From positions 108,856-172,855 of the forward strand of contig JAFVZL010000043.1 in NCBI GenBank assembly GCA_017508195.1: a stretch of DNA of 64,000 nt, in the 5' to 3' direction. A program made the position numbers and the translations under genes. A model generated the notes under the pieces. The model did not search any database. It worked only from the letters and a program-made list of their open reading frames with translations, and had not been told where the DNA came from. This document shows, one piece after another, positions 1-64,000 of the stretch (positions are counted from its first letter, which is position 1; every line of letters starts with the position of its first letter). The stretch is from Clostridia bacterium (lineage in GTDB: Bacteria; Bacillota; Clostridia; Oscillospirales; CAG-272).

Positions 1-1
1 C

Positions 2-409
2 GGTGCCGACGATTTCATCGTAAAGCCCTTTGATATGAAGGAGCTCTCCGCAAGAATAAAAGCAGTTCTCCGCCGTTACAGCGCGCATACTAAGACCAGT
101 GACGATGAGGTCGTTAAGTTTGAGAACATTGAGATCAGCCTCAAAAAATATGAGCTTAAGCTCTCGGGCAAGGCTGTTGACATCCCCCCGAAGGAGCTCG
201 AGCTACTCTACTTCCTCGCCTCCAACTGTAACCGCGTATTCACGAGAGATCAGCTTCTCGACAAGGTCTGGGGCTTCGACTATCTCGGTGACTCGAGAAC
301 GGTAGACGTTCACGTAAAGAGACTCCGTGACAAGCTTGAGGGCGCATCAGATAAGTGGGTGCTCAAGACCGTCTGGGGCGTAGGATATAAGTTTGAAACA
401 CTCGTTTAA
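2..409 (+). CDS. OmpR/PhoB-family response regulator, C-terminal part (5' end outside the window)
   Basis: The reading frame runs in from the window edge (GADDFIVKPFDMKEL...). Winged-helix effector-domain signatures are present (PKELELLYFLASN, RTVDVHVKRLRDKLE, WGVGYKF). Confidence 0.9.
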   Translation, partial: GADDFIVKPFDMKELSARIKAVLRRYSAHTKTSDDEVVKFENIEISLKKYELKLSGKAVDIPPKELELLYFLASNCNRVFTRDQLLDKVWGFDYLGDSRTVDVHVKRLRDKLEGASDKWVLKTVWGVGYKFETLV

Positions 410-428
410 TTAAAAATCAGACATAAAA

Positions 429-467
429 AGCGAAGCAGATTTTATCTGCTTCGCTTTTCTTTTTTTG
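429..467. terminator. Bidirectional intrinsic terminator between the response regulator gene and the parC-like gene
   Basis: Perfect 12-bp stem AGCGAAGCAGAT/ATCTGCTTCGCT with a short loop. It is flanked by an A-run upstream and a T-run downstream. Confidence 0.8.
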
Positions 468-532
468 GAAATGCGCCATATCTTGAACGCTTTCACGGTA
501 GCGATGACGCGCTTTTTCTTAATCTATCATAC

Positions 533-2755
533 TCAGATATTAAATGCAAGCTGATCAAGAGCAACACCTATTGAAGGTATTACGTTTTTCTTGCACTTCT
601 GTGCATCGGGTCCTACGTCATCGATACGGTCGGTAACGAGATCGACCTTTACGCCTTTCTTCGGAAGCTTCATTATCTGAACTCCCGAGGACCTTCTTGT
701 AGCCTTAAGCGGAATGATCGAGGACTTGATAAGCATTCCTCTGCCCGCATCCGAATGAATGAAGATATTAATAGGATTCTTACCCTCATAGATCGCTCCG
801 ACAAGGGGAGATTCATTGGAATATGCACCCGTGATTCTCTTTCGCCTTGACTTTGCTTCATATGCTCCGAGGCTTACGCGCAATCCCTTACCGTTCTCGA
901 AGATGTAGATCATATTGTGCTCGGGGTTGAGCTCATAGATCATCTTGCATCCGACAACGTGTTCATCGTTATCCATACCGAGCTTCGCGGGGACGTAGTC
1001 ACCCATCTGGCTCGGCTTAGAGATATCAAAGTCTGCGACTCTGGCGCGGTATATCTGTCCTCTGTCCGTGAAGAAGAGAACGTCACCGCGGTTATCGGTA
1101 TCCTCGGAGTAGATAACGAAGTCTCCCTCCTTCATCTTCTGCTCGTCAGCGGAGCGGCTGCCCTGCACCGAGAGCTTCTTGAAGTATCCGCCCTTCGTGA
1201 GGATGAGGCGGCAATTATAGTTCTCGAAGAAGATATCCTTATCCGGCTTGACAACGGTTTCCTTATCTACGATAAGTGTCTTTCTCGGCTTACCGTACTT
1301 CTTCTTTATACCTTGAAGCTGAGATATTATGAGCGCCTTGAGCTTAAGCTCGTCGCGGAGTATCTCTTTAAGCTCATCGATCTCCTTGCAGGTGGTCTCT
1401 ATTTCCTTGACTCTGTTGAAGATATACTGACGGTTGAGGTTACGGAGCTTTATCTCTGCGATATACTCACCCTGCCTTTTCGTGAGGTCGAAGCCCGCCA
1501 TAAGGTTGGGGACAACGTCCTCCTCCTTCTCAGTATTTCTGATAATGCGTATAGCCTTATCTATATCGAGAAGAATTGCCGCAAGACCGCGCAGAAGCTC
1601 GAGCTTGTCCTCTTTCTTTCCCAGCTCAAAAGAAAGCTCGCGCGTAAGACACTTCGATCGGAATTTAATCCACTCGAGAAGTATATCTTTGACACCAAGC
1701 TGCATAGGCGTGCCCTCAACGAGAATGTTGAAGTTACAGTCAAAGCTGTTTTCAAGCTCCGTTGCACTGAAGAGCTTCTGCATAACTATCTCGGGGTTTG
1801 CATCGCGCTTGAGGTCGATAATAAGCTTAAAACCGTTAAGATCGATGGCATCACGCGCATCGGTCGCCTCGCGGAGCTTACCGAGCCTTATAAGATCTAC
1901 GATCTTCTTCAGAATAGCCTCGGCAGACGACGAATAAGGAATCGAGAGTATCTCGAGCCTGTTCTCTTCCTTTACATACTGATAGGTAGCGCGCATCTTG
2001 AAGCTGCCGGTACCCGTTTCATAGATCTTACGCATCTGCTCTCTGTCGTAGATTATAGATGCTCCGCCGGGGAAATCGGGCGCCTTGATAACGTCAAGGA
2101 GCTTGTCTATCGTAGTTTTCGGATTCTTTAAAAGCGCGATCGTTCCGTCGCAGATCTCAGCCAGATTAAAGGAGGCTATCGAGCAAGCCATACCGACCGC
2201 AATTCCGATATTCGAAGAAACAAGAATATTCGGGAAAGTCGTAGGCAAGAGCGTCGGCTCTTCCATCGTATTATCGTAGTTAGGTACAAAATCGACAGCA
2301 TCCTTATCTATACCGCTGAAAAGCTCCTCGCAGAAGGGCTCGAGCTTCGCCTCAGTGTAACGGGATGCCGCGTATGCCATATCACGGGAATACTGCTTAC
2401 CGAATGATCCCTTAGAATCTATAAAGGGATGAAGAAGTGCCTCGTGGTCACGCGTCAATCGCACCATTGTTTCATATATAGATGCATCACCGTGAGGATT
2501 AAGACGCATAGTCTGTCCGACGATGTTCGCGCTCTTTGTCCTCTGCTTTGTCATAAGGCCCATCGTATACATAGTATAGAGAAGCTTTCTGTGAGAGGGC
2601 TTGAAGCCGTCTATCTCAGGGATAGCACGCGAAACTATTACGCTCATCGCGTACGGCATATAGTTTTTAACGAGAGTATCGGTTATAAGCTGAGGGGCTG
2701 CAGCAGCCTCGTTAGCCTTAAGGTCTATGACCTCGGTCTTCTTTTTTCTAGCCAT
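533..2755 (-). CDS. Type IIA DNA topoisomerase subunit A (ParC/GyrA family, ParC-like)
   Basis: 740 aa. Breakage-reunion domain motifs are present (SRAIPEIDGFKPSHRKLLY; catalytic Tyr context AASRYTEAKL). I saw no GyrA-box-like motif in the C-terminal domain. A GGTGA RBS lies upstream. Confidence 0.9.
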   Translation of the reverse strand: MARKKKTEVIDLKANEAAAAPQLITDTLVKNYMPYAMSVIVSRAIPEIDGFKPSHRKLLYTMYTMGLMTKQRTKSANIVGQTMRLNPHGDASIYETMVRLTRDHEALLHPFIDSKGSFGKQYSRDMAYAASRYTEAKLEPFCEELFSGIDKDAVDFVPNYDNTMEEPTLLPTTFPNILVSSNIGIAVGMACSIASFNLAEICDGTIALLKNPKTTIDKLLDVIKAPDFPGGASIIYDREQMRKIYETGTGSFKMRATYQYVKEENRLEILSIPYSSSAEAILKKIVDLIRLGKLREATDARDAIDLNGFKLIIDLKRDANPEIVMQKLFSATELENSFDCNFNILVEGTPMQLGVKDILLEWIKFRSKCLTRELSFELGKKEDKLELLRGLAAILLDIDKAIRIIRNTEKEEDVVPNLMAGFDLTKRQGEYIAEIKLRNLNRQYIFNRVKEIETTCKEIDELKEILRDELKLKALIISQLQGIKKKYGKPRKTLIVDKETVVKPDKDIFFENYNCRLILTKGGYFKKLSVQGSRSADEQKMKEGDFVIYSEDTDNRGDVLFFTDRGQIYRARVADFDISKPSQMGDYVPAKLGMDNDEHVVGCKMIYELNPEHNMIYIFENGKGLRVSLGAYEAKSRRKRITGAYSNESPLVGAIYEGKNPINIFIHSDAGRGMLIKSSIIPLKATRRSSGVQIMKLPKKGVKVDLVTDRIDDVGPDAQKCKKNVIPSIGVALDQLAFNI

Positions 2756-2766
2756 TTATATCACCG

Positions 2767-3813
2767 TCACAATCTTATTATATCATGCGCCGCAGCTCTG
2801 ATCATTCTGTTATAGAGCGCAAGTCCTATACCGTCCTTATCGGGCAGTGGCGCGTAAATTACATCGTAGTCGCATTTATCGGCATCTCGTAAAATACCGA
2901 ATAGCCTGTGAGCTTGCTCCGCAAGATCGGAGCGGCTGCCAAAATCGTAAAAATCAGCCGACGGTATCTCTTGCTTTATCAGCTCTTGATCCTCGGTGTA
3001 AGATATCACCGCGGTTCGTTCAGAAAGGTTTGCCTTAATATAGGCGGCAAACGCCTCGGCACTGCCGTCAAGCAGCACCACCCTCGCCTTCGGCGCATAA
3101 TGTCTGTATTTCATACCCGGAGAAAGAGCTACCTCCCCCTCACCGAGCTTATCGGTCACGGCATCCGCTATTCTTACATCAACCCCAAGCATTACAAGGT
3201 CTGTAACCGTTATCTTTCCGGGCCTTAAGAGAACGAGAGAGCCGTCATCATCTATCTTAACGATAGTGGATTCCAAACCGAACTCACACTCTCCGCCATC
3301 GATAATCATATCGCATCTGTCGTGCATATCATCGATAGCATGCTTTGCAGAGGTGGGAGAAGGTGAGCCCGAAAGGTTAGCTGACGGAGCGGCTATCGGT
3401 GTACCCGACAGTGCGATCAGCCTTCTCGCTATCGGATTCTCGGGGCATCTTACCGCAACCGTATCAAGACCGCCGCGCGTTGTGAGCGGAACGGTGTCAC
3501 GCGAGCGCATTATCACCGTGATCGGCCCCGGCATAAATGCCTCGGCAATTTTGTAGTATAGCTCCGAGGTATAGGTATATTTCTCCGCATCCACGGGGTC
3601 AGCTATATGTATTATGAGGGGGTTGTCCTTGGGACGACCCTTTGCCTCATATATTTTTTTTGCCGCATCGGGGCTGGTCGCATCGGCACCAAGGCCGTAG
3701 ACCGTCTCAGTAGGAAAAACTACAAGACCGCCACGCTTTATTATTTCCGCAGCATCGTAAATCTCCTTACAATCAAGGTCATCTGAGCCTATACTGACTA
3801 TCCTTGCCGTCAT
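2767..3813 (-). CDS. tsaC: L-threonylcarbamoyladenylate synthase (Sua5/YwlC/TsaC type, with C-terminal Sua5 domain)
   Basis: 348 aa with the YrdC signature VVFPTETVYGLGADA. The length fits the long Sua5 form. The start overlaps the prfA stop (ATGA). Confidence 0.9.
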   Translation of the reverse strand: MTARIVSIGSDDLDCKEIYDAAEIIKRGGLVVFPTETVYGLGADATSPDAAKKIYEAKGRPKDNPLIIHIADPVDAEKYTYTSELYYKIAEAFMPGPITVIMRSRDTVPLTTRGGLDTVAVRCPENPIARRLIALSGTPIAAPSANLSGSPSPTSAKHAIDDMHDRCDMIIDGGECEFGLESTIVKIDDDGSLVLLRPGKITVTDLVMLGVDVRIADAVTDKLGEGEVALSPGMKYRHYAPKARVVLLDGSAEAFAAYIKANLSERTAVISYTEDQELIKQEIPSADFYDFGSRSDLAEQAHRLFGILRDADKCDYDVIYAPLPDKDGIGLALYNRMIRAAAHDIIRL

Positions 3814-4886
3814 AGACCTTCCCCCTTCAGGCGCTCTGCCGCCTCTTGCGCCAGCAAATCACCAATTATATCGCCCATATCACCGTTAAGGAAAGCTGCG
3901 AGATTGAAAACCGTCTTGTTTATACGGTGATCGGTAACTCTTGACTGCGGGAAGTTATAGGTGCGTATTTTTTCGCTTCTGTCTCCGCTACCCACCTGGC
4001 TTTTACGCTGAGATGCAATAGCCTCACTCTGCTCGCGCTGCTTCATATCGTATATCTTTGAGTATAAGATACGAAGTGCTTTTTCCTTGTTCTGAAGCTG
4101 GCTTCTTTCCTGATCACACTCTATGACTATTCCCGTCGGAATGTGTGTCAATCGTACGGCAGACTCTGTCTTGTTGATGTGCTGACCGCCCGCACCGCTT
4201 GATTTACAGGACTCGATCTTTATATCCGCAGGGTTGATCTCAACCTCAACTGCATCGACCTCGGGAAGCACCGCAACGGTTACGGTGGAGGTCTGGATCC
4301 TTCCGTTCGACTCGGTTACGGGAATCCTTTGCACACGGTGAACTCCGCTCTCAAATTTAAAGCGCGAGTAAGCCCCCTCACCAATAACGGTGAAGGCAAT
4401 GGATTTTATTCCTCCGAGCTCGGTCTCGTTAAGCGACATTACGTCAATCTTGTATCCAAGTGCCGCGGAATACATAGAATACATACGGAAGATATCGGCG
4501 CCGAAGAGCGCAGCCTCCTCACCGCCGGCACCCTGTCTGATCTCAACTACAACGTTTTTATCATCATTAGGGTCCTTTGGGATAAGCAGGATCTTCAACT
4601 CCTCGGTAAGAAGCTCGAGTCTGTCCCTCGATGCCTTAAATTCATCCTCGGCAAGCTCTCTGAGATCAGAGTCGAGTGTAGAGTCGCGCATCATAAGATC
4701 GGCGTCCCTCATCTCGCTCTCGCAAGCCTTGTATTCGCGGTATTTTTCAACTACCGCCATTATAGAGTTATACTCACGTATAAGCTTCTGGTAGCGCGAA
4801 TTATCGGAAACGACTTCGGGGAGAGTGAGCATCTGCTCAATCTCCCTGAACCTGTCCTCTGCGCTCTGTAGCTTCTTTAAAAACAT
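3810..4886 (-). CDS. prfA: Peptide chain release factor 1
   Basis: 358 aa. GGQ motif (SGAGGQHINKTESAVR) and RF1-type P-x-T tripeptide (RIPVTESNGRIQTS). Confidence 0.95.
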   Translation of the reverse strand: MFLKKLQSAEDRFREIEQMLTLPEVVSDNSRYQKLIREYNSIMAVVEKYREYKACESEMRDADLMMRDSTLDSDLRELAEDEFKASRDRLELLTEELKILLIPKDPNDDKNVVVEIRQGAGGEEAALFGADIFRMYSMYSAALGYKIDVMSLNETELGGIKSIAFTVIGEGAYSRFKFESGVHRVQRIPVTESNGRIQTSTVTVAVLPEVDAVEVEINPADIKIESCKSSGAGGQHINKTESAVRLTHIPTGIVIECDQERSQLQNKEKALRILYSKIYDMKQREQSEAIASQRKSQVGSGDRSEKIRTYNFPQSRVTDHRINKTVFNLAAFLNGDMGDIIGDLLAQEAAERLKGEGL

Positions 4887-4933
4887 TTCCTTTACCTCTT
4901 CATCTCTTTTATAAAGAAACTAAGAAGGTTTGA

Positions 4934-6334
4934 CTACTTAATGAATGCTACGAAAGCCTTATAGGTCGAATATACGTCAGCCTTTGAAACTACCTCAAAG
5001 GGCGAATGCATAGAAATAACGGGAACACCGAGATCAACGGTCTCGATGTTATGATTTGCAATATACATTGCAACGGTTCCACCGCCACCAGCATCTACCT
5101 TACCGAGCTCTGCGGTCTGCCAGATAACGCCCTCTTCCTTAAAGAGTCTTCTGACAAAGCCAACGTACTCAGCAGAGGCGTCGTTGGTGTTGGACTTTCC
5201 GCCCGCACCGGTAAACTTGCTCATGCAGGTACCGCATGACATGATGGCGCTGTTGCGCTTCTCGTATACGTCCGCAAAGTTAGGATCGTATGCAGCTGTT
5301 ACGTCTGCGCTAAGGCACTTGGACTTGCTTCTGACAACGATAGGATCCGCACCGAGAGAGTTCGAAATCATAACGATAAGATCAACGAGAACATCGGACT
5401 GCATACCGGTCATACCAACCGAACCGATCTCCTCCTTGTCTGCGAGAACTACCATAACACTGCGCTCGGTCTTTTCGCTATCAAGAAGAGCGGTAAGTGC
5501 AGGATATGCACATACTCTGTCGTCATGTCCGTAAGAGCCTATAAGAGCACGGTCGAAGCCGATGTCTCTTGCCTTGGTTGCGGGAACGAGAGAGAGCTCC
5601 GCAGAAAGGAAGTCCTCCTCGGTTACGCCGTACTTATCGTAAAGGAGTGAAAGAACACTGAGCTTGATCTTCTCATCGACCTCGGGATCCGCATAAGGAA
5701 GCCCTCCTACGAGGATGTTGAGAGTCTCGCCCGAGATGGCGGTGCCGAGAGGCTCCTGTGCCTGCTTGCGTCCAAGATGAGGAAGAAGGTCGTTGATGTA
5801 GAATACAGGGTCACTGTCGTCCTCACCGATGCATACGTTAACTACCTCACCGTCAGCCTTGACCATAACACCGTGGAGTGCAAGAGGAAGAGCGGTCCAC
5901 TGATACTTCTTCACACCACCGTAGTAGTGGGTCTTGAGGAACGCCATTCCCGAATCCTCGTAAAGAGGGATCTGCTTGAGGTCGATTCTGGGAGAATCGA
6001 TATGAGCCGCGAGAATTCTGATACCCTCCTCGCTGATGTTGTCCTTTCCAACGTTAAAGAATACAACGCTCTTGCCATTATTATTGAAATAACGCTTGTC
6101 GCCAGCCTTGAGAGCATCACCGAACTTATACTCGGTATAACCGCGCTTCTCTGCCATTGCAATAGCCTCGCGTGTAGCCTCTCTCTCGGTCTTTGCTATA
6201 TCAAGATACTTCATGTATCCCTCTGCGTAATCGTAAATAGCTTTAATAGTGTCAGCGGAAGCCTCCTCGAAAACGTTCTTCTTCGAGTAAGAGAGCTTCT
6301 CGAGCATTTCCTTACCTGTAAGTACTTCAGACAT
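4934..6334 (-). CDS. M18-family aminopeptidase
   Basis: 466 aa. Motifs AAHIDSPRIDLK, HYYGGVKKYQW, GHDDRVCAY and MHSPFE are typical of aspartyl/M18 aminopeptidases. Confidence 0.8.
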   Translation of the reverse strand: MSEVLTGKEMLEKLSYSKKNVFEEASADTIKAIYDYAEGYMKYLDIAKTEREATREAIAMAEKRGYTEYKFGDALKAGDKRYFNNNGKSVVFFNVGKDNISEEGIRILAAHIDSPRIDLKQIPLYEDSGMAFLKTHYYGGVKKYQWTALPLALHGVMVKADGEVVNVCIGEDDSDPVFYINDLLPHLGRKQAQEPLGTAISGETLNILVGGLPYADPEVDEKIKLSVLSLLYDKYGVTEEDFLSAELSLVPATKARDIGFDRALIGSYGHDDRVCAYPALTALLDSEKTERSVMVVLADKEEIGSVGMTGMQSDVLVDLIVMISNSLGADPIVVRSKSKCLSADVTAAYDPNFADVYEKRNSAIMSCGTCMSKFTGAGGKSNTNDASAEYVGFVRRLFKEEGVIWQTAELGKVDAGGGGTVAMYIANHNIETVDLGVPVISMHSPFEVVSKADVYSTYKAFVAFIK

Positions 6335-6352
6335 TTGTAAGTCCTCCTTCTT

Positions 6353-6952
6353 TTATCTCAAAATTTTAATAATCAACTCGTTAACGCTCCTACGGAGCGA
6401 GTCTAGGTCATCACAGTTTTCTATAACGTGATCCGAGTGCTCTTTCAGCCACTCGTCTGACCTCTGCGAGGCAATTCTGCGTACCGCCTCTTCACGGGAT
6501 ATATTATCTCTCAGTGTTATTCGCTCTATTCTCTTCTCTATCGGAGCAGTGACAGAAACTATAACATCGCACTCCCGATCAAAGCCCGACTCAAACATAA
6601 GCGGAACATCAACAAAGACCGCGCGGTGTCCCTCGGCAGATAGACCGTCGATAATCCGTCTCGTTTCTGAAAGAACGTGCTTATGAGTAATAGCATTAAG
6701 CTTATCAAGAAGAGATCTCGGAGCATCTTCCCCGAAGACAATGGATGCAAGGGCGCGTCTGTCGAGCGCACCGTCGCGTATGATCCCGGTGCCAAACTCC
6801 ATAGAAAGCTCCGAAAGACAGAGAGATGGATGCGAGGTTATATCATGATAGATACTGTCGGTATCGACGGTGGGAAAGCCAAGCTCGTTAAGGATAGCAC
6901 TGACCGCGCCCTTACCGCTTCCGGATCCTCCGCAAAGACCTACGATAATCAA
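6353..6952 (-). CDS. coaE: Dephospho-CoA kinase
   Basis: P-loop GLCGGSGSGKG. The longest ORF reaches 7015, but a GGGAGGTG RBS followed by an in-frame TTG at 6952 gives a normal ~199-aa CoaE starting (M)IIVGLCGG. Confidence 0.85.
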   Translation of the reverse strand: MIIVGLCGGSGSGKGAVSAILNELGFPTVDTDSIYHDITSHPSLCLSELSMEFGTGIIRDGALDRRALASIVFGEDAPRSLLDKLNAITHKHVLSETRRIIDGLSAEGHRAVFVDVPLMFESGFDRECDVIVSVTAPIEKRIERITLRDNISREEAVRRIASQRSDEWLKEHSDHVIENCDDLDSLRRSVNELIIKILR

Positions 6953-7084
6953 GATATCACCTCCCGAATTATTCCTCACCAATTTATTATACAATAATAT
7001 TATAATAAAAGTCAAGTTTAATTTGCATGCAAAATAACAAAAATGCTACCGCCGGCAGTGCTGATAGCATGAAAGGAGTTTTAT

Positions 7085-8134
7085 TTGATAAAAGAATACA
7101 GTAATACCGGAAGAAAGCAATACTTCGCCGCCGCAAACGGTTATACGGGATTCCGCTCGCTTTTCGGCGAAATATTCAAAAGCGAGGATTATGATCGAAT
7201 ATTCGTTCTGAAGGGCGGTCCGGGAACCGGAAAGAGCACACTCACAAGACGCGTGCTCAGTCATGCCGAGAAAATAGGTATAGGATGCGAAGCAATATAT
7301 TGCTCATCCGACCCTTCCTCTCTTGACGGTGCGATAATAAGCAAGGATGGTGTAAAAATAGCCGTTCTCGACGGAACCTCGCCGCACGAGCGCGATGCGG
7401 TCATACCGGGTGCCGTCGATGAGATAATCAACCTGGCAGACGGATTCGATATATGCGCCATGAAAGCCGAACGAGAGCGAATAACAGAACTGTGTAAAGA
7501 TAAAAAAGCAGCTTACGAAAGGGCGTATTCCATACTCCGCTCAGCTGGATCTGTTTGGGATACCGCTTTCAACATATTTCTTAAATCCAAGCTATATTAT
7601 AAGGCAGAGTTGTTTGCCAAAGAGCTTTTTAAGGATGATAAAAAAAGCTATCTCGGGCCGTTCAAGCGAAAACTTATATCATCTTTTTCAAGACTCGGAC
7701 ACACCCACCTTATGCCCGAAGAAAATGCAACGGATCAGCTGATAAGCATCCGTGGTGACGGTATAAGCGAGTATATCGTGATGGGCTTATTATTTGATTT
7801 GCACTATGCCGCTGTTGGTGTTCAAGAGAAGTATCTCTCGCCGTTTTCCGAAAACATATGTGATGGCTTCTGCACCTCATCGAACCAATATGTGATAACG
7901 AACGAGAATGCTTCTTACGACGTATCGATGATTGATTCTCATGACTGTCCTGAGCTTGTATCTCTTCTCTCTACACACCGCGAACTTTTATCTCTCTCGT
8001 CCGGCGCATTTGACGAGGCTTCAAAATACCATTTTGAGCTTGAGAGCATCTACTCGGCTCATATAGACTTCACTGAAAACGAGCGGCTTCTTAAGCGTAT
8101 TACGGAATATATCGACTCACGGCTCGGCGTTTAG
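7085..8134 (+). CDS. Uncharacterised P-loop NTPase (conserved Firmicute ATPase of unknown function)
   Basis: 349 aa with a TTG start preceded by a GAAAGGAG RBS. Walker A is VLKGGPGTGKSTL. The DGTSPHERDAVIPGAVDEIINL block resembles, from my memory only, the uncharacterised family labelled PRK06851. Confidence 0.7.
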   Translation: MIKEYSNTGRKQYFAAANGYTGFRSLFGEIFKSEDYDRIFVLKGGPGTGKSTLTRRVLSHAEKIGIGCEAIYCSSDPSSLDGAIISKDGVKIAVLDGTSPHERDAVIPGAVDEIINLADGFDICAMKAERERITELCKDKKAAYERAYSILRSAGSVWDTAFNIFLKSKLYYKAELFAKELFKDDKKSYLGPFKRKLISSFSRLGHTHLMPEENATDQLISIRGDGISEYIVMGLLFDLHYAAVGVQEKYLSPFSENICDGFCTSSNQYVITNENASYDVSMIDSHDCPELVSLLSTHRELLSLSSGAFDEASKYHFELESIYSAHIDFTENERLLKRITEYIDSRLGV

Positions 8135-8151
8135 ATTTTTTTCCTCGTTTC

Positions 8152-8180
8152 TTGACATAGTAGTAAATTTATGCTATTAT
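8152..8180 (+). promoter_or_regulatory. Near-consensus sigma-A promoter with no downstream same-strand gene (faces antisense into ackA)
   Basis: TTGACA (8152-8157), a 17-nt spacer, then TGC-TATTAT (extended -10, 8172-8180). Confidence 0.4.
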
Positions 8181-8204
8181 ACTATTAGTGCGCCCGTGCG
8201 CAAA

Positions 8205-8233
8205 TAAAAACTGCCCCACACACCGTGGGGCAG
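8205..8233 (-). terminator. ackA intrinsic terminator
   Basis: On the minus strand: CTGCCCCA-cggtgtg-TGGGGCAG followed by TTTTTA, directly after the ackA stop. Confidence 0.8.
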
Positions 8234-8245
8234 ATAATGATAATA

Positions 8246-9451
8246 TCAAAGCTTGGATACGATATCCTCTGTATCTCTTGCTATAACGAGCTCTTCGTTG
8301 GTGGGGATCATGTAGACCGCTACCTTAGAGTTGTCGCTCGAGATCTTCACGGGAGTCGAGGAATGACCGAAGCTGTTACGGCTCTCATCGATCTCAACAC
8401 CGAGGTACTCAAGACCCGAGGTTGCGAGCGAACGGATAAGGGGCATGTGCTCTCCGATACCTGCAGTAAATACTATGGCATCAAGACCGCCCATAGCAGC
8501 AGAATAGGAGCCGATGAACTTCTTGATCTGGTAGCCCAGCATATCAAAGGTGAGCTTAGCTCTTGCATTTCCCTCACCCATTGCCTTTTCAAGGTCTCTC
8601 GAGTCAGAGCTGATGCCGCTGATACCAAGCATACCGCACTTCTTGTTCATATAAGCCTCTGCCTCAGCAGGAGTCATATTTTCCTTTTCCATAATGTAAG
8701 GAACGATAGCGGGGTCAATAGCACCGCAACGGGTACCCATAAGGATACCGTCAAGAGGAGTGAAGCCCATCGAGGTATCGATGCACTTTCCGTCCTTAAC
8801 TGCACTGATGGACGAGCCGTTTCCGATATGGCAGGTAACGATCTTCGTTCCCTTTGCTTCTCTCTCGAGCAGCTTAATCATCTCACCGCTTACGTATCTG
8901 TGAGAGGTACCGTGAGCACCGTAGCGACGGATCTGATACTTCTCGTACATATCGTAGGAAACACCGTACATGAAAGCTTCCTCGGGCATTGTCTGATGGA
9001 AGGCGGTGTCGAAAACGAGAACCTGGGGAGTCTTAGGCATTACCGAAAGGCAGCCCTTGATACCCATAATGTGTGCGGGTGTGTGAAGAGGTGCGTAGGA
9101 TACGCACTTAGCGAGAGTCTGCATAACCTCGTCGGTTACAAGAACAGACTCGGTAAAGTAAGCACCGCCATGGACAACCCTGTGACCGATAGCCTCGATC
9201 TCATCAACTGATGAGATGCATCCGACCTCGTTATCGAGAAGAGTCTCAACTACAAGGCGCATAGCCTCGGAATGATCGTTGAGAGTGCGCTCGTTGATGA
9301 ACTCGCTCTTTCCGGCAGTCTTATGAACAAGTCTCGAGCCCTCAATTCCTATTCTCTCGCAGTTACCCTTTGCCAAAACGGCGTCGGTAGCAGTGTCGAA
9401 TAGCTGATACTTAAGTGAGCTGGAGCCTGCATTTACAACAAGAACCTTCAT
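8246..9451 (-). CDS. ackA: Acetate kinase
   Basis: 401 aa. N-terminus MKVLVVNAGSSSLKYQLF, plus conserved blocks HRVVHGG and AGIGEH. Confidence 0.95.
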   Translation of the reverse strand: MKVLVVNAGSSSLKYQLFDTATDAVLAKGNCERIGIEGSRLVHKTAGKSEFINERTLNDHSEAMRLVVETLLDNEVGCISSVDEIEAIGHRVVHGGAYFTESVLVTDEVMQTLAKCVSYAPLHTPAHIMGIKGCLSVMPKTPQVLVFDTAFHQTMPEEAFMYGVSYDMYEKYQIRRYGAHGTSHRYVSGEMIKLLEREAKGTKIVTCHIGNGSSISAVKDGKCIDTSMGFTPLDGILMGTRCGAIDPAIVPYIMEKENMTPAEAEAYMNKKCGMLGISGISSDSRDLEKAMGEGNARAKLTFDMLGYQIKKFIGSYSAAMGGLDAIVFTAGIGEHMPLIRSLATSGLEYLGVEIDESRNSFGHSSTPVKISSDNSKVAVYMIPTNEELVIARDTEDIVSKL

Positions 9452-9486
9452 TTAATTTACTCCTTTAATTTAAAAATAACATACCT

Positions 9487-9515
9487 ATTATACACCGATA
9501 AACCAAAGATTTCAA
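9487..9515 (-). promoter_or_regulatory. ackA sigma-A promoter
   Basis: Minus strand: TTGAAA, a 17-nt spacer, then TG-TATAAT. It lies ~35 nt upstream of the AAAGGAG RBS. Confidence 0.6.
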
Positions 9516-9561
9516 CTCCAAAAAACAAAAAATGTCAAATTCTTTTTGAAAGGCGGTAAGT

Positions 9562-10809
9562 ATGGCGACGGTAGCTATCATTTGCGAATATAACCCCTTT
9601 CATTCGGGTCATGAATATCATATAAAAGCCATAAAAAAAGAATTTGGCAATGATACATGTATCATCGGAATAATGAGCGGAAGCTTCACTCAGCGCGGTG
9701 AGATAGCTATTATGGATAAGTCTCTACGTGCGCGTGCGGCGGTCGATCACGGAATGAGCCTCGTGCTCGAGCTTCCCTTCCCGTTTTCAATGTCAAATGC
9801 TGAGGTATTTGCCAAAAGCGCAATCCATATTATAAATTCCATCGGCACGGTAGACTATCTTTCGTTCGGTAGCGAAAACGGAGACTTGGCAGAGCTAAAA
9901 TCAACAGCTGAGGCGATGCTGGACAAAAAGTTTGAAGATACTCTCTCCTCTCTTATTGAGAGCGGAAATCATAAGGAGATCGGATATCCCGCTTTATGCG
10001 AGATGGCACTTAAAATGGCATACGGTGACGGCTTTGTGTATGCAGAGCAAACACCGAACAACATACTTGCGCTTGAATATATCAAGGCTATAATATCACT
10101 TGGCAGCAATATCAAGCTGCATACTGTAAAGCGTGAGGGTGCCGCTTATTCATCGATCGAAATCGAGAAATGCGAGCATCAAAGTGCGACCGCGATAAGA
10201 AATTCGATACGCGATGGAGATGCTTCTGCTTTAAGATATCTCCCGGAATCGTCAAAGAACGCGCTTTTGTGTGCTATCAACTCAGGCGCAGCCCCTACCG
10301 ACGAGGAGCGTATTTCATCGGCGGTTATTTCATCATTCAGGTTAAACACCGACAAATACGGCGATGAGATTGCCGATTGTGCCGGGGGTTTATATAACAG
10401 ACTCAGAGCATGTGCCCTGAGAGCAAATTCTATTGAGGAACTAATTCGCCTCTCTGAGACCAAAAAGTACACGCAAGCAAGACTGAGACGTGCAGTATAC
10501 TACTCCTTTTTCGGCGTTACCTCCTCCGATATCAAGGAATTACCCATGTACACAGCGATTCTTGCTACAGACGGTCTCGGAAGAGCCGAGCTCAAAAAAA
10601 TCAAAAATAAAAGCGACTTTCCCATTCTCACGAAGCCCTCACGGCTTGACAAGCTGCCTGAAGGGGCACGCAGACAAAAGCTGCTATCCGACAGAGCCGA
10701 TGCCATCTTTGAGATGACAAAGCCATGTCCGGGTGAGGCGGGCTTTTCCCTTACGGTAACCCCATACGTGAAAACGGACGACTCGTGCGAAAGCTTAACA
10801 CAGCACTAG
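9562..10809 (+). CDS. tmcAL: tRNA(Met) cytidine acetate ligase (TmcAL / YlbM, UPF0348)
   Basis: 415 aa. The N-terminal HIGH-like nucleotidyltransferase signature EYNPFHSGHEYHI is typical of YlbM/TmcAL. Confidence 0.85.
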   Translation: MATVAIICEYNPFHSGHEYHIKAIKKEFGNDTCIIGIMSGSFTQRGEIAIMDKSLRARAAVDHGMSLVLELPFPFSMSNAEVFAKSAIHIINSIGTVDYLSFGSENGDLAELKSTAEAMLDKKFEDTLSSLIESGNHKEIGYPALCEMALKMAYGDGFVYAEQTPNNILALEYIKAIISLGSNIKLHTVKREGAAYSSIEIEKCEHQSATAIRNSIRDGDASALRYLPESSKNALLCAINSGAAPTDEERISSAVISSFRLNTDKYGDEIADCAGGLYNRLRACALRANSIEELIRLSETKKYTQARLRRAVYYSFFGVTSSDIKELPMYTAILATDGLGRAELKKIKNKSDFPILTKPSRLDKLPEGARRQKLLSDRADAIFEMTKPCPGEAGFSLTVTPYVKTDDSCESLTQH

Positions 10810-10810
10810 T

Positions 10811-10820
10811 TTTGTCGAAT
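10811..10820 (+). promoter_or_regulatory. Spo0A-box-like element upstream of a small ORF
   Basis: TTTGTCGAAT versus the 0A-box consensus TTTGTCGAAA. A TATAAT hexamer sits at 10850-10855. Confidence 0.3.
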
Positions 10821-10906
10821 GACTTTACAGTGCGTTCGCTTTTTGTTATTATAATGACGAAGCGGACAAGCACGCCGTCGCTTTTAAAAAAATGAAAGGA
10901 GATCTT

Positions 10907-11191
10907 ATGTTAAACGCAAACGGAGTTTCAAACGACGAATTCCTTGAGTACAAGGGCAGACCCCTCGTTCGTCAGGGAGAGGAAATTTTCTACGGCGATA
11001 TGTCAGAAAAGTTCTATATTTACATGATGATCATGACCGAGAAGGACACCGCAAACGGTTCTGTTCCCGACAAGATCATGGTTCAGCTGTGCGATACCGC
11101 TACACAGCGCCCCAGCAATCAGAAGATAGTTGTGGGCTTCAAGGAGGCATTTGAGTTTGCAGATGCCTGGCTTGAGAGATTTAATAAGTAA
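10907..11191 (+). CDS. Hypothetical small protein (94 aa)
   Basis: ATG at 10907 is preceded by a GAAAGGAG RBS; the upstream ATG at 10892 lies inside that RBS. Coding-like composition, but no family recognised. Confidence 0.6.
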   Translation: MLNANGVSNDEFLEYKGRPLVRQGEEIFYGDMSEKFYIYMMIMTEKDTANGSVPDKIMVQLCDTATQRPSNQKIVVGFKEAFEFADAWLERFNK

Positions 11192-11242
11192 AAAGAGAAG
11201 TTAAGCGTGCGCGTTACACTATCCGACGCGCAAGGAGGTAAA

Positions 11243-12358
11243 ATGGAATCCAAGAAAAACGGCAACCTCGCTAAGTTGGTTGCTTTTTTTCTCACTGTCA
11301 GCGTGCTGATTGCGGCAATTGCCTTTTCCGCAGGCGGTTGGCAAGGAGATCTTTTGGGACCGGATAGCGGCAATTCCGAAGAGGATAACATTCCGACAAT
11401 CGGAGATGCCGATGAAAACACAGACGGTGACGGGGATACGCAGGGCGATCCCGATATTCCCGAAAAAATAATTTATACAAGCTATATTACAGGCTTAGAG
11501 ATAACCGAAGAGGAATCGTTTCTGAAGCCACTGTGTATTCTTTTCGACAGTAACGCGCCAATGTACGGTATTTCATCATCGTTTCTGACCGTAGAGATAC
11601 CGGTTGAAAACGGAAATACTCGTATGTTGGCGTTTACAAACGACGCAACTAAGCTCGGTAAGCTTGGCTCTTGTGCACCTACGAGAGCATATATATCAAA
11701 TATAGCAAAGTATTTTGGCGGAGTGCTCGTTTCGATGGGCTCCGACGATCAATTCACATATCCTGCCTTTGAATACAAGGGCGGATATATCGATTTTTCA
11801 TCCGAAAGCGGTTATCATTACACCGAATACGGAGAGCACTGCTACACAAACGCGGATCTTATTGGCGCATATATCAAAAACTGTGCAATAAGCACAGTCA
11901 AGCAGGACAATGTCACAGCACCTTATATCTTCAGCAATAACCCGGATCGCACCGGGGATATTACCGCAAACACAGTCCTTATATCCTTCGACAAGGGCTC
12001 GACATCAGAGCTAATATATTCTGCCGACGACGGAAAGTATCTTCTCAAAAAGAACTCGGTATCGATCACTGACCGTCTTAACGATAAGGAGGCTGCGTAT
12101 GATAACGTATTCGTGCTTTACAGCGATGCAACAACGCACGAGACCCGTGATGCAACCCAGCTGGTGCTCGACACCAAGAGTGGCGGAAGTGGCTATTACA
12201 TCAGAGCCGGCAAGGCCATGAATATAACCTGGTCGACAAACGAAAACGGAGAGTTAAGGTTCTACGGCGAGAGTGGTGAGACACTCGAAGTATTGCCAGG
12301 TGAAGCATATATTGCTTTCGCAAAATCCTCACAGATCGAAAACACAAAAATTGCATAG
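11243..12358 (+). CDS. DUF3048-like (YerB-like) membrane-anchored/secreted protein
   Basis: AAGGAGG RBS then ATG at 11243. N-terminal TM/signal anchor (LAKLVAFFLTVSVLIAAIAF), then an acidic linker. The blocks ITGLEITEEE..KPLCILFDSNAP...VENGNTRMLAFT match my recollection of the DUF3048 pattern. Confidence 0.6.
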   Translation: MESKKNGNLAKLVAFFLTVSVLIAAIAFSAGGWQGDLLGPDSGNSEEDNIPTIGDADENTDGDGDTQGDPDIPEKIIYTSYITGLEITEEESFLKPLCILFDSNAPMYGISSSFLTVEIPVENGNTRMLAFTNDATKLGKLGSCAPTRAYISNIAKYFGGVLVSMGSDDQFTYPAFEYKGGYIDFSSESGYHYTEYGEHCYTNADLIGAYIKNCAISTVKQDNVTAPYIFSNNPDRTGDITANTVLISFDKGSTSELIYSADDGKYLLKKNSVSITDRLNDKEAAYDNVFVLYSDATTHETRDATQLVLDTKSGGSGYYIRAGKAMNITWSTNENGELRFYGESGETLEVLPGEAYIAFAKSSQIENTKIA

Positions 12359-12364
12359 TTTAAA

Positions 12365-12407
12365 GGCTGCCTCAAACGCATTTTGCATTTGAGACAGCCT
12401 TTTTTTA
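12365..12407 (+). terminator. Intrinsic terminator after the DUF3048-like gene
   Basis: GGCTGCCTCAAA...TTTGAGACAGCC stem (one mismatch) followed by T7. Confidence 0.75.
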
Positions 12408-12435
12408 CATAAATACAACCCCGAGAACGGCGGTA

Positions 12436-12554
12436 GAAAAAGTCCAATAAAAATCGAAGAAATCCGCAGGATTTCAACCTTGGCTTATACAGTGTATAAG
12501 GTGTGATAAAAGCCGAGGTTTTAGCCAAGCATTATAATAAACCTGGACTTTTTC
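12436..12554. repeat. Nested inverted-repeat element (~120 nt) in the DUF3048-like/spoVT spacer
   Basis: Perfect 11-bp outer inverted repeat GAAAAAGTCCA (12436-12446) / TGGACTTTTTC (12544-12554). It encloses the hairpin GAAATCC-gca-GGATTTC (12459-12475) and the pair CTTGGCT (12478-12484) / AGCCAAG (12523-12529), which itself contains TATAC-agt-GTATA. Confidence 0.5.
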
Positions 12555-12581
12555 GATCTCACCAAATATGGCATCCCAAAA

Positions 12582-13136
12582 CTAGCTTTCCATTTGTTTT
12601 CCGAGGAACACCCCTGCCGTCTGTATAAGCTTCGACTCCGTTTCCCCCGAGATCTTAGGTGCTCCGCTCTCACCGAACGGAACCGCTGACATAATGCAGC
12701 CCACTACGTCACCCTCACTAAGGATAGGCATTGCGCAGTTTACGTAGTGAGAGCCGCCTTCATTGCTTATAGCTACGGCTTCCTTTCCTTCTGTTTTAAC
12801 GTAGAGTGAGCGCGCCTCGACTATCTCCTCAAGGCCTCTCGAGATCTTTCTGTCAAGATATTCCTTTTTCGATGCGCCCGAAACTGCAATAATCTCATCT
12901 CTGTCACATATGAATATCGGCATCATAGAGGTCTTCTGGAGTGCATCCGCATATTCTGATGCAAAGCTCTGTAATTCTCCTATTGGAGAATACTTTTTGA
13001 AGATAACCTCTCCCTCACGGTCGGTATATATTTCCAGTGGGTCGCCTTCTTTTATTCTGAGTGTGCGCCTGATCTCCTTAGGTATTACTATTCTTCCGAG
13101 ATCATCGATACGCCTTACTATTCCCGTTGCTTTCAT
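12582..13136 (-). CDS. spoVT: Stage V sporulation protein T (AbrB-family regulator with GAF-like C-domain)
   Basis: 184 aa. SpoVT/AbrB swapped-hairpin N-terminus MKATGIVRRIDDLGRIVIPKEIRRTLRIKEGDPLEIY. The length fits SpoVT rather than AbrB. Confidence 0.9.
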   Translation of the reverse strand: MKATGIVRRIDDLGRIVIPKEIRRTLRIKEGDPLEIYTDREGEVIFKKYSPIGELQSFASEYADALQKTSMMPIFICDRDEIIAVSGASKKEYLDRKISRGLEEIVEARSLYVKTEGKEAVAISNEGGSHYVNCAMPILSEGDVVGCIMSAVPFGESGAPKISGETESKLIQTAGVFLGKQMES

Positions 13137-13172
13137 GTATATAAAATCTCCTTTTGTTATCGAGTGTAACGT

Positions 13173-13201
13173 TAGTATTTGTTAAAAGAAGGGATTTATA
13201 C
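13173..13201 (-). promoter_or_regulatory. Possible forespore sigma (sigma-G/F-type) promoter of spoVT
   Basis: Minus strand: GTATA, a 15-nt spacer, then CAAATACTA. This resembles the GHATR / CAtnnTA type consensus. It lies ~35 nt upstream of the AAAGGAG RBS. Confidence 0.3.
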
Positions 13202-13265
13202 CGAGAGAAGCTCCTTTTTAGATTATAACGTAGCTTTTAAACTTGGTTTATATTTTTGTTTAACG

Positions 13266-13291
13266 TAAAAAAGAGGCTTTTCAGCCTCTTT
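13266..13291 (-). terminator. Terminator after the PHP phosphatase gene
   Basis: AGAGGCT-tttc-AGCCTCT hairpin flanked by an A-run and a T-run, immediately after the stop at 13297. Confidence 0.7.
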
Positions 13292-13296
13292 TCAAA

Positions 13297-13971
13297 TCAT
13301 TTGGATTGTTCCCATATCTCATCCGAGCTTTTTTTCACAAAATCAGCATACTTACCGAGTCTTTTAACCGCAGTGCGGAAATCCTTATATGCACGCGGAT
13401 CAGCGTGGTGGATATCGCTACCTATCGCAACAACAACACCGGCAGCAAGCCATTTGTTAACAGAACGCTTTCTGAAAAGTGTGGCGACAGCGGGTGCGTT
13501 CAACTGAATGACAGCACCGACATCAAGCATTAAATCGACGTGATCGGGATCATACCTTTCTGCGTGAGCAAGGATAACGTTGTATCCTCGAGAAACGATA
13601 GCCTTTGCCGTTTTTACGTATTCCGTAGAAAAATCGTTAAACGGCAACTCTAATAGAAGATGTCGCGTCCCCGAAAGGCAGAGAGATTCAAGCCCCGGCA
13701 TACTGTCAAGCCCGGGACATAGAAGAACCTCTGCCCCGAGTCTTACCTCGGGAAGACCATCATGCTCATTCATAAGTGAACGGTATGATATCTCGCGCTT
13801 TGCTATAAATTGCTCTACACTATCCTTATGGGGATAAAAATGAGAGGTTGCAAAAATGCGTGAAACACCAAATTTACGAGCCAGAGCAAGCTGCTTCAAG
13901 CTCTCATCAATAGACTCTGTACCATGGTCGAGCGCGGGAAGAATATGCGAATGGAAATCACAAATATCCAT
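13297..13971 (-). CDS. PHP-family protein-tyrosine phosphatase (CpsB/YwqE type)
   Basis: 224 aa. N-terminal metal-binding motif DFHSHILPALDHG, and later TSHFYP. Confidence 0.85.
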   Translation of the reverse strand: MDICDFHSHILPALDHGTESIDESLKQLALARKFGVSRIFATSHFYPHKDSVEQFIAKREISYRSLMNEHDGLPEVRLGAEVLLCPGLDSMPGLESLCLSGTRHLLLELPFNDFSTEYVKTAKAIVSRGYNVILAHAERYDPDHVDLMLDVGAVIQLNAPAVATLFRKRSVNKWLAAGVVVAIGSDIHHADPRAYKDFRTAVKRLGKYADFVKKSSDEIWEQSK

Positions 13972-13983
13972 AGCGCGTCTCCT

Positions 13984-14709
13984 TTATTTACCGTAAGCAC
14001 CGTCGTAGCCGCTGTAGCGACCGTATTTCTTAGACTTCTTAGCATCAAGAGATGCGAGAACGAAGCCGATTATCTTGGCATCAACGCTCTCAAGCACTCC
14101 TACTGCCTCAGAGATCGTATTCACATCGGAATAGTCGGCTCTGACCACGAGAAGGAATCCGTCCGTAAACTCGCTGAAGAATACCGCATCACTTACGATT
14201 GTAATGGGCGGTGTATCTATGATAACGTAATCAAATTTTTCGTCAAGCAAAGCGAATAGCTTGTCCATCCTCGCAGACGAAAGAAGTGCCGTGGTATTCG
14301 TGCTTTCTGCGCCTGAGCAAATCAAAGAAAGATTGGGATATGCGGTCTTTATAAAATTCGGCTCTGCATCTATACCCGCAAGATACTCGCTCAGACCGTG
14401 AGTGCTGTCGTGGTCTATTTCAAGAAGAGGGGATATCCTCGGATTTCTGAGGTCTCCGTCAATAAGGAGCACCTTAGTGTCGGGAGAATTTGCCGCGATA
14501 GTATATGCAAGGTTAATTGAAACAAGAGTCTTTCCCTCACCGGGGCATGCACTCGCCATAACAAGCTTCTTACACTTTTTTTCTATCGGGAGATACATTA
14601 TGTTGGTATAAAGCGCTCTGTAAGCCTCTCTAACACCAAACGGTGAATCATCACTCAGTATACGCCTGGCATCAAGCTCCAGGCTGCTATGAGCTCTTGA
14701 TTTTTTCAT
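13984..14709 (-). CDS. Bacterial tyrosine (BY) kinase, cytoplasmic ATPase subunit (CpsD/YwqD type)
   Basis: 241 aa. Walker A is SACPGEGKTLVS, Walker A'/B blocks are LLIDGDLR and YVIIDTPP. The C-terminal tail is Tyr-rich (KKYGRYSGYDGAYGK). Confidence 0.9.
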   Translation of the reverse strand: MKKSRAHSSLELDARRILSDDSPFGVREAYRALYTNIMYLPIEKKCKKLVMASACPGEGKTLVSINLAYTIAANSPDTKVLLIDGDLRNPRISPLLEIDHDSTHGLSEYLAGIDAEPNFIKTAYPNLSLICSGAESTNTTALLSSARMDKLFALLDEKFDYVIIDTPPITIVSDAVFFSEFTDGFLLVVRADYSDVNTISEAVGVLESVDAKIIGFVLASLDAKKSKKYGRYSGYDGAYGK

Positions 14710-15467
14710 GCGCTCTTACCTCCGTTTTCACTGATGCTGACGTCATGCCTCGGAATAACTCCCAGAATCGGGAAATCAAAATACTCCTCGAGCTTCTTTC
14801 TGTCGTGCACAACAATGTCAAACCTGTTGACAATAAATATCACAACCATACTGACTACTGCTCCGAGCAGAGCACCGATAACCGCGCTCGTCACAACGCC
14901 CTTATCGTTCTTTGCACTCGCAGGCAGGGGTGACTCGATAGTCTTAATATTGATCTTGGAGTATGCGTTGGGAAGGAAATCCTTGATAGGCGCAGGTGTT
15001 CCATCCTCGGCTGTAACAAGATGAGAAACGAGAGACTTTGCAATTATATGCGACTTCACCGCACTGGTAGTAGTGACCTCAATAGAAAAGACAGAGGTCT
15101 CTCCACTCTTCACTACCTTAAATACTCTCTTTAATTCCTCAAATCCGGTTCTTATTCCGTCTTTTTCATATCTCGTGTTTATATCCTCTGCTACGGCACT
15201 GTCAAGAAAATCGCGGCTGAAGAGCACTATCTCGAGATTCTCGATGACTCTGTAAGAGAGCTCGATATCGCTCGAGCTGATGGTCGAGGAATTATCTCTC
15301 GAAAGCATAAATGTCGCTCTCGAGGTATAAGTATCCTTCTTAAATACCAATGCATAGCCACCGAAAAGCACACCGAGTACTACTGCCGATACGACTATTA
15401 TCCAAAGCTTCGGAATGAATATCGACACCAGATCCTTTACGGTTATTTCATCATTTTGTTTTTTCAT
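14706..15467 (-). CDS. Wzz/CpsC/YwqC-type chain-length determinant and BY-kinase transmembrane modulator
   Basis: 253 aa with two TM segments flanking an extracellular domain. The N-terminus (ITVKDLVSIFIPKLWIIV) is Wzz-like. Its stop overlaps the kinase gene start. Confidence 0.8.
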   Translation of the reverse strand: MKKQNDEITVKDLVSIFIPKLWIIVVSAVVLGVLFGGYALVFKKDTYTSRATFMLSRDNSSTISSSDIELSYRVIENLEIVLFSRDFLDSAVAEDINTRYEKDGIRTGFEELKRVFKVVKSGETSVFSIEVTTTSAVKSHIIAKSLVSHLVTAEDGTPAPIKDFLPNAYSKINIKTIESPLPASAKNDKGVVTSAVIGALLGAVVSMVVIFIVNRFDIVVHDRKKLEEYFDFPILGVIPRHDVSISENGGKSA

Positions 15468-15506
15468 ACGTTCCTCTCAAAAGTAGAGTTTAATCGAAGA
15501 TGCATT

Positions 15507-15546
15507 AAAACCGAAGAAAATACGGGAGCTGTGCCCCCGTATTTTC
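15507..15546 (-). terminator. Terminator after the lipoprotein gene
   Basis: Minus strand: AAATACGGG-ggcacagct-CCCGTATTT followed by a U-rich tail. Confidence 0.65.
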
Positions 15547-15614
15547 CAAACATATATACGAATTTGTCCTTTGAATCAGTGACGCGGGACTACACGATAC
15601 CTGACGGACAGTGA

Positions 15615-16775
15615 TTAGTCTGCTCTGACAGACTCCTTGTTCTGAAGCTTACCCGCATCAGAAAGCGCCTGAGTCCATGACTCGCTACCTGCGAAATCAT
15701 TGTAGCTTGCGGTGAAGAAGTTGCCGGTATGAAGAATACTCATCTCGTAAACGTTTTCGGTATCGATCTTTGATACAACACCGTTATCGTCAACCGAGTA
15801 ATGCGTGTTCTCTACACCGTAGAGAAGAAGATTTCTGAGTGTTGCATCGGTATTAAGACAGTAAATGATCTCCATACATCTGTAATACTGATGATTGTTC
15901 ACGCTCTCGTCCTTACCGTCCTGCTTTATAACCGCGAAGGATGCCTCGTGAGCCTCCTCGGCAGTAATAACGGGAGTAGCCGAAATAACGCACTCATATT
16001 CATCACCGAGACTGTTCCTATCAAGATAAGAAGCTCCGTTAAGATGAATGATGCACTTATCGGGATCAAAGCCCGCTGCACGAAGCTCGGCATCATAAGT
16101 GACAAGATCCGACTTAAGTGCGATATAAAGGGGAGCATCCGCAGAGGTCATCTGCGATACCGAGTTACCCTCACCCTCAGTTGAATAATTAAGGAACTGT
16201 GCCATTGCACGGTGTACCATGATGTAATTGTAAGAGCCGACGGGCCTGTTGTTGGGAACAACATATCTGTTTACTACCGCATCCTCGCCCTCACCGTCGA
16301 TAACGGTGGATGCCTGAAGAAGAGCGGTTGCAATCATATCCGAGCTGTTAAGCCTACCGAAATCCTTCGAAATGAAGTGATCGTTAAGAGAAACGAGGCT
16401 GCCCGACTGACGAAGAGTGTTAAACATATCGATACCGTTCACAAAAACGATATCCGCACGAGCCTCACCCTCTGCCGCAGCATCAGCTATAACGGTGGCG
16501 TTATACTCTGCCTCAGTGATAAAATGAATATCAAGCGTGGTCTGGTACTTAGACTCAAGATATGCGTTGATCTCTCTGGAAACCGTATCAATCGCATGCT
16601 TATTAGTGCCGTCACCGGTGATTATGTAGAAGTCAAGTACGATATCCTCTCTCTTCTCAGGCGTGTACTTCTCAAGGTAGCCCTTAAGATCGGCACCTAT
16701 CTCTTCCTCAGCACAGCTTGCAAGAAGGAAGCAGCACATCAGAACGCAAAGAAGAAGACTTAAGATCTTTCTCAT
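15615..16775 (-). CDS. Lipoprotein, solute-binding-protein-like, function unknown
   Basis: 386 aa. Signal peptide with lipobox (LLCVLMCCFLLASC). GGAGGA RBS upstream. The overall pattern is reminiscent of type-2 periplasmic binding proteins, but no transporter genes are adjacent. Confidence 0.7.
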   Translation of the reverse strand: MRKILSLLLCVLMCCFLLASCAEEEIGADLKGYLEKYTPEKREDIVLDFYIITGDGTNKHAIDTVSREINAYLESKYQTTLDIHFITEAEYNATVIADAAAEGEARADIVFVNGIDMFNTLRQSGSLVSLNDHFISKDFGRLNSSDMIATALLQASTVIDGEGEDAVVNRYVVPNNRPVGSYNYIMVHRAMAQFLNYSTEGEGNSVSQMTSADAPLYIALKSDLVTYDAELRAAGFDPDKCIIHLNGASYLDRNSLGDEYECVISATPVITAEEAHEASFAVIKQDGKDESVNNHQYYRCMEIIYCLNTDATLRNLLLYGVENTHYSVDDNGVVSKIDTENVYEMSILHTGNFFTASYNDFAGSESWTQALSDAGKLQNKESVRAD

Positions 16776-16927
16776 AACGAAAATGTCCTCCGGGGGATTT
16801 TTATTACTTTATAAATTGTACTATATTTCTTTTTAAAAGTCAACAAAAATTTTAAATATTAACATTTTGCGTGTTTATTAAAGCAACTTGCACAAAATAC
16901 GAATTATTAATTGTGCAACTCGGCATC

Positions 16928-17983
16928 TTAGTTCGCAAGGTAATCCTTAAGAGCCTTGGATCTTGAGGGATGACGAAGCTTACGGAGCGCCTTAGCCTCA
17001 ATCTGGCGGATACGCTCACGCGTGATCTTAAACTGTCTTCCTACTTCCTCAAGAGTTCTGGGTCTGCCGTCGTCAAGTCCGAAACGGAGCTTGATAACCT
17101 GCTCCTCGCGCTGTGTGAGGGTATGAAGAATATTCCGCAGCTGCTCACGAAGGAGTGAGTTTGATGCGCTCTCCGAGGGGGCGGGAGAATCGTTATCCTC
17201 AACGAAGTCACCGAGGTGGCTGTCTTCCTCCTCACCGATAGGAGTCTCAAGAGATACGGGATCCTGTGCTATCTTCATAATCTCACGCACCTTATCAGCA
17301 GTAATGCCGAGGCGCTCTGCGATCTCATCGGTGGTAGGCTCTCTGCCAAGCTCCTGGAGGAGCTGACGCATGGTTCTGGAAACCTTATGGATAGTTTCAA
17401 CCATGTGTACGGGTATTCTGATCGTTCTCGCCTGATCTGCGATAGCTCTGGTAATTGCCTGTCTGATCCACCAGGTAGCATAGGTCGAGAACTTAAAGCC
17501 CTTGCTGTAGTCGAATTTCTCTACAGCCTTGATAAGACCAAGGTTACCCTCCTGGATGAGGTCGAGGAAATACATTCCCTTTCCTACGTGGCGCTTTGCA
17601 ATACTTACAACAAGACGAAGGTTCGCCTCGATGAGCTCATCCTTAGCCGCCTTGTTACCGAGAGTGATCTGCTCTGCGAGATACGTTTCGCGCTCGGGCG
17701 TGAGAAGCGGTATCTTACCGATCTCCTTCAGGTACATACGCACGGGATCGTCAATAGCGAGACCCTCCTGCGAGAAGTACTTATCCATATTTTCGGCAGA
17801 CTCGTGCGCCTTTACGTCTTCTTCTATCTCCTTGAACTCATCGCTCTCGAGCTCGTCGGGAGTCGCATTTTCAATGTCGACCGAGGATATATCGTAATCG
17901 ATATCCTCAAGCGCTCTCATAATATCAGAGCCTTCATGGTTGTTGTCGATATAAACCTCAACGTTAATCTTTTCTCTGCTCAT
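16928..17983 (-). CDS. sigA: Primary RNA polymerase sigma factor (SigA/RpoD)
   Basis: 351 aa. Regions 1.2-4.2 are recognisable ([64 protein letters not shown]). It sits downstream of dnaG, as in the conserved dnaG-sigA operon. Confidence 0.95.
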
Positions 17984-17998
17984 TTTTTTCTGCCTTCC

Positions 17999-19771
17999 TT
18001 ATTTTTGTTCTTCCTGACGGCGGCGGATGATCTCCGCAAGCTCGTCCATTGTCTTAGTTTGTCCCGAAGCGTTTGCCGCAATAGCCTTTTTCAATGAAGC
18101 AATACTTTCCATAAGAACCTCGGGAGAGTTCGTTACTTCCATCCTTGAAAACTTCATTTTGGTGATCCTGCCGACCTCTTCAGCACTGAACACCTCGCTG
18201 ATATCGATGAGATGATCGTTTCCGCTCTCTGTCGCAACGCGCAGATATTCGAAAATTCTCTTGCCGAGATCGGTAAAGAAGTCATCATCAGTGAGTAATC
18301 CGTCACGGTAGACCGTGTGTCTGAGATCGGGGTGTACAAGCATAAGACCGAGTACGGTCTCCTCGTTCTTAGCGACCGCGGGCGCCTTGATGTAATCGGG
18401 GTTGACCTTGTCAAAATATCCGACCGCTGCCTCGTGCACTCGCTTGCCCTCATCGCGCTTCGCGGCAGCTCTGTTGCGCGCCTGTATACGGTCAACGTCT
18501 GCTCTTATACTCTGGAACGCAATACCGAATTTTTCTGCAACTGTATGTATGTAAACATCACGCTCTGCCACAGAATAAACCGTAGAAATCAGCTTTTCGA
18601 CCTCTCCGAGTGCATTTATCTTATCCTGCGGGAGATTGATATCATACTTGCCTAAGATCGAGTCAAGCCTGTAATCGAACTTGCTTTTAGCAGCTCCGAT
18701 AACCTCTTTAAATTTCTCGACACCGTATGTTTTAATATATTCGTCGGGGTCTTTTGCCCCGGGCACCGAAATAACGCTGACCTCGAGTCCTACCTCCTCG
18801 AGAAGTGCCAGGGCGCGCTGTGCTGCCTTACGCCCTGCCTCGTCTGCGTCGTAGGAGATTATGACCTTTTTCGTGTAACGAGAAAGCAGTCTTGCCTGCT
18901 CCGAGGTTATAGCCGTACCAAGTGTTGCAACAGCGTTCGTAATGCCCACCGAGTGCAGTGCGATAACATCCATATATCCCTCACAGAGCACGATGCTCTC
19001 TGCACAGGTCTGTCTTGCAAAATTCAGTGCAAAAAGATTTCTCGATTTTTTGAATACGGGCGTATCGGACGAGTTCAAATACTTCGGCTTTGAATCATCC
19101 ATAACTCTTCCGCCGAATGCGATAACGTTGCCCGATACGTCGATTACCGGGAACATTACCCTGTTACGAAAAGCATCGTAAACATGTCCGCGCTCCTCGT
19201 TACGCCTGCACAAGTAGCCGGTAACAAGCTCATCTCTTGTATAACCCTTACCGAGCATATACCTTGTAAAGGTATCGAAGCTGTCGGGGGCAAATCCGAG
19301 ACCGAAGTGCTTTATTGTCGCTACGGAAAGACCGCGCTTTTCGGTGAAGTACGCCAAAGCAGACTTCGCAGCGGGATCATTACCGAACAAATACGCATTG
19401 AAGAACCTTGCCGCATCCACGTTCATCTGATAAAATCTCGATTTATCGAGCTTCGGCTCGTTCTTATAACTATTGTTCCCCGTCTCGACGATGGTGATAC
19501 CTGCCCGTCTTGCAAGAAATTCGACGGCATCGGGATAATCAAGATGCTCTATCTTCATCGTGAAGCTGATCTGATCGCCGCCGACTCCGCAACCAAAGCA
19601 GTAGAAGCTGTTATCGGCGGGATAGACTGTGAATGACGGAGACTTCTCGCTATGGAAGGGGCATAGACCGCGCAGATTCGAGCCCGCACGCTTAAGCGTG
19701 ACGTAGCTGCTGACCAGCGACTGTATGTCCGTACGCATCAAAATTTCTTCGATTGTCTCTCGGCTGATCAC
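17999..19771 (-). CDS. dnaG: DNA primase
   Basis: Zinc-ribbon CPFHSEKSPSFTV...CFGCGVGGD and a TOPRIM domain (EGYMDV). The likely start is GTG at 19771, 6 nt after GGGAGGTGA; the longest ORF starts at 19786, inside that RBS. Confidence 0.93.
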   Translation of the reverse strand: MISRETIEEILMRTDIQSLVSSYVTLKRAGSNLRGLCPFHSEKSPSFTVYPADNSFYCFGCGVGGDQISFTMKIEHLDYPDAVEFLARRAGITIVETGNNSYKNEPKLDKSRFYQMNVDAARFFNAYLFGNDPAAKSALAYFTEKRGLSVATIKHFGLGFAPDSFDTFTRYMLGKGYTRDELVTGYLCRRNEERGHVYDAFRNRVMFPVIDVSGNVIAFGGRVMDDSKPKYLNSSDTPVFKKSRNLFALNFARQTCAESIVLCEGYMDVIALHSVGITNAVATLGTAITSEQARLLSRYTKKVIISYDADEAGRKAAQRALALLEEVGLEVSVISVPGAKDPDEYIKTYGVEKFKEVIGAAKSKFDYRLDSILGKYDINLPQDKINALGEVEKLISTVYSVAERDVYIHTVAEKFGIAFQSIRADVDRIQARNRAAAKRDEGKRVHEAAVGYFDKVNPDYIKAPAVAKNEETVLGLMLVHPDLRHTVYRDGLLTDDDFFTDLGKRIFEYLRVATESGNDHLIDISEVFSAEEVGRITKMKFSRMEVTNSPEVLMESIASLKKAIAANASGQTKTMDELAEIIRRRQEEQK

Positions 19772-19845
19772 TCTATCACCTCCCACCGTTTTCGCTTTTT
19801 CGTTTAAAATATACGCAGTGCTTTACAAAAACACTTTTATTTTAT

Positions 19846-20463
19846 TTAAAAATCAAATTTTTCGCCTGTTTTTTTGATAATTATCCGCCCTGAGGTGATC
19901 TCGACAAGCTTTTTCTCAAAGTCACCACCGAGATCGTGCCTTATAGATCCCGTGACGGTTATCACATCGGAGTACTCGGTATTCTCTGTTCTGAATCCCG
20001 AGGACGAAAGCAATGTGCCTATCTTCTGGTAATCGGAATAGGAGCATTCTATCTCATATCCCGAGTAGATATCGTAGGTTATTATTTCAGCTGCCTTAAG
20101 CGCACCGAGCGCAGCCCCCGAATATGCTCTGACAAGACCTCCGGTGCCGAGAAGCGTACCGCCAAAATAGCGAACCACGACAATAGCAACGTTCGTGCAT
20201 CCGTTCTTCCTTATTATATCAAGAACGGGCATCCCTGCGGTTCCCGAGGGTTCTCTGTCATCGGTAAACCTTGCTATCGAGTTCTCTTTAATTACATATG
20301 CGTAAACGTGGTGGTTGGCATCGGGGTAGCTCTTACGCATTCGTTCTATGAAGGCAAGAGCATCCGCCTCACACTCGACGGGAATGCACTCTGCGATAAA
20401 GCGTGATTTTCTGTCCTCGTATTCAAACTCTGCCGAGTGTCTTACGGTTATATAGTTTTCCAT
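19846..20463 (-). CDS. yigZ: YigZ / IMPACT-family protein (UPF0029)
   Basis: 205 aa. Motifs DRKSRFIAECIPV, ANHHVYAY and DDREPSGTAGMP. Confidence 0.85.
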   Translation of the reverse strand: MENYITVRHSAEFEYEDRKSRFIAECIPVECEADALAFIERMRKSYPDANHHVYAYVIKENSIARFTDDREPSGTAGMPVLDIIRKNGCTNVAIVVVRYFGGTLLGTGGLVRAYSGAALGALKAAEIITYDIYSGYEIECSYSDYQKIGTLLSSSGFRTENTEYSDVITVTGSIRHDLGGDFEKKLVEITSGRIIIKKTGEKFDF

Positions 20464-20466
20464 AGT

Positions 20467-21714
20467 CTACTCCACAATATATTTTCCGTACTGACCGATA
20501 CCGCGCGCATCAAGAACGCACTCGACCTCAATGCCGGAGTCTTTATAGTCCACCGAATTTACGGTATACGAGTTATAAAGAGCACTGACTGCTCCCTGCT
20601 CAGTATACGGTATGAGGAGCTTACACTTACGCTTCGACTCCAAAACGAACCGTTCTATCATGCATACTAGGGCATCCACTCCATTACCGCTTTTTGCTGA
20701 AATCCTCACGGTATTTTCGGATACCTCGCCAAGCTCACCGCCCGCAGCATCACACTTGTTATAAGCGTAAATGACAGGCTTATCAGCTCCGCCAAGCTCG
20801 GAGATAACCTCACGCGTGACCTCAAGCTGCTCCTCAACCTCAGAGTCCGACGCATCCGCAACAATTACAAGGATATCTGCATATCTGACCTCGTCAAGAG
20901 TAGACTTAAACGCCTTCACAAGATGGTGAGGAAGCTTCCTTATAAAACCGACGGTGTCGGTAAGAAGTACACTTTCTCCCTGTGGGAGAGTCATCTTTCG
21001 AGTAGTTGGATCGAGCGTTGCAAAAAGCTTGTTCTCGGCAAGAACACCCGCCTCGGTGAGATAATTTAACAGAGTCGACTTACCCGCGTTGGTATAACCA
21101 ACAAGCGCTATCTTCGGAAGACCGCTTCTATCGCGCTGTGCGCGCATTACAGAACGGTTATGCTCAAGCTCCTCGAGCCTTTTTTCGAGTCCTGCTATCT
21201 TTTCTCTGACATGACGGCGGTCGGTCTCGAGCTTTGTCTCACCGGGACCTCTTGATCCGATTCCGCCACCCTGCCGGGAAAGCTCAGTTCCCTTACCAAT
21301 AAGTCTCGGTGCTGAATATCTTAACTGTGCCAGCTGAACCTGGAGCTTGCCCTCACCGCTGACTGCATTCTGAGCAAATATATCAAGTATAAGCATACTT
21401 CTGTCGATTACGTCAACCGCGAGACCTATATCGTCCTCGATGTTACGTATCTGTGCCGGAGTCAGCTCAAAATCAAAAATCACGAGATCGCAATCACCCG
21501 TTTCGCAAAGATCTCTAAGCTCCTTTACCTTGCCGCTTCCGATACAGGTTCTCGGGTCGAATCTCTCCTTCACCTGTATGACTCTCGCGTAAACCGAGCC
21601 TCCTGCGGTATCAAGCAGTCTCTCAAGCTCGTCAAGGCTTCTTTCACATTCGGCAACCTCGGAGCCGCTCTCAGCAATAGTCACAAGTATAGCAAGTCTG
21701 TTTTCCTTCTCCAT
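20467..21714 (-). CDS. hflX: GTPase HflX
   Basis: 415 aa. HflX N-domain plus a G-domain (LVGYTNAGKSTLLN, TDTVGF, NKCD). Confidence 0.93.
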   Translation of the reverse strand: MEKENRLAILVTIAESGSEVAECERSLDELERLLDTAGGSVYARVIQVKERFDPRTCIGSGKVKELRDLCETGDCDLVIFDFELTPAQIRNIEDDIGLAVDVIDRSMLILDIFAQNAVSGEGKLQVQLAQLRYSAPRLIGKGTELSRQGGGIGSRGPGETKLETDRRHVREKIAGLEKRLEELEHNRSVMRAQRDRSGLPKIALVGYTNAGKSTLLNYLTEAGVLAENKLFATLDPTTRKMTLPQGESVLLTDTVGFIRKLPHHLVKAFKSTLDEVRYADILVIVADASDSEVEEQLEVTREVISELGGADKPVIYAYNKCDAAGGELGEVSENTVRISAKSGNGVDALVCMIERFVLESKRKCKLLIPYTEQGAVSALYNSYTVNSVDYKDSGIEVECVLDARGIGQYGKYIVE

Positions 21715-21730
21715 ACTCTCACCCCCTTAG

Positions 21731-21774
21731 AAAAGAAAAAGAGCGTGTGCAGTCGGGACGACTCAACGCTCTTT
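21731..21774 (-). terminator. rpmE intrinsic terminator
   Basis: Minus strand: AAAGAGCGT...ACGCTCTTT stem followed by TTCTTTTC. Confidence 0.7.
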
Positions 21775-21785
21775 TGAAGCAATGA

Positions 21786-21989
21786 TTACTTAACCATTGC
21801 AAGACGCCTCTTGAACTTGTCAACGCGTCCGCCGGCATCTACAAACTTCTGCTTACCGGTATAGAAAGGATGGCACTTAGAGCAAATTTCGACGTTAAGA
21901 TCACCCTTAACGGAGTGAGTAGTAACGGTCTCGCCACAAGCGCATCTGATGGTAGCAACTTTGTATTCGGGATGTATTCCTGCCTTCAT
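21786..21989 (-). CDS. rpmE: 50S ribosomal protein L31 (Zn-binding type A)
   Basis: MKAGIHPEY...CACG...[13 protein letters not shown] at 21989 follows a GAGGTG RBS; the longest ORF adds 11 spurious residues. Confidence 0.93.
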
Positions 21990-22030
21990 TTTAACACCTC
22001 TTAACATTAGAATCTTTTTCATTACGATTG

Positions 22031-22059
22031 ATTATATCATATTTTTTTACTATTTGCAA
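22031..22059 (-). promoter_or_regulatory. rpmE sigma-A promoter
   Basis: Minus strand: TTGCAA, a 17-nt spacer, then TGA-TATAAT (extended -10). Confidence 0.6.
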
Positions 22060-22117
22060 TAGTTTTTGATAATTTTTTCAGATTTTTTTCGATATGTATT
22101 TTTTCCCTTTGAAATGC

Positions 22118-22843
22118 TCAGATTTTCTCCTCAATTCTGTGTCTTAGCCTCACCATAATCTTTTTTTCGAGCCTGGAGATATAGCTTTGAGATATGCCGA
22201 GAGCATCCGCGACCTCCTTTTGAGTGAGTGGCTCTTCTCCGGACAGTCCGAACCTCATATCGATTATTACACGCTCCCGCTCGTTGAGGGTGGATACTGC
22301 CTCACGCAAAATCTCGCGCTCCTCGTCCTCCTCCATCCCGCGTGAAACAACATCTTGCTCGCTGCCGAGGATATCTGAAAGAAGCAATTCATTTCCGTCC
22401 CAATCAACACTGAGCGGCTCGTCTATTGATATCTCGCGCCTTCCCGATGCATTTTTCCTTATGAACATAAGTATCTCATTTTCAATACACCTGGATGCGT
22501 ATGTAGCAAGCTTGATGCTCTTTTCCTTATTGAAGGTGTTTACCGCCTTCATAAGACCTAGTGTACCTATTGAAATCAGCTCCTCAATATTCGCTCCTGT
22601 ATTTTCAAACCTCTTTGCAATATATGCTACAAGTCTGAGGTTGTGCTCAACGAGCAGAGTGCGCGACTCCGCTCTGTCGATCGTCTCAATTGCCTCTTCC
22701 TCTTCCTCTCTTGAAAGAGGCGGAGGCAACGTCTCGCTGCCGTTAACATAGTACAATTCATCTGCATGAAATATTCGTCTCCAAAAACGCTTGACAGCAT
22801 TGATTACTCTAGAAATAATACCGTTCATTATTCTATTACGCAA
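22118..22843 (-). CDS. sigE: Sporulation sigma factor E precursor (pro-sigma-E)
   Basis: [16 protein letters not shown] pro-sequence junction, plus [38 protein letters not shown] and [17 protein letters not shown]. It lies immediately downstream of spoIIGA. An alternative start, ATG at 22828, would overlap the spoIIGA stop as TAATG. Confidence 0.9.
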
Positions 22844-23673
22844 AACGGAACGAGTGCCTCGTATCCGCCAAACGTCCCCCCCTCCTTATCGATCGCAACG
22901 GTTACTGATATTTCGCCGGAGTCTGAAAGAATCGCACTCTCGGGTACAACACCCGTCATCACATGTGTTTCTCCGCTGCGCGTTACGGGGATAAGCCGTA
23001 TACGCTTTCTGAGCTCGGGCGCAAGCGTCTCAAGCTCTGTGAGATCCAGTATTTCACGCGGAAGAAGCTTCTTCGCAAGCTCAGGCTTTACAAATACAAC
23101 GGGGTTCATATTCATAGGGTCCTTTACAAGATTTCCGCTATCCACCAAAGCATCACAGCTAACACTTTTATCCCCCACAACGAGTGATAATCTTACGGTT
23201 TTTATATCCTTTGCGCCCGATAAAACGGTAATAAACAATTTCAACACTCCAATCGCTAACAGAATTATTAATGAAAATAGCAGCGCCTGCCTGTTTTCAG
23301 CACTTCCCGAAAACAGCTCTCCGAACAATTCCGAATACTTATCGAGAATACCGTACATAAAGCTCACGATGCCTCCGAGAAGCATCTCAACAAAGATAAA
23401 TACTATAATGAATTTAATTTGCCGCAGTGCCGATGCATCTCTACTGACAAGTATGGCGCAAATAAGCAGAAATAATACCGCAAAAAAGCTTTTAAAAAGC
23501 ACTGCATCAAGCCACAGAACCTCGGCAACGCAATATATTGCGCCAAGCGAAGAAAGAGTCAAGAGCCTCGGAAGCGTTGTTTTTATATGTAAAAGCTTAA
23601 CCGCCAAAAAAAGCGCTATCAAATCAACAGTAAAGTTGATTAGAAAATAAATATCTACGTACAATACCTGCAT
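22828..23673 (-). CDS. spoIIGA: Sigma-E processing peptidase SpoIIGA
   Basis: Polytopic N-terminal membrane domain starting [21 protein letters not shown], with a C-terminal aspartic protease region (DALVDSGN). The likely start is ATG at 23673 after GAGGTG. Confidence 0.88.
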
Positions 23674-23756
23674 CACGCACCTCGTAAGTACAATTCTAGC
23701 ATAATGCATGCTCGTTTTATGTCATATTCGGGAAGCCATAAAAATAAAAATTGTAC

Positions 23757-23802
23757 AAAAAAACGCGGAGGAGGCAAGGATGTACCTCTTCCGCGAAAAA
23801 AA
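23757..23802. terminator. Terminator after the mrp-like gene (bidirectional hairpin)
   Basis: CGCGGAGGAGG...CCTCTTCCGCG stem flanked by A7 on each side of the plus strand. Confidence 0.65.
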
Positions 23803-23828
23803 CAGTGTATTGTTATATTTAATAATTA

Positions 23829-23837
23829 TTGTCGAAT
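23829..23837 (+). promoter_or_regulatory. Spo0A-box-like element upstream of spoIIGA
   Basis: TTGTCGAAT contains the TGTCGAA core. It lies ~155 nt upstream of the spoIIGA start. In B. subtilis, spoIIG is a known Spo0A~P-activated promoter. Confidence 0.35.
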
Positions 23838-23845
23838 TCAGTCTA

Positions 23846-24670
23846 TCACTTATTGAGTGACTTCTCGATAAGGTCTGCTGCTCTATCCATATAATCACCC
23901 TCAAAGAGCTCGACAACACCTTTATCTACAACCGAAGCAAGCTCGGGGTCAATAGGTAGCTCCGCAAGAACTTCAGTGCCGTACTCCTTAGCAAGCGAAT
24001 TAATCTTGCTCTCACCGTACGGTCTGATGACCTTGCCACAATCAGGGCAAACGATATACGAATAGTTTTCAACTAAACCGAGAACCTCGATATCCATAAG
24101 CTTCGCCATATTGACAGCCTTTTCGACGATCATCGAAACGAGCTCCTGTGGGCTGGTAACGATAACGATGCCGTCAAGAGGAAGACTCTGGAACACCGTG
24201 AGCGGTACGTCTCCCGTTCCGGGAGGCATATCCACGAACATAAAGTCTACCTCGCCCCAAACTACGTCGGTCCAGAACTGCTTAACAGTACCCGCGATAA
24301 CAGGTCCGCGCCAGACGACAGGCTTAGTCTCGTCATCGACAAGAAGGTTAAGGCTCATTACCTCAATACCGGTCTTGGTCTGCACGGGGAACATACCGAG
24401 GTCGCTGCCCTCAACCGTACCGGGCTTGAGTCCGAACGCCTTCGGAATAGAGGGTCCCGTAATATCTGCATCAAGCACCGCAGTACGGTATCCGCGTCTT
24501 GCCATCGTGACCGCGAGCATAGAGGTAACAAGCGACTTTCCGACACCGCCCTTGCCACTCACGACACCGATAACGTGCTTGACTCTGCTAGCTGCATTCG
24601 CGGGTGCAAGGAGCGATTCCTTTGAGCACTTCGAGGAGCAGTTAGAACAATCATGTGAACATTCTGCCAT
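23846..24670 (-). CDS. Mrp/NBP35 (ApbC)-family Fe-S cluster carrier ATPase
   Basis: 274 aa. Cys-rich N-terminus (CSHDCSNCSSKC), deviant Walker A GKGGVGKS, and CPDCG in the C-terminal half. Confidence 0.88.
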   Translation of the reverse strand: MAECSHDCSNCSSKCSKESLLAPANAASRVKHVIGVVSGKGGVGKSLVTSMLAVTMARRGYRTAVLDADITGPSIPKAFGLKPGTVEGSDLGMFPVQTKTGIEVMSLNLLVDDETKPVVWRGPVIAGTVKQFWTDVVWGEVDFMFVDMPPGTGDVPLTVFQSLPLDGIVIVTSPQELVSMIVEKAVNMAKLMDIEVLGLVENYSYIVCPDCGKVIRPYGESKINSLAKEYGTEVLAELPIDPELASVVDKGVVELFEGDYMDRAADLIEKSLNK

Positions 24671-24697
24671 AATTTATAGTCTCCTTATAAATAATTA

Positions 24698-26971
24698 TCA
24701 AATTTTATCAAATTTTAGCACGCCATCCTTAACACTGAGCGATACACCTGCAAGCTGCGATGGGAAGGCATCGATTATCAGGTTTGCTACCGTATCCTCA
24801 ACATTCTTTTCGATGTATCTGCGCATGTTTCTTGCACCGTACTTTTCGCTGAAGGACTCTTTCGCAATAAGCTCAAGAGACTCATCGGAAAAGATGAAAG
24901 TGATGCCCTTTTCTATAAGATGATCCTTCATCTTAGTAAGCATTATTCTCGCGATCTTTGCAAAGTCGGTGACGTCAAGATGTCTGAATGTGATTATCTC
25001 ATCAATACGGTTAAGGAACTCGGGACGCAGGAATTTTGAGAGCGCTTTTTCGGTCTTTATCTTTCCCTGCTCCTCTCTCGAGTCAGTGAAGCCCGAGACC
25101 GCACTCGAGCGCTCGCTGCCTGCGTTTGTGGTCATTATTATGACCGTATTCGCGAAGCTTACCTCTCTGCCCTGTGCATCGGTAATTTTGCCGTCATCAA
25201 GCACCTGCAAGAGAATATTAAGAACATCGGGATGTGCCTTCTCTATTTCGTCGAAGAGGACTACCGAGTATGGTCTGCGTCTTATCTTCTCGGTAAGCTG
25301 TCCCGCCTCGTCATATCCGACGTAGCCGGGGGGAGAGCCTATTATCTTCGAGACTGCATGCTTCTCCATATACTCGGACATATCAAGCCTGATAAGAGAA
25401 TCGGGCTGCTTAAACAGATCCTCCGCAAGAACCTTGACGAGCTCGGTCTTTCCTACACCGGTAGGTCCTGCAAATATCATCGATATAGGATTGTTTCTGT
25501 AAGAGACGCCTGCTCTTTTTCTTCTTACCGCACGAACTACCGCACCGACAGCCTCTTCCTGTCCGATAACCTGCGCCGATATTCGGTCGTACAGACCGTT
25601 CAGATTATCGAGATCACCAACCGAGAGATCGGTTGCCGGAATTCCCGTCCATATCTCAACGACCTTAAGAAGATCGGATACCTTGACCTCCAGAGTCGAA
25701 ATAATTGCATCCAACTCAGAAATTCTCGTCTCAATGCGAAGCTTCTCGGAGCGAAGATCCGCCATAGCCTTATAGTTGTCCTCTGTCTGTCCCTCTGCCG
25801 ACTCGAGCTTGGACTCAAGCTCAGTCATCTTTGCTTCAAGCTCAGTAAGTCGCTTGGCGGATATTCGTCTTTCACTCAGCTCATTCGAGGTGAGTGCTAC
25901 CTTGGACGCCGCCTCATCGATAAGGTCTATCGCCTTATCAGGGAGAAATCTGTCGGTAATATATTTCTCCGAGAGAATCGCCGCGGCTCTTGCGGTATCA
26001 TCGGATATCTTAAGCCCGTGGAAGGACTCGTAATACTTTTTTATTCCCTTGATGATATCAACCGTATCCTCAACAGAGGGCTCGTCTACCTTTATCGGTT
26101 GAAATCTTCGCTCGAGCGCGCTATCCTTTTCTATATGCTTGCGGTACTCCTTAAGCGTCGTGGCACCGATAACGCGGATCTCTCCGCGAGAGAGCGCAGG
26201 CTTCAAAAGATTTGCCGCACTCATGCTGCCGTCGGATGTCTCACCGGCACCGGCGATGTTGTGAACCTCATCTATCATAAGGATGATGTTGCCTGCTGCC
26301 TTTATCTCCTTGATAAGCGCAAGCACGCGCGATTCAAACTGACCGCGGAACTGTGTTCCGGCAACCAAAGAGGTAAGGTCAAGCTGCCATATTTCATAGT
26401 CTCTGAGTGTAGCGGGAACGCGCTCCTCTACTATTCTTCTGGCAAGCTCCTCGGCAATAGCAGTCTTACCTACACCCGGCTCACCGATTAAGCAGGGGTT
26501 ATTCTTTTGCCTACGGCAAAGTATCTGTATGATTCTGTCAAGCTCGCGATCGCGGCCGATGAGATTATCGATGCCACCCGCCCGAGCCTTTTCGTTTAAA
26601 TTCGTACAATACTGGGAAAGGGTCTTTCTTTCCTTGTTCGGTGCTCCCGTCTTTTTTGAGTTATCATTCCTCGGCTCACCCTGCCCCTGCATGCCAAACA
26701 TCTGTGCAAGATTAAGGGTCGGCTGTCTGCCGTCGTTATCATCGGAGTCCTCAAGAACCTCGGGGAGTGCCGAATCGATATCCTCGAGCATCGCATCCAT
26801 CTGACTCTCGTCAACACCCATGCTCTTGAGAATATCGCTGACGGGCTTTATGCCCATCTCCTTTGCGCAAAGAAGGCATAAGCCCTCTTGTATACTTTTG
26901 TTGTTTTCCAAGCGAGTGATGAAGACCATCGCAGGTCTTTTCTGACACTTCGCACATCTTTGGATATTCAT
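24698..26971 (-). CDS. Class-I Clp/Hsp100 AAA+ ATPase with N-terminal zinc ribbon (ClpE-like)
   Basis: 757 aa with two AAA+ modules (GEPGVGKTA; GPTGVGKTE). There is a short coiled-coil middle region. The N-terminus CAKCQ...CLLCA replaces the usual ClpC double N-repeat. Confidence 0.85.
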   Translation of the reverse strand: MNIQRCAKCQKRPAMVFITRLENNKSIQEGLCLLCAKEMGIKPVSDILKSMGVDESQMDAMLEDIDSALPEVLEDSDDNDGRQPTLNLAQMFGMQGQGEPRNDNSKKTGAPNKERKTLSQYCTNLNEKARAGGIDNLIGRDRELDRIIQILCRRQKNNPCLIGEPGVGKTAIAEELARRIVEERVPATLRDYEIWQLDLTSLVAGTQFRGQFESRVLALIKEIKAAGNIILMIDEVHNIAGAGETSDGSMSAANLLKPALSRGEIRVIGATTLKEYRKHIEKDSALERRFQPIKVDEPSVEDTVDIIKGIKKYYESFHGLKISDDTARAAAILSEKYITDRFLPDKAIDLIDEAASKVALTSNELSERRISAKRLTELEAKMTELESKLESAEGQTEDNYKAMADLRSEKLRIETRISELDAIISTLEVKVSDLLKVVEIWTGIPATDLSVGDLDNLNGLYDRISAQVIGQEEAVGAVVRAVRRKRAGVSYRNNPISMIFAGPTGVGKTELVKVLAEDLFKQPDSLIRLDMSEYMEKHAVSKIIGSPPGYVGYDEAGQLTEKIRRRPYSVVLFDEIEKAHPDVLNILLQVLDDGKITDAQGREVSFANTVIIMTTNAGSERSSAVSGFTDSREEQGKIKTEKALSKFLRPEFLNRIDEIITFRHLDVTDFAKIARIMLTKMKDHLIEKGITFIFSDESLELIAKESFSEKYGARNMRRYIEKNVEDTVANLIIDAFPSQLAGVSLSVKDGVLKFDKI

Positions 26972-26987
26972 TTTTTTTGCTACCTAC

Positions 26988-27683
26988 TTAGAAACTTAAT
27001 AACAGGCTTAAGAGTATATCGATCGGGCTCAGGCTCTTGAAGAAATTGTAAAGCCATCCACCGTTAAAGCCCTGAACCCACTCCTGCTCGTGGATAAAAG
27101 GAATACTGAGTATAAGATCGGAGATGCAGCATAAGCCCCACACCACAGTAACTGCGAGGAAGGTCATTACTATACATCCGAGCACCTTGTTTACCGCGCC
27201 TACTACTCCGTTGTTGATAACAGCATCAACGATGGCAAAGACGATGGTAAGAAGGATTTTGAATATAAAGAAGAGGATAATAAATCCGAGAACCGATGTT
27301 ACAAGGTTAAGTATCGGATCGGTCACCGCTGTGATAATAGCGTTGACCATATCTGCCTGTGCCTCAGCGCTCGTGATCGCATTCAGATCGACTCCCGCTA
27401 ATGCTGCGGCAAACTTAACGAGTGTCGGCAGCTCATCGGCAACCGCAGCACCCTCACCGATCTTTTCGGTGAAGAACACCGTCAGCTTTGTCACTATCGG
27501 ATCGGCTATCATAGGCTTAAGTATATAAGTTCCCACGACAGATGAAAATGACACCGCAAGAAAGAGCGACATCAGAAATTTAACGGGCTTGGCAACGGTC
27601 TTTAAAAAACCGACCTTTATTCCCCATATGAAACCAACCAGTAATATCGCCAAAATAATGAGATCAACGATTATATCAGCCAT
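26988..27683 (-). CDS. CvpA-family integral membrane protein
   Basis: 231 aa with 4-5 TM helices. The N-terminus IVDLIILAILLVGFIWGIKVGF is typical of the CvpA family. Confidence 0.65.
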   Translation of the reverse strand: MADIIVDLIILAILLVGFIWGIKVGFLKTVAKPVKFLMSLFLAVSFSSVVGTYILKPMIADPIVTKLTVFFTEKIGEGAAVADELPTLVKFAAALAGVDLNAITSAEAQADMVNAIITAVTDPILNLVTSVLGFIILFFIFKILLTIVFAIVDAVINNGVVGAVNKVLGCIVMTFLAVTVVWGLCCISDLILSIPFIHEQEWVQGFNGGWLYNFFKSLSPIDILLSLLLSF

Positions 27684-27713
27684 TACCGTTCCTCCTTTTT
27701 TGTGTTTTTTTCG

Positions 27714-30700
27714 TCACTTCAAAATGACAGAATCCGTGCCGAAAGCATCTCCAAGCTTCTTCAGCACCTTTTCACTCGGATCAAGGGTTATTCCCTTCAT
27801 TACCGAATATTTCTTCTCCCTCATATCATAGATAATCACCTGAGTTGTGCCGCGGTTGAATTGCGCGGTACGGTAAATTATCGAAATTCTTGGGTCAGCC
27901 GTTCCGTCTACCTTAATAAAAAGTCGCGGCTCGGGCTTACCTGCGGGGGCGGAAGTGTTTACCGCTCCTGCAACGCCTTCGGGCTTCCCCACGGAGGATG
28001 CGTTGACAGTACCCCCGTCCTGCATCTCGGTCTCGGCGGCAGACGGAGTTTTAACTATACCGTTCTGCCGTAACTCCTCGGCGGAGGAAAGCAGTATTCT
28101 CGGAGCATCGTCATCCTCTTGGGAGATATTTCCGATGATTATTACAGCGGCATCAACGTTCAGTATTGACGAAAGCCTTGCATAATGCTTAGCAAATACG
28201 ACAACCTCTATCTCGGCAACGCGGTCCTCCACGGTGAGGAACGCCATAGTCTCACCGTTCTTGGTGACCTTGGTCTTTTTCGCCGTGATAAGACCTGCTA
28301 TCCTTACCTCGGATTTATCGCGATATGTCGGAGTATCAGAGGAAGTCTCGGGATCCAGATCGTCAATGATTGCCGCTATACTATCCGTTCTGAATTCAGA
28401 GATATGCTCTGAGTAGCTGTCTATCAGGTGACCCGAGAAATACATTCCCGAGCTCTCCTTCTCGAGCATCAAAAGATCCTTAATACCGAATTCGGGAAGA
28501 TCGGGATAATCGTATCCCGATGCAGAGATATCGGTGCCCGTTCCCATCGCAACGGAAAACAGATCCATTTGTCCCGAAACATTATTTCTAGTCTTCTCAT
28601 GTTCAGCCTCGATGATACCCTCAAAGGTAGCAAGAAGCGCGCTTCTCGGTGTTCCGAGGGAATCAAATACTCCGCACTTTATAAGCGATTCGACCGTGCG
28701 CTTATTGAGCTCAGAGCCCGACATACGGGTGACAAAATCGTCAAAGCTCTTATAAGGGCTTGTGCCTCGGCACCTGACAAGTGCATCGGCAAACTGTCTG
28801 CCTACGTTCTTTATAGCAAGCAAGCCAAACCTGATATTACCGTCCACGACGGTAAAGTCAGCATCGCTTTCGTTGATGTCCGGAGCAAGAACGCTGACCC
28901 GGAAGTTCTTCGCATCGTCTATATATGCCTTGATATCACCGACATTACCAAGAACGCTACTCATAAGTGCGGTAAAGTACTCGGCGGGATAATGTGCCTT
29001 TAGATAAGCGGTCCTGTATGAAAGAACGCCGTACGCCGTGGCGTGGCTCTTGTTGAACGCATACTTTGCAAAGCCAACCATCTCGTCAAATATGGCGTTA
29101 GCATCTGCTTCGCTGACGCCTCGCTCTGCGCAGCCCTGAACAAATCCCTCACGTTCAGCCTGCATGGCAGAGGTCTTTTTCTTAGACATAGCGCGCCTTA
29201 CGATATCCGCATGAGCATATGAATAGCCCGCAAGGGATCGGCAGATCTGCATGACCTGCTCCTGGTAAACGATACATCCGTAGGTGACATCGAGGATATC
29301 TTTAAGAGCCTCTACTCTGTATTCTATCTTTTCCCTTCCGTGTTTTCTCGCTATGAAGCTGTCTATCGAATCCATCGGTCCGGGTCTATAAAGCGCAACG
29401 CAAGCAATAATATCCTCAAGACAACCCGGTCGGAGTCTCGTAAGTACAGCCTTCATTCCGCCCGACTCAAGCTGGAAGATACCGTCAGTCTTTGCCGAGC
29501 AAAGAAGATCGAAGGTTCTTTTATCGTCAAACGGAACGCGCGTAATGTCAAAGTCAGGGTGTGTTTTTCTTACCGCAAGCTCGGTGTCGTGTATCACAGT
29601 AAGATATCTCAGACCGAGGAAATCAAACTTGACAAGTCCGAGAGCAGCATCGGTATTCATATCGAACTGGGTGACAACTCCCGTTCCGCTATAAGAAAGC
29701 GGCACATATTCATAGGTCGGTCTCTCCGTTATAACGACTCCCGCAGCATGAGTAGATGCGTGTCTCGGCATCCCCTCGACCTTGCGGCTCATATCTATAA
29801 GCCTTCGCGCATCGTTATCCGATATATACAATCTGTGAAGATCTTTGTTTTCAAGTGCCTGATCAAGTGAGGCCGCATCCCGAGGTATGAGCTTCGCAAT
29901 AGTATCGACCGCTCCGTACGGCATACCGAGTGCGCGACCTACGTCTCTGACTGCCGCTCTCGGCGCAAGTGTACCAAAGGTTACTATCTGTGCAACCTTG
30001 TCCTCACCGTATTTTTTCTTAACGTACTCTATGACCTCCTCACGCCTGTTGTAACAGAAATCGATATCAAAATCCGGCATCGAAACACGCTCGGAGTTCA
30101 GGAATCTCTCGAAAAGAAGATCGTGAGACATCGGGTCAACGTCTGTGATCCCCACACAAAACGCAACAAGGCTTCCCGCGCCCGAGCCTCTGCCGGGTCC
30201 TACGGGTATACCCGATCGCTTCGCGTAAGACACGAAGTCGCTGACAATAAGGAAGTAGGCGTTAAAGCCCATTTTATCTATAACCGAAAGCTCGTATTCG
30301 AGCCTTGCAGTGTAATCCTCTAAGCTGTTCTTCTCAAAATTAAATCTACCTGCCTCGGAGCGCGCACGGAAGCCCATAAGAGCATCTGCTCTGAGCTTGT
30401 CCTTATGAGAAAGACCTCCCTCCGCCTTGAAATCAGGAAGATGGAGTTTATTAAATTCGAAATCAAAGCTGCACTTCTCCGCTATCCTTACGGTATTCTC
30501 GACCGCGCCCTCAAAGCCTCGGAAGAGCATTTCCATCTCCTCGGTGCTCTTGAAGTAAAATTCATCGGTCTCAAATCCAAGAGGTCTGCCCTCGGTGATA
30601 ACAGTATTCATCTGAACGCACATAAGCGTTGCCTGAACCTCGGCATCACTCTTTTCGAGATAATGCACGTCGTTTGTCGCGACCATCGGTATACCGAGCT

Positions 30701-31280
30701 CTGCACTGATAAGCTTGATTCCGTAAGCTACTCTGCGTTCTTCATCGGTATTATGATTCTGAACCTCGAGATAAAAATCTTCGCCGAAAAGCTCACGCAT
30801 CTCGATGGCAGAGTTCTTTGCCTCGGGCATGCTGCCCGCTATTATGAGCTGAGGTATCTTACCCGCAACGCATCCCGAGAGCGCAATAAGTCCCTCGTGG
30901 TGAGAGCGAAGAAGCTCCATATCGATTCTCGGCTTGGAATAGAAGCCGTTGACGAAGCTCTCGGACACCATATAACAAAGATTCTTATATCCCGTTTCAT
31001 TTTTGCATAGCAAAATGAGGTGGTTTCCTACGTCGCCCTTTCCCTCCTTCAGGTGTCTTGACCTCGGTGCAACATATACCTCGCATCCGATGATAGGCTT
31101 GACACCCTTTGCTTTCAGGGCATTATAAAACTCGACGGCTCCGTACATTACGCCGTGATCTGTTATTGCAACGGCCGTCTGACCGCATTCTATTGCCTTA
31201 TCGGCGATAGAGCTTATCCTCGTTGCGCCGTCAAGCAAGCTATATTCGGTATGAAGATGCAGATGCACGAATCCCGTCAT
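27714..31280 (-). CDS. dnaE: DNA polymerase III alpha subunit (DnaE type)
   Basis: 1188 aa. PHP N-terminus FVHLHLHTEYSLLDG, polymerase core (MPDFDIDF), and an OB-fold near the C-terminus. Confidence 0.95.
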   Translation of the reverse strand: MTGFVHLHLHTEYSLLDGATRISSIADKAIECGQTAVAITDHGVMYGAVEFYNALKAKGVKPIIGCEVYVAPRSRHLKEGKGDVGNHLILLCKNETGYKNLCYMVSESFVNGFYSKPRIDMELLRSHHEGLIALSGCVAGKIPQLIIAGSMPEAKNSAIEMRELFGEDFYLEVQNHNTDEERRVAYGIKLISAELGIPMVATNDVHYLEKSDAEVQATLMCVQMNTVITEGRPLGFETDEFYFKSTEEMEMLFRGFEGAVENTVRIAEKCSFDFEFNKLHLPDFKAEGGLSHKDKLRADALMGFRARSEAGRFNFEKNSLEDYTARLEYELSVIDKMGFNAYFLIVSDFVSYAKRSGIPVGPGRGSGAGSLVAFCVGITDVDPMSHDLLFERFLNSERVSMPDFDIDFCYNRREEVIEYVKKKYGEDKVAQIVTFGTLAPRAAVRDVGRALGMPYGAVDTIAKLIPRDAASLDQALENKDLHRLYISDNDARRLIDMSRKVEGMPRHASTHAAGVVITERPTYEYVPLSYSGTGVVTQFDMNTDAALGLVKFDFLGLRYLTVIHDTELAVRKTHPDFDITRVPFDDKRTFDLLCSAKTDGIFQLESGGMKAVLTRLRPGCLEDIIACVALYRPGPMDSIDSFIARKHGREKIEYRVEALKDILDVTYGCIVYQEQVMQICRSLAGYSYAHADIVRRAMSKKKTSAMQAEREGFVQGCAERGVSEADANAIFDEMVGFAKYAFNKSHATAYGVLSYRTAYLKAHYPAEYFTALMSSVLGNVGDIKAYIDDAKNFRVSVLAPDINESDADFTVVDGNIRFGLLAIKNVGRQFADALVRCRGTSPYKSFDDFVTRMSGSELNKRTVESLIKCGVFDSLGTPRSALLATFEGIIEAEHEKTRNNVSGQMDLFSVAMGTGTDISASGYDYPDLPEFGIKDLLMLEKESSGMYFSGHLIDSYSEHISEFRTDSIAAIIDDLDPETSSDTPTYRDKSEVRIAGLITAKKTKVTKNGETMAFLTVEDRVAEIEVVVFAKHYARLSSILNVDAAVIIIGNISQEDDDAPRILLSSAEELRQNGIVKTPSAAETEMQDGGTVNASSVGKPEGVAGAVNTSAPAGKPEPRLFIKVDGTADPRISIIYRTAQFNRGTTQVIIYDMREKKYSVMKGITLDPSEKVLKKLGDAFGTDSVILK

Positions 31281-31293
31281 AGTCTTTTCCTTT

Positions 31294-32184
31294 CTAAGTC
31301 TTTTTCTTAGCCTTACCCAAAAGCTCGGTTCCTATCTCGGCTATTCTCTTCAATCTGTGCGAGAGTCCCGGCTTGCTGATGTATGGCGTTATAAGTGCTG
31401 CCAGCTGAGAGAGCGAAAGATCACTGTGCTCAACACGCAGAAGCGCAGTCTTGCGAAGCTCATCGGGGAGCATTGAAATGAGTCCCGTTTCGATAAGCTC
31501 GTTTATAACCGCGATATGTCCGACAGACGCGGACACCGCCTTGTTTATATTGTTCGTCTCGCAGTTTGCAACCCTGTTAACGTTGTTGCGGATCTCACCC
31601 TGAATTTTTGCATTCATAAGTGCGAAGGTCGCGTTATTCATGCCTGCAAGAGCAAAGAAATCCTCTATTGAGGAGCTGTTTTTAAAGTAAATTACCGTTT
31701 CCTTAGGTTTCTTAGACACCTTAGGTAACAGTCCGAGGTCCTCGAACATTCCGAGAAACCTTTCGGTTTTATCCTTGAGTGAAAACTCCAGAAGATATTG
31801 CTTTGTCGGGTCGGTCACGCGCCCTGATGCAAGAAATACACCGCGAAGATATGACGAGTGGCACATCTGACACTTTTCACTGAATGCCTCACCGCCCGAA
31901 AGAAACTCAGACAGATGCTCCGCCGCAGTTTTCGACCGAAAGCTGATGAGATAGCCGCGTCCGCCCCCGGGAAGCGTTGATACTTCGCCATCCTTACCGT
32001 AGATATCGTGAACTATTCCCGATACGTAATCGGCAGTAATCCTCGAATCAACGACCGCACTGACAGTATCCCCGTCAGATCTGCCGCGAGAGGTGATAAC
32101 GCCAAAGAGCAGCGCGCGCTTACAGCATTTATTCTTTATCGGCTGAGCAATAATATCCATCTTTTGCTCGGTTGCAAATGACAC
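31294..32184 (-). CDS. whiA: DNA-binding protein WhiA
   Basis: 296 aa. LAGLIDADG-like degenerate N-domains with a C-terminal HTH (LSLSQLAALITPYISKPGLSHRLKRI). Confidence 0.9.
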   Translation of the reverse strand: MSFATEQKMDIIAQPIKNKCCKRALLFGVITSRGRSDGDTVSAVVDSRITADYVSGIVHDIYGKDGEVSTLPGGGRGYLISFRSKTAAEHLSEFLSGGEAFSEKCQMCHSSYLRGVFLASGRVTDPTKQYLLEFSLKDKTERFLGMFEDLGLLPKVSKKPKETVIYFKNSSSIEDFFALAGMNNATFALMNAKIQGEIRNNVNRVANCETNNINKAVSASVGHIAVINELIETGLISMLPDELRKTALLRVEHSDLSLSQLAALITPYISKPGLSHRLKRIAEIGTELLGKAKKKT

Positions 32185-32195
32185 CGCGCCACCTC

Positions 32196-33113
32196 CTACT
32201 CTATAATCTCTATCTCCCTTTCAAGGTTGACTCCGAATCTTTCGTACACACGATCCTCAACCATTCTGACAAGCTGAAGAACATCAGCGCCCGTAGCACC
32301 GCCGCGGTTGACGATAAAGCCCGCGTGCTTCGTTGAAACGGTGGCAGCCCCGACTGAAAGTCCCTTCAGCCCCGCTTTGTCTATAAAATACCCCGCACCG
32401 ACTCCCGATACGCGTTTGAATACCGAGCCGAGAGAAAATTCTCCCGTCGGCTGGGTACTTTTTCGTAAATCAAGAAAGTATTTCCTTGCCGAGAGGCTGA
32501 ATGTCGTATTGGTCCTCGGCAGCTCGAAAAGTGCGGAAAGAATAATGTCTGTACTCTTCTTGATCGCTGAGGTACGATAATCAAATTCCAACTCATCGCG
32601 GCTGAGAAATCTTTTGGCTCCATCCTTTGGAGAAAGCACCAGCGCACCTGCGACTATATCAGCAACCGATGCTCCGTGTGCGCCCGCATTTCCGCGGATC
32701 GCACCGCCTACCGTACCCGGTATCAGAGAAAGCTGCTCGTATCCGCCATATCCGCATTGCCTCGCAAACCGAAATAAGGAAGAAAGCGAGGTGCCACACT
32801 CGGCATATATATATCCCCCCTCACGCCGAAGCGAGGATAAGCTCTTGGTCGATACTGCTACACCGTCATAAAGATATCCCACGGAGCTATCGGTACCAAC
32901 AAAAAGAGTGTTAGTCATGCCGCCCACTATAACGTAGCGCGCACCCATATATTCTAAATAAGTCATAATCTCCGACAGCTCAACGAGAGTCTTCGGAGCG
33001 ACGAAAAGTCTTACGGAGCACCCTGCTCTGATCGAGCTCTGCCCCGAAATATCATAGAATTCCGTGAATTTACATTCCTTTTGCTTTAGCCATTCCGAAA
33101 TTCTCCGATACAT
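32196..33113 (-). CDS. murB: UDP-N-acetylenolpyruvoylglucosamine reductase
   Basis: 305 aa. FAD-binding domain (VGGMTNTL, IPGTVGGAIRGNAGAHG) and a MurB C-domain (GSVFKR). Confidence 0.92.
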   Translation of the reverse strand: MYRRISEWLKQKECKFTEFYDISGQSSIRAGCSVRLFVAPKTLVELSEIMTYLEYMGARYVIVGGMTNTLFVGTDSSVGYLYDGVAVSTKSLSSLRREGGYIYAECGTSLSSLFRFARQCGYGGYEQLSLIPGTVGGAIRGNAGAHGASVADIVAGALVLSPKDGAKRFLSRDELEFDYRTSAIKKSTDIILSALFELPRTNTTFSLSARKYFLDLRKSTQPTGEFSLGSVFKRVSGVGAGYFIDKAGLKGLSVGAATVSTKHAGFIVNRGGATGADVLQLVRMVEDRVYERFGVNLEREIEIIE

Positions 33114-33126
33114 ATATCTCCTGTAT

Positions 33127-34824
33127 TCATCCGATATAGCCCGAGCGCTCGTTAAGCATATCGAGCGCGGCGCGGCGCTGTGAATCGGTGATATTTATAC
33201 CTCCGAGTATCCTCGAAAGCTCGGCAACTCTGCCATCGAAGTCAAGCTTCTCAACGTGCGTTTCGGTAGCTCCGTCAACTTCTGACTTGCTGATCAGATA
33301 GTGTGTATCTGCAAGAGAGGCAATCTGAGCACTGTGCGTTACGCAGAAGAGCTGCGTGTTCCTTGCGAGCTCTAGCATTTTAATTCCGATCTTGCGCGCA
33401 GTCTTACCCGACACTCCTGCATCGATCTCGTCGAAGATAACGGTAGAAACACCGTCCTTATCGGTGATAACTCCCTTAAGCGCGAGCATAACTCTTGCGA
33501 GCTCACCGCCCGAGGCTATCTTGGATATCGGCTGAGGATCTGCACCAAGGTTCGCGCTGATGTAAAACTCTAGCGTATCAGACCCGTTTTTGTTAAGCAC
33601 CTTATCCTCACCGTCATAGGTTTCGGTTATGTTGGCAAAGAATACAACCTTCGGCATATCGAGAAATTCAAGCGTTTCTCTCACTCTCGCTTCAAGCTCC
33701 TTAGCAGAGCTTACCCTTCTCTCATGAAGCTTATCTGCTACCATGAGTGCAGATTTATAAGCCTCGCGCTCACCCTTTCCGAGCTTTTTCAGTAGATCCT
33801 CGCAGTTTTCGAGCGTGTCAAGCTCCTCGGCACATTTGCCGCGGAACTCGAGTATATCCTTTACGGTAAGACCGTACTTCCTCTTAAGCTTATTAATTTT
33901 ATCAAGTCTGCTCTCTATGAGATTCAGTGCCTCGGTGGGATCGGAATCCAGCCCGTCAAGCACCGAATATACCTCCTCTGAAATATCCTCCACCTGATAA
34001 AGCATATCGCGCAGTCTTTCGGCATATTCCGAAAACTCGGGAAGAAAGCCCGCTATCGACTGCGTTGCGGTGATGCTCCTGTCGAGAAGGTAGGCTACGC
34101 TTCCCTTTTCGCTGCCGCGGAGTGCCTTATATATAAACTCGGCATTTTTTGTCAGCTTCTCACTGTTGCGCAGCTTAACCTTCTTTTCTACAAGCTCCTC
34201 CTCTTCACCGTCGTGAAGTCCTGCCGAGTCAATATCCCGTATCTGATACTCAAGTATTTCCTTGAGCCTTTCGCTCTCTGCCGAGCGCTCCTTTATTTCC
34301 CGAATTCTGTGTCTTATCTCCTCTAGTTGGGAGAATGCGTGGGAATACTCTGAAAGAAGCCCGGTATTCATAGCATATGTATCTACGATACCTATATGTG
34401 ATTCCGGATCCTCAAGTGCGCTGGTATCGCTCTGTCCGTGAATATTCACAAGGGTATATGTGATATTCCTTAGTACTGCAAGGGTGACCGATCTTCCGTT
34501 AAGCTTCAGCTGAGACCTTCCGTCGGTGCTCAGTACCCTGCGTATCATCAGTGCACCGTCCTCATCGGTAGGAATTCCCGCCTCGCCAAGCGCCTTGGCA
34601 GTAGTATCGGTAATATTATCAAATACGCCCTCTATTACAGCCTGTGACTCTCCGTGCCTTATAAGCTCCTTATCAGCCTTAGCACCGAGAAGAAGCTCAA
34701 TACAGTCGAGTATTACGGATTTACCGGCACCGGTCTGACCCGAGAGCACGGTGAAGCCGTCTTTAAAGTCTATGTCAAGCCGCCTTATAACTGCAACGTT
34801 CTCAATGTGCAATGAACTGAGCAT
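33127..34824 (-). CDS. recN: DNA repair protein RecN
   Basis: 565 aa. SMC-like ATPase head (LSGQTGAGKSVILD), long coiled coil, and signature/Walker B (SGGELARVMLAL; VIFDEIDAGVSG). Confidence 0.95.
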   Translation of the reverse strand: MLSSLHIENVAVIRRLDIDFKDGFTVLSGQTGAGKSVILDCIELLLGAKADKELIRHGESQAVIEGVFDNITDTTAKALGEAGIPTDEDGALMIRRVLSTDGRSQLKLNGRSVTLAVLRNITYTLVNIHGQSDTSALEDPESHIGIVDTYAMNTGLLSEYSHAFSQLEEIRHRIREIKERSAESERLKEILEYQIRDIDSAGLHDGEEEELVEKKVKLRNSEKLTKNAEFIYKALRGSEKGSVAYLLDRSITATQSIAGFLPEFSEYAERLRDMLYQVEDISEEVYSVLDGLDSDPTEALNLIESRLDKINKLKRKYGLTVKDILEFRGKCAEELDTLENCEDLLKKLGKGEREAYKSALMVADKLHERRVSSAKELEARVRETLEFLDMPKVVFFANITETYDGEDKVLNKNGSDTLEFYISANLGADPQPISKIASGGELARVMLALKGVITDKDGVSTVIFDEIDAGVSGKTARKIGIKMLELARNTQLFCVTHSAQIASLADTHYLISKSEVDGATETHVEKLDFDGRVAELSRILGGINITDSQRRAALDMLNERSGYIG

Positions 34825-34853
34825 GGCTTACCTCGTTTCCTAACAAATAGTGC

Positions 34854-35306
34854 TTATTGCTCAAATACCGCCTTGAGCTTGCGCTCGCACGCGCTCGCGC
34901 AATTATTATCGTGCATTACGAGAAGGATGGTATCGTCCCCCGCAACAGAGCCGACAATCTCACCGACGTCAAGGCTGTCAAGGCAAACCGCAATAGCGTT
35001 TGCCATACCGGCAAGCGTCTTTACAACGACTATATTCTGTGCCGCCTCGATCTTTACTACGGAATCTGTAAGGGCGGAGTTGTGTGCCGGAGTTGCAACC
35101 TCTCTTTTATCCTTGGGGGCTGCGTACTTATAGAGTCCTCTGCCCGTCGGTGTTTTTACAAGCCTTAACTGTCTTATATCTCTCGATATGGTAGTCTGAG
35201 TAGACTCGAATCCGAACTCAGCAAGCTTACTGATCAACGCCTCCTGCGTGCTGATCTCGAATCTCTCGATTATTTCGAGAATTTTTTCCTGTCTTGCGCT
35301 TTTCAT
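34854..35306 (-). CDS. argR: Arginine repressor
   Basis: 150 aa from ATG at 35306 (MKSARQEKILEII...TQTTISRDIRQLRLVK...GTVAGDDTILL). The start overlaps the nadK stop (TAATG). Confidence 0.9.
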   Translation of the reverse strand: MKSARQEKILEIIERFEISTQEALISKLAEFGFESTQTTISRDIRQLRLVKTPTGRGLYKYAAPKDKREVATPAHNSALTDSVVKIEAAQNIVVVKTLAGMANAIAVCLDSLDVGEIVGSVAGDDTILLVMHDNNCASACERKLKAVFEQ

Positions 35307-36148
35307 TATTTCAATCCCTCCGTAACACTCATTTTTTTGAATAGCTCCTCGAACATCTTGTTCTCGGAAAACGTAAGAGTCTTCAGACGGCAATCTGCAC
35401 GTCTGATATAACAAGCCTCATTTGGCAAAAGCTCGGTGTATTTTCGCCCGTCAACTGCAATGTTCATCGGATGCTCACCCGTATTTCTCACCGTGAGCAC
35501 CTCACCCGAGTTAAAGAGAACCGATCGGTTAAAGAACGAGTGCGGACAGACCGGGGTAACCAGTATTCCCTCAACGTCATGTGCAAGCACCGGACCGCCA
35601 GAGGAAAATGAATAGGCAGTCGAGCCCTGAGGTGTCGCGAATATAACGCCATCCGCACGGTAGCCGAGCGAATTTCCGAGTGCATCCTCAAGCCTGAAGC
35701 TGGATATACCAAGATACTCTCCGTGCGAAACGATGACATCGTTCACGGCGTATGCCTCGTGCGACCACGAGGGCGAGGTGCTGACTGAGAGAAGCATCTT
35801 TTCCTTTACTGAATACTCACCGAAGGAAAGCCTTTTAAATACCGAAAGATCATCGGGGTCTACCTCGCTCAGGTATCCGACCCTGCCCATATTGACACCG
35901 ATAAGCGGTATATCATGCTCCACCGCGAGTCCTGATGCATCTATGACAGATCCGTCTCCGCCCACGACAATAATAAGCTCGCAGAACTCGGGAAAAACCG
36001 AATATCCGACTGCTCTTCGACAAAATGCGGCATATTCTTCTTTAATGTAAACGTTCATCCCGATACCGACAAGTAATTCCGAAAGCTTTGCCGTTACCGA
36101 AAGCTCCTTATCCTTCTTGGCATTCGGGACAATAACAATATTCTTCAT
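35306..36148 (-). CDS. nadK: NAD(+) kinase
   Basis: GGDGS motif (IIVVGGDGSVIDAS). ATG at 36148 is preceded by a GAGGAG RBS that overlaps the tlyA stop. Confidence 0.9.
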   Translation of the reverse strand: MKNIVIVPNAKKDKELSVTAKLSELLVGIGMNVYIKEEYAAFCRRAVGYSVFPEFCELIIVVGGDGSVIDASGLAVEHDIPLIGVNMGRVGYLSEVDPDDLSVFKRLSFGEYSVKEKMLLSVSTSPSWSHEAYAVNDVIVSHGEYLGISSFRLEDALGNSLGYRADGVIFATPQGSTAYSFSSGGPVLAHDVEGILVTPVCPHSFFNRSVLFNSGEVLTVRNTGEHPMNIAVDGRKYTELLPNEACYIRRADCRLKTLTFSENKMFEELFKKMSVTEGLK

Positions 36149-36156
36149 ATTTCTCC

Positions 36157-36894
36157 TCAATCTCTGCCGCGGAATACCATGTAGCAAAGATATTCGGTAT
36201 TTCCGTCACCGCCCTTTATGGGAGATTCGGTAACACCGACAACTTCAAATCCGTATGCCTCCGCACACGCGGTCACTCTTTCCTTGGCATCGGCTCTTGC
36301 CGACTCGCTTTTGACTATGCCGCCCTTGCCGACTCGATCTCTGCCGACCTCGAACTGCGGCTTGATAAGAAGAACGTATTCTGCGCCGTTATCAATGCAA
36401 CCAGAGAGCGCAGGAATTATGTACGTCGCAGATATGAATGATACGTCCATAACGCAAAGCTCCGGAATGTACTCGAGATCCTCTCTTGAAAGATATCTTG
36501 CGTTATAGTTTTCTATGGTGCTGACCCTTTCATCACGTCTCAGCCTCTCGACAAGCTGCCCCGAGCCCGAATCAAGAGAGATAACGTGTATAGCGCCTCT
36601 TTGCAAAAGGCAGTCGGTAAAGCCCCCGCTCGACGCCCCGATATCCAGACAACGCTTTCCCTCAACGCTGATTCCGAAATGATCGAGAGCATGATCGAGC
36701 TTAAGCCCGCCTCTGCCCACAAACGCCTTATCCGCCTTAAGAATGGTTATTCTGTCGGTCATACCGTCTACGTCAAGCGACGGCTTAATCACGGGCTTAC
36801 CGTCAAGAAGGACAAGCCCCTCGGAGATAAGTCTCTTAGCCTCACTCCTGCTCGAGGAAAGCTCCGATTCAGACATATATACATCAATCCGCAT
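36157..36894 (-). CDS. tlyA: TlyA-family rRNA 2'-O-methyltransferase (S4 + FtsJ domains)
   Basis: 245 aa. S4-like N-terminus (RIDVYM...SRSEAKRLISEGLVLLDGK) and SAM motif DIGASSGGFTD. Confidence 0.88.
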   Translation of the reverse strand: MRIDVYMSESELSSSRSEAKRLISEGLVLLDGKPVIKPSLDVDGMTDRITILKADKAFVGRGGLKLDHALDHFGISVEGKRCLDIGASSGGFTDCLLQRGAIHVISLDSGSGQLVERLRRDERVSTIENYNARYLSREDLEYIPELCVMDVSFISATYIIPALSGCIDNGAEYVLLIKPQFEVGRDRVGKGGIVKSESARADAKERVTACAEAYGFEVVGVTESPIKGGDGNTEYLCYMVFRGRD

Positions 36895-37120
36895 TTTTGG
36901 TTATAAAATCCGTAGCAGTTATCTCACCGCTCTCGTTCTCGGTAAGCATCTTCACCTTTGCCTCAACAGCTGAGAGTCTTTCATTACAAAGCTTTACAAG
37001 CTTTACTGCTCGCTCATATGCAGCGATGGACTCATCGAGCGTGAGCGTACCCGACTCAAGTGCATCGGTTATTTCCTCGAGTGCCGTCATGGCTTCCTCG
37101 AATTTCATTTCCTTATCCAT
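36884..37120 (-). CDS. xseB: Exodeoxyribonuclease VII small subunit
   Basis: 78 aa. FEEAMTALEEITDALESGTLTLDESIAAYERAVKL is the typical XseB helical hairpin. It overlaps the tlyA start by 11 nt. Confidence 0.9.
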   Translation of the reverse strand: MDKEMKFEEAMTALEEITDALESGTLTLDESIAAYERAVKLVKLCNERLSAVEAKVKMLTENESGEITATDFITKNAD

Positions 37121-37133
37121 AATAGCCTCCGGA

Positions 37134-38384
37134 TTATCGTTTATTTACTTCTGTAACGGACGCAGTCACTTCACCCCGAGCCAGAGATATCCTTACGGTG
37201 TCTCCCGCATTAACGCTCTCGGAGTCGGTTATCGCCTTACCGTCTTTATACATGACGGCATATCCGCGTCTGAGGACTGCAAGAGGATTAAGTGCCTCGA
37301 GTCTGCCGAGCCGCGCAGTAAAATCAAGCCTCCGCTCTTTAATATAGCGAGAAAACGTGCTCGAAAGCTCCTCTTTCACCTCGCTCACCCTTTCACGGTA
37401 TGGAACGAGTATACAAGCGGGGTCGCGATATACCACCGAGGAAGATATATCCGAAAGCCTCTCTCGTTTACGCTCAACAGAGCGCAGGAGTGCCGATTCG
37501 CACCTGTCAAGAGCCGTGAGAATACGCATCCCCACCTCACGCATATCGGGAACGGCAAGCTCTGCCGCGGCAGACGGTGTCGGAGCTCTGAGGTCCGAAA
37601 CAAAATCTGCAATAGTAAAATCGGTTTCGTGACCGACTGCGGAAATAACGGGTATTCGCATAGAGAATATCCGCCTGGCTAGTCGCTCACCGTTGAATGC
37701 CCAAAGGTCCTCGATCGAGCCGCCTCCTCTGCCGATGATAACGGTATCGACCCCGCACGAACTGTCGAAGTAATCCAGAGCACGGATAAGACTCTCCTCT
37801 GCTCCATCGCCCTGAACAAGTGCGGGATAGAGATATATCTCTACTGACGGAGCGCGCCTTGTCATAACATTTATTATATCCCGTACCGCAGCACCTGTCG
37901 GAGATGTTATTACACCTACTCTTCTCGGATAGCGCGGTATCGGCAATTTGTATTCCTCACGGAAAAGCCCCTCAGCCTCGAGCCGTGCCTTCATCTGCTC
38001 ATAGGCAAGATATAACGCACCTATGCCGTCAGGCTGCATCGATCCGATGTAAAGCTGATAAGAGCCGTCCTTCTGATAGACGGTGACTGAGCCCGTAGCA
38101 ATAACTCTCATGCCGTTCTCGGGTCTGAAGCGAAGCTGTCTTGCACTCGACTGGAACATGACCGCTCTTATCTGTCCACCCTCATCCTTCAAGGAGAGAT
38201 AGAGATGCCCCGATGAATGAGCCTTGAAGTTCGATATCTCCCCCTTGACACTAACGCGCGTGAGAAGTCTGTCAGAGTCGAAAATCCCTTTGATATATCC
38301 GTTAAGCTCGGAAACGGAAAATGTTTCCGACATGGGTCTGTCACGAAAAGCAGAAATATCCACCGTTTCCTCCTTCCGGATCAT
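37134..38384 (-). CDS. xseA: Exodeoxyribonuclease VII large subunit
   Basis: 416 aa with an OB-fold N-terminus (FSVSELNGYIKG...VKGEISNFK.HSSGHLYLSLKD). ATG at 38384 overlaps the upstream stop (TAATG). An internal GTG at 38363, after AAGGAGG, is an alternative start. Confidence 0.9.
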   Translation of the reverse strand: MIRKEETVDISAFRDRPMSETFSVSELNGYIKGIFDSDRLLTRVSVKGEISNFKAHSSGHLYLSLKDEGGQIRAVMFQSSARQLRFRPENGMRVIATGSVTVYQKDGSYQLYIGSMQPDGIGALYLAYEQMKARLEAEGLFREEYKLPIPRYPRRVGVITSPTGAAVRDIINVMTRRAPSVEIYLYPALVQGDGAEESLIRALDYFDSSCGVDTVIIGRGGGSIEDLWAFNGERLARRIFSMRIPVISAVGHETDFTIADFVSDLRAPTPSAAAELAVPDMREVGMRILTALDRCESALLRSVERKRERLSDISSSVVYRDPACILVPYRERVSEVKEELSSTFSRYIKERRLDFTARLGRLEALNPLAVLRRGYAVMYKDGKAITDSESVNAGDTVRISLARGEVTASVTEVNKR

Positions 38385-39346
38385 TACTGAATTTCTATGT
38401 TACTCTTGTAGCTCGAGAGCGCGAGAGCAGCAATGCCTACGGCATTATCGCTGGACATTGAAGGCTCTGCAAAATACGCATCGAGCTCATTTTTTATCAT
38501 ATTTTTGATGATGGAGTTACACATTACTCCACCGGCGCAGATCACGGGCGTATCGCCATATGCCAAGATATACTCCTTGAGTGCCGCAATAATAGACCTG
38601 CCTATGAAATCAAATGTAAAGGCAGCGATCTCGGCTGCGTCTTTACCGTCCTTATGCATTCCTCTTGCCATATTCTCGAGCCCCGAGAGATTGAAATGCA
38701 TACCGTTCACTGCAATCTTGCGCTTCGGTATCTTTCCCTCGTATCTGAGAGCCTCCTTTTCAAGGTGTGCACCCGATGGGAAAGGCATACCGAGCATAAC
38801 TCCCACTCTATCAATTACCTGCCCCGCGTTAAGGTCAAGAGTACCTCCGACAAGCTCGGCATCGAAGCCCGAGCCGTTACCGCTCACACGAAGCACTTCG
38901 GTAGTTCCGCCCGAGGCGTGCACCGCCGCAAAGCTACGTTTGAGCAAATCGAGTCTGCCTGATGAATAAAGTGCTGCCATAATATGACCGCACTGATGCG
39001 AGAAGCGGTAAATGGGTGCTCCGAGTGCCGCCGAAAGAGACTCAGCGACTGCCACACCCGAAAGAAAAACGGGCATATATGAGCCATCGACGTTCCGAGG
39101 TCGCGTGCTTACACCTATGGCGCGCACGACACATCCATTGAGATACGGCTCCGCCTGTCTCATGAGAGCGGGCAGATTCTTTGTATGAAGAAAGAGCGCG
39201 TCGGACTGTCTCAGACCGCACTCTCCGGCACCAACCTCGAGCAGCTGCTTTATATTCGCTATCAGCTCACCTTCGGCACTCATTATCGCAACCGAGGTGG
39301 TATAGTTGCTCGTATCGATACCGAGCACTACTTCTTTTCTGCTCAT
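38384..39346 (-). CDS. Uncharacterised Peptidase_M22 / TsaD-TsaB (Kae1-like, ASKHA-fold) family protein
   Basis: 320 aa. The N-terminus VLGIDTSNYTTSVAIM resembles the TsaB/TsaD phosphate-1 motif. SHQCGHIMAA keeps an HxxxH metal-site-like spacing. C-terminal block CAGGVMCN. It is translationally coupled to nusB (ATGA) and to xseA (TAATG). Confidence 0.7.
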   Translation of the reverse strand: MSRKEVVLGIDTSNYTTSVAIMSAEGELIANIKQLLEVGAGECGLRQSDALFLHTKNLPALMRQAEPYLNGCVVRAIGVSTRPRNVDGSYMPVFLSGVAVAESLSAALGAPIYRFSHQCGHIMAALYSSGRLDLLKRSFAAVHASGGTTEVLRVSGNGSGFDAELVGGTLDLNAGQVIDRVGVMLGMPFPSGAHLEKEALRYEGKIPKRKIAVNGMHFNLSGLENMARGMHKDGKDAAEIAAFTFDFIGRSIIAALKEYILAYGDTPVICAGGVMCNSIIKNMIKNELDAYFAEPSMSSDNAVGIAALALSSYKSNIEIQ

Positions 39347-39753
39347 TTTAGACCGAGTTCCTCTGCAACGGCATTGAGAACACCGTTGATAAAGGTATAT
39401 GCCTTATCGTCGTCATACTTTTTAGAAAGCTCGACTGCCTCGTTGATAGCAACCTTATAAGGAACGTCCGCGGCAAACATCATCTCGTAAGTAGCGAGTG
39501 TAAGAAGAGCTCGCGATACGTAAGACAGTCTCTGCTTCTTCCATCCCACAAGACACTTGTCCACCTTCTCATTAATAGCATCGAGGTTATCGATACAGCC
39601 AAAGAAAACGCTCTCGGCATAAGGAGATTTGGAAAAATTGGTGAGCTCCTCTGTGTGAGCAATTATTTCCTCCTTCGTTTCGTTGCCCTTGATGCCGTAC
39701 TCAAACAGCAAAAGAAACGCAGTCTCTCTCGACATGCTTCTGGTCATGATCAT
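39343..39753 (-). CDS. nusB: Transcription antitermination factor NusB
   Basis: SRETAFLLLFEY...RLSYVSRALLTLATYEM. The likely start is ATG at 39753 or 39747, after AAAGGTG; the longer ORF extension to 39867 looks spurious. Confidence 0.88.
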   Translation of the reverse strand: MIMTRSMSRETAFLLLFEYGIKGNETKEEIIAHTEELTNFSKSPYAESVFFGCIDNLDAINEKVDKCLVGWKKQRLSYVSRALLTLATYEMMFAADVPYKVAINEAVELSKKYDDDKAYTFINGVLNAVAEELGLK

Positions 39754-39970
39754 GTTACACCTTTTCACTGAAGATATTTTTATAATTATATTTATTATAC
39801 ATCCACGCGCCCGCTTTGTCAACGGGAGACGGATTAAAAAATTATGAATTATTGCATTTTTATGCATTATTCACTTGCTTTGCAAAAATAAAGAGTAAAG
39901 ACTTGATTTTGCTGCCGGGATATGCTAAAATGATATCTGTGGAATTTTACGCTGAAAGTGAGCTATCCAA

Positions 39971-40423
39971 ATGGAAAAATTCAAGCAGCTTGTGCTAACG
40001 GGCTCGGCATACACCGTGCTCTTCGCACTGATACTATACATATTTTTCTCCTTTAGCGGACTTGGGGAAAACGGAATGGGTATCGACAAATTTCTTCTCG
40101 TGCTCGGCTACGGTATGCTGGTCGCGGGAGCTAACCTGCTCTGTTCCCTAATGAAGATGAGAGAAATATTCAAAAATCTCATTCACTTTGCGATCCTGCT
40201 TGCAGGCTTCATTGTCCTTTACATTTTAACGATGGGTGCATCACAGGTAAATGCGGGAAAAATATTTATCGCATCCTTTATCTTTCTTGCCGTATACGTT
40301 GCGGTAAGATTTGCGGCATACGGCATAAGAAGGCTCACCGGTAAAAACAGTCCCGCAACACCGAAAAAACAGGACTCGAAGCCCGAAAAACCCGTATACA
40401 CCTCGCGCTTCGGAAATAATTAA
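39971..40423 (+). CDS. Hypothetical integral membrane protein (4 predicted TM helices)
   Basis: 150 aa with four hydrophobic segments and a basic C-terminal tail. No family recognised. Confidence 0.55.
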   Translation: MEKFKQLVLTGSAYTVLFALILYIFFSFSGLGENGMGIDKFLLVLGYGMLVAGANLLCSLMKMREIFKNLIHFAILLAGFIVLYILTMGASQVNAGKIFIASFIFLAVYVAVRFAAYGIRRLTGKNSPATPKKQDSKPEKPVYTSRFGNN

Positions 40424-40427
40424 TGAT

Positions 40428-40628
40428 ATGGATATTATAAGATTTTCAGTAGGCGATCAGCTTATAATGAAGAAAAAACACCCGTGCGGCGGTGATATTT
40501 TCAAGGTCATGCGCACGGGCAGTGACGTAAGGCTCATCTGCGAGGGATGCGGCAGAGATATGACGCTCCCCAGAGTCAAGCTTGAAAAATCAATAAAGAG
40601 GGTTATTAATAACCCTCAGGATATGTGA
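40428..40628 (+). CDS. DUF951-family small protein (YyzM-like)
   Basis: 66 aa. MKKKHPCGGDIFKVMRTGSDVRLICEGCGRDMTLPR matches the DUF951 CxxC-containing pattern. Confidence 0.75.
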   Translation: MDIIRFSVGDQLIMKKKHPCGGDIFKVMRTGSDVRLICEGCGRDMTLPRVKLEKSIKRVINNPQDM

Positions 40629-40635
40629 GGAAACT

Positions 40636-41250
40636 ATGTTCTATTATCTTCGCGGAGAGCTAGCTCTCCTTGATACAGGCTTTTGCGTTATAGATTGCGG
40701 CGGTGTCGGATATCAGTTGACCGTCAGCCAGATAACAGCCGAGTCTCTCGCCTCGAAGGTCGGAAAAGAGGTAAAGGTATTCACTTCTCTTGCAGTACGC
40801 GAGGACGGTGTCGAGATGTTCGGCTTCGGTACGACGGACGAAAAGAGCGCGTATACGATGCTCACGAGCGTCAGCGGTGTCGGCCCGAAGGCGGCAATGG
40901 CTATACTTTCGATAATGACACCCGAAAAGCTCGCGCTTGCGGTTGCTACCGAGGATATCAAGAGCATCTCAAAGGCGCAGAATATCGGAAAGAAGACCGC
41001 GGCAAGGATCGTTCTCGAGCTTAAGGACAAGATAGCGAAGGACTTCGTCTCCACCTCGGGCACAAGCTCCGATGCGGGTATTTCGATAGATGTACCCCAC
41101 CAGAAGAGCTCGAATCTTTCCGAGGCATCAGAGGCACTTATGGTGCTGGGATATGATAAAAACACGGTACTTAATGCTCTAAAGAGCATTGACCCCTCGC
41201 TCGATCCCGGCAGTATCATCCGTCTTGCGCTGAAGAAGCTCGCAAGATAA
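40636..41250 (+). CDS. ruvA: Holliday junction branch migration complex subunit RuvA
   Basis: 204 aa. N-terminus MFYYLRGEL, with HhH motifs ([16 protein letters not shown]; [22 protein letters not shown]). Confidence 0.93.
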
Positions 41251-41275
41251 CTCCACAAGAAAGGAGAAGGCAGCT

Positions 41276-42352
41276 ATGATGGAAGAAGTAAATGAGTTCG
41301 ATTTTGAAAATCGGATTCTCTCAAACGAATATGATGCAAATCAGGACTCCGAGGTAGAAAATAATCTGCGCCCCAAGGTGCTCGACGACTATATCGGTCA
41401 GGAGCAGATAAAGGCGAATCTCAGAGTCTACATAGAGAGCGCGAAGCTCAGGAGCGAGGCTCTTGACCACGTTCTTCTCTACGGCCCTCCCGGTCTTGGT
41501 AAAACCACGCTATCGGGCATAATTGCAAACGAGATGGGTGTAAATATCAGAACGACCTCGGGTCCCGCTATTGAGAAGCCCGGCGACCTCGCATCGATAC
41601 TCACAAATCTTCAGGACGGTGACGTTCTTTTCATCGATGAGATACACAGACTCACACGCGCAGTAGAAGAAATACTCTACCCTGCGATGGAGGACTACGC
41701 GATAGATATCATCATCGGTAAGGGACCGAGCGCACGCTCGATAAGACTGCCCATTCCGAAGTTCACGCTTATTGGCGCGACCACCAGAGCAGGTCAGCTT
41801 ACCACCCCGCTCCGCGACCGCTTTGGCGTGCTGTTCAGACTCGAGCTCTACACCACCGACGAGCTCGCAACTATAGTTAAGCGCTCGGCATCGATTCTCG
41901 AGATAGACATTACCGACGACGGAGCCAAGGCAATAGCATCGAGATCGCGAGGCACTCCGAGAATCGCGAACAGACTTCTTAAGAGAGTACGCGACTTCGC
42001 TATAATAAAGGGTGACGGAGTTATTACCCCCGATATTGCTAAATACGCGCTCGAATCGCTCGAGATCGACGAGCTCGGTCTCGATAACATCGACCGCAGA
42101 ATGCTCGAGGCTATCATCAAGTACTACTCGGGCGGTCCCGTCGGACTCGAAACCCTTGCCGCGACCATAGGTGAGGAGGCTATAACCATCGAGGACGTTT
42201 ACGAGCCATATCTTATGCAGATAGGCTTCCTTGCAAGAACTCCGAGAGGCAGATGTGCTACCCGTCTTGCATACGAGCATCTCGGAATTCCCTTCTTCAC
42301 AAACGGTGGCTCCAAGCAGGCTCCCGGTCAGAGCTCGATGCAGTTCGATTGA
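41276..42352 (+). CDS. ruvB: Holliday junction branch migration DNA helicase RuvB
   Basis: 358 aa. [12 protein letters not shown], Walker [10 protein letters not shown], Walker [10 protein letters not shown], sensor TTRAG. Confidence 0.95.
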
Positions 42353-42430
42353 TGTCCCGAATAACCCAAATCTCAAACAAAAAAGTTGCTCAAATTATAG
42401 ATGGCAATATCAGATACAAAACGAAAAATC

Positions 42431-42466
42431 AAAAGAGAACGAGTCACTTCGACTCGTTCTCTTTTT
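42431..42466. terminator. Bidirectional terminator between ruvB and rpe
   Basis: AAAAGAGAACGAGTC-acttc-GACTCGTTCTCTTTT: a 15-bp stem including the flanking A/T runs. Confidence 0.85.
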
Positions 42467-42516
42467 AGCAAAAAAGCAATTCTGCTTCGATTTATTTTTC
42501 GAATACAAGATTTCTC

Positions 42517-43158
42517 TTATCTCAAAGCGTCAATGGCAGCGCGTCTGTCCTGCGCCTTGAATACCGAGCTTCCTGCAACGAGAACGTTAGCTCCCGCCTC
42601 CTTTACGAGCTTCGCAGTCTCGGGATTTATACCACCGTCAACCTCGATATCCACGTCAAGACCGCGACGTGTAATCTCCTCTCTCAGCGCCTTGATCTTG
42701 GGGAGCATTTCGGGCATGAAGGACTGTCCGCCATAGCCGGGCTCGACAGTCATAACAAGCACCATATCGAGCTTATCGAGAAGGTGATAAATTGCCTCGG
42801 GCGCAGTTGCAGGCTTTATCGAAACGGCCGCCTTTACGCCTCTTGCTTTGATGGCATCGATAAGCGCCTCGGGATCATCACATGCCTCAAGATGGAATGT
42901 GACGATATCAGCACCCGCATCGATAAAGCGCTCTGCGTACTTCTCGGGATGAACTATCATAAGGTGAACATCAAAAATGATCTCTGAATGCTTACGGAGT
43001 GCCTCAATAACGGGCATACCAAATGACATGTTCGGAACAAACACACCGTCCATAACGTCAAGGTGAGCCATTTCAGCGCCCGCCTTGTATATAACCTCTA
43101 CCTCATCGGCAAGGCGCGCAAGATCGGATGCAAGCACTGAGGGTGAAATCTTAACCAT
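42517..43158 (-). CDS. rpe: Ribulose-phosphate 3-epimerase
   Basis: 213 aa. HLDVMDGVFVPN, MTVEPGYGGQSF, VDGGIN. Confidence 0.95.
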   Translation of the reverse strand: MVKISPSVLASDLARLADEVEVIYKAGAEMAHLDVMDGVFVPNMSFGMPVIEALRKHSEIIFDVHLMIVHPEKYAERFIDAGADIVTFHLEACDDPEALIDAIKARGVKAAVSIKPATAPEAIYHLLDKLDMVLVMTVEPGYGGQSFMPEMLPKIKALREEITRRGLDVDIEVDGGINPETAKLVKEAGANVLVAGSSVFKAQDRRAAIDALR

Positions 43159-43302
43159 AGTCTTTTACCTCTTGTATCATTATATTATTTTTTGAATAAA
43201 CTGAGTTTTGAAAACACAAAGTGGGGGATTGGTGCCGACTTTCAAGAAATAAGACGTAGAAACATTCGCCACTCTCCCGCTTTTTTATATACAAATGAAA
43301 TC

Positions 43303-43788
43303 TTATTTATTTAGCTCTAAAAGAGCTACTGCGTGGGCTGCCGCGCCTTCGCCGCTGCCAGTAAAGCCGAGATGCTCCTCCGTGGTCGCCTTTATGTTTA
43401 CACGCGACAAGTCTGCACCGATGGCAAAGGCAATATTCCTTCTCATATCCGCGATATAGGGCGCAAGCTTCGGCTTCTCTATCACAACAGTTGCATCCAG
43501 ATTGACAAGCTCTGCTCCCTCTTTTATCATTATCTCGTGTACGAGCGAGAGCAAATGCATACTGCTGATGCCCTTATATCTTTCGTCAGAATCGGGAAAA
43601 TGCTTTCCGATATCCCCAAGAGCGAGCGCGCCGATTATCGCATCCATCACCGCATGTATTAGAACGTCGGCATCCGAGTGTCCGAGAAGTCCCTTCTCAT
43701 ATGGGATCTCAACACCACCGATAACGAGCTTTCTCGACTCGGTGAGCCTATGAACGTCATATCCGTGTCCGATACGTAGCTGACACAT
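43303..43788 (-). CDS. ispF: 2-C-methyl-D-erythritol 2,4-cyclodiphosphate synthase
   Basis: 161 aa. RIGHGYDVHRL, GHSDADVLIHA. Confidence 0.95.
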   Translation of the reverse strand: MCQLRIGHGYDVHRLTESRKLVIGGVEIPYEKGLLGHSDADVLIHAVMDAIIGALALGDIGKHFPDSDERYKGISSMHLLSLVHEIMIKEGAELVNLDATVVIEKPKLAPYIADMRRNIAFAIGADLSRVNIKATTEEHLGFTGSGEGAAAHAVALLELNK

Positions 43789-44513
43789 TACCGAAAATCT
43801 CCTTTTAATAGATATTCCGCATACGCGATATCCTCGCGCGTGGTTATTTTTATGTTGCTGCGTCCAACCTCAACGGCTCTGACGGCGACTCCCGAGAGCT
43901 CGACTAACATATTATCATCCGTTATACTCTCTGTAAGCTCGGTCATACCGAGCGCTTTTTTATATATTTCACAAGAAAAGACCTGAGGCGTTGCGGCGGC
44001 TCTTAAGGTAGATCTATCAAGCGTTGCCGTAATTATTCCCTCATTGTCAACCACCTTAACGGTGTCGGTCACGGGGGTGACGGCGCTCGCGGCACCGAAC
44101 TCCCTAGCAACAGATACAACCGAGGATATTTCCTCGGGCTTGATCAGCGCGCGTGCAGCATCGTGAATTGCTACCAGCTCCGTATCGGACGGGATAGCAG
44201 CAAAACCGCGTTTCGCAGACTCAGCGCGGCAACTGCCGCCCACGACAGAAGTATAAACCTTCTTGAATTTTTCGCACTCACCGATTGCAAACTCTTCTTC
44301 ACCTTTTCTGTAAACGACGACTACGTCGTCAATATCCTCGCAGTCCTCGAACGCCCTGAGTGCGTGATACAGTATAGACCTGCCCATGACGGTCAGCTGC
44401 TGCTTGCTCACGGACAAGCCCATTCTCGAGCCCATGCCGCCGGCGAGAACGATACCGCATACTCTGCCTTTTTTTTCGCTTTTCACGGGTCGGTCTCCTT
44501 TCTTCATAATCAC
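43788..44513 (-). CDS. ispD: 2-C-methyl-D-erythritol 4-phosphate cytidylyltransferase
   Basis: 241 aa. LAGGMGSRMG signature. The stop overlaps the ispF start. Confidence 0.92.
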   Translation of the reverse strand: MIMKKGDRPVKSEKKGRVCGIVLAGGMGSRMGLSVSKQQLTVMGRSILYHALRAFEDCEDIDDVVVVYRKGEEEFAIGECEKFKKVYTSVVGGSCRAESAKRGFAAIPSDTELVAIHDAARALIKPEEISSVVSVAREFGAASAVTPVTDTVKVVDNEGIITATLDRSTLRAAATPQVFSCEIYKKALGMTELTESITDDNMLVELSGVAVRAVEVGRSNIKITTREDIAYAEYLLKGDFR

Positions 44514-44527
44514 TACTATTGTTTACA

Positions 44528-44866
44528 TTACTTTCGGTAATACACGAAGTGTACGGTAACTGTACGCATCCTTCCGTCCTCGAGCTTATTCGGGCCTGAT
44601 ATGATCACACCGTTTCCGCTCATGAGCCAACTTATGTCGGTACTCTTTACAGGAATAACAAGAAGCCTCTCTCCCGATGTGTCGACGATGAGGTCATCTC
44701 CGACAACAGATACGGATCCGCCGCGGCCAACGATATCCTCGTTACCGTCATGGCGCTCAGTCACATACTTCACCGCCTGTCCGTGTACCTTTTTAGCCTC
44801 CTCTATCCTGTATGCTGCAGTACCTGGCTTTTTGCCTATACCGAATAACTTTTTCCAAAAAGACAT
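44528..44866 (-). CDS. Hypothetical small protein (112 aa) leading the ispDF operon
   Basis: AAGGA RBS and coding-like composition. No family recognised. Confidence 0.55.
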   Translation of the reverse strand: MSFWKKLFGIGKKPGTAAYRIEEAKKVHGQAVKYVTERHDGNEDIVGRGGSVSVVGDDLIVDTSGERLLVIPVKSTDISWLMSGNGVIISGPNKLEDGRMRTVTVHFVYYRK

Positions 44867-44987
44867 TTCATCACATCCTTACACCGATATTCTACCACAA
44901 ATCCCTCCCTTTTGGAAGTCCTTTTCGGAGATTTTTTCTTTTCTCGGAAAATCATTCAAAAAAATTTCACTTTTTTTCTTAAAACCC

Positions 44988-45016
44988 TTGATTTTCCCTT
45001 ACGGATGTATTATAAT
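44988..45016 (+). promoter_or_regulatory. dcw-cluster (Pmra-like) sigma-A promoter
   Basis: TTGATT (44988-44993), a 17-nt spacer, then TATAAT (45011-45016). It lies ~100 nt upstream of mraZ. Confidence 0.65.
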
Positions 45017-45022
45017 GTATAC

Positions 45023-45050
45023 GAAGTGGGGCAAAGTGGAGCAAAATTCC
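45023..45050 (+). promoter_or_regulatory. Putative MraZ operator (10-bp-phased GTGG repeats)
   Basis: GAAGTGGGGC AAAGTGGAGC AAAATTCCCC, immediately downstream of the -10 box. MraZ proteins are known to bind phased GTGGG/AAAGTGG-type direct repeats overlapping their own promoter. Confidence 0.5.
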
Positions 45051-45117
45051 CCATTTTCCCATTAATTGACCGTCAGCGCCCAAAAAAGTGCTGAAATTCA
45101 AGGAAAGGAGGGGTCAA

Positions 45118-45540
45118 ATGTCCTTCGTCGGTTCATATAAGCATTCGTTAGACTCTAAAAAGCGTATATTCATACCGTCAAAGTTCCGCGAGGACCTAGG
45201 TGATGAGTTCTACATCACGCGTAAGTTTGACACCTATCTTTCGATATACACTGCCGATGAGTGGCAGGCTTACGTCGAAAAGATCGAGAAGCTTCCGGAA
45301 TCGGAGGCGGTTGAGATACAGGACTTCTTACTCGGTGCGGCGCAGAAATGCGCTCCCGATTCGAGCGGCCGTATCATTCTTGACGACCAGCTTGCAAGGC
45401 ACGCAGGCATAAAGAAAAACGTCGTTTTCGTCGGAGTCGGAAAGCAGATCCGCATCTGGGCCGAGGAGGTCTGGAGCGAGCGCGAGCAGACACGCGACTT
45501 CACGAAGATGCGCGAGATAATGAAGCAGTACGGACTTTAA
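45118..45540 (+). CDS. mraZ: Transcriptional regulator MraZ
   Basis: ATG at 45118 follows AAGGAAAGGAGG. Duplicated SpoVT/AbrB-like DxxxR motifs (LDSKKRIFIPSKFR; DSSGRIILDDQLARH). Confidence 0.92.
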   Translation: MSFVGSYKHSLDSKKRIFIPSKFREDLGDEFYITRKFDTYLSIYTADEWQAYVEKIEKLPESEAVEIQDFLLGAAQKCAPDSSGRIILDDQLARHAGIKKNVVFVGVGKQIRIWAEEVWSEREQTRDFTKMREIMKQYGL

Positions 45541-45564
45541 TCAGCGAGGGAGGTAAAAGAGGAT

Positions 45565-46509
45565 ATGTCGGATATACATTTTTCGCACACCTCTGTTCTC
45601 CTTTACGAATGCATTGAAGCACTCAATATCCGCGACGGATATACATATGTAGACTGCACGGCAGGCGGCGGAGGACACTCGCTCGAGATCGCGAAGAGAA
45701 TGGGAAATAATTCCCGTCTTATCTGCTTCGACCGCGACAAGAACGCAATTGCAGCGGCAACTAAAAGGCTTGAGGGATACCTCGACCGTGTGACCTTTGT
45801 AAACGAAAACTTCTCTTCTCTCGGAGAGGTGCTCGACAGAATGGGCATCGATAATCTCGGCGGAGTTCTTGCCGACCTCGGATGCTCCTCGCACCAATTC
45901 GACGTAGCCGAGCGCGGATTCAGCTATATGCAGGATGCACCGCTCGATATGAGAATGGATACCGATGCTCCCCTTTCGGCATACAACGTTGTAAACGAGT
46001 ATTCCGAGTCCGATCTGAAAAGAATAATCTATGAGTTCGGCGAGGAGAGATTCGCACCTAAGATAGCACAGCTTATAGTGAGGCAACGCGAGGAGTCACC
46101 CATAAAGACTACTCATCAGCTATCGGACATAATAAAGGCTGCTATTCCCCCGCAAAAGAGAGCCGACGGTCCTCATCCCGCAAAAAGAACCTTCCAGGCT
46201 ATCCGTATCGAAGTAAACGGAGAGCTTGATGCCATCAAGCCGCTGATAAGCTCGGCGGTTACAAGACTTGTTCCGGGCGGAAGAATTGCAATAATATCCT
46301 TCCACTCGCTCGAGGACAGGCTTGTTAAGCTCGGATACAGAGAGCTTATGCAGGGCTGCACCTGTCCCAAGGACTTCCCCATTTGTATCTGCGGTGGGAA
46401 GCCTAAGATCAAAGATCTTACAAAAAAGCCGATACTCCCCACAGACGGAGAGCTCGAGGCTAATCCGCGCGCAAGAAGCGCAAAGCTGCGCGTAGCAGAA
46501 AAAATTTAA
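45565..46509 (+). CDS. rsmH: 16S rRNA (cytosine1402-N4)-methyltransferase
   Basis: 314 aa. HTSVLLYECIEAL, DCTAGGGGHS, SFHSLEDR. Confidence 0.95.
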   Translation: MSDIHFSHTSVLLYECIEALNIRDGYTYVDCTAGGGGHSLEIAKRMGNNSRLICFDRDKNAIAAATKRLEGYLDRVTFVNENFSSLGEVLDRMGIDNLGGVLADLGCSSHQFDVAERGFSYMQDAPLDMRMDTDAPLSAYNVVNEYSESDLKRIIYEFGEERFAPKIAQLIVRQREESPIKTTHQLSDIIKAAIPPQKRADGPHPAKRTFQAIRIEVNGELDAIKPLISSAVTRLVPGGRIAIISFHSLEDRLVKLGYRELMQGCTCPKDFPICICGGKPKIKDLTKKPILPTDGELEANPRARSAKLRVAEKI

Positions 46510-46523
46510 AGGAGTAGACTAAA

Positions 46524-46964
46524 ATGACATCTGTTAAGAATCCCTATGATACCTTATATGAGAATCTCAAGGATAGATTTACCGTTGTTTACGAGGGCTG
46601 CGACTGCACTCTCGGAGATTATATGTTAATAAAAGCCGGCAAGCAGCAAGAAGCAGAGTCATCTCTCCCTGCTCCTGTCCAAGAGCCTAAGCAGCCCGCA
46701 CTCACGGCAATAGTTGAGTACGTGACAACGCAGCTCACGGTTAAGAGCGCTCCGAAGAAGGACAACACAATTCGGCGCTTCCCTCTCCGCTCGTCTATGT
46801 CTGCAGTATTTACTGCGGTGGCAACCTGTGCGCTCGTATTCTCATTCGGAATATTTGCTCTGCGCGGCTCGGGTGTTCTCGCGCCCTATACCGCTGACAC
46901 CTCTGAGGTTGAGGTAGCTCCCGAGACCGACGAGAATGTCGAGAATGAATCGAACGGTAACTGA
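46524..46964 (+). CDS. Hypothetical single-pass membrane protein occupying the ftsL position of the dcw cluster
   Basis: 146 aa with an AAAGGAG RBS. One TM helix near residue ~100 (AVFTAVATCALVFSFGIFAL) and an acidic C-terminal tail. This topology is unlike canonical FtsL, which has an N-proximal TM helix and an extracellular coiled coil. Confidence 0.6.
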   Translation: MTSVKNPYDTLYENLKDRFTVVYEGCDCTLGDYMLIKAGKQQEAESSLPAPVQEPKQPALTAIVEYVTTQLTVKSAPKKDNTIRRFPLRSSMSAVFTAVATCALVFSFGIFALRGSGVLAPYTADTSEVEVAPETDENVENESNGN

Positions 46965-47000
46965 TATTTTCATTCTAAACTTAATAATCTTTACATATTA

Positions 47001-47037
47001 TATAGCGATAGCTTCGGCTGTCGCTATATTTTTTTTA
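47001..47037 (+). terminator. Strong intrinsic terminator/attenuator inside the dcw cluster
   Basis: TATAGCGATAGC-ttcg-GCTGTCGCTATA: a 12-bp stem with one G-U pair and a UUCG tetraloop, followed by T8. The pbp RBS follows ~10 nt later. Confidence 0.8.
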
Positions 47038-47053
47038 TTTTTTCGGAGGACCG

Positions 47054-49306
47054 ATGCATACAAGCGGATTTGACGGTGCGAGAAGAAAAACCGAGAGACG
47101 TGGCTATATTACTCTTGTTGCTTTTTTTCTTGTCTCTGTGCTTTTGGTGTTCAACATTTTGCGGCTCGATCTCTTTGCCTACGATAGCTATCGCGACAAG
47201 GCATACGATCAGATAACCACGACCTCAACTCTGAAAGCCGAGCGCGGAAGCATTTACGATTCAAGCATGAATTTGCTTGCCACGACAAAAACGGTGTGGC
47301 GAGTATTCGTATCTCCTAAGGCAATCAAAACCGCATCGAAGAAAGACGGTAAGGACTACGCTTCGCTCCTGTCGGGCGGATTATCTGAGATTTTTTCCTT
47401 AGATTATAATAAGCTGTATGAGAAGATGTCCGACTACACAGTGCTCGATCTGACCGTCGCGAAAGCGGCAAGCGAGGAGCAATATAAAAGGGTCGTTGAT
47501 TTCACCGCAAAAGCCTCCTTGGAAAGCCTTCTTTTTACAGAGGCACAGACCTCACGCTTTTACCCATCCGGCACTCTCGCAGCACACGTTCTCGGATTTA
47601 CCGGCAGCGATAATCAAGGCCTTTATGGACTCGAATATTCCTATAACTCCCTCCTTTCCGGCAAAGACGGTTATTACCTTTATGCAAAGGATGCAAACGG
47701 GAACCCGATGCCCGGCGGTTATACCGATATTGTCGAGGCTGTCGACGGAAGCTCTATTGTCACAACGATAGACTCGTACATACAGACGGTACTTGAGGGT
47801 GAGCTCAGCAGTATTGTCAAAAACCATTCTGTCACGGGGCGCGCAACGGGAATCGTAATGGATACCAAAACCGGAGCTGTGTTGGCAATGGCGACCTCAT
47901 CACCCTTTGACCCGAATTCTCCATACGAGCTCGACGCTCTATCTCTCGAGAGACTCTGTTCATCGGGATATGCCGAGGGCAGCGACGAGTACAAGGCACT
48001 CAAATCCGAGCTCATGCAGATAATGTGGTCAAACAAGGCGGTCAGTGAAACCTACGAGCCGGGCTCTACCTTTAAAATTGTGACGGTGGCGGCAGCGCTC
48101 GACTCCGGCTCTGCGAAGATGACCGATACCTTCTCATGCACCGGCAGCCACACAGTTGGCGGATATAATATCAGATGTCATAAACGAACGGGCCACGGCT
48201 CGGGATTTTCTCTCGCATACGGGCTTCAGATGTCCTGCAACCCGACTATGATGGCGATAGCCGAGAGAACCGGAGCCGATACCTTTTATTCATACGTTGA
48301 AAAATTCGGATATCTCGAGCGCACTGGCATAGATCTGCCGAGCGAGGCGAGAAGTATTTTCCACAATCCCGATGCCATAGGGGTGACGGAGCTTGCCACA
48401 GCATCCTTCGGGCAGCGCTTTAAGGTGAGCATTATTAACCAGCTTACAGCAATAGCAGCAGTCGCGAACGGAGGTTATCTGGTAACCCCATATCTTGTCG
48501 AAAGAGTGATCGACGAAAATGGCAACACAATTAAAGAACACGAAACCAAGATAAAAAGAAGGGTGATCAGCGAGGAGGTTGCAGCCGAAATAGCCAAGGC
48601 TCTCGAGGAGGGAGTAAGCGGAGACGGTGGCGCAAAGAACGCTTACGTCGAGGGGTACAGTGTGGCCGCAAAGACGGGTACATCGCAAAAGTTCGATATC
48701 CTTGACGAGAATGGAAACTCCTACCTGCGTATAGGCTCTACGGTCGCTTTCGCACCTTCTGATGAATCGGGAATTGCGGCAATTATTGTCGTAGACGAGC
48801 CGCAAAGCTCTGTAAAGTACGGCTCTACCGTTGCGGCACCGTATATCTCAAACCTTTTCTCTGCAATTCTTCCCTACCTTGAGTACGAGCGCACCTCTGC
48901 CGACCCTACTTACACCGTTGGCAGCTACGTAGGAATGAATATCAACTCCGCAAAGGATGCTCTCGAGAATGACGGTGTCGGCTATACGGTTATCGGTGAC
49001 GGAAGCGTTGTTATCTCTCAGCTGCCCGCCGCAAGCATTGATATAACGAAAAGCCTCTCAAAGGTATATCTTTATACCGTTACACCGGAGCGTGATACGG
49101 TTGCCGTGCCGAATCTCGTTGGGCTCGGTATAGCAGAGGCAAACCGAATTCTGGCGAACGAGGGTCTTAATGTAAAAATATCGGGTGTCACCGATCTGAA
49201 AAGTAATATACTAAAGGTAGTCAGACAATCAGTACCCGAGGGATATACAGTAAAGCGCGGCAGCGTAATCGAATTAACGGTACTGTGTACCGATCACGAG
49301 GATTGA
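47054..49306 (+). CDS. Class B penicillin-binding protein (FtsI/PBP2B/SpoVD family) with two C-terminal PASTA domains
   Basis: 750 aa. N-terminal TM helix, then transpeptidase motifs STFK, SCN and KTGTS. Two PASTA-like repeats in the last ~130 aa. Confidence 0.92.
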   Translation: MHTSGFDGARRKTERRGYITLVAFFLVSVLLVFNILRLDLFAYDSYRDKAYDQITTTSTLKAERGSIYDSSMNLLATTKTVWRVFVSPKAIKTASKKDGKDYASLLSGGLSEIFSLDYNKLYEKMSDYTVLDLTVAKAASEEQYKRVVDFTAKASLESLLFTEAQTSRFYPSGTLAAHVLGFTGSDNQGLYGLEYSYNSLLSGKDGYYLYAKDANGNPMPGGYTDIVEAVDGSSIVTTIDSYIQTVLEGELSSIVKNHSVTGRATGIVMDTKTGAVLAMATSSPFDPNSPYELDALSLERLCSSGYAEGSDEYKALKSELMQIMWSNKAVSETYEPGSTFKIVTVAAALDSGSAKMTDTFSCTGSHTVGGYNIRCHKRTGHGSGFSLAYGLQMSCNPTMMAIAERTGADTFYSYVEKFGYLERTGIDLPSEARSIFHNPDAIGVTELATASFGQRFKVSIINQLTAIAAVANGGYLVTPYLVERVIDENGNTIKEHETKIKRRVISEEVAAEIAKALEEGVSGDGGAKNAYVEGYSVAAKTGTSQKFDILDENGNSYLRIGSTVAFAPSDESGIAAIIVVDEPQSSVKYGSTVAAPYISNLFSAILPYLEYERTSADPTYTVGSYVGMNINSAKDALENDGVGYTVIGDGSVVISQLPAASIDITKSLSKVYLYTVTPERDTVAVPNLVGLGIAEANRILANEGLNVKISGVTDLKSNILKVVRQSVPEGYTVKRGSVIELTVLCTDHED

Positions 49307-49307
49307 T

Positions 49308-50777
49308 ATGAAGCTTAGCGAACTTTTGGGCGCGCTTGGAATAAGAAGCGCAGACAGAATACACGAGGGTTGCGAGGATCTGACTCCGACCTCAACCCTT
49401 GATAAATGCACACACGAGAGTCTTTTATTCGTAATCAAAAGGCTTAGCGGTGAATATACCGCTGAGGCAAAAAAAATAAACAAGCGTATGCCTTATGCCG
49501 TGATATGCGACGTTGACTATCCCACCGACCGCCTACGGGTTCCATACATAATAGTCGATGACGTAAGAACGGCACTTGCCTACGCATGTTCTCTGCACTA
49601 CGGTATCGACTATGCGGGTATGAAGATAATCGGTATCACCGGCACTAACGGAAAAACCACCACGGCTACGCTGCTACACGGTATACTTACCGCGTGCGGA
49701 ATCAAGGCGGGACAGATCGGAACGGGCATCATCCGTTCCGGGGAGGTCGAGCTCGCCGACAATGCCACAACGATGACGACTCCCGATCCTGAAAGGCTCT
49801 ATCGCATATTAGGAGATATGCAAAAGGACGGGTGCACTCACGTGGTAATGGAGGTATCGAGTCACGCGATCGCCCTTGGTAAGGTTGCACCGATAACCTT
49901 TGATCTTGGTATATTTACAAACCTTAGCCATGAGCATATGGATTTCCATAAGACTCCTGAGGACTACTACATGACCAAAAGGCGACTATTTGAAAGTTGT
50001 CGTGTCGCAATATTCAATATTGATGACGGTTACGGTGAGCGAGCATATTCCGAGATGTCCGGTAAAAAGCTCTCGGTCGGCATAGTAAATCAGGGCGATA
50101 TCTACGCAACCGACATCGTATTTGAAGGCGTTCGGGGCTCGGAGTTCTTCTACCGCAGAGGAAGTCTGATATTCAAAGCAAAGCTGAGGCTGCCAGGCTC
50201 ATTCAATATTTATAATGCTCTCTTAGCTATGAGCGCGGCAATAGAGCTAGGAATGAAGCCTAAGGACGTAAAGCACGCACTCTTTTCTATCAAGGGGGTC
50301 GAGGGTCGGATGGAGCTTATACATTCAGAGCCTTCTGTGGTGATAGACTATGCACATACTCCTTACGCGGTCGAAAGTGCACTGAGGGCGCTACGCGCCA
50401 CGGTGGGCGGAGGGCGGTTGATAGCGGTTCTCGGCTCGGGCGGTAATCGTGACAGATCAAAAAGGCCGCTTATGGCAAATGCCGCCTCACGCTATGCGGA
50501 TATAACCGTTCTCACCGAGGACAACAGCCGAGGCGAGATGACCGAGGCTATTATCGATGATATGAAGGTGGGACTTTTGGAAGGACGCGAGCATATAGAG
50601 ATACCAAGACGTGAGGATGCTATACGTCACGCGCTCTCTATCGCAAATGAATCCGATACCGTTGCGATCATCGGCAAAGGCCACGAAAGATACATTATAG
50701 ATGGGAAAGGTTACCGCAGCTTTGACGAGCGGGAGATAGTTAAGAGCTTTTTTGAGGGGATAAGTAATGAGAATTAG
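49308..50777 (+). CDS. murE: UDP-N-acetylmuramoyl-L-alanyl-D-glutamate--2,6-diaminopimelate ligase
   Basis: 489 aa. GITGTNGKTT P-loop. The substrate-selectivity position reads DNSR (canonical mDAP type is DNPR). Confidence 0.9.
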   Translation: MKLSELLGALGIRSADRIHEGCEDLTPTSTLDKCTHESLLFVIKRLSGEYTAEAKKINKRMPYAVICDVDYPTDRLRVPYIIVDDVRTALAYACSLHYGIDYAGMKIIGITGTNGKTTTATLLHGILTACGIKAGQIGTGIIRSGEVELADNATTMTTPDPERLYRILGDMQKDGCTHVVMEVSSHAIALGKVAPITFDLGIFTNLSHEHMDFHKTPEDYYMTKRRLFESCRVAIFNIDDGYGERAYSEMSGKKLSVGIVNQGDIYATDIVFEGVRGSEFFYRRGSLIFKAKLRLPGSFNIYNALLAMSAAIELGMKPKDVKHALFSIKGVEGRMELIHSEPSVVIDYAHTPYAVESALRALRATVGGGRLIAVLGSGGNRDRSKRPLMANAASRYADITVLTEDNSRGEMTEAIIDDMKVGLLEGREHIEIPRREDAIRHALSIANESDTVAIIGKGHERYIIDGKGYRSFDEREIVKSFFEGISNEN

Positions 50778-52146
50778 GCTGGGCTCTCCATTATCTCTGT
50801 GCGAAGTAACGGAAATTTTTCAGATTCCCGCCCCCACCCGCGATGCAGAATTCCAATATATAACAACCGACTCGAGAGAGGCTATGTCGGGCGACCTCTT
50901 CGTTTCTCTCTCGGAGATTCCGATAGACTCGCTTAAGCACACCGCAGAGGCTCGCGAAAGAGGCGCCGTGACACTCGGAGCGTTCGGAGATCTGCGCGTC
51001 AAGGATACCTCATCGATGCTCCTCAGGTTAGCGAACTACTATAAAAGAACAAGACTTACGGCATTAAACCATACCGTAGCAATAACCGGAAGTGTCGGTA
51101 AGACAACAACAAAGGAGTTTGCGAAAAGTATCCTTGGGGGATTCTATAAAGTCCATGCAAGTCCCGGGAACTATAACAACAGAATAGGTCTCCCTCTCGC
51201 AATTCTGACAGCCAAGCCGGACACGGAGATACTGCTGCTCGAGTGCGGAATGAACGCAGTCGGTGAGATTTCCGAGCTTTCAAACTGTATAGAACCGGAC
51301 ATAGCAGTCATTACGAATATCGGTACCTCTCATATAGGAAATCTCGGCTCACGCGAGGCAATCGCTAAAGCAAAGCTCGAAATACTCGACGGTATGAGTA
51401 GCGGAGTGCTTATCCGCCCACTGTCCGAGCCTCTTCTTGAATCCAACAAAAAAGCCGTAACGTTTTCGGTCGAGGATGAGGGTACTACGGACGATGCCGA
51501 TTATACCGCCACAAATATACAAACAAGCGATAGCGGAATTGAGTTCGTGCTCCACGTTTCGAAATACGAAGAGGCAAAAATCAGCTTCCCTCTTACAGCT
51601 CGGCATCTCATTCCTGATCTTCTGGCTGCGGTTGCAGCAGTGAGAGAGATAGGTATGCCACTAAAGGTTATCTCAGAAGCTATTACAGACTTAGGCGAAT
51701 CTCTGGTAAGACACCGCTTTATTGATATGGGCAGATTCACACTGCTCGACGATTCCTACAATTCATCACTGGAATCGGCAAGGAGTGCTATCGACCTGTT
51801 ACTCTCGCGCCCTGCGACAAGGCACACTGCGGTCTTTGGAGATATTCTCGAGCTCGGTACTCACTCAAAAGAGATACACCGAGCACTCGGTAGATATGCT
51901 GCGGGGGGCGTAGACAGAATAATTGCATACGGAGAGTTTGCGTCTTACATAAAAGAAGGTGCTCTCGCACGCGGAATGAGCGACGGGCAGATATTGGTAA
52001 TCGGGCGCGACTCGGGTATTGAGTATATCCGAGAGATATTAAATAAAACTATAATTGAAGGAGAGCTTATTCTCATAAAAGGCTCAAACAGAACGGGGCT
52101 GTGGAAGCTCTCGCTAGCGTTAAGGGGGGAAATAAATGACGGGTAG
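50767..52146 (+). CDS. murF: UDP-N-acetylmuramoyl-tripeptide--D-alanyl-D-alanine ligase
   Basis: 459 aa. ITGSVGKTTTKE P-loop and DSYNSS. It overlaps the murE end and the mraY start. Confidence 0.92.
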   Translation: MRIRLGSPLSLCEVTEIFQIPAPTRDAEFQYITTDSREAMSGDLFVSLSEIPIDSLKHTAEARERGAVTLGAFGDLRVKDTSSMLLRLANYYKRTRLTALNHTVAITGSVGKTTTKEFAKSILGGFYKVHASPGNYNNRIGLPLAILTAKPDTEILLLECGMNAVGEISELSNCIEPDIAVITNIGTSHIGNLGSREAIAKAKLEILDGMSSGVLIRPLSEPLLESNKKAVTFSVEDEGTTDDADYTATNIQTSDSGIEFVLHVSKYEEAKISFPLTARHLIPDLLAAVAAVREIGMPLKVISEAITDLGESLVRHRFIDMGRFTLLDDSYNSSLESARSAIDLLLSRPATRHTAVFGDILELGTHSKEIHRALGRYAAGGVDRIIAYGEFASYIKEGALARGMSDGQILVIGRDSGIEYIREILNKTIIEGELILIKGSNRTGLWKLSLALRGEINDG

Positions 52147-53122
52147 CGGTATATTCTTTTTTGTTTTTATATTTGCACTGTCATTAGGAGTGACTGCGCT
52201 TGTCGAGCGCACCATAATACCTATACTGAAAGAGCGTGCGGAGCAGCCCATATACACGGATGGACCTAAGTGGCACGCATCGAAAAGCGGTACACCTACG
52301 CTGGGCGGACTTGCCTTTATTATTGCTTTGCTTTCCGTAGTCCCCCTGGGGGCGGTATGGTTGGCGGATACATTATCCTCGGATGCGGCAGTGTCGCTGG
52401 TGCTTACCGCATCTTACGCGCTTTTAAATTCGCTTATCGGTATCATTGACGATCTGACAAAGCTGAAAAAGAAGAAAAACGGGGGACTTACCCCGTTTCA
52501 GAAGCTTGCTATGCAGTCAGTGCTTGCAATTCTTCTTTTATACTTGCGCGCAACACTTCTGGGTGACGAGCCAACACTCGCGTTCAGCTTCGGTACGGTT
52601 AATATCGGGATATGGTACTATCCCCTTTCATTCCTTATGCTCCTCGGTGTTACGAATTGTGCCAACCTCACCGACGGTGTCGACGGTCTTGCAAGCTCTG
52701 TCGCTTTCGCTATCGGTACGGTACTGTTCTTTATCTCCTCAAAAAGCATAGGAGAGATATCGGTAATCAGCGCATTGCTTATAGGTATTTCTGTAGGATT
52801 TCTAATTTTTAATATTCATCCGGCGAAAATATTCATGGGTGATACAGGCTCGCTTCTTCTAGGGGCACTCGTCGGTGGTACGGGTTTAATGCTCGGCAAT
52901 CCTATTCTTATACTGCTTATCGGCGGCGTTTACGCGATAGAGGGTGCATCGGTCATTCTCCAGGTCATTTCCTATAAGCTTACGGGAAAGCGCATATTCA
53001 AAATGGCACCCTTGCACCATCATCTCGAGCAATCGGGCTTTTCAGAGAATAAAATATGCATGCTCGCTATCATCGCGACTATTATCCTCGGAATTCCAAC
53101 CTTTTTACTTTATATATCATGA
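52136..53122 (+). CDS. mraY: Phospho-N-acetylmuramoyl-pentapeptide transferase
   Basis: 328 aa, polytopic. NLTDGVDGLA, MGDTGSL, APLHHH. Confidence 0.95.
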   Translation: MTGSGIFFFVFIFALSLGVTALVERTIIPILKERAEQPIYTDGPKWHASKSGTPTLGGLAFIIALLSVVPLGAVWLADTLSSDAAVSLVLTASYALLNSLIGIIDDLTKLKKKKNGGLTPFQKLAMQSVLAILLLYLRATLLGDEPTLAFSFGTVNIGIWYYPLSFLMLLGVTNCANLTDGVDGLASSVAFAIGTVLFFISSKSIGEISVISALLIGISVGFLIFNIHPAKIFMGDTGSLLLGALVGGTGLMLGNPILILLIGGVYAIEGASVILQVISYKLTGKRIFKMAPLHHHLEQSGFSENKICMLAIIATIILGIPTFLLYIS

Positions 53123-54330
53123 GAAGCACGAAAGAAAAATATAATAATACCCGCGTGGGTGTGGACGGTAGTGAGCGCTCCAAGGGTAAAGGCATCCTCG
53201 GGGGGATATTCCGCGATGGCGGCGGTCATATTGACAAGGTCCTGCTCGTAACGACTCTCCTATTAGCCGTCTTCGGTACGCTTACGGTATTTTCTGCGGG
53301 CGGCCCGTACGCCGAAGCAAAGTACGGTGACGAGTATTACTTCATCAAGCGACAGGTCATATGGCTAATTCTCGGGGCTTTGGCAATGGTTCTTGGGTCA
53401 AAGCTTGCGCCCGAGTTCTATAAAAAAATGGCAATTCCCGTTTACTGCCTATCTATCGTACTGCTTATTCTTACGCTCGTAATCGGATTTACGGGTAACG
53501 GAGCGCAGAGATGGATATCGATAGGACCCTTGACCGTGCAGCCCTCCGAGATAGCGAAGTTCGGTACCGTTATGATGCTCGCTTACTACTTTGACAAAAA
53601 CAAGATGCGGGCAACGGAGCCGAAAAGCCGCGGTGAGTCATTTCTCTATGGCACCCTCATCCCTCTTGGTATTATGCTTTTACCGATAGTGCTCGTTATG
53701 CTTCAAAGGCATCTATCCTGCATAGTTATTATGGGCGTTATCGGTATACTGCTGATAGTACTTGCGGGTATAGACGTTAGGTATATACTCGGTTTTATCG
53801 GTGCGGGGGCTGCCGGCGTAAGCGCGCTCGCACTGTTTACCGATTACACAAAGGACAGAATCACCGTATGGCTCGACCCCGAAAAGTATAAGCTTACGGG
53901 TGGATGGCAGACACTAGAGGGGCTCATGGCAATAGGCTCGGGCGGCATCCTCGGTAAGGGCTTCGGACGGGGAGAATTAAAATACTGCTACGTTTCCGAG
54001 CCTGCGAACGATATGATCTACGCCATTCTGTGCGAGGAGCTCGGCTTTGTCGGGGGTCTTGCGGTCATAATACTGTTCGCTATATTTGCGCTGAGGTGCT
54101 TCCGCATAGCATTTAAAACCGAAGATACATATCAGAGACTGCTCTGCCTCGGAATATGTGCTCAAATTACAGTTCAAGCACTATTGAACATCGCGGTTGT
54201 AACAAATACGGTACCAAATACGGGCATTTCACTCCCGTTTTTCAGCTACGGCGGCTCCTCGCTCATCATGCTGCTGTTTGAGGTCGGTATCCTGCTGTCG
54301 GTGTCACGCGATGCAAGAATAGTCGGATAG
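53119..54330 (+). CDS. ftsW: SEDS-family peptidoglycan polymerase FtsW/SpoVE
   Basis: ATG at 53119 overlaps the mraY stop (ATGA). About 10 TM helices, with motifs QPSE(I/F)AK and SLPFFSYGGSS. Confidence 0.9.
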   Translation: MRSTKEKYNNTRVGVDGSERSKGKGILGGIFRDGGGHIDKVLLVTTLLLAVFGTLTVFSAGGPYAEAKYGDEYYFIKRQVIWLILGALAMVLGSKLAPEFYKKMAIPVYCLSIVLLILTLVIGFTGNGAQRWISIGPLTVQPSEIAKFGTVMMLAYYFDKNKMRATEPKSRGESFLYGTLIPLGIMLLPIVLVMLQRHLSCIVIMGVIGILLIVLAGIDVRYILGFIGAGAAGVSALALFTDYTKDRITVWLDPEKYKLTGGWQTLEGLMAIGSGGILGKGFGRGELKYCYVSEPANDMIYAILCEELGFVGGLAVIILFAIFALRCFRIAFKTEDTYQRLLCLGICAQITVQALLNIAVVTNTVPNTGISLPFFSYGGSSLIMLLFEVGILLSVSRDARIVG

Positions 54331-54337
54331 GAGTTTT

Positions 54338-55426
54338 ATGAAGGTAATGTTTTCGGGCGGCGGGACTGCCGGTCATATCTACCCCGCACTCGCTATGGCC
54401 GAGATGATAAAGAGAAAATATACCGATGCGGAATTTGTTTTTGTCGGCAGACTCGGCGGTGATGAAAACGAGGCTGTAAGGCGTGCCGGATACCCGGTAC
54501 ATCTGCTCGATACTGTGGGTATCCGCCGTTCGCTCAGCATATCGAACATAAAGGCAATATTCAAGGCACTCAGAGCCGAGCATGAAGCCGGATGTCTTAT
54601 CAAAGAGCATTCGCCCGATATCGTCATAGGTACCGGTGGATACGTCAGCTGGCCTGTCCTGCGTGCCGGCATAAAGCACAAGCTCCCGACGCTCATCCAC
54701 GAATCGAACGCGTACCCCGGGCTTGTGACGCGCATGCTGGCAAAGCACGTAAGTGCGGTCATGCTCGGCTTTGACTCCGCCCGCACCCATCTGCCGGGAG
54801 GAAGTAATGCCGTAACAGTCGGCAATCCCGTCCGCGACGGATTCGGCAGCATAAAAAAGAGAGAAGCAAGAAAAAGGCTCGGTATAAAAGACAGCGAGAC
54901 TCTCATTCTCTCTTTCGGCGGCAGCCTAGGCTCCGAGAGGATGAACTCCGTTATACTCGAGCTTATATCAAAGGGCGCGTGCGGTGCTACCGTTGTACAT
55001 GCAACGGGAAAGAGATACTTTGAGGCAATCAAACGCACGCATCCAGAGCTTGTGAGAGATCGCGGCTCGAGGATAATGCCATATATCTCCGATATGCCGC
55101 TTTGGCTATCGGCGGCTGACCTCGCGATAACGAGAAGCGGTGCGATAACATTAGCCGAGCTATGCGAGGCAGGAATTCCGTCCATACTCATCCCATCTCC
55201 GAACGTCAGCGACGATCATCAATATAAAAACGCTCTCGCCATGTCGGAGATGGGCGCATCCTTGGTGATAAAGGAGTCCGAGCTCGGAGAAGAAAGACTG
55301 CGATCCGAGATAGAAAGACTGCTAAAGGACAAGACGGCTCTTATTCATATGGGAAAGCTCGCTCATAAGGGTACACGCGCCCTTACGGAAAAAAGGATAC
55401 TCGAAGTTATAGGTAATTGTTTATAA
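54338..55426 (+). CDS. murG: Undecaprenyldiphospho-muramoylpentapeptide beta-N-acetylglucosaminyltransferase
   Basis: 362 aa. GGGTAGHIYPALA N-terminus and RSGAITLAEL C-domain. Confidence 0.95.
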   Translation: MKVMFSGGGTAGHIYPALAMAEMIKRKYTDAEFVFVGRLGGDENEAVRRAGYPVHLLDTVGIRRSLSISNIKAIFKALRAEHEAGCLIKEHSPDIVIGTGGYVSWPVLRAGIKHKLPTLIHESNAYPGLVTRMLAKHVSAVMLGFDSARTHLPGGSNAVTVGNPVRDGFGSIKKREARKRLGIKDSETLILSFGGSLGSERMNSVILELISKGACGATVVHATGKRYFEAIKRTHPELVRDRGSRIMPYISDMPLWLSAADLAITRSGAITLAELCEAGIPSILIPSPNVSDDHQYKNALAMSEMGASLVIKESELGEERLRSEIERLLKDKTALIHMGKLAHKGTRALTEKRILEVIGNCL

Positions 55427-55501
55427 ACGTCTTTCTGCCCTAAAATATTATGCGTAATATTTTATAAATTGTAAATATTTTATGCGCGCACGAGAAAACT
55501 C

Positions 55502-55529
55502 TTGTTTTTGTTAAAAAATATAGTATAAT
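55502..55529 (+). promoter_or_regulatory. Possible ftsZ-proximal sigma-A promoter
   Basis: TTGTTT, a 16-nt spacer, then TATAAT (55524-55529), in the AT-rich murG-ftsZ spacer. Confidence 0.4.
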
Positions 55530-55587
55530 TATTATAGTATTTTAAAATAAGCGAGAAGGCTCGCGTTATATAAAACGGAGGTTTCGG

Positions 55588-56832
55588 ATGGACAGCAAAA
55601 TGGAATTTGATTTTGAACAGGTTTATGACAGTGGCGTTAATATTAAGGTCATCGGTGTCGGCGGCGGCGGAAACAATGCCGTTAACCGCATGATTTCGGC
55701 AAATATAAGAGGCGTTGAATTCATCGCCGTAAATACAGATGCTCAGGTACTCGATACCTCTTGCGCATCGAAAAAGCTCATCCTCGGCGACAAGGTTACA
55801 AGAGGTCTCGGTGCAGGTGCTAACCCCGAGGTCGGCAGACGTGCTGCCGAGGAGTCCATCGACGAGATCAGAGCCGTGCTCCAGGGTGCCGATATGCTCT
55901 TCGTTACCGCAGGTATGGGCGGCGGAACAGGTACGGGTGCAGCTCCCGTTATCGCAAGAGTTGCAAAGGAAATGGATATCCTTACCGTAGGTATCGTTAC
56001 CAAGCCCTTCAACTTCGAGGGAAAGAAGAGATACATACAGGCGGAGGCAGGTATTGCCGAGCTTGCTAAGTTCGTTGACTCTCTTATCGTCATCCCCAAC
56101 GAGAGACTTAAGCAGGTAGAGGACACCAAAATCACTCTTGCGAACGCATTTGAAATTGCCGATGACGTTCTTCGCCGCGGTGTGCAGTCGGTATCCGAGA
56201 TCATCAACGTTACGGGCTTCGTTAACCGTGACTTTGCAGACGTTACCACCATCATGAAGAATGCAGGCTATGCTCACATGGGCGTTGGCTCTGCCAAGGG
56301 TGCAGACAAGGCGCAGCTCGCAGCAATGGCGGCTATCTCCTCTCCCCTTCTCGAGACCAGCATCGCAGGTGCGACGGGCGTTCTTATGAGCATCACAGCA
56401 TCTGAGGATATTACCCTTGAGGACGTAGAGATCGCATCTACAATGGTATACGAGGAAGCTCATCCCGATGCAACCATCATCTGGGGTGCTGCATTCAACC
56501 CCGAGCTCCAGGACGAGATAAGAATCACGATTATCGCAACCGGCTTCATCGACAGCGTTACCAACGAGAACGGTGTTTCCAACAAGACAGTTGAAAGCGA
56601 GAAGGCCGAAAGAATTGCAAATGCAGCGGTCGAGGCAAGCGGTGAGTACGTTGCCGAGCCCGTATCCGCCCCCGTGGTCGAGGATATCAAGCCCGAGCCC
56701 GCAGTTGCTCCCTCGCCCGTAACCGTTACCGTACAGACCGCTCCCGCTCAGGCAAAGGAAGAGGAGGATCTCACTGACGAGTATGAGGAGATCTTCACCT
56801 TCATCACCAAGAAGGCAAAGCCCTCTAACTAA
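55588..56832 (+). CDS. ftsZ: Cell division protein FtsZ
   Basis: 414 aa. [13 protein letters not shown] and tubulin signature [12 protein letters not shown] disordered linker and a short conserved C-terminal peptide follow. Confidence 0.97.
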
Positions 56833-56880
56833 GAAGAAGCATCCGTCTTTGCGGATGCTCCACCAAACAATATGATATCT

Positions 56881-56913
56881 GCGAGTGCCCCTTACGGCGG
56901 CACTCGCTTTTTT
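56881..56913 (+). terminator. ftsZ intrinsic terminator
   Basis: GCGAGTGCC...GGCACTCGC 9-bp stem followed by T6. An additional hairpin AGCATCCG/CGGATGCT sits at 56838-56859 without a T-tail. Confidence 0.85.
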
Positions 56914-56972
56914 GTGCGAGGGTGCATGATCTTGCCGGATTGTAACTAGCACGGCAGAAGATAAAGCCACAA

Positions 56973-56996
56973 GAAAAATGCCGGAAGAACTCCGGC
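56973..56996 (-). terminator. Minus-strand terminator-like hairpin at the outer edge of the left A-tract array
   Basis: Minus strand: GCCGGA-gttct-TCCGGC followed by ATTTTTCTT. It would stop leftward transcription before ftsZ. Confidence 0.5.
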
Positions 56997-57000
56997 TATG

Positions 57001-57345
57001 AAAAGTGAAAAAACATGCTAAAACCGAAGTCGAAGAGCTTGTCGAAACAGAAGCAAAAAGGCAAGTGGGAAAACAGGTGAAAACCGAGCAAAAAGTATTC
57101 TCGAAAAGAGGCGCGAAATGCTGTAGAAAAACGGATAAAAAAAGAGGGAAAAAGACCGCAAAAAAACAGCGGAAAAAACGCGTTAAAATTTTGCTCATAT
57201 CAAAGAAAAAAATAAGAGAAAAAACGATAAAAAACGCCTTTGAAAAATCGCGAATAATCCTTCGTTTTCCGTCTGTCCCAGCCGCCCTAAAAAAACGGTC
57301 GGTGACCGTAAAAAATTATGTCGTGAGGCGGTTACAAAAAAACGG
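57001..57345 (+). repeat. Left array of ~12-bp phased A-tract units (about 20 runs of A4-A7)
   Basis: Units such as GTGAAAAAAC, GGTGAAAACC, GTAGAAAAAC, ACCGCAAAAAAAC, AGCGGAAAAAAC, GATAAAAAAC. A-run starts are spaced mostly 10-14 bp apart. The grammar is 3-6 G/C-rich nt, then A4-7, then C or G. Confidence 0.8.
57289..57315 (-). terminator. Terminator-like hairpin at the inner edge of the left array (minus-strand sense)
   Basis: A7-ACGGTC-ggt-GACCGT-A6 on the plus strand, which reads as a stem followed by a U-run on the minus strand. Confidence 0.4.
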
Positions 57346-57359
57346 TGTCACTGAATAGA

Positions 57360-57760
57360 GAGAGCTGATATCGGGCTGACACCGACTGAGCGATTTCGAC
57401 TGTTAGGAAACGGAATGGATATCGGCTCGAACGAAAACCAAGGCGAGAGATAAGAATTCTCAACAGGCTGCCCTGACCGCTTTAATTACCATAGCGAGAG
57501 GCTACCGCCCTCCATAATGAAGGGAGAGAAACAGGGGCTACCAAGCTCGAGCGAGAAGCTAGGAGGGAAAATCTGCTACCTATATCTTATCAGGGGAGGT
57601 GCGCAAAGAGATCGTCTCCGACCGTCTCCGTAAGAGTAATTTTTAACTGTTGTGACGGTGAGTGCTGTAAGCCGTCGAGCGTTTATCCGATATCATGAAT
57701 AGTGTCAGAGCAATGGCCGGTTAGGCTGATAATTCTCCTTTAGCAAGAGATGGAGTTTAA
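57360..57760. ncRNA. Candidate structured RNA core of the ftsZ-downstream island (family unknown, strand unknown)
   Basis: GC-normal and ORF-free. 11-bp stem 57361-57371/57417-57427. GATATCGG appears twice, with a distal complement CCGATATC at 57686-57693. CCCTCC (57507) is complementary to GGAGGG (57561), and GACGG (57653) to CCGTC (57671). Threefold GCGAGAR and GCTACC direct repeats. No Rfam family recognised by eye. Confidence 0.25.
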
Positions 57761-57761
57761 C

Positions 57762-57776
57762 ACATTTTCCGAAAAT
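57762..57776. promoter_or_regulatory. CodY-box-like palindrome
   Basis: CATTTTCCGAAAATA versus consensus AATTTTCWGAAAATT (12/15 match). Confidence 0.25.
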
Positions 57777-57790
57777 ACACAAAAACGAAT

Positions 57791-57848
57791 TACATTTTTC
57801 CGTTCCCCATTTTTGGGGTGCAAAATTCCGTTCTACACAATTCCGTTC
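57791..57848 (+). repeat. Three direct 15-mer iterons TRCAnWWTTCCGTTC
   Basis: TACATTTTTCCGTTC (57791-57805), TGCAAAATTCCGTTC (57819-57833) and TACACAATTCCGTTC (57834-57848). The last two abut each other. Confidence 0.8.
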
Positions 57849-57924
57849 TGACATTTTAACCCTAAAACCGCTTTTTGAGCTCAAAAAATAGTGTCATACA
57901 CCCCGAAATAACGGAATTGTGTAG
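57833..57924. repeat. 15-bp perfect inverted iteron pair enclosing a concentric 16-bp perfect palindrome
   Basis: CTACACAATTCCGTT (57833-57847) pairs with AACGGAATTGTGTAG (57910-57924). TTTTTGAGCTCAAAAA (57872-57887) is centred within 1 bp of the midpoint of that pair. Confidence 0.85.
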
Positions 57925-58537
57925 TTTTTAAGTAAAAGTTTTCAACATCGATTTTGTGTTTTTTCAAATTACCAACAACAACCAACACGCTCTTTTCCGT
58001 AAAACGAAAAAGTGTATTTTTGATTTTTCGGGCTTTTTACACACCTGGAAACGGATGCTCCGAAATTGTATATCAGCCCATATCGGGCTCGGTTTCTCGC
58101 TCCAAAAAAGAACGTGAAAAACTTATTCAGAGTACAATATCGAGTACCCCTTCTCTCTTCCCAATAGCTTTCAATCAGGAGTCATACCCAAGCGAACGAC
58201 AGGCGGAAGCGTCATCACCGTTCAGTATCAAAATGCCATGATCAAAAAATTCTCCGAGCAGTTTTCCAAAAGAAAAATTGAACTCCGCATTAACCGCTCG
58301 ATATGCGAAAGCGCCCCCGGAAGATGGCTTTTAGTTTCAACAACGCGCCTCGACCTCAGCGTTGAGGTACGTCAGCACTTCCCTGCTCTAAGAATATACT
58401 CACGGAAGCAGCAAAGCATCAAGCCCTTCTCATAACTTCAAAGCTGCTTTCAACAAAAGCAAAGCAAGCTGAAAATAGCTCTTGAATACAGCGCATATCA
58501 AAAGACTATTTTCATCTTTCTTTTTACTCGCATCAAA

Positions 58538-58560
58538 GCGCGGTATCACCCGCGTTTTTT
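58538..58560 (+). terminator. Plus-strand terminator-like hairpin at the inner edge of the right array
   Basis: CGCGG-tatcac-CCGCG followed by a T-run that begins the T-tract array. Confidence 0.4.
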
Positions 58561-58750
58561 AACCTGTTTTCGGGGCGTAATTCTCAGTGCTTTTTCATCC
58601 CGTTTTCGCCGCCTGTTTTTTGCTGCTTTTTTCGTCCGTTTTTTAAGTGGATTTTTTACTGATTTTCGAGCGCGTTTTTTTCTCGTTTTTTTAACTCTTA
58701 CCAGCCCTGTTTTTCAGCGCTCCTTCCCCTCTTTTGCGGGTGCTGTTTTC
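58554..58750 (+). repeat. Right array of ~12-bp phased T-tract units (14 runs of T4-T7), the inverted counterpart of the left array
   Basis: Units CGCGTTTTTT, CCTGTTTT, GTGCTTTTT, CCCGTTTT, GCCTGTTTTTT, GCTGCTTTTTT, GTCCGTTTTTT, GTGGATTTTTT, GCGCGTTTTTTT, CTCGTTTTTTT and others. T-run starts are spaced 11-13 bp (or multiples). The reverse complement follows the same grammar as 57001-57345. Confidence 0.8.
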
Positions 58751-58874
58751 AAGCTGAAAAAGCTATGATGAAAAGACCTTTTGCGATTACCCTTTAATTC
58801 ATCGGAACATGTTACTTATACAAGCCCATAATTTCCATATACCGTAATGTCAAGATCAAAGCATCAGCTGCACC

Positions 58875-59094
58875 CACGCGCGTGCGTCCATGCGAGCGCA
58901 CGAGAATACCCTTCATGTGCTTCTTAAGAAAAAAGCAGGCAAAACTACTCCGCTTAATGCCGTTACGTGCACTGAGAGGCAAAATTTCGCTCTCTGTGCG
59001 CATTTAAGCGCTATTCTCGCACTCACGCTCATTTTTTATCGCTATATCGCAAATAAAGCGAATTTTCGGGCACGTGCGCACATGCATACGCGTG
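58875..59094. repeat. Cluster of alternating purine-pyrimidine tracts and short GC-rich palindromes
   Basis: CACGCGCGTG palindrome within a 13-nt alternating Pu/Py run (58875-58887). A 25-nt perfect alternating run GCACGTGCGCACATGCATACGCGTG (59070-59094) contains the palindromes GCACGTGC, GTGCGCAC, ATGCAT and ACGCGT. More ACGCGCG / TGCGCA / ACACGCGCA tracts extend to ~59130. Confidence 0.8.
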
Positions 59095-59145
59095 AGCAAC
59101 GCGCGAAACTGCGCAAACACGCGCAATATTTCCGTTTGATTGACG

Positions 59146-59205
59146 CAAAACAAAAAGCACCCGGCCCACTCACCGTGGCGTATACCACAGAGCCGAGTGC
59201 TTTTT
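59146..59205 (-). terminator. Terminator of the recD2 / mreB-like / microprotein operon
   Basis: Minus strand: GCACUCGGC...GCCGGGUGC, a 9-bp stem with one G-U pair that is a C-A mismatch on the plus strand. It is followed by TTTTTGTTTT, directly after the 39-aa ORF stop. Confidence 0.65.
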
Positions 59206-59221
59206 ATAATTGTTTTTCCGA

Positions 59222-59341
59222 TCAACCGATTATGTAGAACAGAACGGTCGCAATCGAGCCGAACAGAAGAAGTGCTGCGAGCGAGCCCGCAAGAATCTTT
59301 GCGGTCATAGAGACCGTCTTCTTTTCTCCGTTGTTTTTCAT
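59222..59341 (-). CDS. 39-aa membrane microprotein (not in the supplied ORF track)
   Basis: My own translation: MKNNGEKKTVSMTAKILAGSLAALLLFGSIATVLFYIIG. A GAGGAG RBS lies 7 nt upstream and overlaps the mreB-like stop codon. It has a single TM helix. Confidence 0.6.
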   Translation of the reverse strand: MKNNGEKKTVSMTAKILAGSLAALLLFGSIATVLFYIIG

Positions 59342-59352
59342 TTTATATCTCC

Positions 59353-60399
59353 TCAATGTTTTTTACTGTTTTCGTAATACTTTGCGATATCCTTAGTAAT
59401 ATTCTTCCCTGCCACCTTAGCGCGGTCGGGTAAGAACGCGTTTATCCTCGAAAGACCCTTGGCAACGCAATCGGCAGCCCCGTCGGGCTTTGTTACCGAG
59501 ATACCGAGGACCTTAGAGATAAGCATCTCGATACCGAAGAGCTCGGCACCGCCGCCCGTAAGAACTATTCCGTTATCGAATATGTCCTCTACGGCATCGG
59601 TGGGAATCTGCTTCACCGCCTCTGCGATCTCAAATATAAGCTTCTGTAACGGTGCCTCAAAGACACCTACTATATCTTCTGTGGTTACGTTTATCTTCAG
59701 CTTGTTACCTGTCAGCGACAGAGTTCCCTCAATATCGAGGCTATCGTTCGGCTTGCCCTTCCAGACCGCACCGAGCTTCTCCTTTATCGCCCTTGCAACT
59801 ATCAGTGAGATATTTACCTCACCCTGATCGAATATATACTGCTTTACTGCACGGTCGAAGTCCTCACCGCCTATTTTGGCACGTTTCAAGGTGAGTATGC
59901 TTCCCTTATGCAGAATTGCTATCTCGGTAGCAAGTGCACCGATATTGACCGATATAACGCTCATCGCAGGAGAATATCCCGCACCGATAAGCGCTGCCAT
60001 AGGACGAGCCACACAGGTGGCGGTATCAACGCCCGACTCGACGAGCATCTGACAGAGCTCCTTTTCCTGCTTCGGGGTGAAGTCAGACGGAACACCTACA
60101 ACACAGCGTATCTTCTCGGCATCGCCAACCGCGCGCATCGCGCTCGCGATAACCTCTCTCGTTATCTGATGGTCGAAGAGGAGCCCGTTCTTAAAGGGTC
60201 TGACAAGCATGCCCTCCGAGATGTCCTCGCCCTCCTTACCGTACATAAGAGCATCGGCACCAACGGCAATTATACGGCGCTGATCGGGTCGCGGCTGCTT
60301 ATAGACGAGCGCAACGGATGGCTCTCGGTATATCTCAGCAATACAGTCGCTGATGGTGATATTGGCGTAACCAAGGTCGAGACCTATCTTCGTTACCAT
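59353..60399 (-). CDS. Divergent MreB-family actin-like protein
   Basis: ATG at 60399 follows an AAAGGAG RBS. IGLDLGYANITI (phosphate-1), EPSVALV, RPFKNGLLFDHQITREVI, VNIGALATEIAIL, GIVLTGGGAELFG. It aligns by eye with MreB/Mbl motifs but is clearly divergent. Confidence 0.8.
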   Translation of the reverse strand: MVTKIGLDLGYANITISDCIAEIYREPSVALVYKQPRPDQRRIIAVGADALMYGKEGEDISEGMLVRPFKNGLLFDHQITREVIASAMRAVGDAEKIRCVVGVPSDFTPKQEKELCQMLVESGVDTATCVARPMAALIGAGYSPAMSVISVNIGALATEIAILHKGSILTLKRAKIGGEDFDRAVKQYIFDQGEVNISLIVARAIKEKLGAVWKGKPNDSLDIEGTLSLTGNKLKINVTTEDIVGVFEAPLQKLIFEIAEAVKQIPTDAVEDIFDNGIVLTGGGAELFGIEMLISKVLGISVTKPDGAADCVAKGLSRINAFLPDRAKVAGKNITKDIAKYYENSKKH

Positions 60400-60490
60400 G
60401 CCGTACTCCTTTCTGTCGTTTATGCCCGGATGAAAATAATTATAATACAAAGCGCGTGAAAATTCAAGTGCTTTTCAAATATTTAAGCTT

Positions 60491-62713
60491 TTATCTGTCT
60501 TTGTCGAATTCCGCCCTGAGGCGCGACTTAAGAGTGGTGTACCTCTCCACCTCGCGATTATTGGATATCATCTTATAGGGGATATCGCTTCTGCCGACAA
60601 GAATGACCATCCTCTTCGCACGCGTCACCGCAGTATAGAATAAGTTCCTCGTCTGAAGCATGGGCGGACAGTAATACATCGGTATGATAACAACGGGATA
60701 TTCGCTGCCCTGACTCTTATGAACGGTGATGGCATAGGCTAGCTCGAGCTCGTCGAGCTTCTCAAATTCATACTTTACAAGTCTGTCGTCAAACCTGATC
60801 TGCATAAATTTATCTGCCGTATTTATCATTTCTATCGTTCCGATATCACCGTTAAAGATGCCGATGCCCTCGATCCCGCACTTCTCCCATTCGATCTCAT
60901 AATCGTTCACTACCTGCATCACGCGGTCTCCCTCGCGGAAGACTGTAGAGTGTGCGGTGTGCTCTTTTTTAAGCTTTGCCGGTGGATTTATCCTCGCCTG
61001 AAGCTCTCGGTTAAGGACGTCTACACCGCCGTATCCGCGCCTCGAGGGAGTGATTATCTGTATCTCGTCGCGTATGGATTTTCCGTACGCCTTAGGCAAT
61101 CTTTCGGTAATAAGGCTTGCGACCGTATCGGCTATCGTGCGCTCGTCCTCTCTGCGAACAAAGAAGAAATCGCGGTCTACGGAACCGAGCACCGGGGGCT
61201 TGCCCTGATTTATCAGATGTGCATTCGTAATGATAAGGCTCTCCTCGGACTGTCTGAACACCTCGGTAAGCCTTACCGTAGGTATCGTACCCGAGGATAT
61301 GAGATCAGCAAGGATATTACCCGCACCGACACTCGGCAGCTGATCAAAGTCACCGATAAGAACGAGTCTCGCGCCTCTTGGCATCGCATAAAGCAGCGCG
61401 TGCATAAGTGTAAGGTCTATCATCGATGCCTCATCGACGATGACGACCTCTTCATCGAGCGGAAATCTCGCATTGCGGTTAAAGCGCGTTGTGTTAGCCT
61501 CCGTGCGCTCCATCTCGAGAAGTCGGTGAATGGTCTTCGCCTCCTCGCCCGTCGTCTCGCTGAGCCTCTTTGCCGCTCTGCCCGTAGGTGCCGCAAGCAC
61601 CGTATCTATGCCCGTATCGTGGAATATGGATATAAGCGCCTTTACTATCGTGGTCTTTCCCGTACCCGGGCCGCCCGTTATGATGGTCACACCGCCCTCA
61701 AGGCTGCGGTATATCGCCTCTCGCTGAAGGCTGGCATAGGTCACGTTCATTCCGACCTCGACCTTACGCATGAGACTCATGATATCGTCTCTCGGCATTG
61801 TAACCGCCTCGCGGCTCATCTGATATAGCCGCTTCGCAACGAATGCCTCCTTATAGCCTACATCGGCGGTCATTATGTACTCAGATTCTCCCTCTCGGTA
61901 TAACTCGAGCTCATCGGTAGTCAGGAAAAGCTCTATTGCCCGAGAGACGGTATCCTCACCGAGGTCAAGCAAATTCGACACAGCGCAGACAAGTTTCCCT
62001 CGAGGCAGACAGGTGTGTCCGTTAGCACCCGCGTTGTATTCGAGTATATATTCTATACCTGCGCGTATCCTCTGCTCTCCGTCCTTCGGATATCCGAGAG
62101 AGGCAGCTATCGCATCCGCTTTATCAAAGGGGATGCCCATCTCACCCTCGCACAGAACGTAAGGGTTATCTCTGACGATACCCACGGCAGATGCTCCGAG
62201 CTGCTTATAAACTCTGTTTATCTCACCCGTGCCGATGAAATCCTTGAAGAATATCATTACGTTGCGAAGCTCACTCTGACCGCGGAAGCTCTCGGAAATG
62301 GCTCTCGCCTTCTTTGCCGTAATACCGGGGATATCCGTCAGCCACTCGGGGTGGTTCTCGAGCACGTCAAAGGTATCAAGTCCGTACTTATTTGCGATCT
62401 TCAGTGCGGTCACGGGACCTACGCCCTTGACCGTTCTAGAGGAGAGGTACTGTATGATGCCATCAATCTCCTTAGGCAGAGATTTCTCATAGCTCGTAAA
62501 TGCAAACTGCGCTCCGAACTCACGGTGATAGGTCATACTGCCCGTAAGCTTTACTATCTCGCCCTCAGCGGGAGAGGCTATGATGCCTACCGCAGTAACG
62601 AGTCCTCCGTCATCGCCAAGCACCTCGAGGACGCTATAATCGTTCTCATCGTTTCTGAAAACGATATTTTCTATCTTACCCGATAACACCTTAACGGCTC
62701 TGTCGATATTCAA
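60491..62713 (-). CDS. recD2: ATP-dependent RecD2-type (RecD-like) DNA helicase
   Basis: 740 aa. N-terminal OB/HhH region, SF1B motifs (GGPGTGKTT, VIVDEASMID, LIGDFDQLPSVGAG) and a C-terminal SH3-like domain (ITVHKSQGSE). Confidence 0.92.
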   Translation of the reverse strand: MNIDRAVKVLSGKIENIVFRNDENDYSVLEVLGDDGGLVTAVGIIASPAEGEIVKLTGSMTYHREFGAQFAFTSYEKSLPKEIDGIIQYLSSRTVKGVGPVTALKIANKYGLDTFDVLENHPEWLTDIPGITAKKARAISESFRGQSELRNVMIFFKDFIGTGEINRVYKQLGASAVGIVRDNPYVLCEGEMGIPFDKADAIAASLGYPKDGEQRIRAGIEYILEYNAGANGHTCLPRGKLVCAVSNLLDLGEDTVSRAIELFLTTDELELYREGESEYIMTADVGYKEAFVAKRLYQMSREAVTMPRDDIMSLMRKVEVGMNVTYASLQREAIYRSLEGGVTIITGGPGTGKTTIVKALISIFHDTGIDTVLAAPTGRAAKRLSETTGEEAKTIHRLLEMERTEANTTRFNRNARFPLDEEVVIVDEASMIDLTLMHALLYAMPRGARLVLIGDFDQLPSVGAGNILADLISSGTIPTVRLTEVFRQSEESLIITNAHLINQGKPPVLGSVDRDFFFVRREDERTIADTVASLITERLPKAYGKSIRDEIQIITPSRRGYGGVDVLNRELQARINPPAKLKKEHTAHSTVFREGDRVMQVVNDYEIEWEKCGIEGIGIFNGDIGTIEMINTADKFMQIRFDDRLVKYEFEKLDELELAYAITVHKSQGSEYPVVIIPMYYCPPMLQTRNLFYTAVTRAKRMVILVGRSDIPYKMISNNREVERYTTLKSRLRAEFDKDR

Positions 62714-62791
62714 GACGCATCCTCCCGATATTTGATAAGAATATTATAGCAGTTATCAGCCCTCAAATCAAGGGCTTTTATAATGAATTAT

Positions 62792-62829
62792 AAAAAAGAG
62801 AAGACCGAGGGGTAATCCCGATCTTCTCC
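62792..62829 (-). terminator. metK intrinsic terminator
   Basis: Minus strand: GAGAAGAUCGGG...CCCUCGGUCUUCUC stem followed by T6. Confidence 0.75.
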
Positions 62830-62877
62830 TATGTAAATGATATCGGTTCAAGTGATACCGTTAATAATGCAACGATA

Positions 62878-64000
62878 TCAGCCTAAGCAAAGAGCCTTAA
62901 GCTCGTCTGCGATATCGCACTCCTCCCATTTTACGCCGAGATCCTCTCTGCCCATATGACCGTAAGCCGAGAGCTCCTTGTAGATGGGTGCCTTAAGTCC
63001 GAACTTCTTTATGATAGCTGCGGGACGAAGGTCGACAAGCTTAGCAACTGCCTCGGATATCTTCTCCTCGTCACATACTGCGGTGCCGAAGGTCTCGATC
63101 ATAACAGATACGGGACGGGCAACACCGATAGCGTATGCGATCTGTACCTCACACTTCTTTGCAAGTCCTGCCTTAACGATATTCTTCGCGACGTAGCGCG
63201 CTGCGTAGGATGCACTTCTGTCAACCTTGGTGGGATCCTTACCCGAGAAGGCGCCGCCGCCGTGTCTTGAGTATCCGCCGTATGTATCAACGATGATCTT
63301 TCTGCCGGTGAGGCCGGTGTCGCCCTGAGGGCCGCCGATAACGAATCTGCCCGTGGGGTTAACGTAGATATTTACCTTACCCTCGATAAGCTCCTTCGGA
63401 ACTACGGGGAAAATAACGTTCTCGATGATGTCCTTACGGATGGTCTCGGGCTCTATCTCCTTGCTGTGCTGAGCCGAGATAACGATAGTATCAACTCTCT
63501 TAGGCGCACCGTTCTCGTACTCAACGGTGACCTGAGTCTTACCGTCGGGACGGAGATAGGAGAGCTTACCGCTCTTTCTCACCTCTGTAAGCTTTTTCGC
63601 AAGCTTGTGCGCAAGAGAGATAGGAAGGGGCATAAGCTCGGGGGTCTCGTCACAAGCGAAGCCGAACATGATTCCCTGGTCACCCGCACCCGTATTGAGG
63701 TCATCGGTCTCCTCACCGCTCTTTGCCTCGAGGCAGTTGTCTACGCCGAGAGCGATATCCTCGCTTTGCTCGTGGATAGCGGTCATGACCGAGCAGGTAT
63801 GGCAGTCGAAGCCGTACTTTGCTCTGTCGTATCCGATCTCCTCTACTGTCTTACGGACGATGGCCTGATAATCAACCTTCGCATTAGTGGTTATCTCACC
63901 CATAACGGTGATGCTGCCCGTAGATGCGAAGCTCTCACAGGCTACGCGGCTATCGGGATCCTCAGCGAGGATAGCGTCGAGGATGGCATCGGATATGCGG
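62878..64000 (-). CDS. metK: S-adenosylmethionine synthetase (N-terminus beyond the window edge)
   Basis: The ORF is open to the window end; the upstream frame reads ...[38 protein letters not shown]. Further motifs: [28 protein letters not shown]. Confidence 0.95.

Follow-up and report, generated by a model that had tools for sequence, protein, structure and literature searches.

The locus raises the question of what a long gene-free stretch of DNA is doing immediately downstream of ftsZ. In the window (the whole stretch of 64,000 nucleotides that was analysed), the gap covers 2,389 bp (56833-59221), somewhat more than the 2.2 kb of the original prediction, and runs from the ftsZ stop at 56832 to the stop of a 39-aa ORF on the minus strand. 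This conserved ORF (59222..59341, MKNNGEKKTVSMTAKILAGSLAALLLFGSIATVLFYIIG), which encodes a single-pass membrane peptide, forms the right border of the gap, and the gap separates ftsZ from the convergent 39-aa-peptide/MreB-like/RecD2 operon. When ORFs of at least 100 aa are counted, the remaining gaps of the window do not exceed 403 bp (the limit of 250 bp first given for them was slightly too strict), and the island is about six times the size of the next largest. The flanking genes are core genes (MurG, FtsZ, MreB-like, RecD2 and MetK), and the FtsZ of the window is a genuine dcw-cluster gene. On the ftsZ side lies an intrinsic terminator (56884..56908, plus strand, hairpin GAGTGCC...GGCACTC followed by a T-run), preceded by an earlier hairpin (56836-56861), and on the other side a bidirectional terminator of the 39-aa ORF/MreB-like/RecD2 operon (59148..59204, a symmetrical hairpin between an A-run and a T-run). 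The ORFs inside the island are without Pfam or PHROG signal, as anticipated from their translations, and searches of the gap for Rfam, tRNA, Pfam, PHROG, phage and plasmid similarities gave no match. The three other assemblies of the source species are identical.

Comparison with related genomes reduces the conserved part of the gap to about 240-270 bp (57760-58028), hereafter the element. It was found in 37 distinct sequences from related gut and rumen contigs, with FtsZ identities down to about 69% (around 26 of the 80 FtsZ-anchored genome loci, the three nearest relatives and 9 metagenome contigs), and is common to a group of uncultured gut and rumen Clostridia. Profile searches give a single match at each such locus, in every case directly downstream of ftsZ, the single-copy status of the element per genome being based on neighbourhoods of 20-64 kb and one pattern scan of the metagenomes. 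The element keeps with ftsZ in four loci that have no MreB-like or RecD2 match to the right, and the flanking genes converge on it in all 24 relatives (24/24). Terminators stand on both sides of the element in the three nearest relatives, and those adjoining ftsZ in relatives are bidirectional. In one locus (L009), and apparently also in a second (L020), the whole element is inverted and otherwise unchanged.

The other 2.1 kb or so of the gap is lineage-specific non-coding filler. Relatives whose FtsZ is 81-83% identical have nothing of it outside the 270 bp or so of the element, and the gaps of the closest relatives measure only 0.5-0.8 kb. Most of what had been described as a mirror-symmetric island is thus lineage-specific padding, which tempers the readings drawn from its size and symmetry. 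The two inverted arrays of A-tract and T-tract units recognised in this region are far above chance, with a period of 11.75-12 bp: the left phased A-tract array (57001..57345, plus strand, period of about 11.75 bp, predicted curved DNA) has a spectral power of 6.8 against 0.59 +/- 0.24 in shuffles, and the right phased T-tract array (58554..58750, plus strand, period 12.0 bp), which is inverted relative to the left one (inverted pairs I1-I6), has 5.1 against 0.65 +/- 0.27. Both are lineage-specific, since the only arrays passing the threshold in 1.4 Mb of related DNA were these two and one in L009, and the nearest relatives have none. The terminator-like hairpins predicted at the module boundaries were also recovered, and all three point outward from the centre: GCCGGAGTTCTTCCGGC ATTTTTC (56980..56996, minus strand), which would stop leftward transcription ahead of ftsZ, ACGGTCACCGACCGT TTTTTTAG (57295..57309, minus strand), and GCGCGGTATCACCCGCG TTTTTT (58538..58566, plus strand, hairpin 58538-58560), which faces right. 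The two minus-strand hairpins come from the terminator scan, and the third, absent from the rows of that scan, was read as a plus-strand terminator from the sequence. The opposed 12-bp arrays and the outward terminators are probably curved, transcription-insulating padding. Between them, the segment taken at first for a core dense in complementarity (57360-57760) is a lineage-specific spacer of normal GC (57360..57759) that has no homologue and no excess structure, folding no better than shuffled sequences on the two strands (z +0.9 and +0.27).

The element itself consists of four to five asymmetric boxes TACAYWWTTCCG (with flanks, (AAA)TACAYWWTTCCG(T)T), of which two to three point rightward and two leftward. 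In the window, box 1 (57791..57802, plus strand, TACATTTTTCCG) is preceded by an A-run, and box 2 (57834..57845, plus strand, TACACAATTCCG), 43 bp after box 1, by a 15-mer that is a partial tandem copy (57820-57834). A 66-bp spacer with phased A/T tracts (57846..57911) leads to box 3 (57912..57923, minus strand, CGGAATTGTGTA in plus-strand letters), where conservation within the element is highest, and box 4 follows after 93 bp (58005..58016, minus strand, CGAAAAAGTGTA in plus-strand letters, then TTTTTGATTTTT). Four of the five box matches of the whole window fall inside 57791-58016. Upstream lies box 0 (57760..57771, plus strand, ACACATTTTCCG), a degenerate copy whose position in the nearest relatives is occupied by a clear third box (L085 and L087) or by a degenerate one (L084); the supposed CodY-like palindrome (57760-57779) is nothing else than this degenerate box and the A-run that precedes the next one. 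The iterons reported around a 16-bp palindrome are present, as tandem 15-mers starting at 57820 and 57835, as a perfect 15-bp inverted pair (57833-57847 and 57910-57924) and with the palindrome TTTTTGAGCTCAAAAA located inside the spacer (57872-57887).

The start-to-start spacing of the boxes is 43, 78 and 93-94 bp in most loci, and shifts in steps of about 10 bp, approximately one helical turn. Of 22 species, 21 have a spacer of 65-67, 76-77 or 86-87 bp between boxes 2 and 3 and one has 70 bp, and the distance between boxes 3 and 4 is 93-95, 113-117 or 126 bp. The sequence of the former spacer is free to vary between species, its phased A/T tracts being kept. In one subclade TATAC replaces TACAC in most boxes, box 4 still reading TACAC in some members, a switch which suggests that one protein may have co-evolved with its sites; no candidate gene for this putative box-binding factor was found linked to the element. 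When 10 homologues are folded to a consensus (-13 kcal/mol; covariation term -0.98 kcal/mol), the inverted boxes are the only parts that pair, and in 15 of 22 species one position of the apparent stem between boxes 2 and 3 is a T.T mismatch. Boxes that pair without selection for a hairpin point to a protein-assembly site on duplex DNA, and not to a non-coding RNA.

A second motif, the DnaA-box-like 9-mer TTWTCMACA, is strongly enriched and oriented in the elements: 81 copies run forward and 6 in reverse over 12.5 kb of elements, and their density of 6.5 per kb is about 150 times the 0.043 per kb per strand seen in a background of 1.4 Mb. Relatives have 2-5 such boxes per element, co-oriented and within about 250 bp. 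The accepted DnaA-box consensus is TTWTNCACA (PMC7561715), from which half of the 9-mers deviate by an A for the consensus C at position 6. The element of the window has one exact 9-mer (box a, 57939..57947, plus strand, TTTTCAACA) and two degenerate ones in tandem (box b TTACCAACA and box c CAACCAACA, 57969..57987, plus strand), at the positions of which relatives have TTATCCACA or TTATCAACA, with a perfect TTATCCACA in several of them. Given the A at position 6 and the single exact copy, DnaA may bind only weakly in the window, or the 9-mers may be sites for another protein. The published definition of a DnaA-box cluster asks for 3 or more boxes at a mean distance below 100 bp (PMC7561715). 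At the level of sequence, the locus can be considered as an intergenic cluster of DnaA-box type outside oriC. Both motifs overlap a sigma-A-like promoter that reads leftward (57916..57945, minus strand, TTGAAA-18-CACAAT), its -35 being DnaA-like box a read on the other strand and its -10 a part of box 3. A promoter-like site is found at the same position in 17 of 33 homologous elements, and the best one matches the consensus at 10 of 12 positions (TTGAAA-16-TATACT).

Our preferred reading, which we hold tentatively, is that the element may be a duplex-DNA scaffold for a higher-order protein-DNA complex, and a DnaA-linked regulatory locus. A putative sequence-specific protein would bind the four to five asymmetric boxes, and since these keep to constant faces of the helix over spacers with an intrinsic bend, the bound proteins could touch, loop or wrap the DNA. 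The co-oriented 9-mers interleaved with the boxes would recruit DnaA, the box-binding factor and the A-tract bends standing in for IHF and Fis; to our knowledge, Firmicutes have no IHF. Occupancy of the complex may be coupled to local transcription, because the -35 and -10 of the leftward promoter coincide in part with one 9-mer and box 3. The locus, at the 3' end of ftsZ, would be insulated by terminators from both convergent operons, and its role would most likely be that of a chromosomal DnaA-handling or cell-cycle regulatory locus. Conservation, the arrangement of the boxes, their helical phasing, the enrichment and common orientation of the 9-mers, and the lack of RNA signal, coding signal and strand-asymmetry switch are observed; we infer the binding of DnaA to the 9-mers, the binding of one protein to all boxes and the regulatory role. 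Among the three functions first proposed for the island, a protein-loading or architectural site comes closest, for the 270 bp or so of 57760-58028 only; it does not apply to the other 2.1 kb or so, absent from the nearest relatives.

Known systems offer partial likenesses to such a scaffold. In B. subtilis, intergenic DnaA-box clusters (DBCs) outside oriC modulate initiation (Okumura et al. 2012, PMC3245932). Like them, the element is an intergenic, non-coding, chromosomal cluster of DnaA-box type away from oriC in a Firmicute; among the DBCs there are some that also control a nearby promoter (e.g. sda). Unlike them, it contains few DnaA-like boxes (2-5, also fewer than in oriC, which weighs against the preferred reading), all co-oriented and interleaved with a second, unrelated and helically phased box family, and, as it sits between convergent genes, it has no neighbouring gene to regulate. 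In E. coli, datA is a DnaA-inactivating locus, and DARS1 and DARS2 are DnaA-reactivating loci. By analogy, the element resembles these loci in being short and non-coding and in combining few oriented DnaA boxes (five high-affinity ones in datA, PMC3245932) with DNA bending at fixed positions, which in their case involves an accessory factor and serves to build a specific complex. It differs from them in that its accessory sites are not those of IHF or Fis, bending being apparently intrinsic to the A-tracts, and it has no sequence homology with them. We know of very few loci other than oriC that assemble DnaA with accessory factors (datA, DARS and the Bacillus DBCs), and of none described in Clostridia. 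The element is a precisely defined candidate for such a DnaA-assembling locus, conserved, helically phased and beside the division gene ftsZ; its 12-17 bp box motif, its 9-mer motif and its fixed spacings are reagents for testing the linkage between replication and division, and the boxes could be used as bait for a new sequence-specific DNA-binding protein.

The promoter-like site could, against the preferred reading, make the element mainly a regulated transcription unit. According to this alternative, which we consider unlikely, a leftward sigma-A promoter modulated by DnaA and tightly controlled by a looping box-binding repressor would produce a short non-coding RNA ending at the minus-strand terminators (about 600 nt here, roughly from 57907 to 57295, and 200-300 nt in relatives). 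The fixed position of the promoter-like site and its consensus matches are in favour of such a unit, as are the A at box position 7, which occurs in box 3 alone and improves the -10 match, the minus-strand terminators left of the promoter and the bidirectional terminators adjoining ftsZ in relatives. However, the putative transcript shows neither conserved sequence outside the boxes, nor conserved ORF, nor covariation, and its length and content would differ between close relatives. Helical-turn spacing and a promoter with boxes to its left and right reflect constraints at the DNA level that would be compatible with a repressor loop, but such a loop would make sense only with a product to regulate, and no such product is apparent.

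A second alternative, also rather improbable, concerns the replisome, and bears on the direction of replication. The GC3 skew of plus-strand genes is -0.15 to -0.2 on both sides of the element, and that of minus-strand genes is about -0.02 with an AT3 skew of -0.18 (right of the element in relatives, on both sides in the window). The oligomer CTTCCCTG has a strand bias of 38:0 (11:0 left of the element and 27:0 right of it), and KOPS- and SRS-like octamers lie on one strand across both flanks. Both kinds of asymmetry mark the minus strand as leading, which makes the dcw operon head-on. The element could then be a site of chromosome organisation or replisome handling (centromere-like, condensin-loading, programmed pause or accessory-factor loading), placed where a leftward-moving fork passes from co-directional genes into the head-on dcw-ftsZ operon. 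Opposed asymmetric boxes on bent, transcription-insulated DNA do look like a centromere or a fork barrier, the 3' boundary of ftsZ is the invariable position of the element, and the 12-bp-phased arrays recall iteron centromeres. Yet these arrays are those missing from the nearest relatives, the DnaA-like 9-mers are left without a role, no gene of ParB/ParR/TubR-like or terminator-protein type adjoins the element among the called genes of the window strain and its three nearest relatives, a barrier to forks from either direction would be deleterious in mid-replichore, and the element tolerates inversion as a whole in L009 and apparently in L020. A bolder reading, which we regard as quite improbable, would join DnaA and a dedicated box-binding protein in a cell-cycle coupling complex at this entry point, gating or sensing fork passage or initiator status and passing the signal on to division by way of the internal promoter or of the handling of replisome-transcription conflicts; if true, this would be a chromosomal checkpoint device that has no described counterpart.

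The element is not a replication terminus and very probably not a replication origin. Helically phased asymmetric boxes of 12-20 bp characterise iteron theta origins (pSC101, P1, RK2 and Vibrio oriCII) and archaeal ORB-flanked origins, and the element shares with them this phasing, the association of asymmetric repeats with boxes of DnaA type and the inverted boxes around a spacer. On this grammar of iteron-like repeats, DnaA-box-like 9-mers and A/T-tract spacer, classic for a theta origin, one could see an oriC that has moved or plays an auxiliary part, or an iteron origin brought in by a replicon that integrated long ago, which is very unlikely; on this view the boxes would be iterons, the 9-mers would recruit DnaA and the spacer would be the unwinding element. 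In contrast to such origins, no initiator (rep) gene was seen beside the element, it has no strand-asymmetry switch, DnaA-trio arrays occur in 1 of 37 elements, and there is no fixed AT-rich unwinding element, the lowest-GC 30-mer lying at variable positions in the 37 elements (the spacer between boxes 2 and 3 has roughly 40-50% GC, read by eye). The flanking genes converge on it, and no dnaA was found within 10 kb in the window and 80 loci by tblastn (with a B. subtilis DnaA query), linkage of oriC to dnaA/dnaN being typical of Firmicutes. Skews and polar oligomers of the same sign on both flanks, together with the lack of DnaA-trio and fixed unwinding element, therefore argue against oriC, terminus and dif alike, and no match to dif consensus patterns, which describe a 28-31 bp site with two Xer arms on either side of a 6-8 bp spacer, occurs anywhere in the window. 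From the second function first proposed, the remnant origin, partition or packaging site of a decayed replicon or phage, the iteron-plus-DnaA-box architecture is retained and the source of the DNA is not: the element is found in chromosomal synteny across the clade (37 contigs) between core genes, and not on mobile DNA, with no rep neighbour seen, no plasmid, phage or viral similarity and no asymmetry switch.

The replication fork traps of B. subtilis (RTP-Ter IRI/IRII) and E. coli (Tus-Ter) also have asymmetric sites in two opposed groups, placed in a short non-coding interval with convergent genes on its flanks. The element differs from them in that it is not at the terminus, as judged from skews and polar oligomers, has no terminator-protein gene seen beside it and contains DnaA-like boxes that a trap leaves unexplained, and this candidate was rejected. 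A type II or III partition centromere (parC, tubC), in which arrays of 11-12 bp iterons adjoin the genes of an actin-like or tubulin-like motor and of an adaptor, was likewise discarded: the 12-bp-phased arrays are restricted to the window and L009, no ParR or TubR adaptor is found among the annotated neighbours, FtsZ belongs to the dcw cluster, and the element persists where no MreB-like match adjoins it.

Large structured non-coding RNAs insulated by terminators, suggested by a large, gene-free, terminator-bounded region rich in local inverted repeats, are largely refuted and extremely improbable, as covariance searches of the gap gave no Rfam family at gathering or relaxed thresholds, the supposed core folds like shuffles on both strands, relatives have kept only about 270 bp, and this conserved part shows broken stems and constraints of a DNA type.

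Two further features can be added. An invertible promoter switch (inverton) would have inverted repeats around a promoter, a recombinase and both orientations of the segment between the repeats. In the element, inverted boxes flank a promoter-like site; no recombinase gene was seen near the element, and across species it is the whole element, not the segment between the repeats, that is inverted (L009 and apparently L020). The block of alternating purine-pyrimidine palindromes described at the right end of the gap is weaker than claimed, only two alternating stretches of it holding up, one of 13 nt at 58875-58887 and one of 25 nt at 59070..59094.

A dcw cluster on the plus strand, which includes mraW, a PBP gene, two Mur ligase genes, mraY, ftsW and murG, ends with ftsZ (55588-56832). 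Facing it on the minus strand is a set of four: a membrane ORF of 39 aa (59222-59341), a divergent protein of the actin fold that resembles MreB (59353-60450), RecD2 (60491-62713) and MetK. These convergent gene sets enclose an interval of 2,389 bp (56833-59221), as against gaps of 403 bp or less everywhere else in the window when ORFs of at least 100 aa are counted. All ORFs of the interval were searched and none received credible Pfam or PHROG support, so that the unusually long gene-free island of the original prediction was correctly observed; searches for tRNA and tmRNA genes were negative. The explanation envisaged as a refutation, a pseudogenised remnant, does not apply, since none of the relatives has a gene colinear with this interval.

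Among the neighbouring genes, murG is directly followed by ftsZ (54338-56832) with a gap of 161 bp and no ftsQ/divIB or ftsA ORF between them, a departure from the usual dcw order. The MreB-like protein scored 170 bits against the NCBIfam MreB model (cut-off 293), with weak similarity to MamK and FtsA, and its gene is syntenic with the 39-aa membrane peptide and RecD2 in most related loci. A 572-aa ORF antisense to ftsZ (55480-57198, minus strand) extends into the island; its GC3 skew (-0.51) and AT3 skew (-0.50) are unlike those of any real gene in the window, and it is almost certainly spurious.

Comparison of the island with FtsZ-anchored loci from 80 species-level genomes limited nucleotide similarity to window positions 57906-58038, and the carriers were all MAGs of uncultured «Eubacteriales», Clostridia or Ruminococcus, with ruminant and human guts as the main sources. 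With a profile of the aligned region (57787-58028), a conserved element was detected once per locus. The 37 distinct sequences so obtained came from about 26 of the 80 loci, from the three nearest relatives (with FtsZ 81-83% identical) and from 9 metagenome contigs. The latter were the true elements among 91 matches of a metagenome pattern scan, the other matches being due to chance and located mostly in coding sequence, including one recurrent human-gut gene. Wherever flanks were available the element lay directly 3' of ftsZ, and four loci keep it there with no MreB-like or RecD2 match to the right. It is inverted as a whole relative to its flanks in one related locus (L009), and apparently in another (L020), which indicates that it acts as an autonomous module. 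The three assemblies with identical FtsZ were 100% identical and thus offered no within-species variation to exploit. No description of the element was found in a literature search.

The element is organised around an asymmetric box, (AAA)TACAYWWTTCCG(T)T, present in the window as a degenerate box 0 (57760-57771) and boxes 1 (57791-57802) and 2 (57834-57845) on the plus strand, and boxes 3 (57912-57923) and 4 (58005-58016) on the minus strand. The box pattern has five matches in the whole 64 kb, four of which fall inside the element. Start-to-start spacing is 43, 78 and 93-94 bp in most species, and the deviating spacings differ by about one helical turn: the spacer between boxes 2 and 3 measures 65-67, 76-77 or 86-87 bp in 21 of 22 species (70 bp in the remaining one), and the distance between boxes 3 and 4 is 93-95, 113-117 or 126 bp. 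Such quantised spacing is characteristic of proteins that interact along the same face of the double helix. The sequence of the spacers is variable, with phased A/T tracts kept. In one subclade TATAC replaces TACAC in most boxes, box 4 still reading TACAC in some members, and this largely concerted change is consistent with the joint evolution of one protein and its binding sites. From the sequence shared by the boxes and this change, we infer that one dedicated protein would bind all of them.

A second family of motifs, DnaA-box-like 9-mers of the form TTWTCMACA, is found between and around the boxes (TTTTCAACA, 32 occurrences; TTTTCCACA, 31; TTATCAACA, 11; TTATCCACA, 7), at a density about 150-fold above background and with 81 in one orientation versus 6 in the other. 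They correspond to the DnaA-box consensus TTWTNCACA (PMC7561715), except for an A at position 6 in about half of them. Binding of DnaA to these 9-mers is proposed from motif identity. The closest functional analogues are the non-oriC DnaA-box clusters of B. subtilis (PMC3245932) and datA/DARS of E. coli, in which a bending factor cooperates with a small number of oriented DnaA boxes. Conservation, two strictly oriented motif families, helical phasing, intrinsic bends, insulation by terminators and a mid-replichore position would together define a site of nucleoprotein assembly on duplex DNA. Judged on these sequence features, the element appears to belong with the non-origin DnaA-box regulatory loci, its accessory box family being apparently new; the more specific reading as a DnaA-linked regulatory locus akin to the B. 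subtilis clusters or datA/DARS is plausible and is held with somewhat less than even confidence. The proposal of a cis-acting protein-loading DNA site is supported for the conserved ~270 bp (57760-58028), the remainder of the island being lineage-specific.

The element also contains a promoter-like site. On the minus strand, the complement of a DnaA-like box (57939-57947) provides a -35 hexamer (TTGAAA or TTGATA), and box 3 provides a -10 hexamer (CACAAT, TACAAT or TATACT) at a spacing of 16-18 bp; an A at box position 7, unique to box 3, improves the -10 match. Of 33 elements, 17 have a scoring site at this position, which in the window is 57945..57916 (minus strand). The predicted leftward transcript would end at minus-strand terminators, after about 600 nt in the window and 200-300 nt in relatives. 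As no sequence or ORF is conserved in this putative transcript beyond the DNA boxes, the promoter was assigned to the regulatory logic of the complex and not counted as evidence of an RNA gene, and a regulated transcription unit is considered an unlikely function.

Third-codon-position skews were used to separate the effects of transcription from those of replication. In the window, plus-strand genes (n = 16) had GC3 and AT3 skews of about -0.12 and about 0, and minus-strand genes (n = 36) of about -0.03 (about -0.01 when the spurious ORF antisense to ftsZ is left out) and about -0.2; the dcw genes behaved like other plus-strand genes and the three genes right of the island like other minus-strand genes. 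In 24 relatives the values were -0.149 and +0.012 for plus-strand genes left of the element (n = 189), -0.017 and -0.178 for minus-strand genes to the right (n = 126), and -0.205 and -0.082 for plus-strand genes to the right (n = 19), the replication component having the same sign on either side. Polar oligomers did not switch either, with plus:minus counts of 11:0 on the left and 27:0 on the right for CTTCCCTG, and of 65:4 and 49:2 for CTTCCCT, and the complements of the B. subtilis SRS and of the KOPS consensus were confined to one strand on both flanks. The minus strand is therefore the leading strand throughout, and the fork passes leftward through the island. A site of chromosome organisation or replisome handling is, like the regulated transcription unit, a rather improbable alternative to the DnaA-linked regulatory locus. 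A function as origin is very unlikely in spite of the DnaA-box-like motifs: there is no skew switch, DnaA-trio arrays are absent from 36 of the 37 elements, the lowest-GC 30-mer has no fixed position among elements, and no dnaA was found within 10 kb of any locus by tblastn with a B. subtilis DnaA query. Terminus and dif were rejected likewise, no dif/Xer pattern being matched in the window.

The G-rich oligomer CAGGGAAG, which reads CTTCCCTG on the plus strand, is strand-polar (38:0 overall, in the window and 24 related loci, L001-L029, L084 and L085) independently of gene orientation, and is a candidate FtsK/SpoIIIE-orienting (KOPS/SRS-like) or Chi-like sequence of the clade. Because the minus strand is leading, the 12-kb dcw-ftsZ operon (44601-56832) is transcribed head-on to replication in the window and in the 24 relatives, which is unusual for essential division genes.

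The suggestion of a large structured ncRNA found no support. Rfam searches, which had been recommended, gave only noise for the whole window at gathering thresholds and for the island at relaxed E-values. The pairing of boxes 2 and 3 needed for a hairpin is broken in 15 of 22 species by a T.T mismatch at a single position, and in RNAalifold only the inverted boxes pair (-13 kcal/mol over 260 nt, covariation term -0.98). The supposedly structured core (57360-57760) has ordinary folding energy, with no single-sequence signal on either strand. Searches of the island by tblastx against all loci and the rest of the window matched only the 39-aa ORF and the element, the latter in all frames, hence conservation at the DNA level; a repeated peptide encoded across the boxes was ruled out, since a 43-bp spacing is not a multiple of three and places successive boxes in different reading frames.

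In the closest relatives the gap between ftsZ and the minus-strand operon is 494-784 bp and comprises the ftsZ terminator, the element and the terminator of the operon, so that some 950 bp on the left and 1,190 bp on the right of the element are lineage-specific in the window. These ~2.1 kb are non-coding and unlike mobile DNA. Relatives, phages and plasmids gave no homologue of them, and neither homologue nor repeat copy was seen in the remainder of the window. Neither the island nor the element had a blastn match in phages or plasmids, and viral contigs scanned with exact and gapped patterns yielded none. With the element syntenic 3' of ftsZ, a decayed replicon is not supported.

As a description of the sequence, the original prediction was largely accurate. 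The arrays of A-tracts (57001-57345) and T-tracts (58554-58750) have a period of 11.75-12 bp and a spectral power about 10 times that of shuffled sequences; tandem 15-mers, a perfect 15-bp inverted pair and the 16-bp palindrome (57872-57887) are present; and terminator-like hairpins directed outward from the centre lie at 56980-56996 and 57295-57309 (minus strand), with a further one read from the sequence at 58538-58566 (plus strand). The alleged CodY box was rejected, as it consists of a degenerate box and, after it, the A-run in front of the next box. Only the A-tract array, the T-tract array and one array of L009, also adjoining the element, reached such a score in 1.4 Mb of related DNA. 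Flanking of the element by 12-bp-phased arrays in two separate lineages, and nowhere else in the 1.4 Mb, suggests a link with its function or with mutational conditions at the locus; the arrays might act as curved DNA, provide insulation through transcribed U-tracts, or offer low-affinity T4-6...CCG/CG sites similar to the core of the box. The T-tract arrays of L009 (11251-11551 and 11880-12210, phase of about 12 bp) flank the inverted element in direct orientation to each other, and the mirror symmetry of the window arrays is thus not a conserved property.

Six more distant relatives without the element (L033, L035, L036, L039, L042 and L056) have A-tracts with a phase of about 10.25-10.5 bp some 200 bp upstream of ftsZ (locus positions ~9776-10026; 1526-1776 in L033), which probably reflect curved promoter-upstream DNA. 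In an unrelated metagenome contig (OFHO01002261.1, ~7228-7308), two box-like half-sites placed head to head form ACGGAATAGTATACTTTTCCGT, a near-perfect 22-bp palindrome with one central mismatch, with a second, degenerate copy close by. A related DNA-binding protein may use this palindrome as its operator, and the site could help to identify the family that binds the boxes.

Follow-up and report, generated by a model that had tools for sequence, protein, structure and literature searches.

Mirror-image arrays of A-runs with an 11.75-bp period around a DnaA-box element beside ftsZ in a Clostridia bacterium

What are the two stretches of regularly spaced A-runs that face each other, in mirror image, in the gap next to ftsZ in a Clostridia bacterium genome? 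An earlier note on this DNA (a window of 64,000 nucleotides, the whole stretch analysed) had described them as degenerate long inverted repeats of a unit of about 12 bp and had offered four readings: curved or writhed DNA, the terminal inverted repeats of a non-autonomous element, transcription-termination zones, and a protein- or Hfq-binding array on RNA. In the current work, we describe the locus and the arrays, or arms, compare them with similar arrays in the genus, and weigh these readings together with two further ones.

Gene neighbourhood and the conserved core element

The arms lie in a gene-free gap of 2.4 kb on which the genes of both sides converge. On one side, ftsZ (55588..56832, plus strand; Pfam Tubulin 8e-53, FtsZ_C 1e-33), the last gene of the dcw cluster, points into the gap and is followed by its own intrinsic terminator, a GC hairpin and T6 (56881..56913, plus strand), which is found by a terminator scan and is apparent in the sequence itself. 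On the other side lies an operon whose small hydrophobic membrane ORF (59222-59356) and MreB-family gene (59353-60450), both on the minus strand, also point into the gap, with recD2 (60491-62713) upstream of the MreB-family gene; the synteny of this arrangement is kept in relatives. The operon's bidirectional terminator hairpin occupies 59152..59205 (-34.4 kcal/mol on the minus strand and -21.8 kcal/mol on the plus strand). Between the two terminators are found, in order, the left arm (57001..57345, plus strand), a left spacer (57346..57783), a noncoding element conserved in the genus (57784..58040), a right spacer (58041..58553), the right arm (58554..58750, minus strand) and a right outer region (58751..59147), no strand being assigned to the spacers, the element or the outer region. 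The outer region contains GC-rich alternating purine/pyrimidine palindromes, and a search for a family or homolog of it found none.

Pfam searches revealed no transposase near the region and no family in the small ORFs of the gap, including a 117-aa ORF through the left arm whose frame stays open solely owing to the low T content of the arm. Rfam 15 gave no gathering-score match in the window and only chance-level matches (E above 0.8) in 56700-59400, and a scan for tRNA or tmRNA genes was negative. The left spacer is without a long ORF assigned to a family, and its folding does not surpass that of shuffled sequence (z = +1.1 and +0.9); the right spacer, with z = -2.4 and -2.1, carries two weak promoter-like sites and, at its right end, a plus-strand hairpin. 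These folding scores are not decisive on structured RNA. The lack of a Pfam family, an Rfam match and a strong promoter was counted against a coding or RNA role.

The central element contains DnaA boxes, iteron-like boxes and CAA-rich repeats: two direct and two inverted TACAnnTTTCCG-type boxes are accompanied by a DnaA box, GTTTTCAACAT, at 57938 and a second, degenerate one, TTACCAACA, at 57969, after which the CAA-rich repeats follow. It is syntenic, in the interval from ftsZ to the mreB-like gene, in 18 of 20 relatives. Within the gap, only these central 250 bp (57784-58040) have a match among the 212 other species of the genus that were searched; the arms and spacers have none there, so any function of the arms would be recent or dispensable. 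The arms stand 440-510 bp from the DnaA boxes, a distance at which any direct link between arms and boxes would be tentative. A replication origin or terminus at the locus was considered and rejected: dnaA, six TTTTCAACA boxes and the GC-skew minimum are all located on another contig, C23, the true oriC being at dnaA-dnaN, and contig C33 has no global skew switch at the locus. The idea that the arms themselves are degenerate DnaA-box arrays was likewise abandoned, there being no enrichment over spacer-shuffled controls; 9-mers within at most two mismatches of TTTTCAACA number 5 in the left arm (4.4 expected) and 4 in the right (1.6 expected), the latter count being reached by 29 of 500 such controls.

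Period and grammar of the two arms

The left arm contains 21 runs of at least four A (A4-A7) and only two T-runs, while the right arm contains 14 runs of at least four T on the plus strand—that is, A-runs on the minus strand—and no A-runs, against a window background of 1.6 runs per 300 bp (sd 1.9). The earlier counts of about 20 and 14 are thus borne out. Purines make up 68% of the left arm and, on the minus strand, 73% of the right, a strand asymmetry that is itself mirror-symmetric. Centre-to-centre distances between runs are 10-14 bp or multiples of this in most cases, in agreement with the spacing of mostly 10-14 bp (mean about 12) claimed before, and the periodogram peaks at 11.75 bp in both arms (power 8.0 in the left and 6.3 in the right, the right arm's period being 11.75-12 bp), with a power of only about 0-0.3 at 10.5 bp. 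By the Fourier analysis that the earlier note had proposed as a check, none of 500 dinucleotide-preserving shuffles equalled the power of the arms. An unbiased scan of the 2.0-Mb genome returned only two 180-bp windows with a power above 7, namely the arms, the next value being 3.6; the arms also rank as the top two arrays in density (15 and 13 runs per 200 bp), and outside them the A-runs of the genome follow a phasing of about 10.5 bp. DNA contigs from gut-metagenome runs of four studies span both arms with zero differences, indicating that the arms are no artefact of assembly and do not vary in length among those samples. The two mirror-image 11.75-bp stretches are real, and they are the strongest periodic signal in the genome.

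Both arms are written in the same unit grammar, as had been proposed from the left arm and the reverse complement of the right; we find each unit to combine G-A4-7-C with a short spacer rich in G and C. Apart from the A-run and the G/C positions flanking it, nothing is conserved from unit to unit. Tandem Repeats Finder (TRF) returned short, weak rows only, and a recent tandem duplication of arm units was rejected on this ground; together with the conservation of nothing but run and flanks, this fits selection on spacing better than recent tandem duplication or a base-specific read-out. Aligned to the reverse-complemented right arm, the left arm scores 42, well above mononucleotide shuffles (25 +/- 4) and within the range of controls in which whole units were permuted (35.6 +/- 4.9; 35 of 300 reach 42). 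An unrelated array on contig C1 matches the arms equally well (scores 38 and 43). The arms therefore have grammar and period in common and no collinear sequence, and they are not inverted repeats by descent. Of the claim that they are degenerate long inverted repeats of a short unit and not random AT-richness, the second half stands, and the first holds for grammar and period only.

Predicted shape and the alternatives to it

Phased A-tracts are a known means of encoding shape in DNA sequence. The path of the arms was calculated with a wedge model, which behaved as expected on synthetic arrays of 10, 10.5, 11 and 12 bp. The model gives the arms a bend of 15 degrees per 10 bp, about twice that of shuffles (8 +/- 1), and a right-handed torsion of +22 and +44 degrees per 10 bp, compared with 0 +/- 14-20 in shuffles; the curvature prediction that had been suggested as a check thus came out in favour of curved DNA. 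Planar curvature goes with spacing in a helical register of about 10-11 bp, and the peak here is at 11.75 bp. Because this period exceeds the helical repeat of 10.5 bp, successive bends turn by about 40 degrees, and each arm is predicted to form a strongly bent, right-handed superhelix, or corkscrew, of about 1.85 turns, not a planar curve.

A search of the genus with a fixed 12-bp pattern, allowing mismatches, located similar arrays in other species. A pair consisting of an A-array on the left and a T-array on the right of an AT-rich core occurs at a radical-SAM activase/tRNA-Pro locus in three genomes (G104, G121 and G085). G104 has another such pair after glyA, and in G156 one lies between genes that converge; in G105, an A-array and core behind thiF are followed by a T-rich flank below the periodic threshold. 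In G007, the ftsZ locus itself carries an array with a period of 11.75 bp. Apart from low-complexity matches of array to array, no homologs of the present arms or spacers were found at the relatives' module loci. An order-wide search with the pattern returned mostly A-rich low-complexity sequence or coding repeats, so nothing firm follows from it on distribution beyond the genus.

The best reading, for and against which we find the case about evenly balanced, is that the arms are DNA-shape elements, architectural or topological. Among the four readings first proposed, curved or writhed DNA has fared best, on the coherence of the 11.75-bp period, the modelled bend and torsion, and the array pairs elsewhere in the genus. 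Periods above 10.5 bp have been read as fitting plectonemic, negatively supercoiled DNA, and phased A-tracts as localising plectonemes (PMC4132750, PMC6301789, PMC9825172). Related by a dyad and bracketing a 1.2-kb noncoding core centred on the DnaA-box/iteron-like element, the arms may fix or absorb writhe, thereby positioning plectonemes or insulating the core from the operons that converge on it from both sides; alternatively, they could present a pre-shaped surface to a protein that wraps DNA, be it gyrase, a nucleoid protein or a DnaA oligomer, for instance. The sequences show the arrays with their period and their uniqueness in the genome, the lack of a match at orthologous loci and the recurrence of the A-left/T-right layout in the genus, whereas the shape comes from a model and any role is inferred. 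A bolder and distinctly doubtful extension is that the arms belong to a possibly undescribed class of genus-wide, self-contained intergenic modules—an A-tract array that is rich in purines and has a period of 11.75 bp, a core that is AT-rich or binds protein, and a mirrored array—that would act as a right-handed writhed scaffold. Here the scaffold might hold the DnaA-box cluster beside ftsZ in a defined topological state or wrap this cluster around a right-handed DnaA oligomer, coupling DnaA titration or replication control to the neighbourhood of a division gene.

Some observations speak against the shape reading. Bending ignores strand, yet the arrays are strand-oriented both here and in relatives, a layout suggestive of some process that is specific to one strand, for instance transcription or mutation bias. 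The closest species found (85% FtsZ identity) has no match to the arms, and arrays at other loci in the genus occur without DnaA boxes.

Transcription enters the rival that survives best, which is nevertheless unlikely: the arms could be UP-like arrays of curved DNA that activate, from far upstream, the promoters of still unannotated transcripts, either two promoters facing inward at the inner edges or promoters facing outward beyond the outer edges. Most dense A/T-run arrays in the genome precede gene starts or strong promoters (for example rplM, rpmE and rimM). In relatives, arrays abut promoters with 12 of 12 consensus matches at the radical-SAM/tRNA-Pro locus, and the outward layout resembles their divergent-promoter loci, where sense-strand T-runs lie upstream of a perfect TTGACA-17-TATAAT. 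Yet on either strand of 56833-59230 no -35/-10 pair has at least 10 of 12 matches. The weak leftward promoter-like sites at 58501 and 58422 (9/12, with 18-bp spacers) lie 50-130 bp inside the right arm, and beside the left arm there is no candidate at all, so that the core promoter expected some 100 bp or less downstream of an UP element is lacking. Moreover, the genes on either side converge on the gap, each with its own terminator; neither a conserved ORF nor an Rfam family nor a strongly structured RNA occurs in the spacers; and the arms run at 11.75 bp, in contrast to the phasing of about 10.5 bp of the genome's promoter-upstream arrays.

It is also rather improbable that the arms are a functionless by-product, in which strand-biased mutation or slippage expanded and homogenised noncoding DNA that was tolerated between converging genes. 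The species-specific character of arms and spacers beside a conserved central element would be accounted for, as would the mirror symmetry of the purine/pyrimidine asymmetry; at orthologous loci, array length or presence differs among species, for example between the promoter and tRNA-Pro, and the G105 array sits between a stop codon and its terminator. Slippage, however, should give an integer period and similar units, whereas the non-integer period observed is phase-coherent across 345 bp despite very diverged units. Two matched arrays 1.2 kb apart that are the sole such signals in 2 Mb, with identical sequence in the contigs of four studies, also argue against this explanation.

Less probable again is the proposal that the arms are termination zones, repeated units of GC clamp plus U-run that end transcripts leaving the core in either direction. 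Part of it holds, in that each arm has one good outward-facing hairpin plus U-run at its inner side: on the plus strand, a hairpin plus U6 lies exactly at the right arm's inner edge (about 58535-58560; -12.1 kcal/mol, z = -4.3), its U6 tail being the arm's first T-run, and the minus strand of the left arm has a hairpin plus U7 in the arm's inner third (57295-57309; -7.1 kcal/mol). Also on the minus strand, a third hairpin, followed by AUUUUUCUU, is found where the left arm ends on its outer side (56980..56996; -11.1 kcal/mol, z = -3.9), and it would stop leftward transcripts. The remaining units do not bear the proposal out; hairpins occur at these three sites only, and the other U-runs, about 30 in number, have no preceding stem and thus fall outside the definition of an intrinsic terminator. 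In addition, the core has no notable promoter to feed terminators, a single terminator on each side would be enough, and the same arrays lie upstream of promoters in relatives.

We consider it very improbable that the arms represent the degenerate terminal inverted repeats of a mobile element of non-autonomous type, or a pair of insertions of such elements. They are inverted relative to each other, and an imperfect direct repeat of 11-14 nt, GCTATGA(TG)AAAAG, is present at the outer ends (56995-57005 and 58763-58776), although it could be due to chance; other species carry modules of A-array, AT-rich core and T-array with a homologous core at several loci per genome. That dispersed core was searched for in the present genome and is absent, and no transposase is nearby. 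The arms have no collinear similarity beyond their grammar, and the region proved to be single copy in this genome. The interior holds an ancestral syntenic element that relatives without arms also carry, so the unit cannot have inserted as one piece, and the transposon-end reading was rejected on collinearity, copy number and ancestry of the interior. Hardly credible, finally, is an action of the arms as RNA, with A-rich or U-rich repeats bound by Hfq or another RNA-binding protein: regular U-run and A-run units do resemble the binding preferences of Hfq or S1-type proteins, but the Hfq reading was rejected since hfq was not found in this 88%-complete genome and the region has no promoter of note and no Rfam family, and a period that is non-integer and related to the helix suggests the geometry of duplex DNA. 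A look for sequencing runs that contain the region listed none of RNA, which counts neither for nor against this reading.

Comparison with known systems

As far as we could find, long matched mirror-image arrays at 11.75 bp, well off the helical repeat, have not been described in the literature as a type of element. The present arms enclose a DnaA-box element that is conserved, and elsewhere in the genus other cores are surrounded in the same way. Should the arms fix writhe or recruit a protein that wraps DNA, they would offer a clean natural test of how bare sequence positions supercoils or insulates a regulatory site that lies between converging operons. Should they have no function, they still show that a strong periodicity related to the helix can arise quickly in a single species, which bears on the reading of genome-wide periodicity signals.

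A parallel in layout comes from E. coli oriC, where low-affinity DnaA sites reportedly (Rozgaja and colleagues, 2011) form oppositely oriented arrays with 11-bp spacing that flank a central box. Here, too, two opposed arrays with a period of 11-12 bp lie on either side of DnaA boxes, and this organism's DnaA box, TTTTCAACA, likewise begins with a T-run; unlike that system, the arm 9-mers are no nearer to the box than controls, the arms lie several hundred base pairs from the boxes, and oriC is elsewhere. MITE-like intergenic repeats also have inverted ends enclosing a noncoding core, and other species of the genus disperse a homologous AT-rich core with such arms over several loci, but the present region differs in copy number, in the lack of collinearity between its arms and in its ancestral interior.

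The remaining parallels concern the A-tracts themselves. Curved DNA and UP-element-like A-tracts upstream of strong bacterial promoters have been reviewed (PMC9825172), and many A/T-run arrays in this genome and in relatives, including 12-bp ones, stand just upstream of strong sigma-A-type promoters; the arms differ in having no strong promoter beside them, in lying between converging genes and in stretching much further than the alpha subunits of RNA polymerase can reach. The phased A-tracts of curved DNA, or "A-tract clusters", of bacterial genomes have a periodicity of 10-11.5 bp (PMC4132750, PMC3372288, PMC3431218, PMC516772). Like these clusters, the arms are intergenic, consist of same-strand A-runs of 4-7 bases near the helical period and have a predicted bend well above shuffles; unlike them, they run at 11.75 bp, are very long (197 and 345 bp), form a mirror-image pair around a core, and have the predicted shape of a right-handed corkscrew rather than a planar bend. 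In the pinning of plectonemes by sequence-encoded curved DNA, the cases on record concern curved segments that are short and sit at the tips of plectonemes (PMC6301789), whereas here two long arms, writhed according to the model, surround a 1.2-kb core. What the two have in common is that A-tract-phased curvature is expected to position supercoils (PMC6301789), and a period above 10.5 bp is the one tied to plectonemic DNA (PMC4132750).

The gene-free interval downstream of ftsZ

The source genome (2.0 Mb in 54 contigs, 88% complete) derives from animal gut metagenomes and encodes Spo0A, which places the organism among the endospore-forming Firmicutes. Both arrays—that is, the left arm (57001-57345, A-runs on the plus strand) and the right arm (58554-58750, T-runs on the plus strand)—sit in a 2.4-kb gap without genes. 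This gap is bounded on the left by ftsZ (55588-56832, plus strand), the last gene of the dcw cluster, and is faced from the right by an MreB-family gene (59353-60450, minus strand) and recD2 (60491-62713, minus strand). A terminator lies on the ftsZ side (56881-56913, plus strand) and a bidirectional terminator hairpin on the mreB-like side (59152-59205, both strands); scanning of the gap returned no Rfam family, no tRNA, and no ORF with a Pfam domain. The mreB-like gene is immediately followed by a small hydrophobic ORF (about 40 aa; 59222-59356, minus strand), which faces the gap and occupies the same place in five relatives (G041, G057, G054, G023, and G007).

The convergent order of ftsZ with the mreB-like gene and recD2 is conserved in 18 of the 20 relatives examined, in which the gap measures approximately 500-1100 bp (1.7 kb in G007). 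In a comparison with 212 further species of the genus, 57784-58040 alone was matched; the arms and the spacers separating them from this central element had no match there, including in G041, the closest relative found (85% FtsZ identity). The element is noncoding, spans about 250 bp between ftsZ and the mreB-like operon (also loci L041, L042, L043, L044, and L048), and carries boxes of the TACAnnTTTCCG type, two direct and two inverted, with two DnaA boxes approximately 22 bp apart plus CAA-rich repeats. Genus-wide, it comprises at least two DnaA boxes (TTTTCAACA / TTATCCACA / TTTTCCACA) followed by CAA-rich repeats, a layout resembling that of a mini-oriC or DnaA-box cluster; a gene encoding a cognate binding protein is not evident.

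The 9-mer TTTTCAACA, which differs from TTATCCACA at two positions, is the DnaA box of this organism. Six copies followed by CAA-trinucleotide repeats occupy the dnaA-dnaN spacer (G000:C23:29099-29267, locus L009), near the GC-skew minimum of that contig, and this spacer is probably the chromosomal oriC. Given these boxes and the skew minimum, the ftsZ gap is not the origin of the chromosome but appears to be a conserved DnaA-box cluster that, in this species only, has gained extra DNA of about 0.9 kb on the left and 1.1 kb on the right. A second intergenic cluster (G000:C10:42690-43020) holds three TTTTCAACA boxes, two TTTTCCACA boxes, and one CGGAAAAGTGTA box, the last motif being identical to that of the ftsZ-locus element.

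Phasing and mutual similarity of the arms

The left arm contains 21 runs of at least four A (and two T-runs) and the right arm 14 runs of at least four T (and no A-runs), against a window average of 1.6 runs per 300 bp; the earlier note had counted about 20 and 14. Its spacing of mostly 10-14 bp, averaging about 12, was likewise borne out by centre-to-centre distances of 10-14 bp or multiples, and the period analysis it proposed gave a maximum at 11.75 bp in each arm (power 8.0 left, 6.3 right), matched by none of 500 dinucleotide-preserving shuffles. The left-arm phase holds over all 345 bp despite gaps. The arms are the two densest A/T-run arrays genome-wide, and in an unbiased genome scan (180-bp windows, periods 10-12.5 bp) power exceeded 7 in these two only, with a runner-up of 3.6. 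Other dense arrays of the genome have maxima at assorted periods with power of at most 3.6, and elsewhere in the genome A-runs recur in phase every 10.5 bp or so (peaks in pair correlation: 10-11, 21, 32, 42, 51, and 62 bp). The arms therefore form a matched, exceptional pair, and the original observation is confirmed as statistically exceptional.

Four gut-metagenome runs, from four studies, have contigs that span both arms with 0 differences; the arm sequence is real, and its length did not vary in these samples. Contigs of runs X6 and X9 diverge for at least 36 bases past 57538 (57538-57595) and carry one-base insertions after 57900 and after 59348, placing strain variation in the spacers and core, not in the arms.

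Aligned with the reverse-complemented right arm, the left arm scored 42, compared to 25 +/- 4 for mononucleotide shuffles and 35.6 +/- 4.9 when right-arm units were permuted (35/300 permutations reached 42); an unrelated array on contig C1 gave scores of 38 and 43 with the respective arms. The arms share a period and a grammar of G, A4-7, C, and a short G/C-rich spacer, and their purine content is mirror-symmetric (68% on the plus strand on the left, 73% on the minus strand on the right). TRF gave short, weak rows only, so recent tandem amplification is not their origin. The arms are best described as inverted arrays rather than inverted repeats by descent: the inversion and common grammar proposed earlier stand, but collinear likeness falls within the unit-permuted controls. 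An imperfect direct repeat (GCTATGAAAAG / GCTATGATGAAAAG) just beyond the outer arm ends (56995-57005, 58763-58776) may be due to chance.

Similar arrays in the genome and genus

A fixed 12-bp pattern (six A4 cores, at most two mismatches) was matched in this genome by the left arm, the right arm, and the C1 array alone. The latter (G000:C1:15490-16050; L109 1990-2550), the genome's third 12-bp-type T-run array, occupies part of the 650 bp separating a tadA-like deaminase gene from rimM-trmD, contains two DnaA boxes, and has a TTGACA-17-TAGAAT promoter at its right end. Upstream of the rplM promoter (G000:C12:45480-45520) is an array of tandem A-tracts of the GAGAGAAAAC type, which is kept in a second species (G006, L007 690-740).

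Of 150 further genomes in the genus, 68 also contained the pattern, with some matches lying inside Lys/Glu-rich coding repeats. Inspection of the cleaner matches yielded A-left/T-right pairs around an AT-rich core at a radical-SAM activase/tRNA-Pro locus (G104:C90, G121:C61, G085:C35; G116 and G105 have single arrays at the orthologous locus), after glyA (G104:C125), and between convergent genes (G156:C11). After thiF (G105:C76), an A-array and core are accompanied by a T-rich flank below the periodic threshold; a single array on G105:C7 is reversed relative to its core, and the G007 ftsZ locus has an A-array (11.75-bp period, power 5.1) in direct, not inverted, orientation. The A-left/T-right layout appears recurrent in this small, partly orthologous sample, and we do not claim an orientation rule as statistically established.

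The relatives' cores are mutually homologous (70-80% identity over 110-290 bp), and this core is absent from the source genome. An AT-rich sequence, 'aaattttcgaaaaa...ttttcgtaaac' (about 150-250 bp), is scattered over several loci and species (L091 2586-2740; L092 3084-3239; L093 2728-2887; L094 2760-3000), always adjoins A- or T-run arrays, and could represent either a repeat element or a regulatory module common to these loci. Arrays at the radical-SAM/tRNA-Pro locus adjoin perfect TTGACA-17-TATAAT promoters, and those between convergent genes have none adjoining. At the former, two divergent perfect promoters flank the arrays in several species (L092 (G104:C90), L096, L098, L100, and L090); the rightward one is immediately followed by a small hairpin and U-run and precedes tRNA-Pro(CGG) by 250-590 bp.

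Possible roles of the arms

Bends spaced 11.75 bp apart on a 10.5-bp helix would rotate by about +40 degrees per successive bend, and hence describe a right-handed superhelix. A wedge model, approximate and using Bolshoy-Trifonov parameters, predicted a bend of 15 degrees and torsions of +22 and +44 degrees per 10 bp for the arms (shuffles: 8 +/- 1 and 0 +/- 14-20), with about 1.85 superhelical turns per arm; for synthetic arrays of 10, 10.5, 11, and 12 bp, the model produced the expected left-handed, near-planar, and right-handed paths. The curvature prediction proposed earlier thus favours the curved or writhed DNA that the note had listed among its options. Architectural, writhed A-tract DNA flanking the conserved DnaA-box element is the most likely nature of the arms, at what we judge an even chance, and we infer a function through DNA shape. 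The DNA-shape reading explains the non-integer helix-related period, the units in which only the A-run is conserved, the matched pair, and the recurrence at different cores; alone, it does not explain the strand orientation of the arrays.

The idea that the arms are an array of low-affinity DnaA sites is attractive in view of the central boxes and right-handed geometry, but arm units are not more box-like than controls. A neutral origin may also apply, given the restriction of the arms to a single species. Transcription-termination zones, another earlier suggestion, fit only three hairpins with U-runs and not the rest of the arms: two outward-facing ones at the inner edges of the right arm (58535-58560, plus strand, -12.1 kcal/mol) and left arm (57295-57309, minus strand, -7.1 kcal/mol), and one at the left arm's outer end (56980-56996, minus strand, -11.1 kcal/mol). 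A promoter-upstream role suits many of the arrays in this genome and in the genus but fails here, as neither strand of the gap has a sigma-A-type promoter with at least 10/12 matches; the three best sites (57945, 58422, 58501) reach 9/12 with 18-bp spacers, all leftward. The lack of such a promoter and of an Rfam family in the gap likewise leaves the suggested Hfq-type RNA array unsupported, and the proposed terminal inverted repeats of a transposon fail on the missing collinear similarity, the single copy of the region, and the ancestral interior.

For the favoured reading, writhed architectural DNA, the literature offers a parallel: periods above 10.5 bp have been read as fitting plectonemic, negatively supercoiled DNA, and phased A-tracts, also found upstream of promoters, localise plectonemes (PMC4132750, PMC6301789, PMC9825172).
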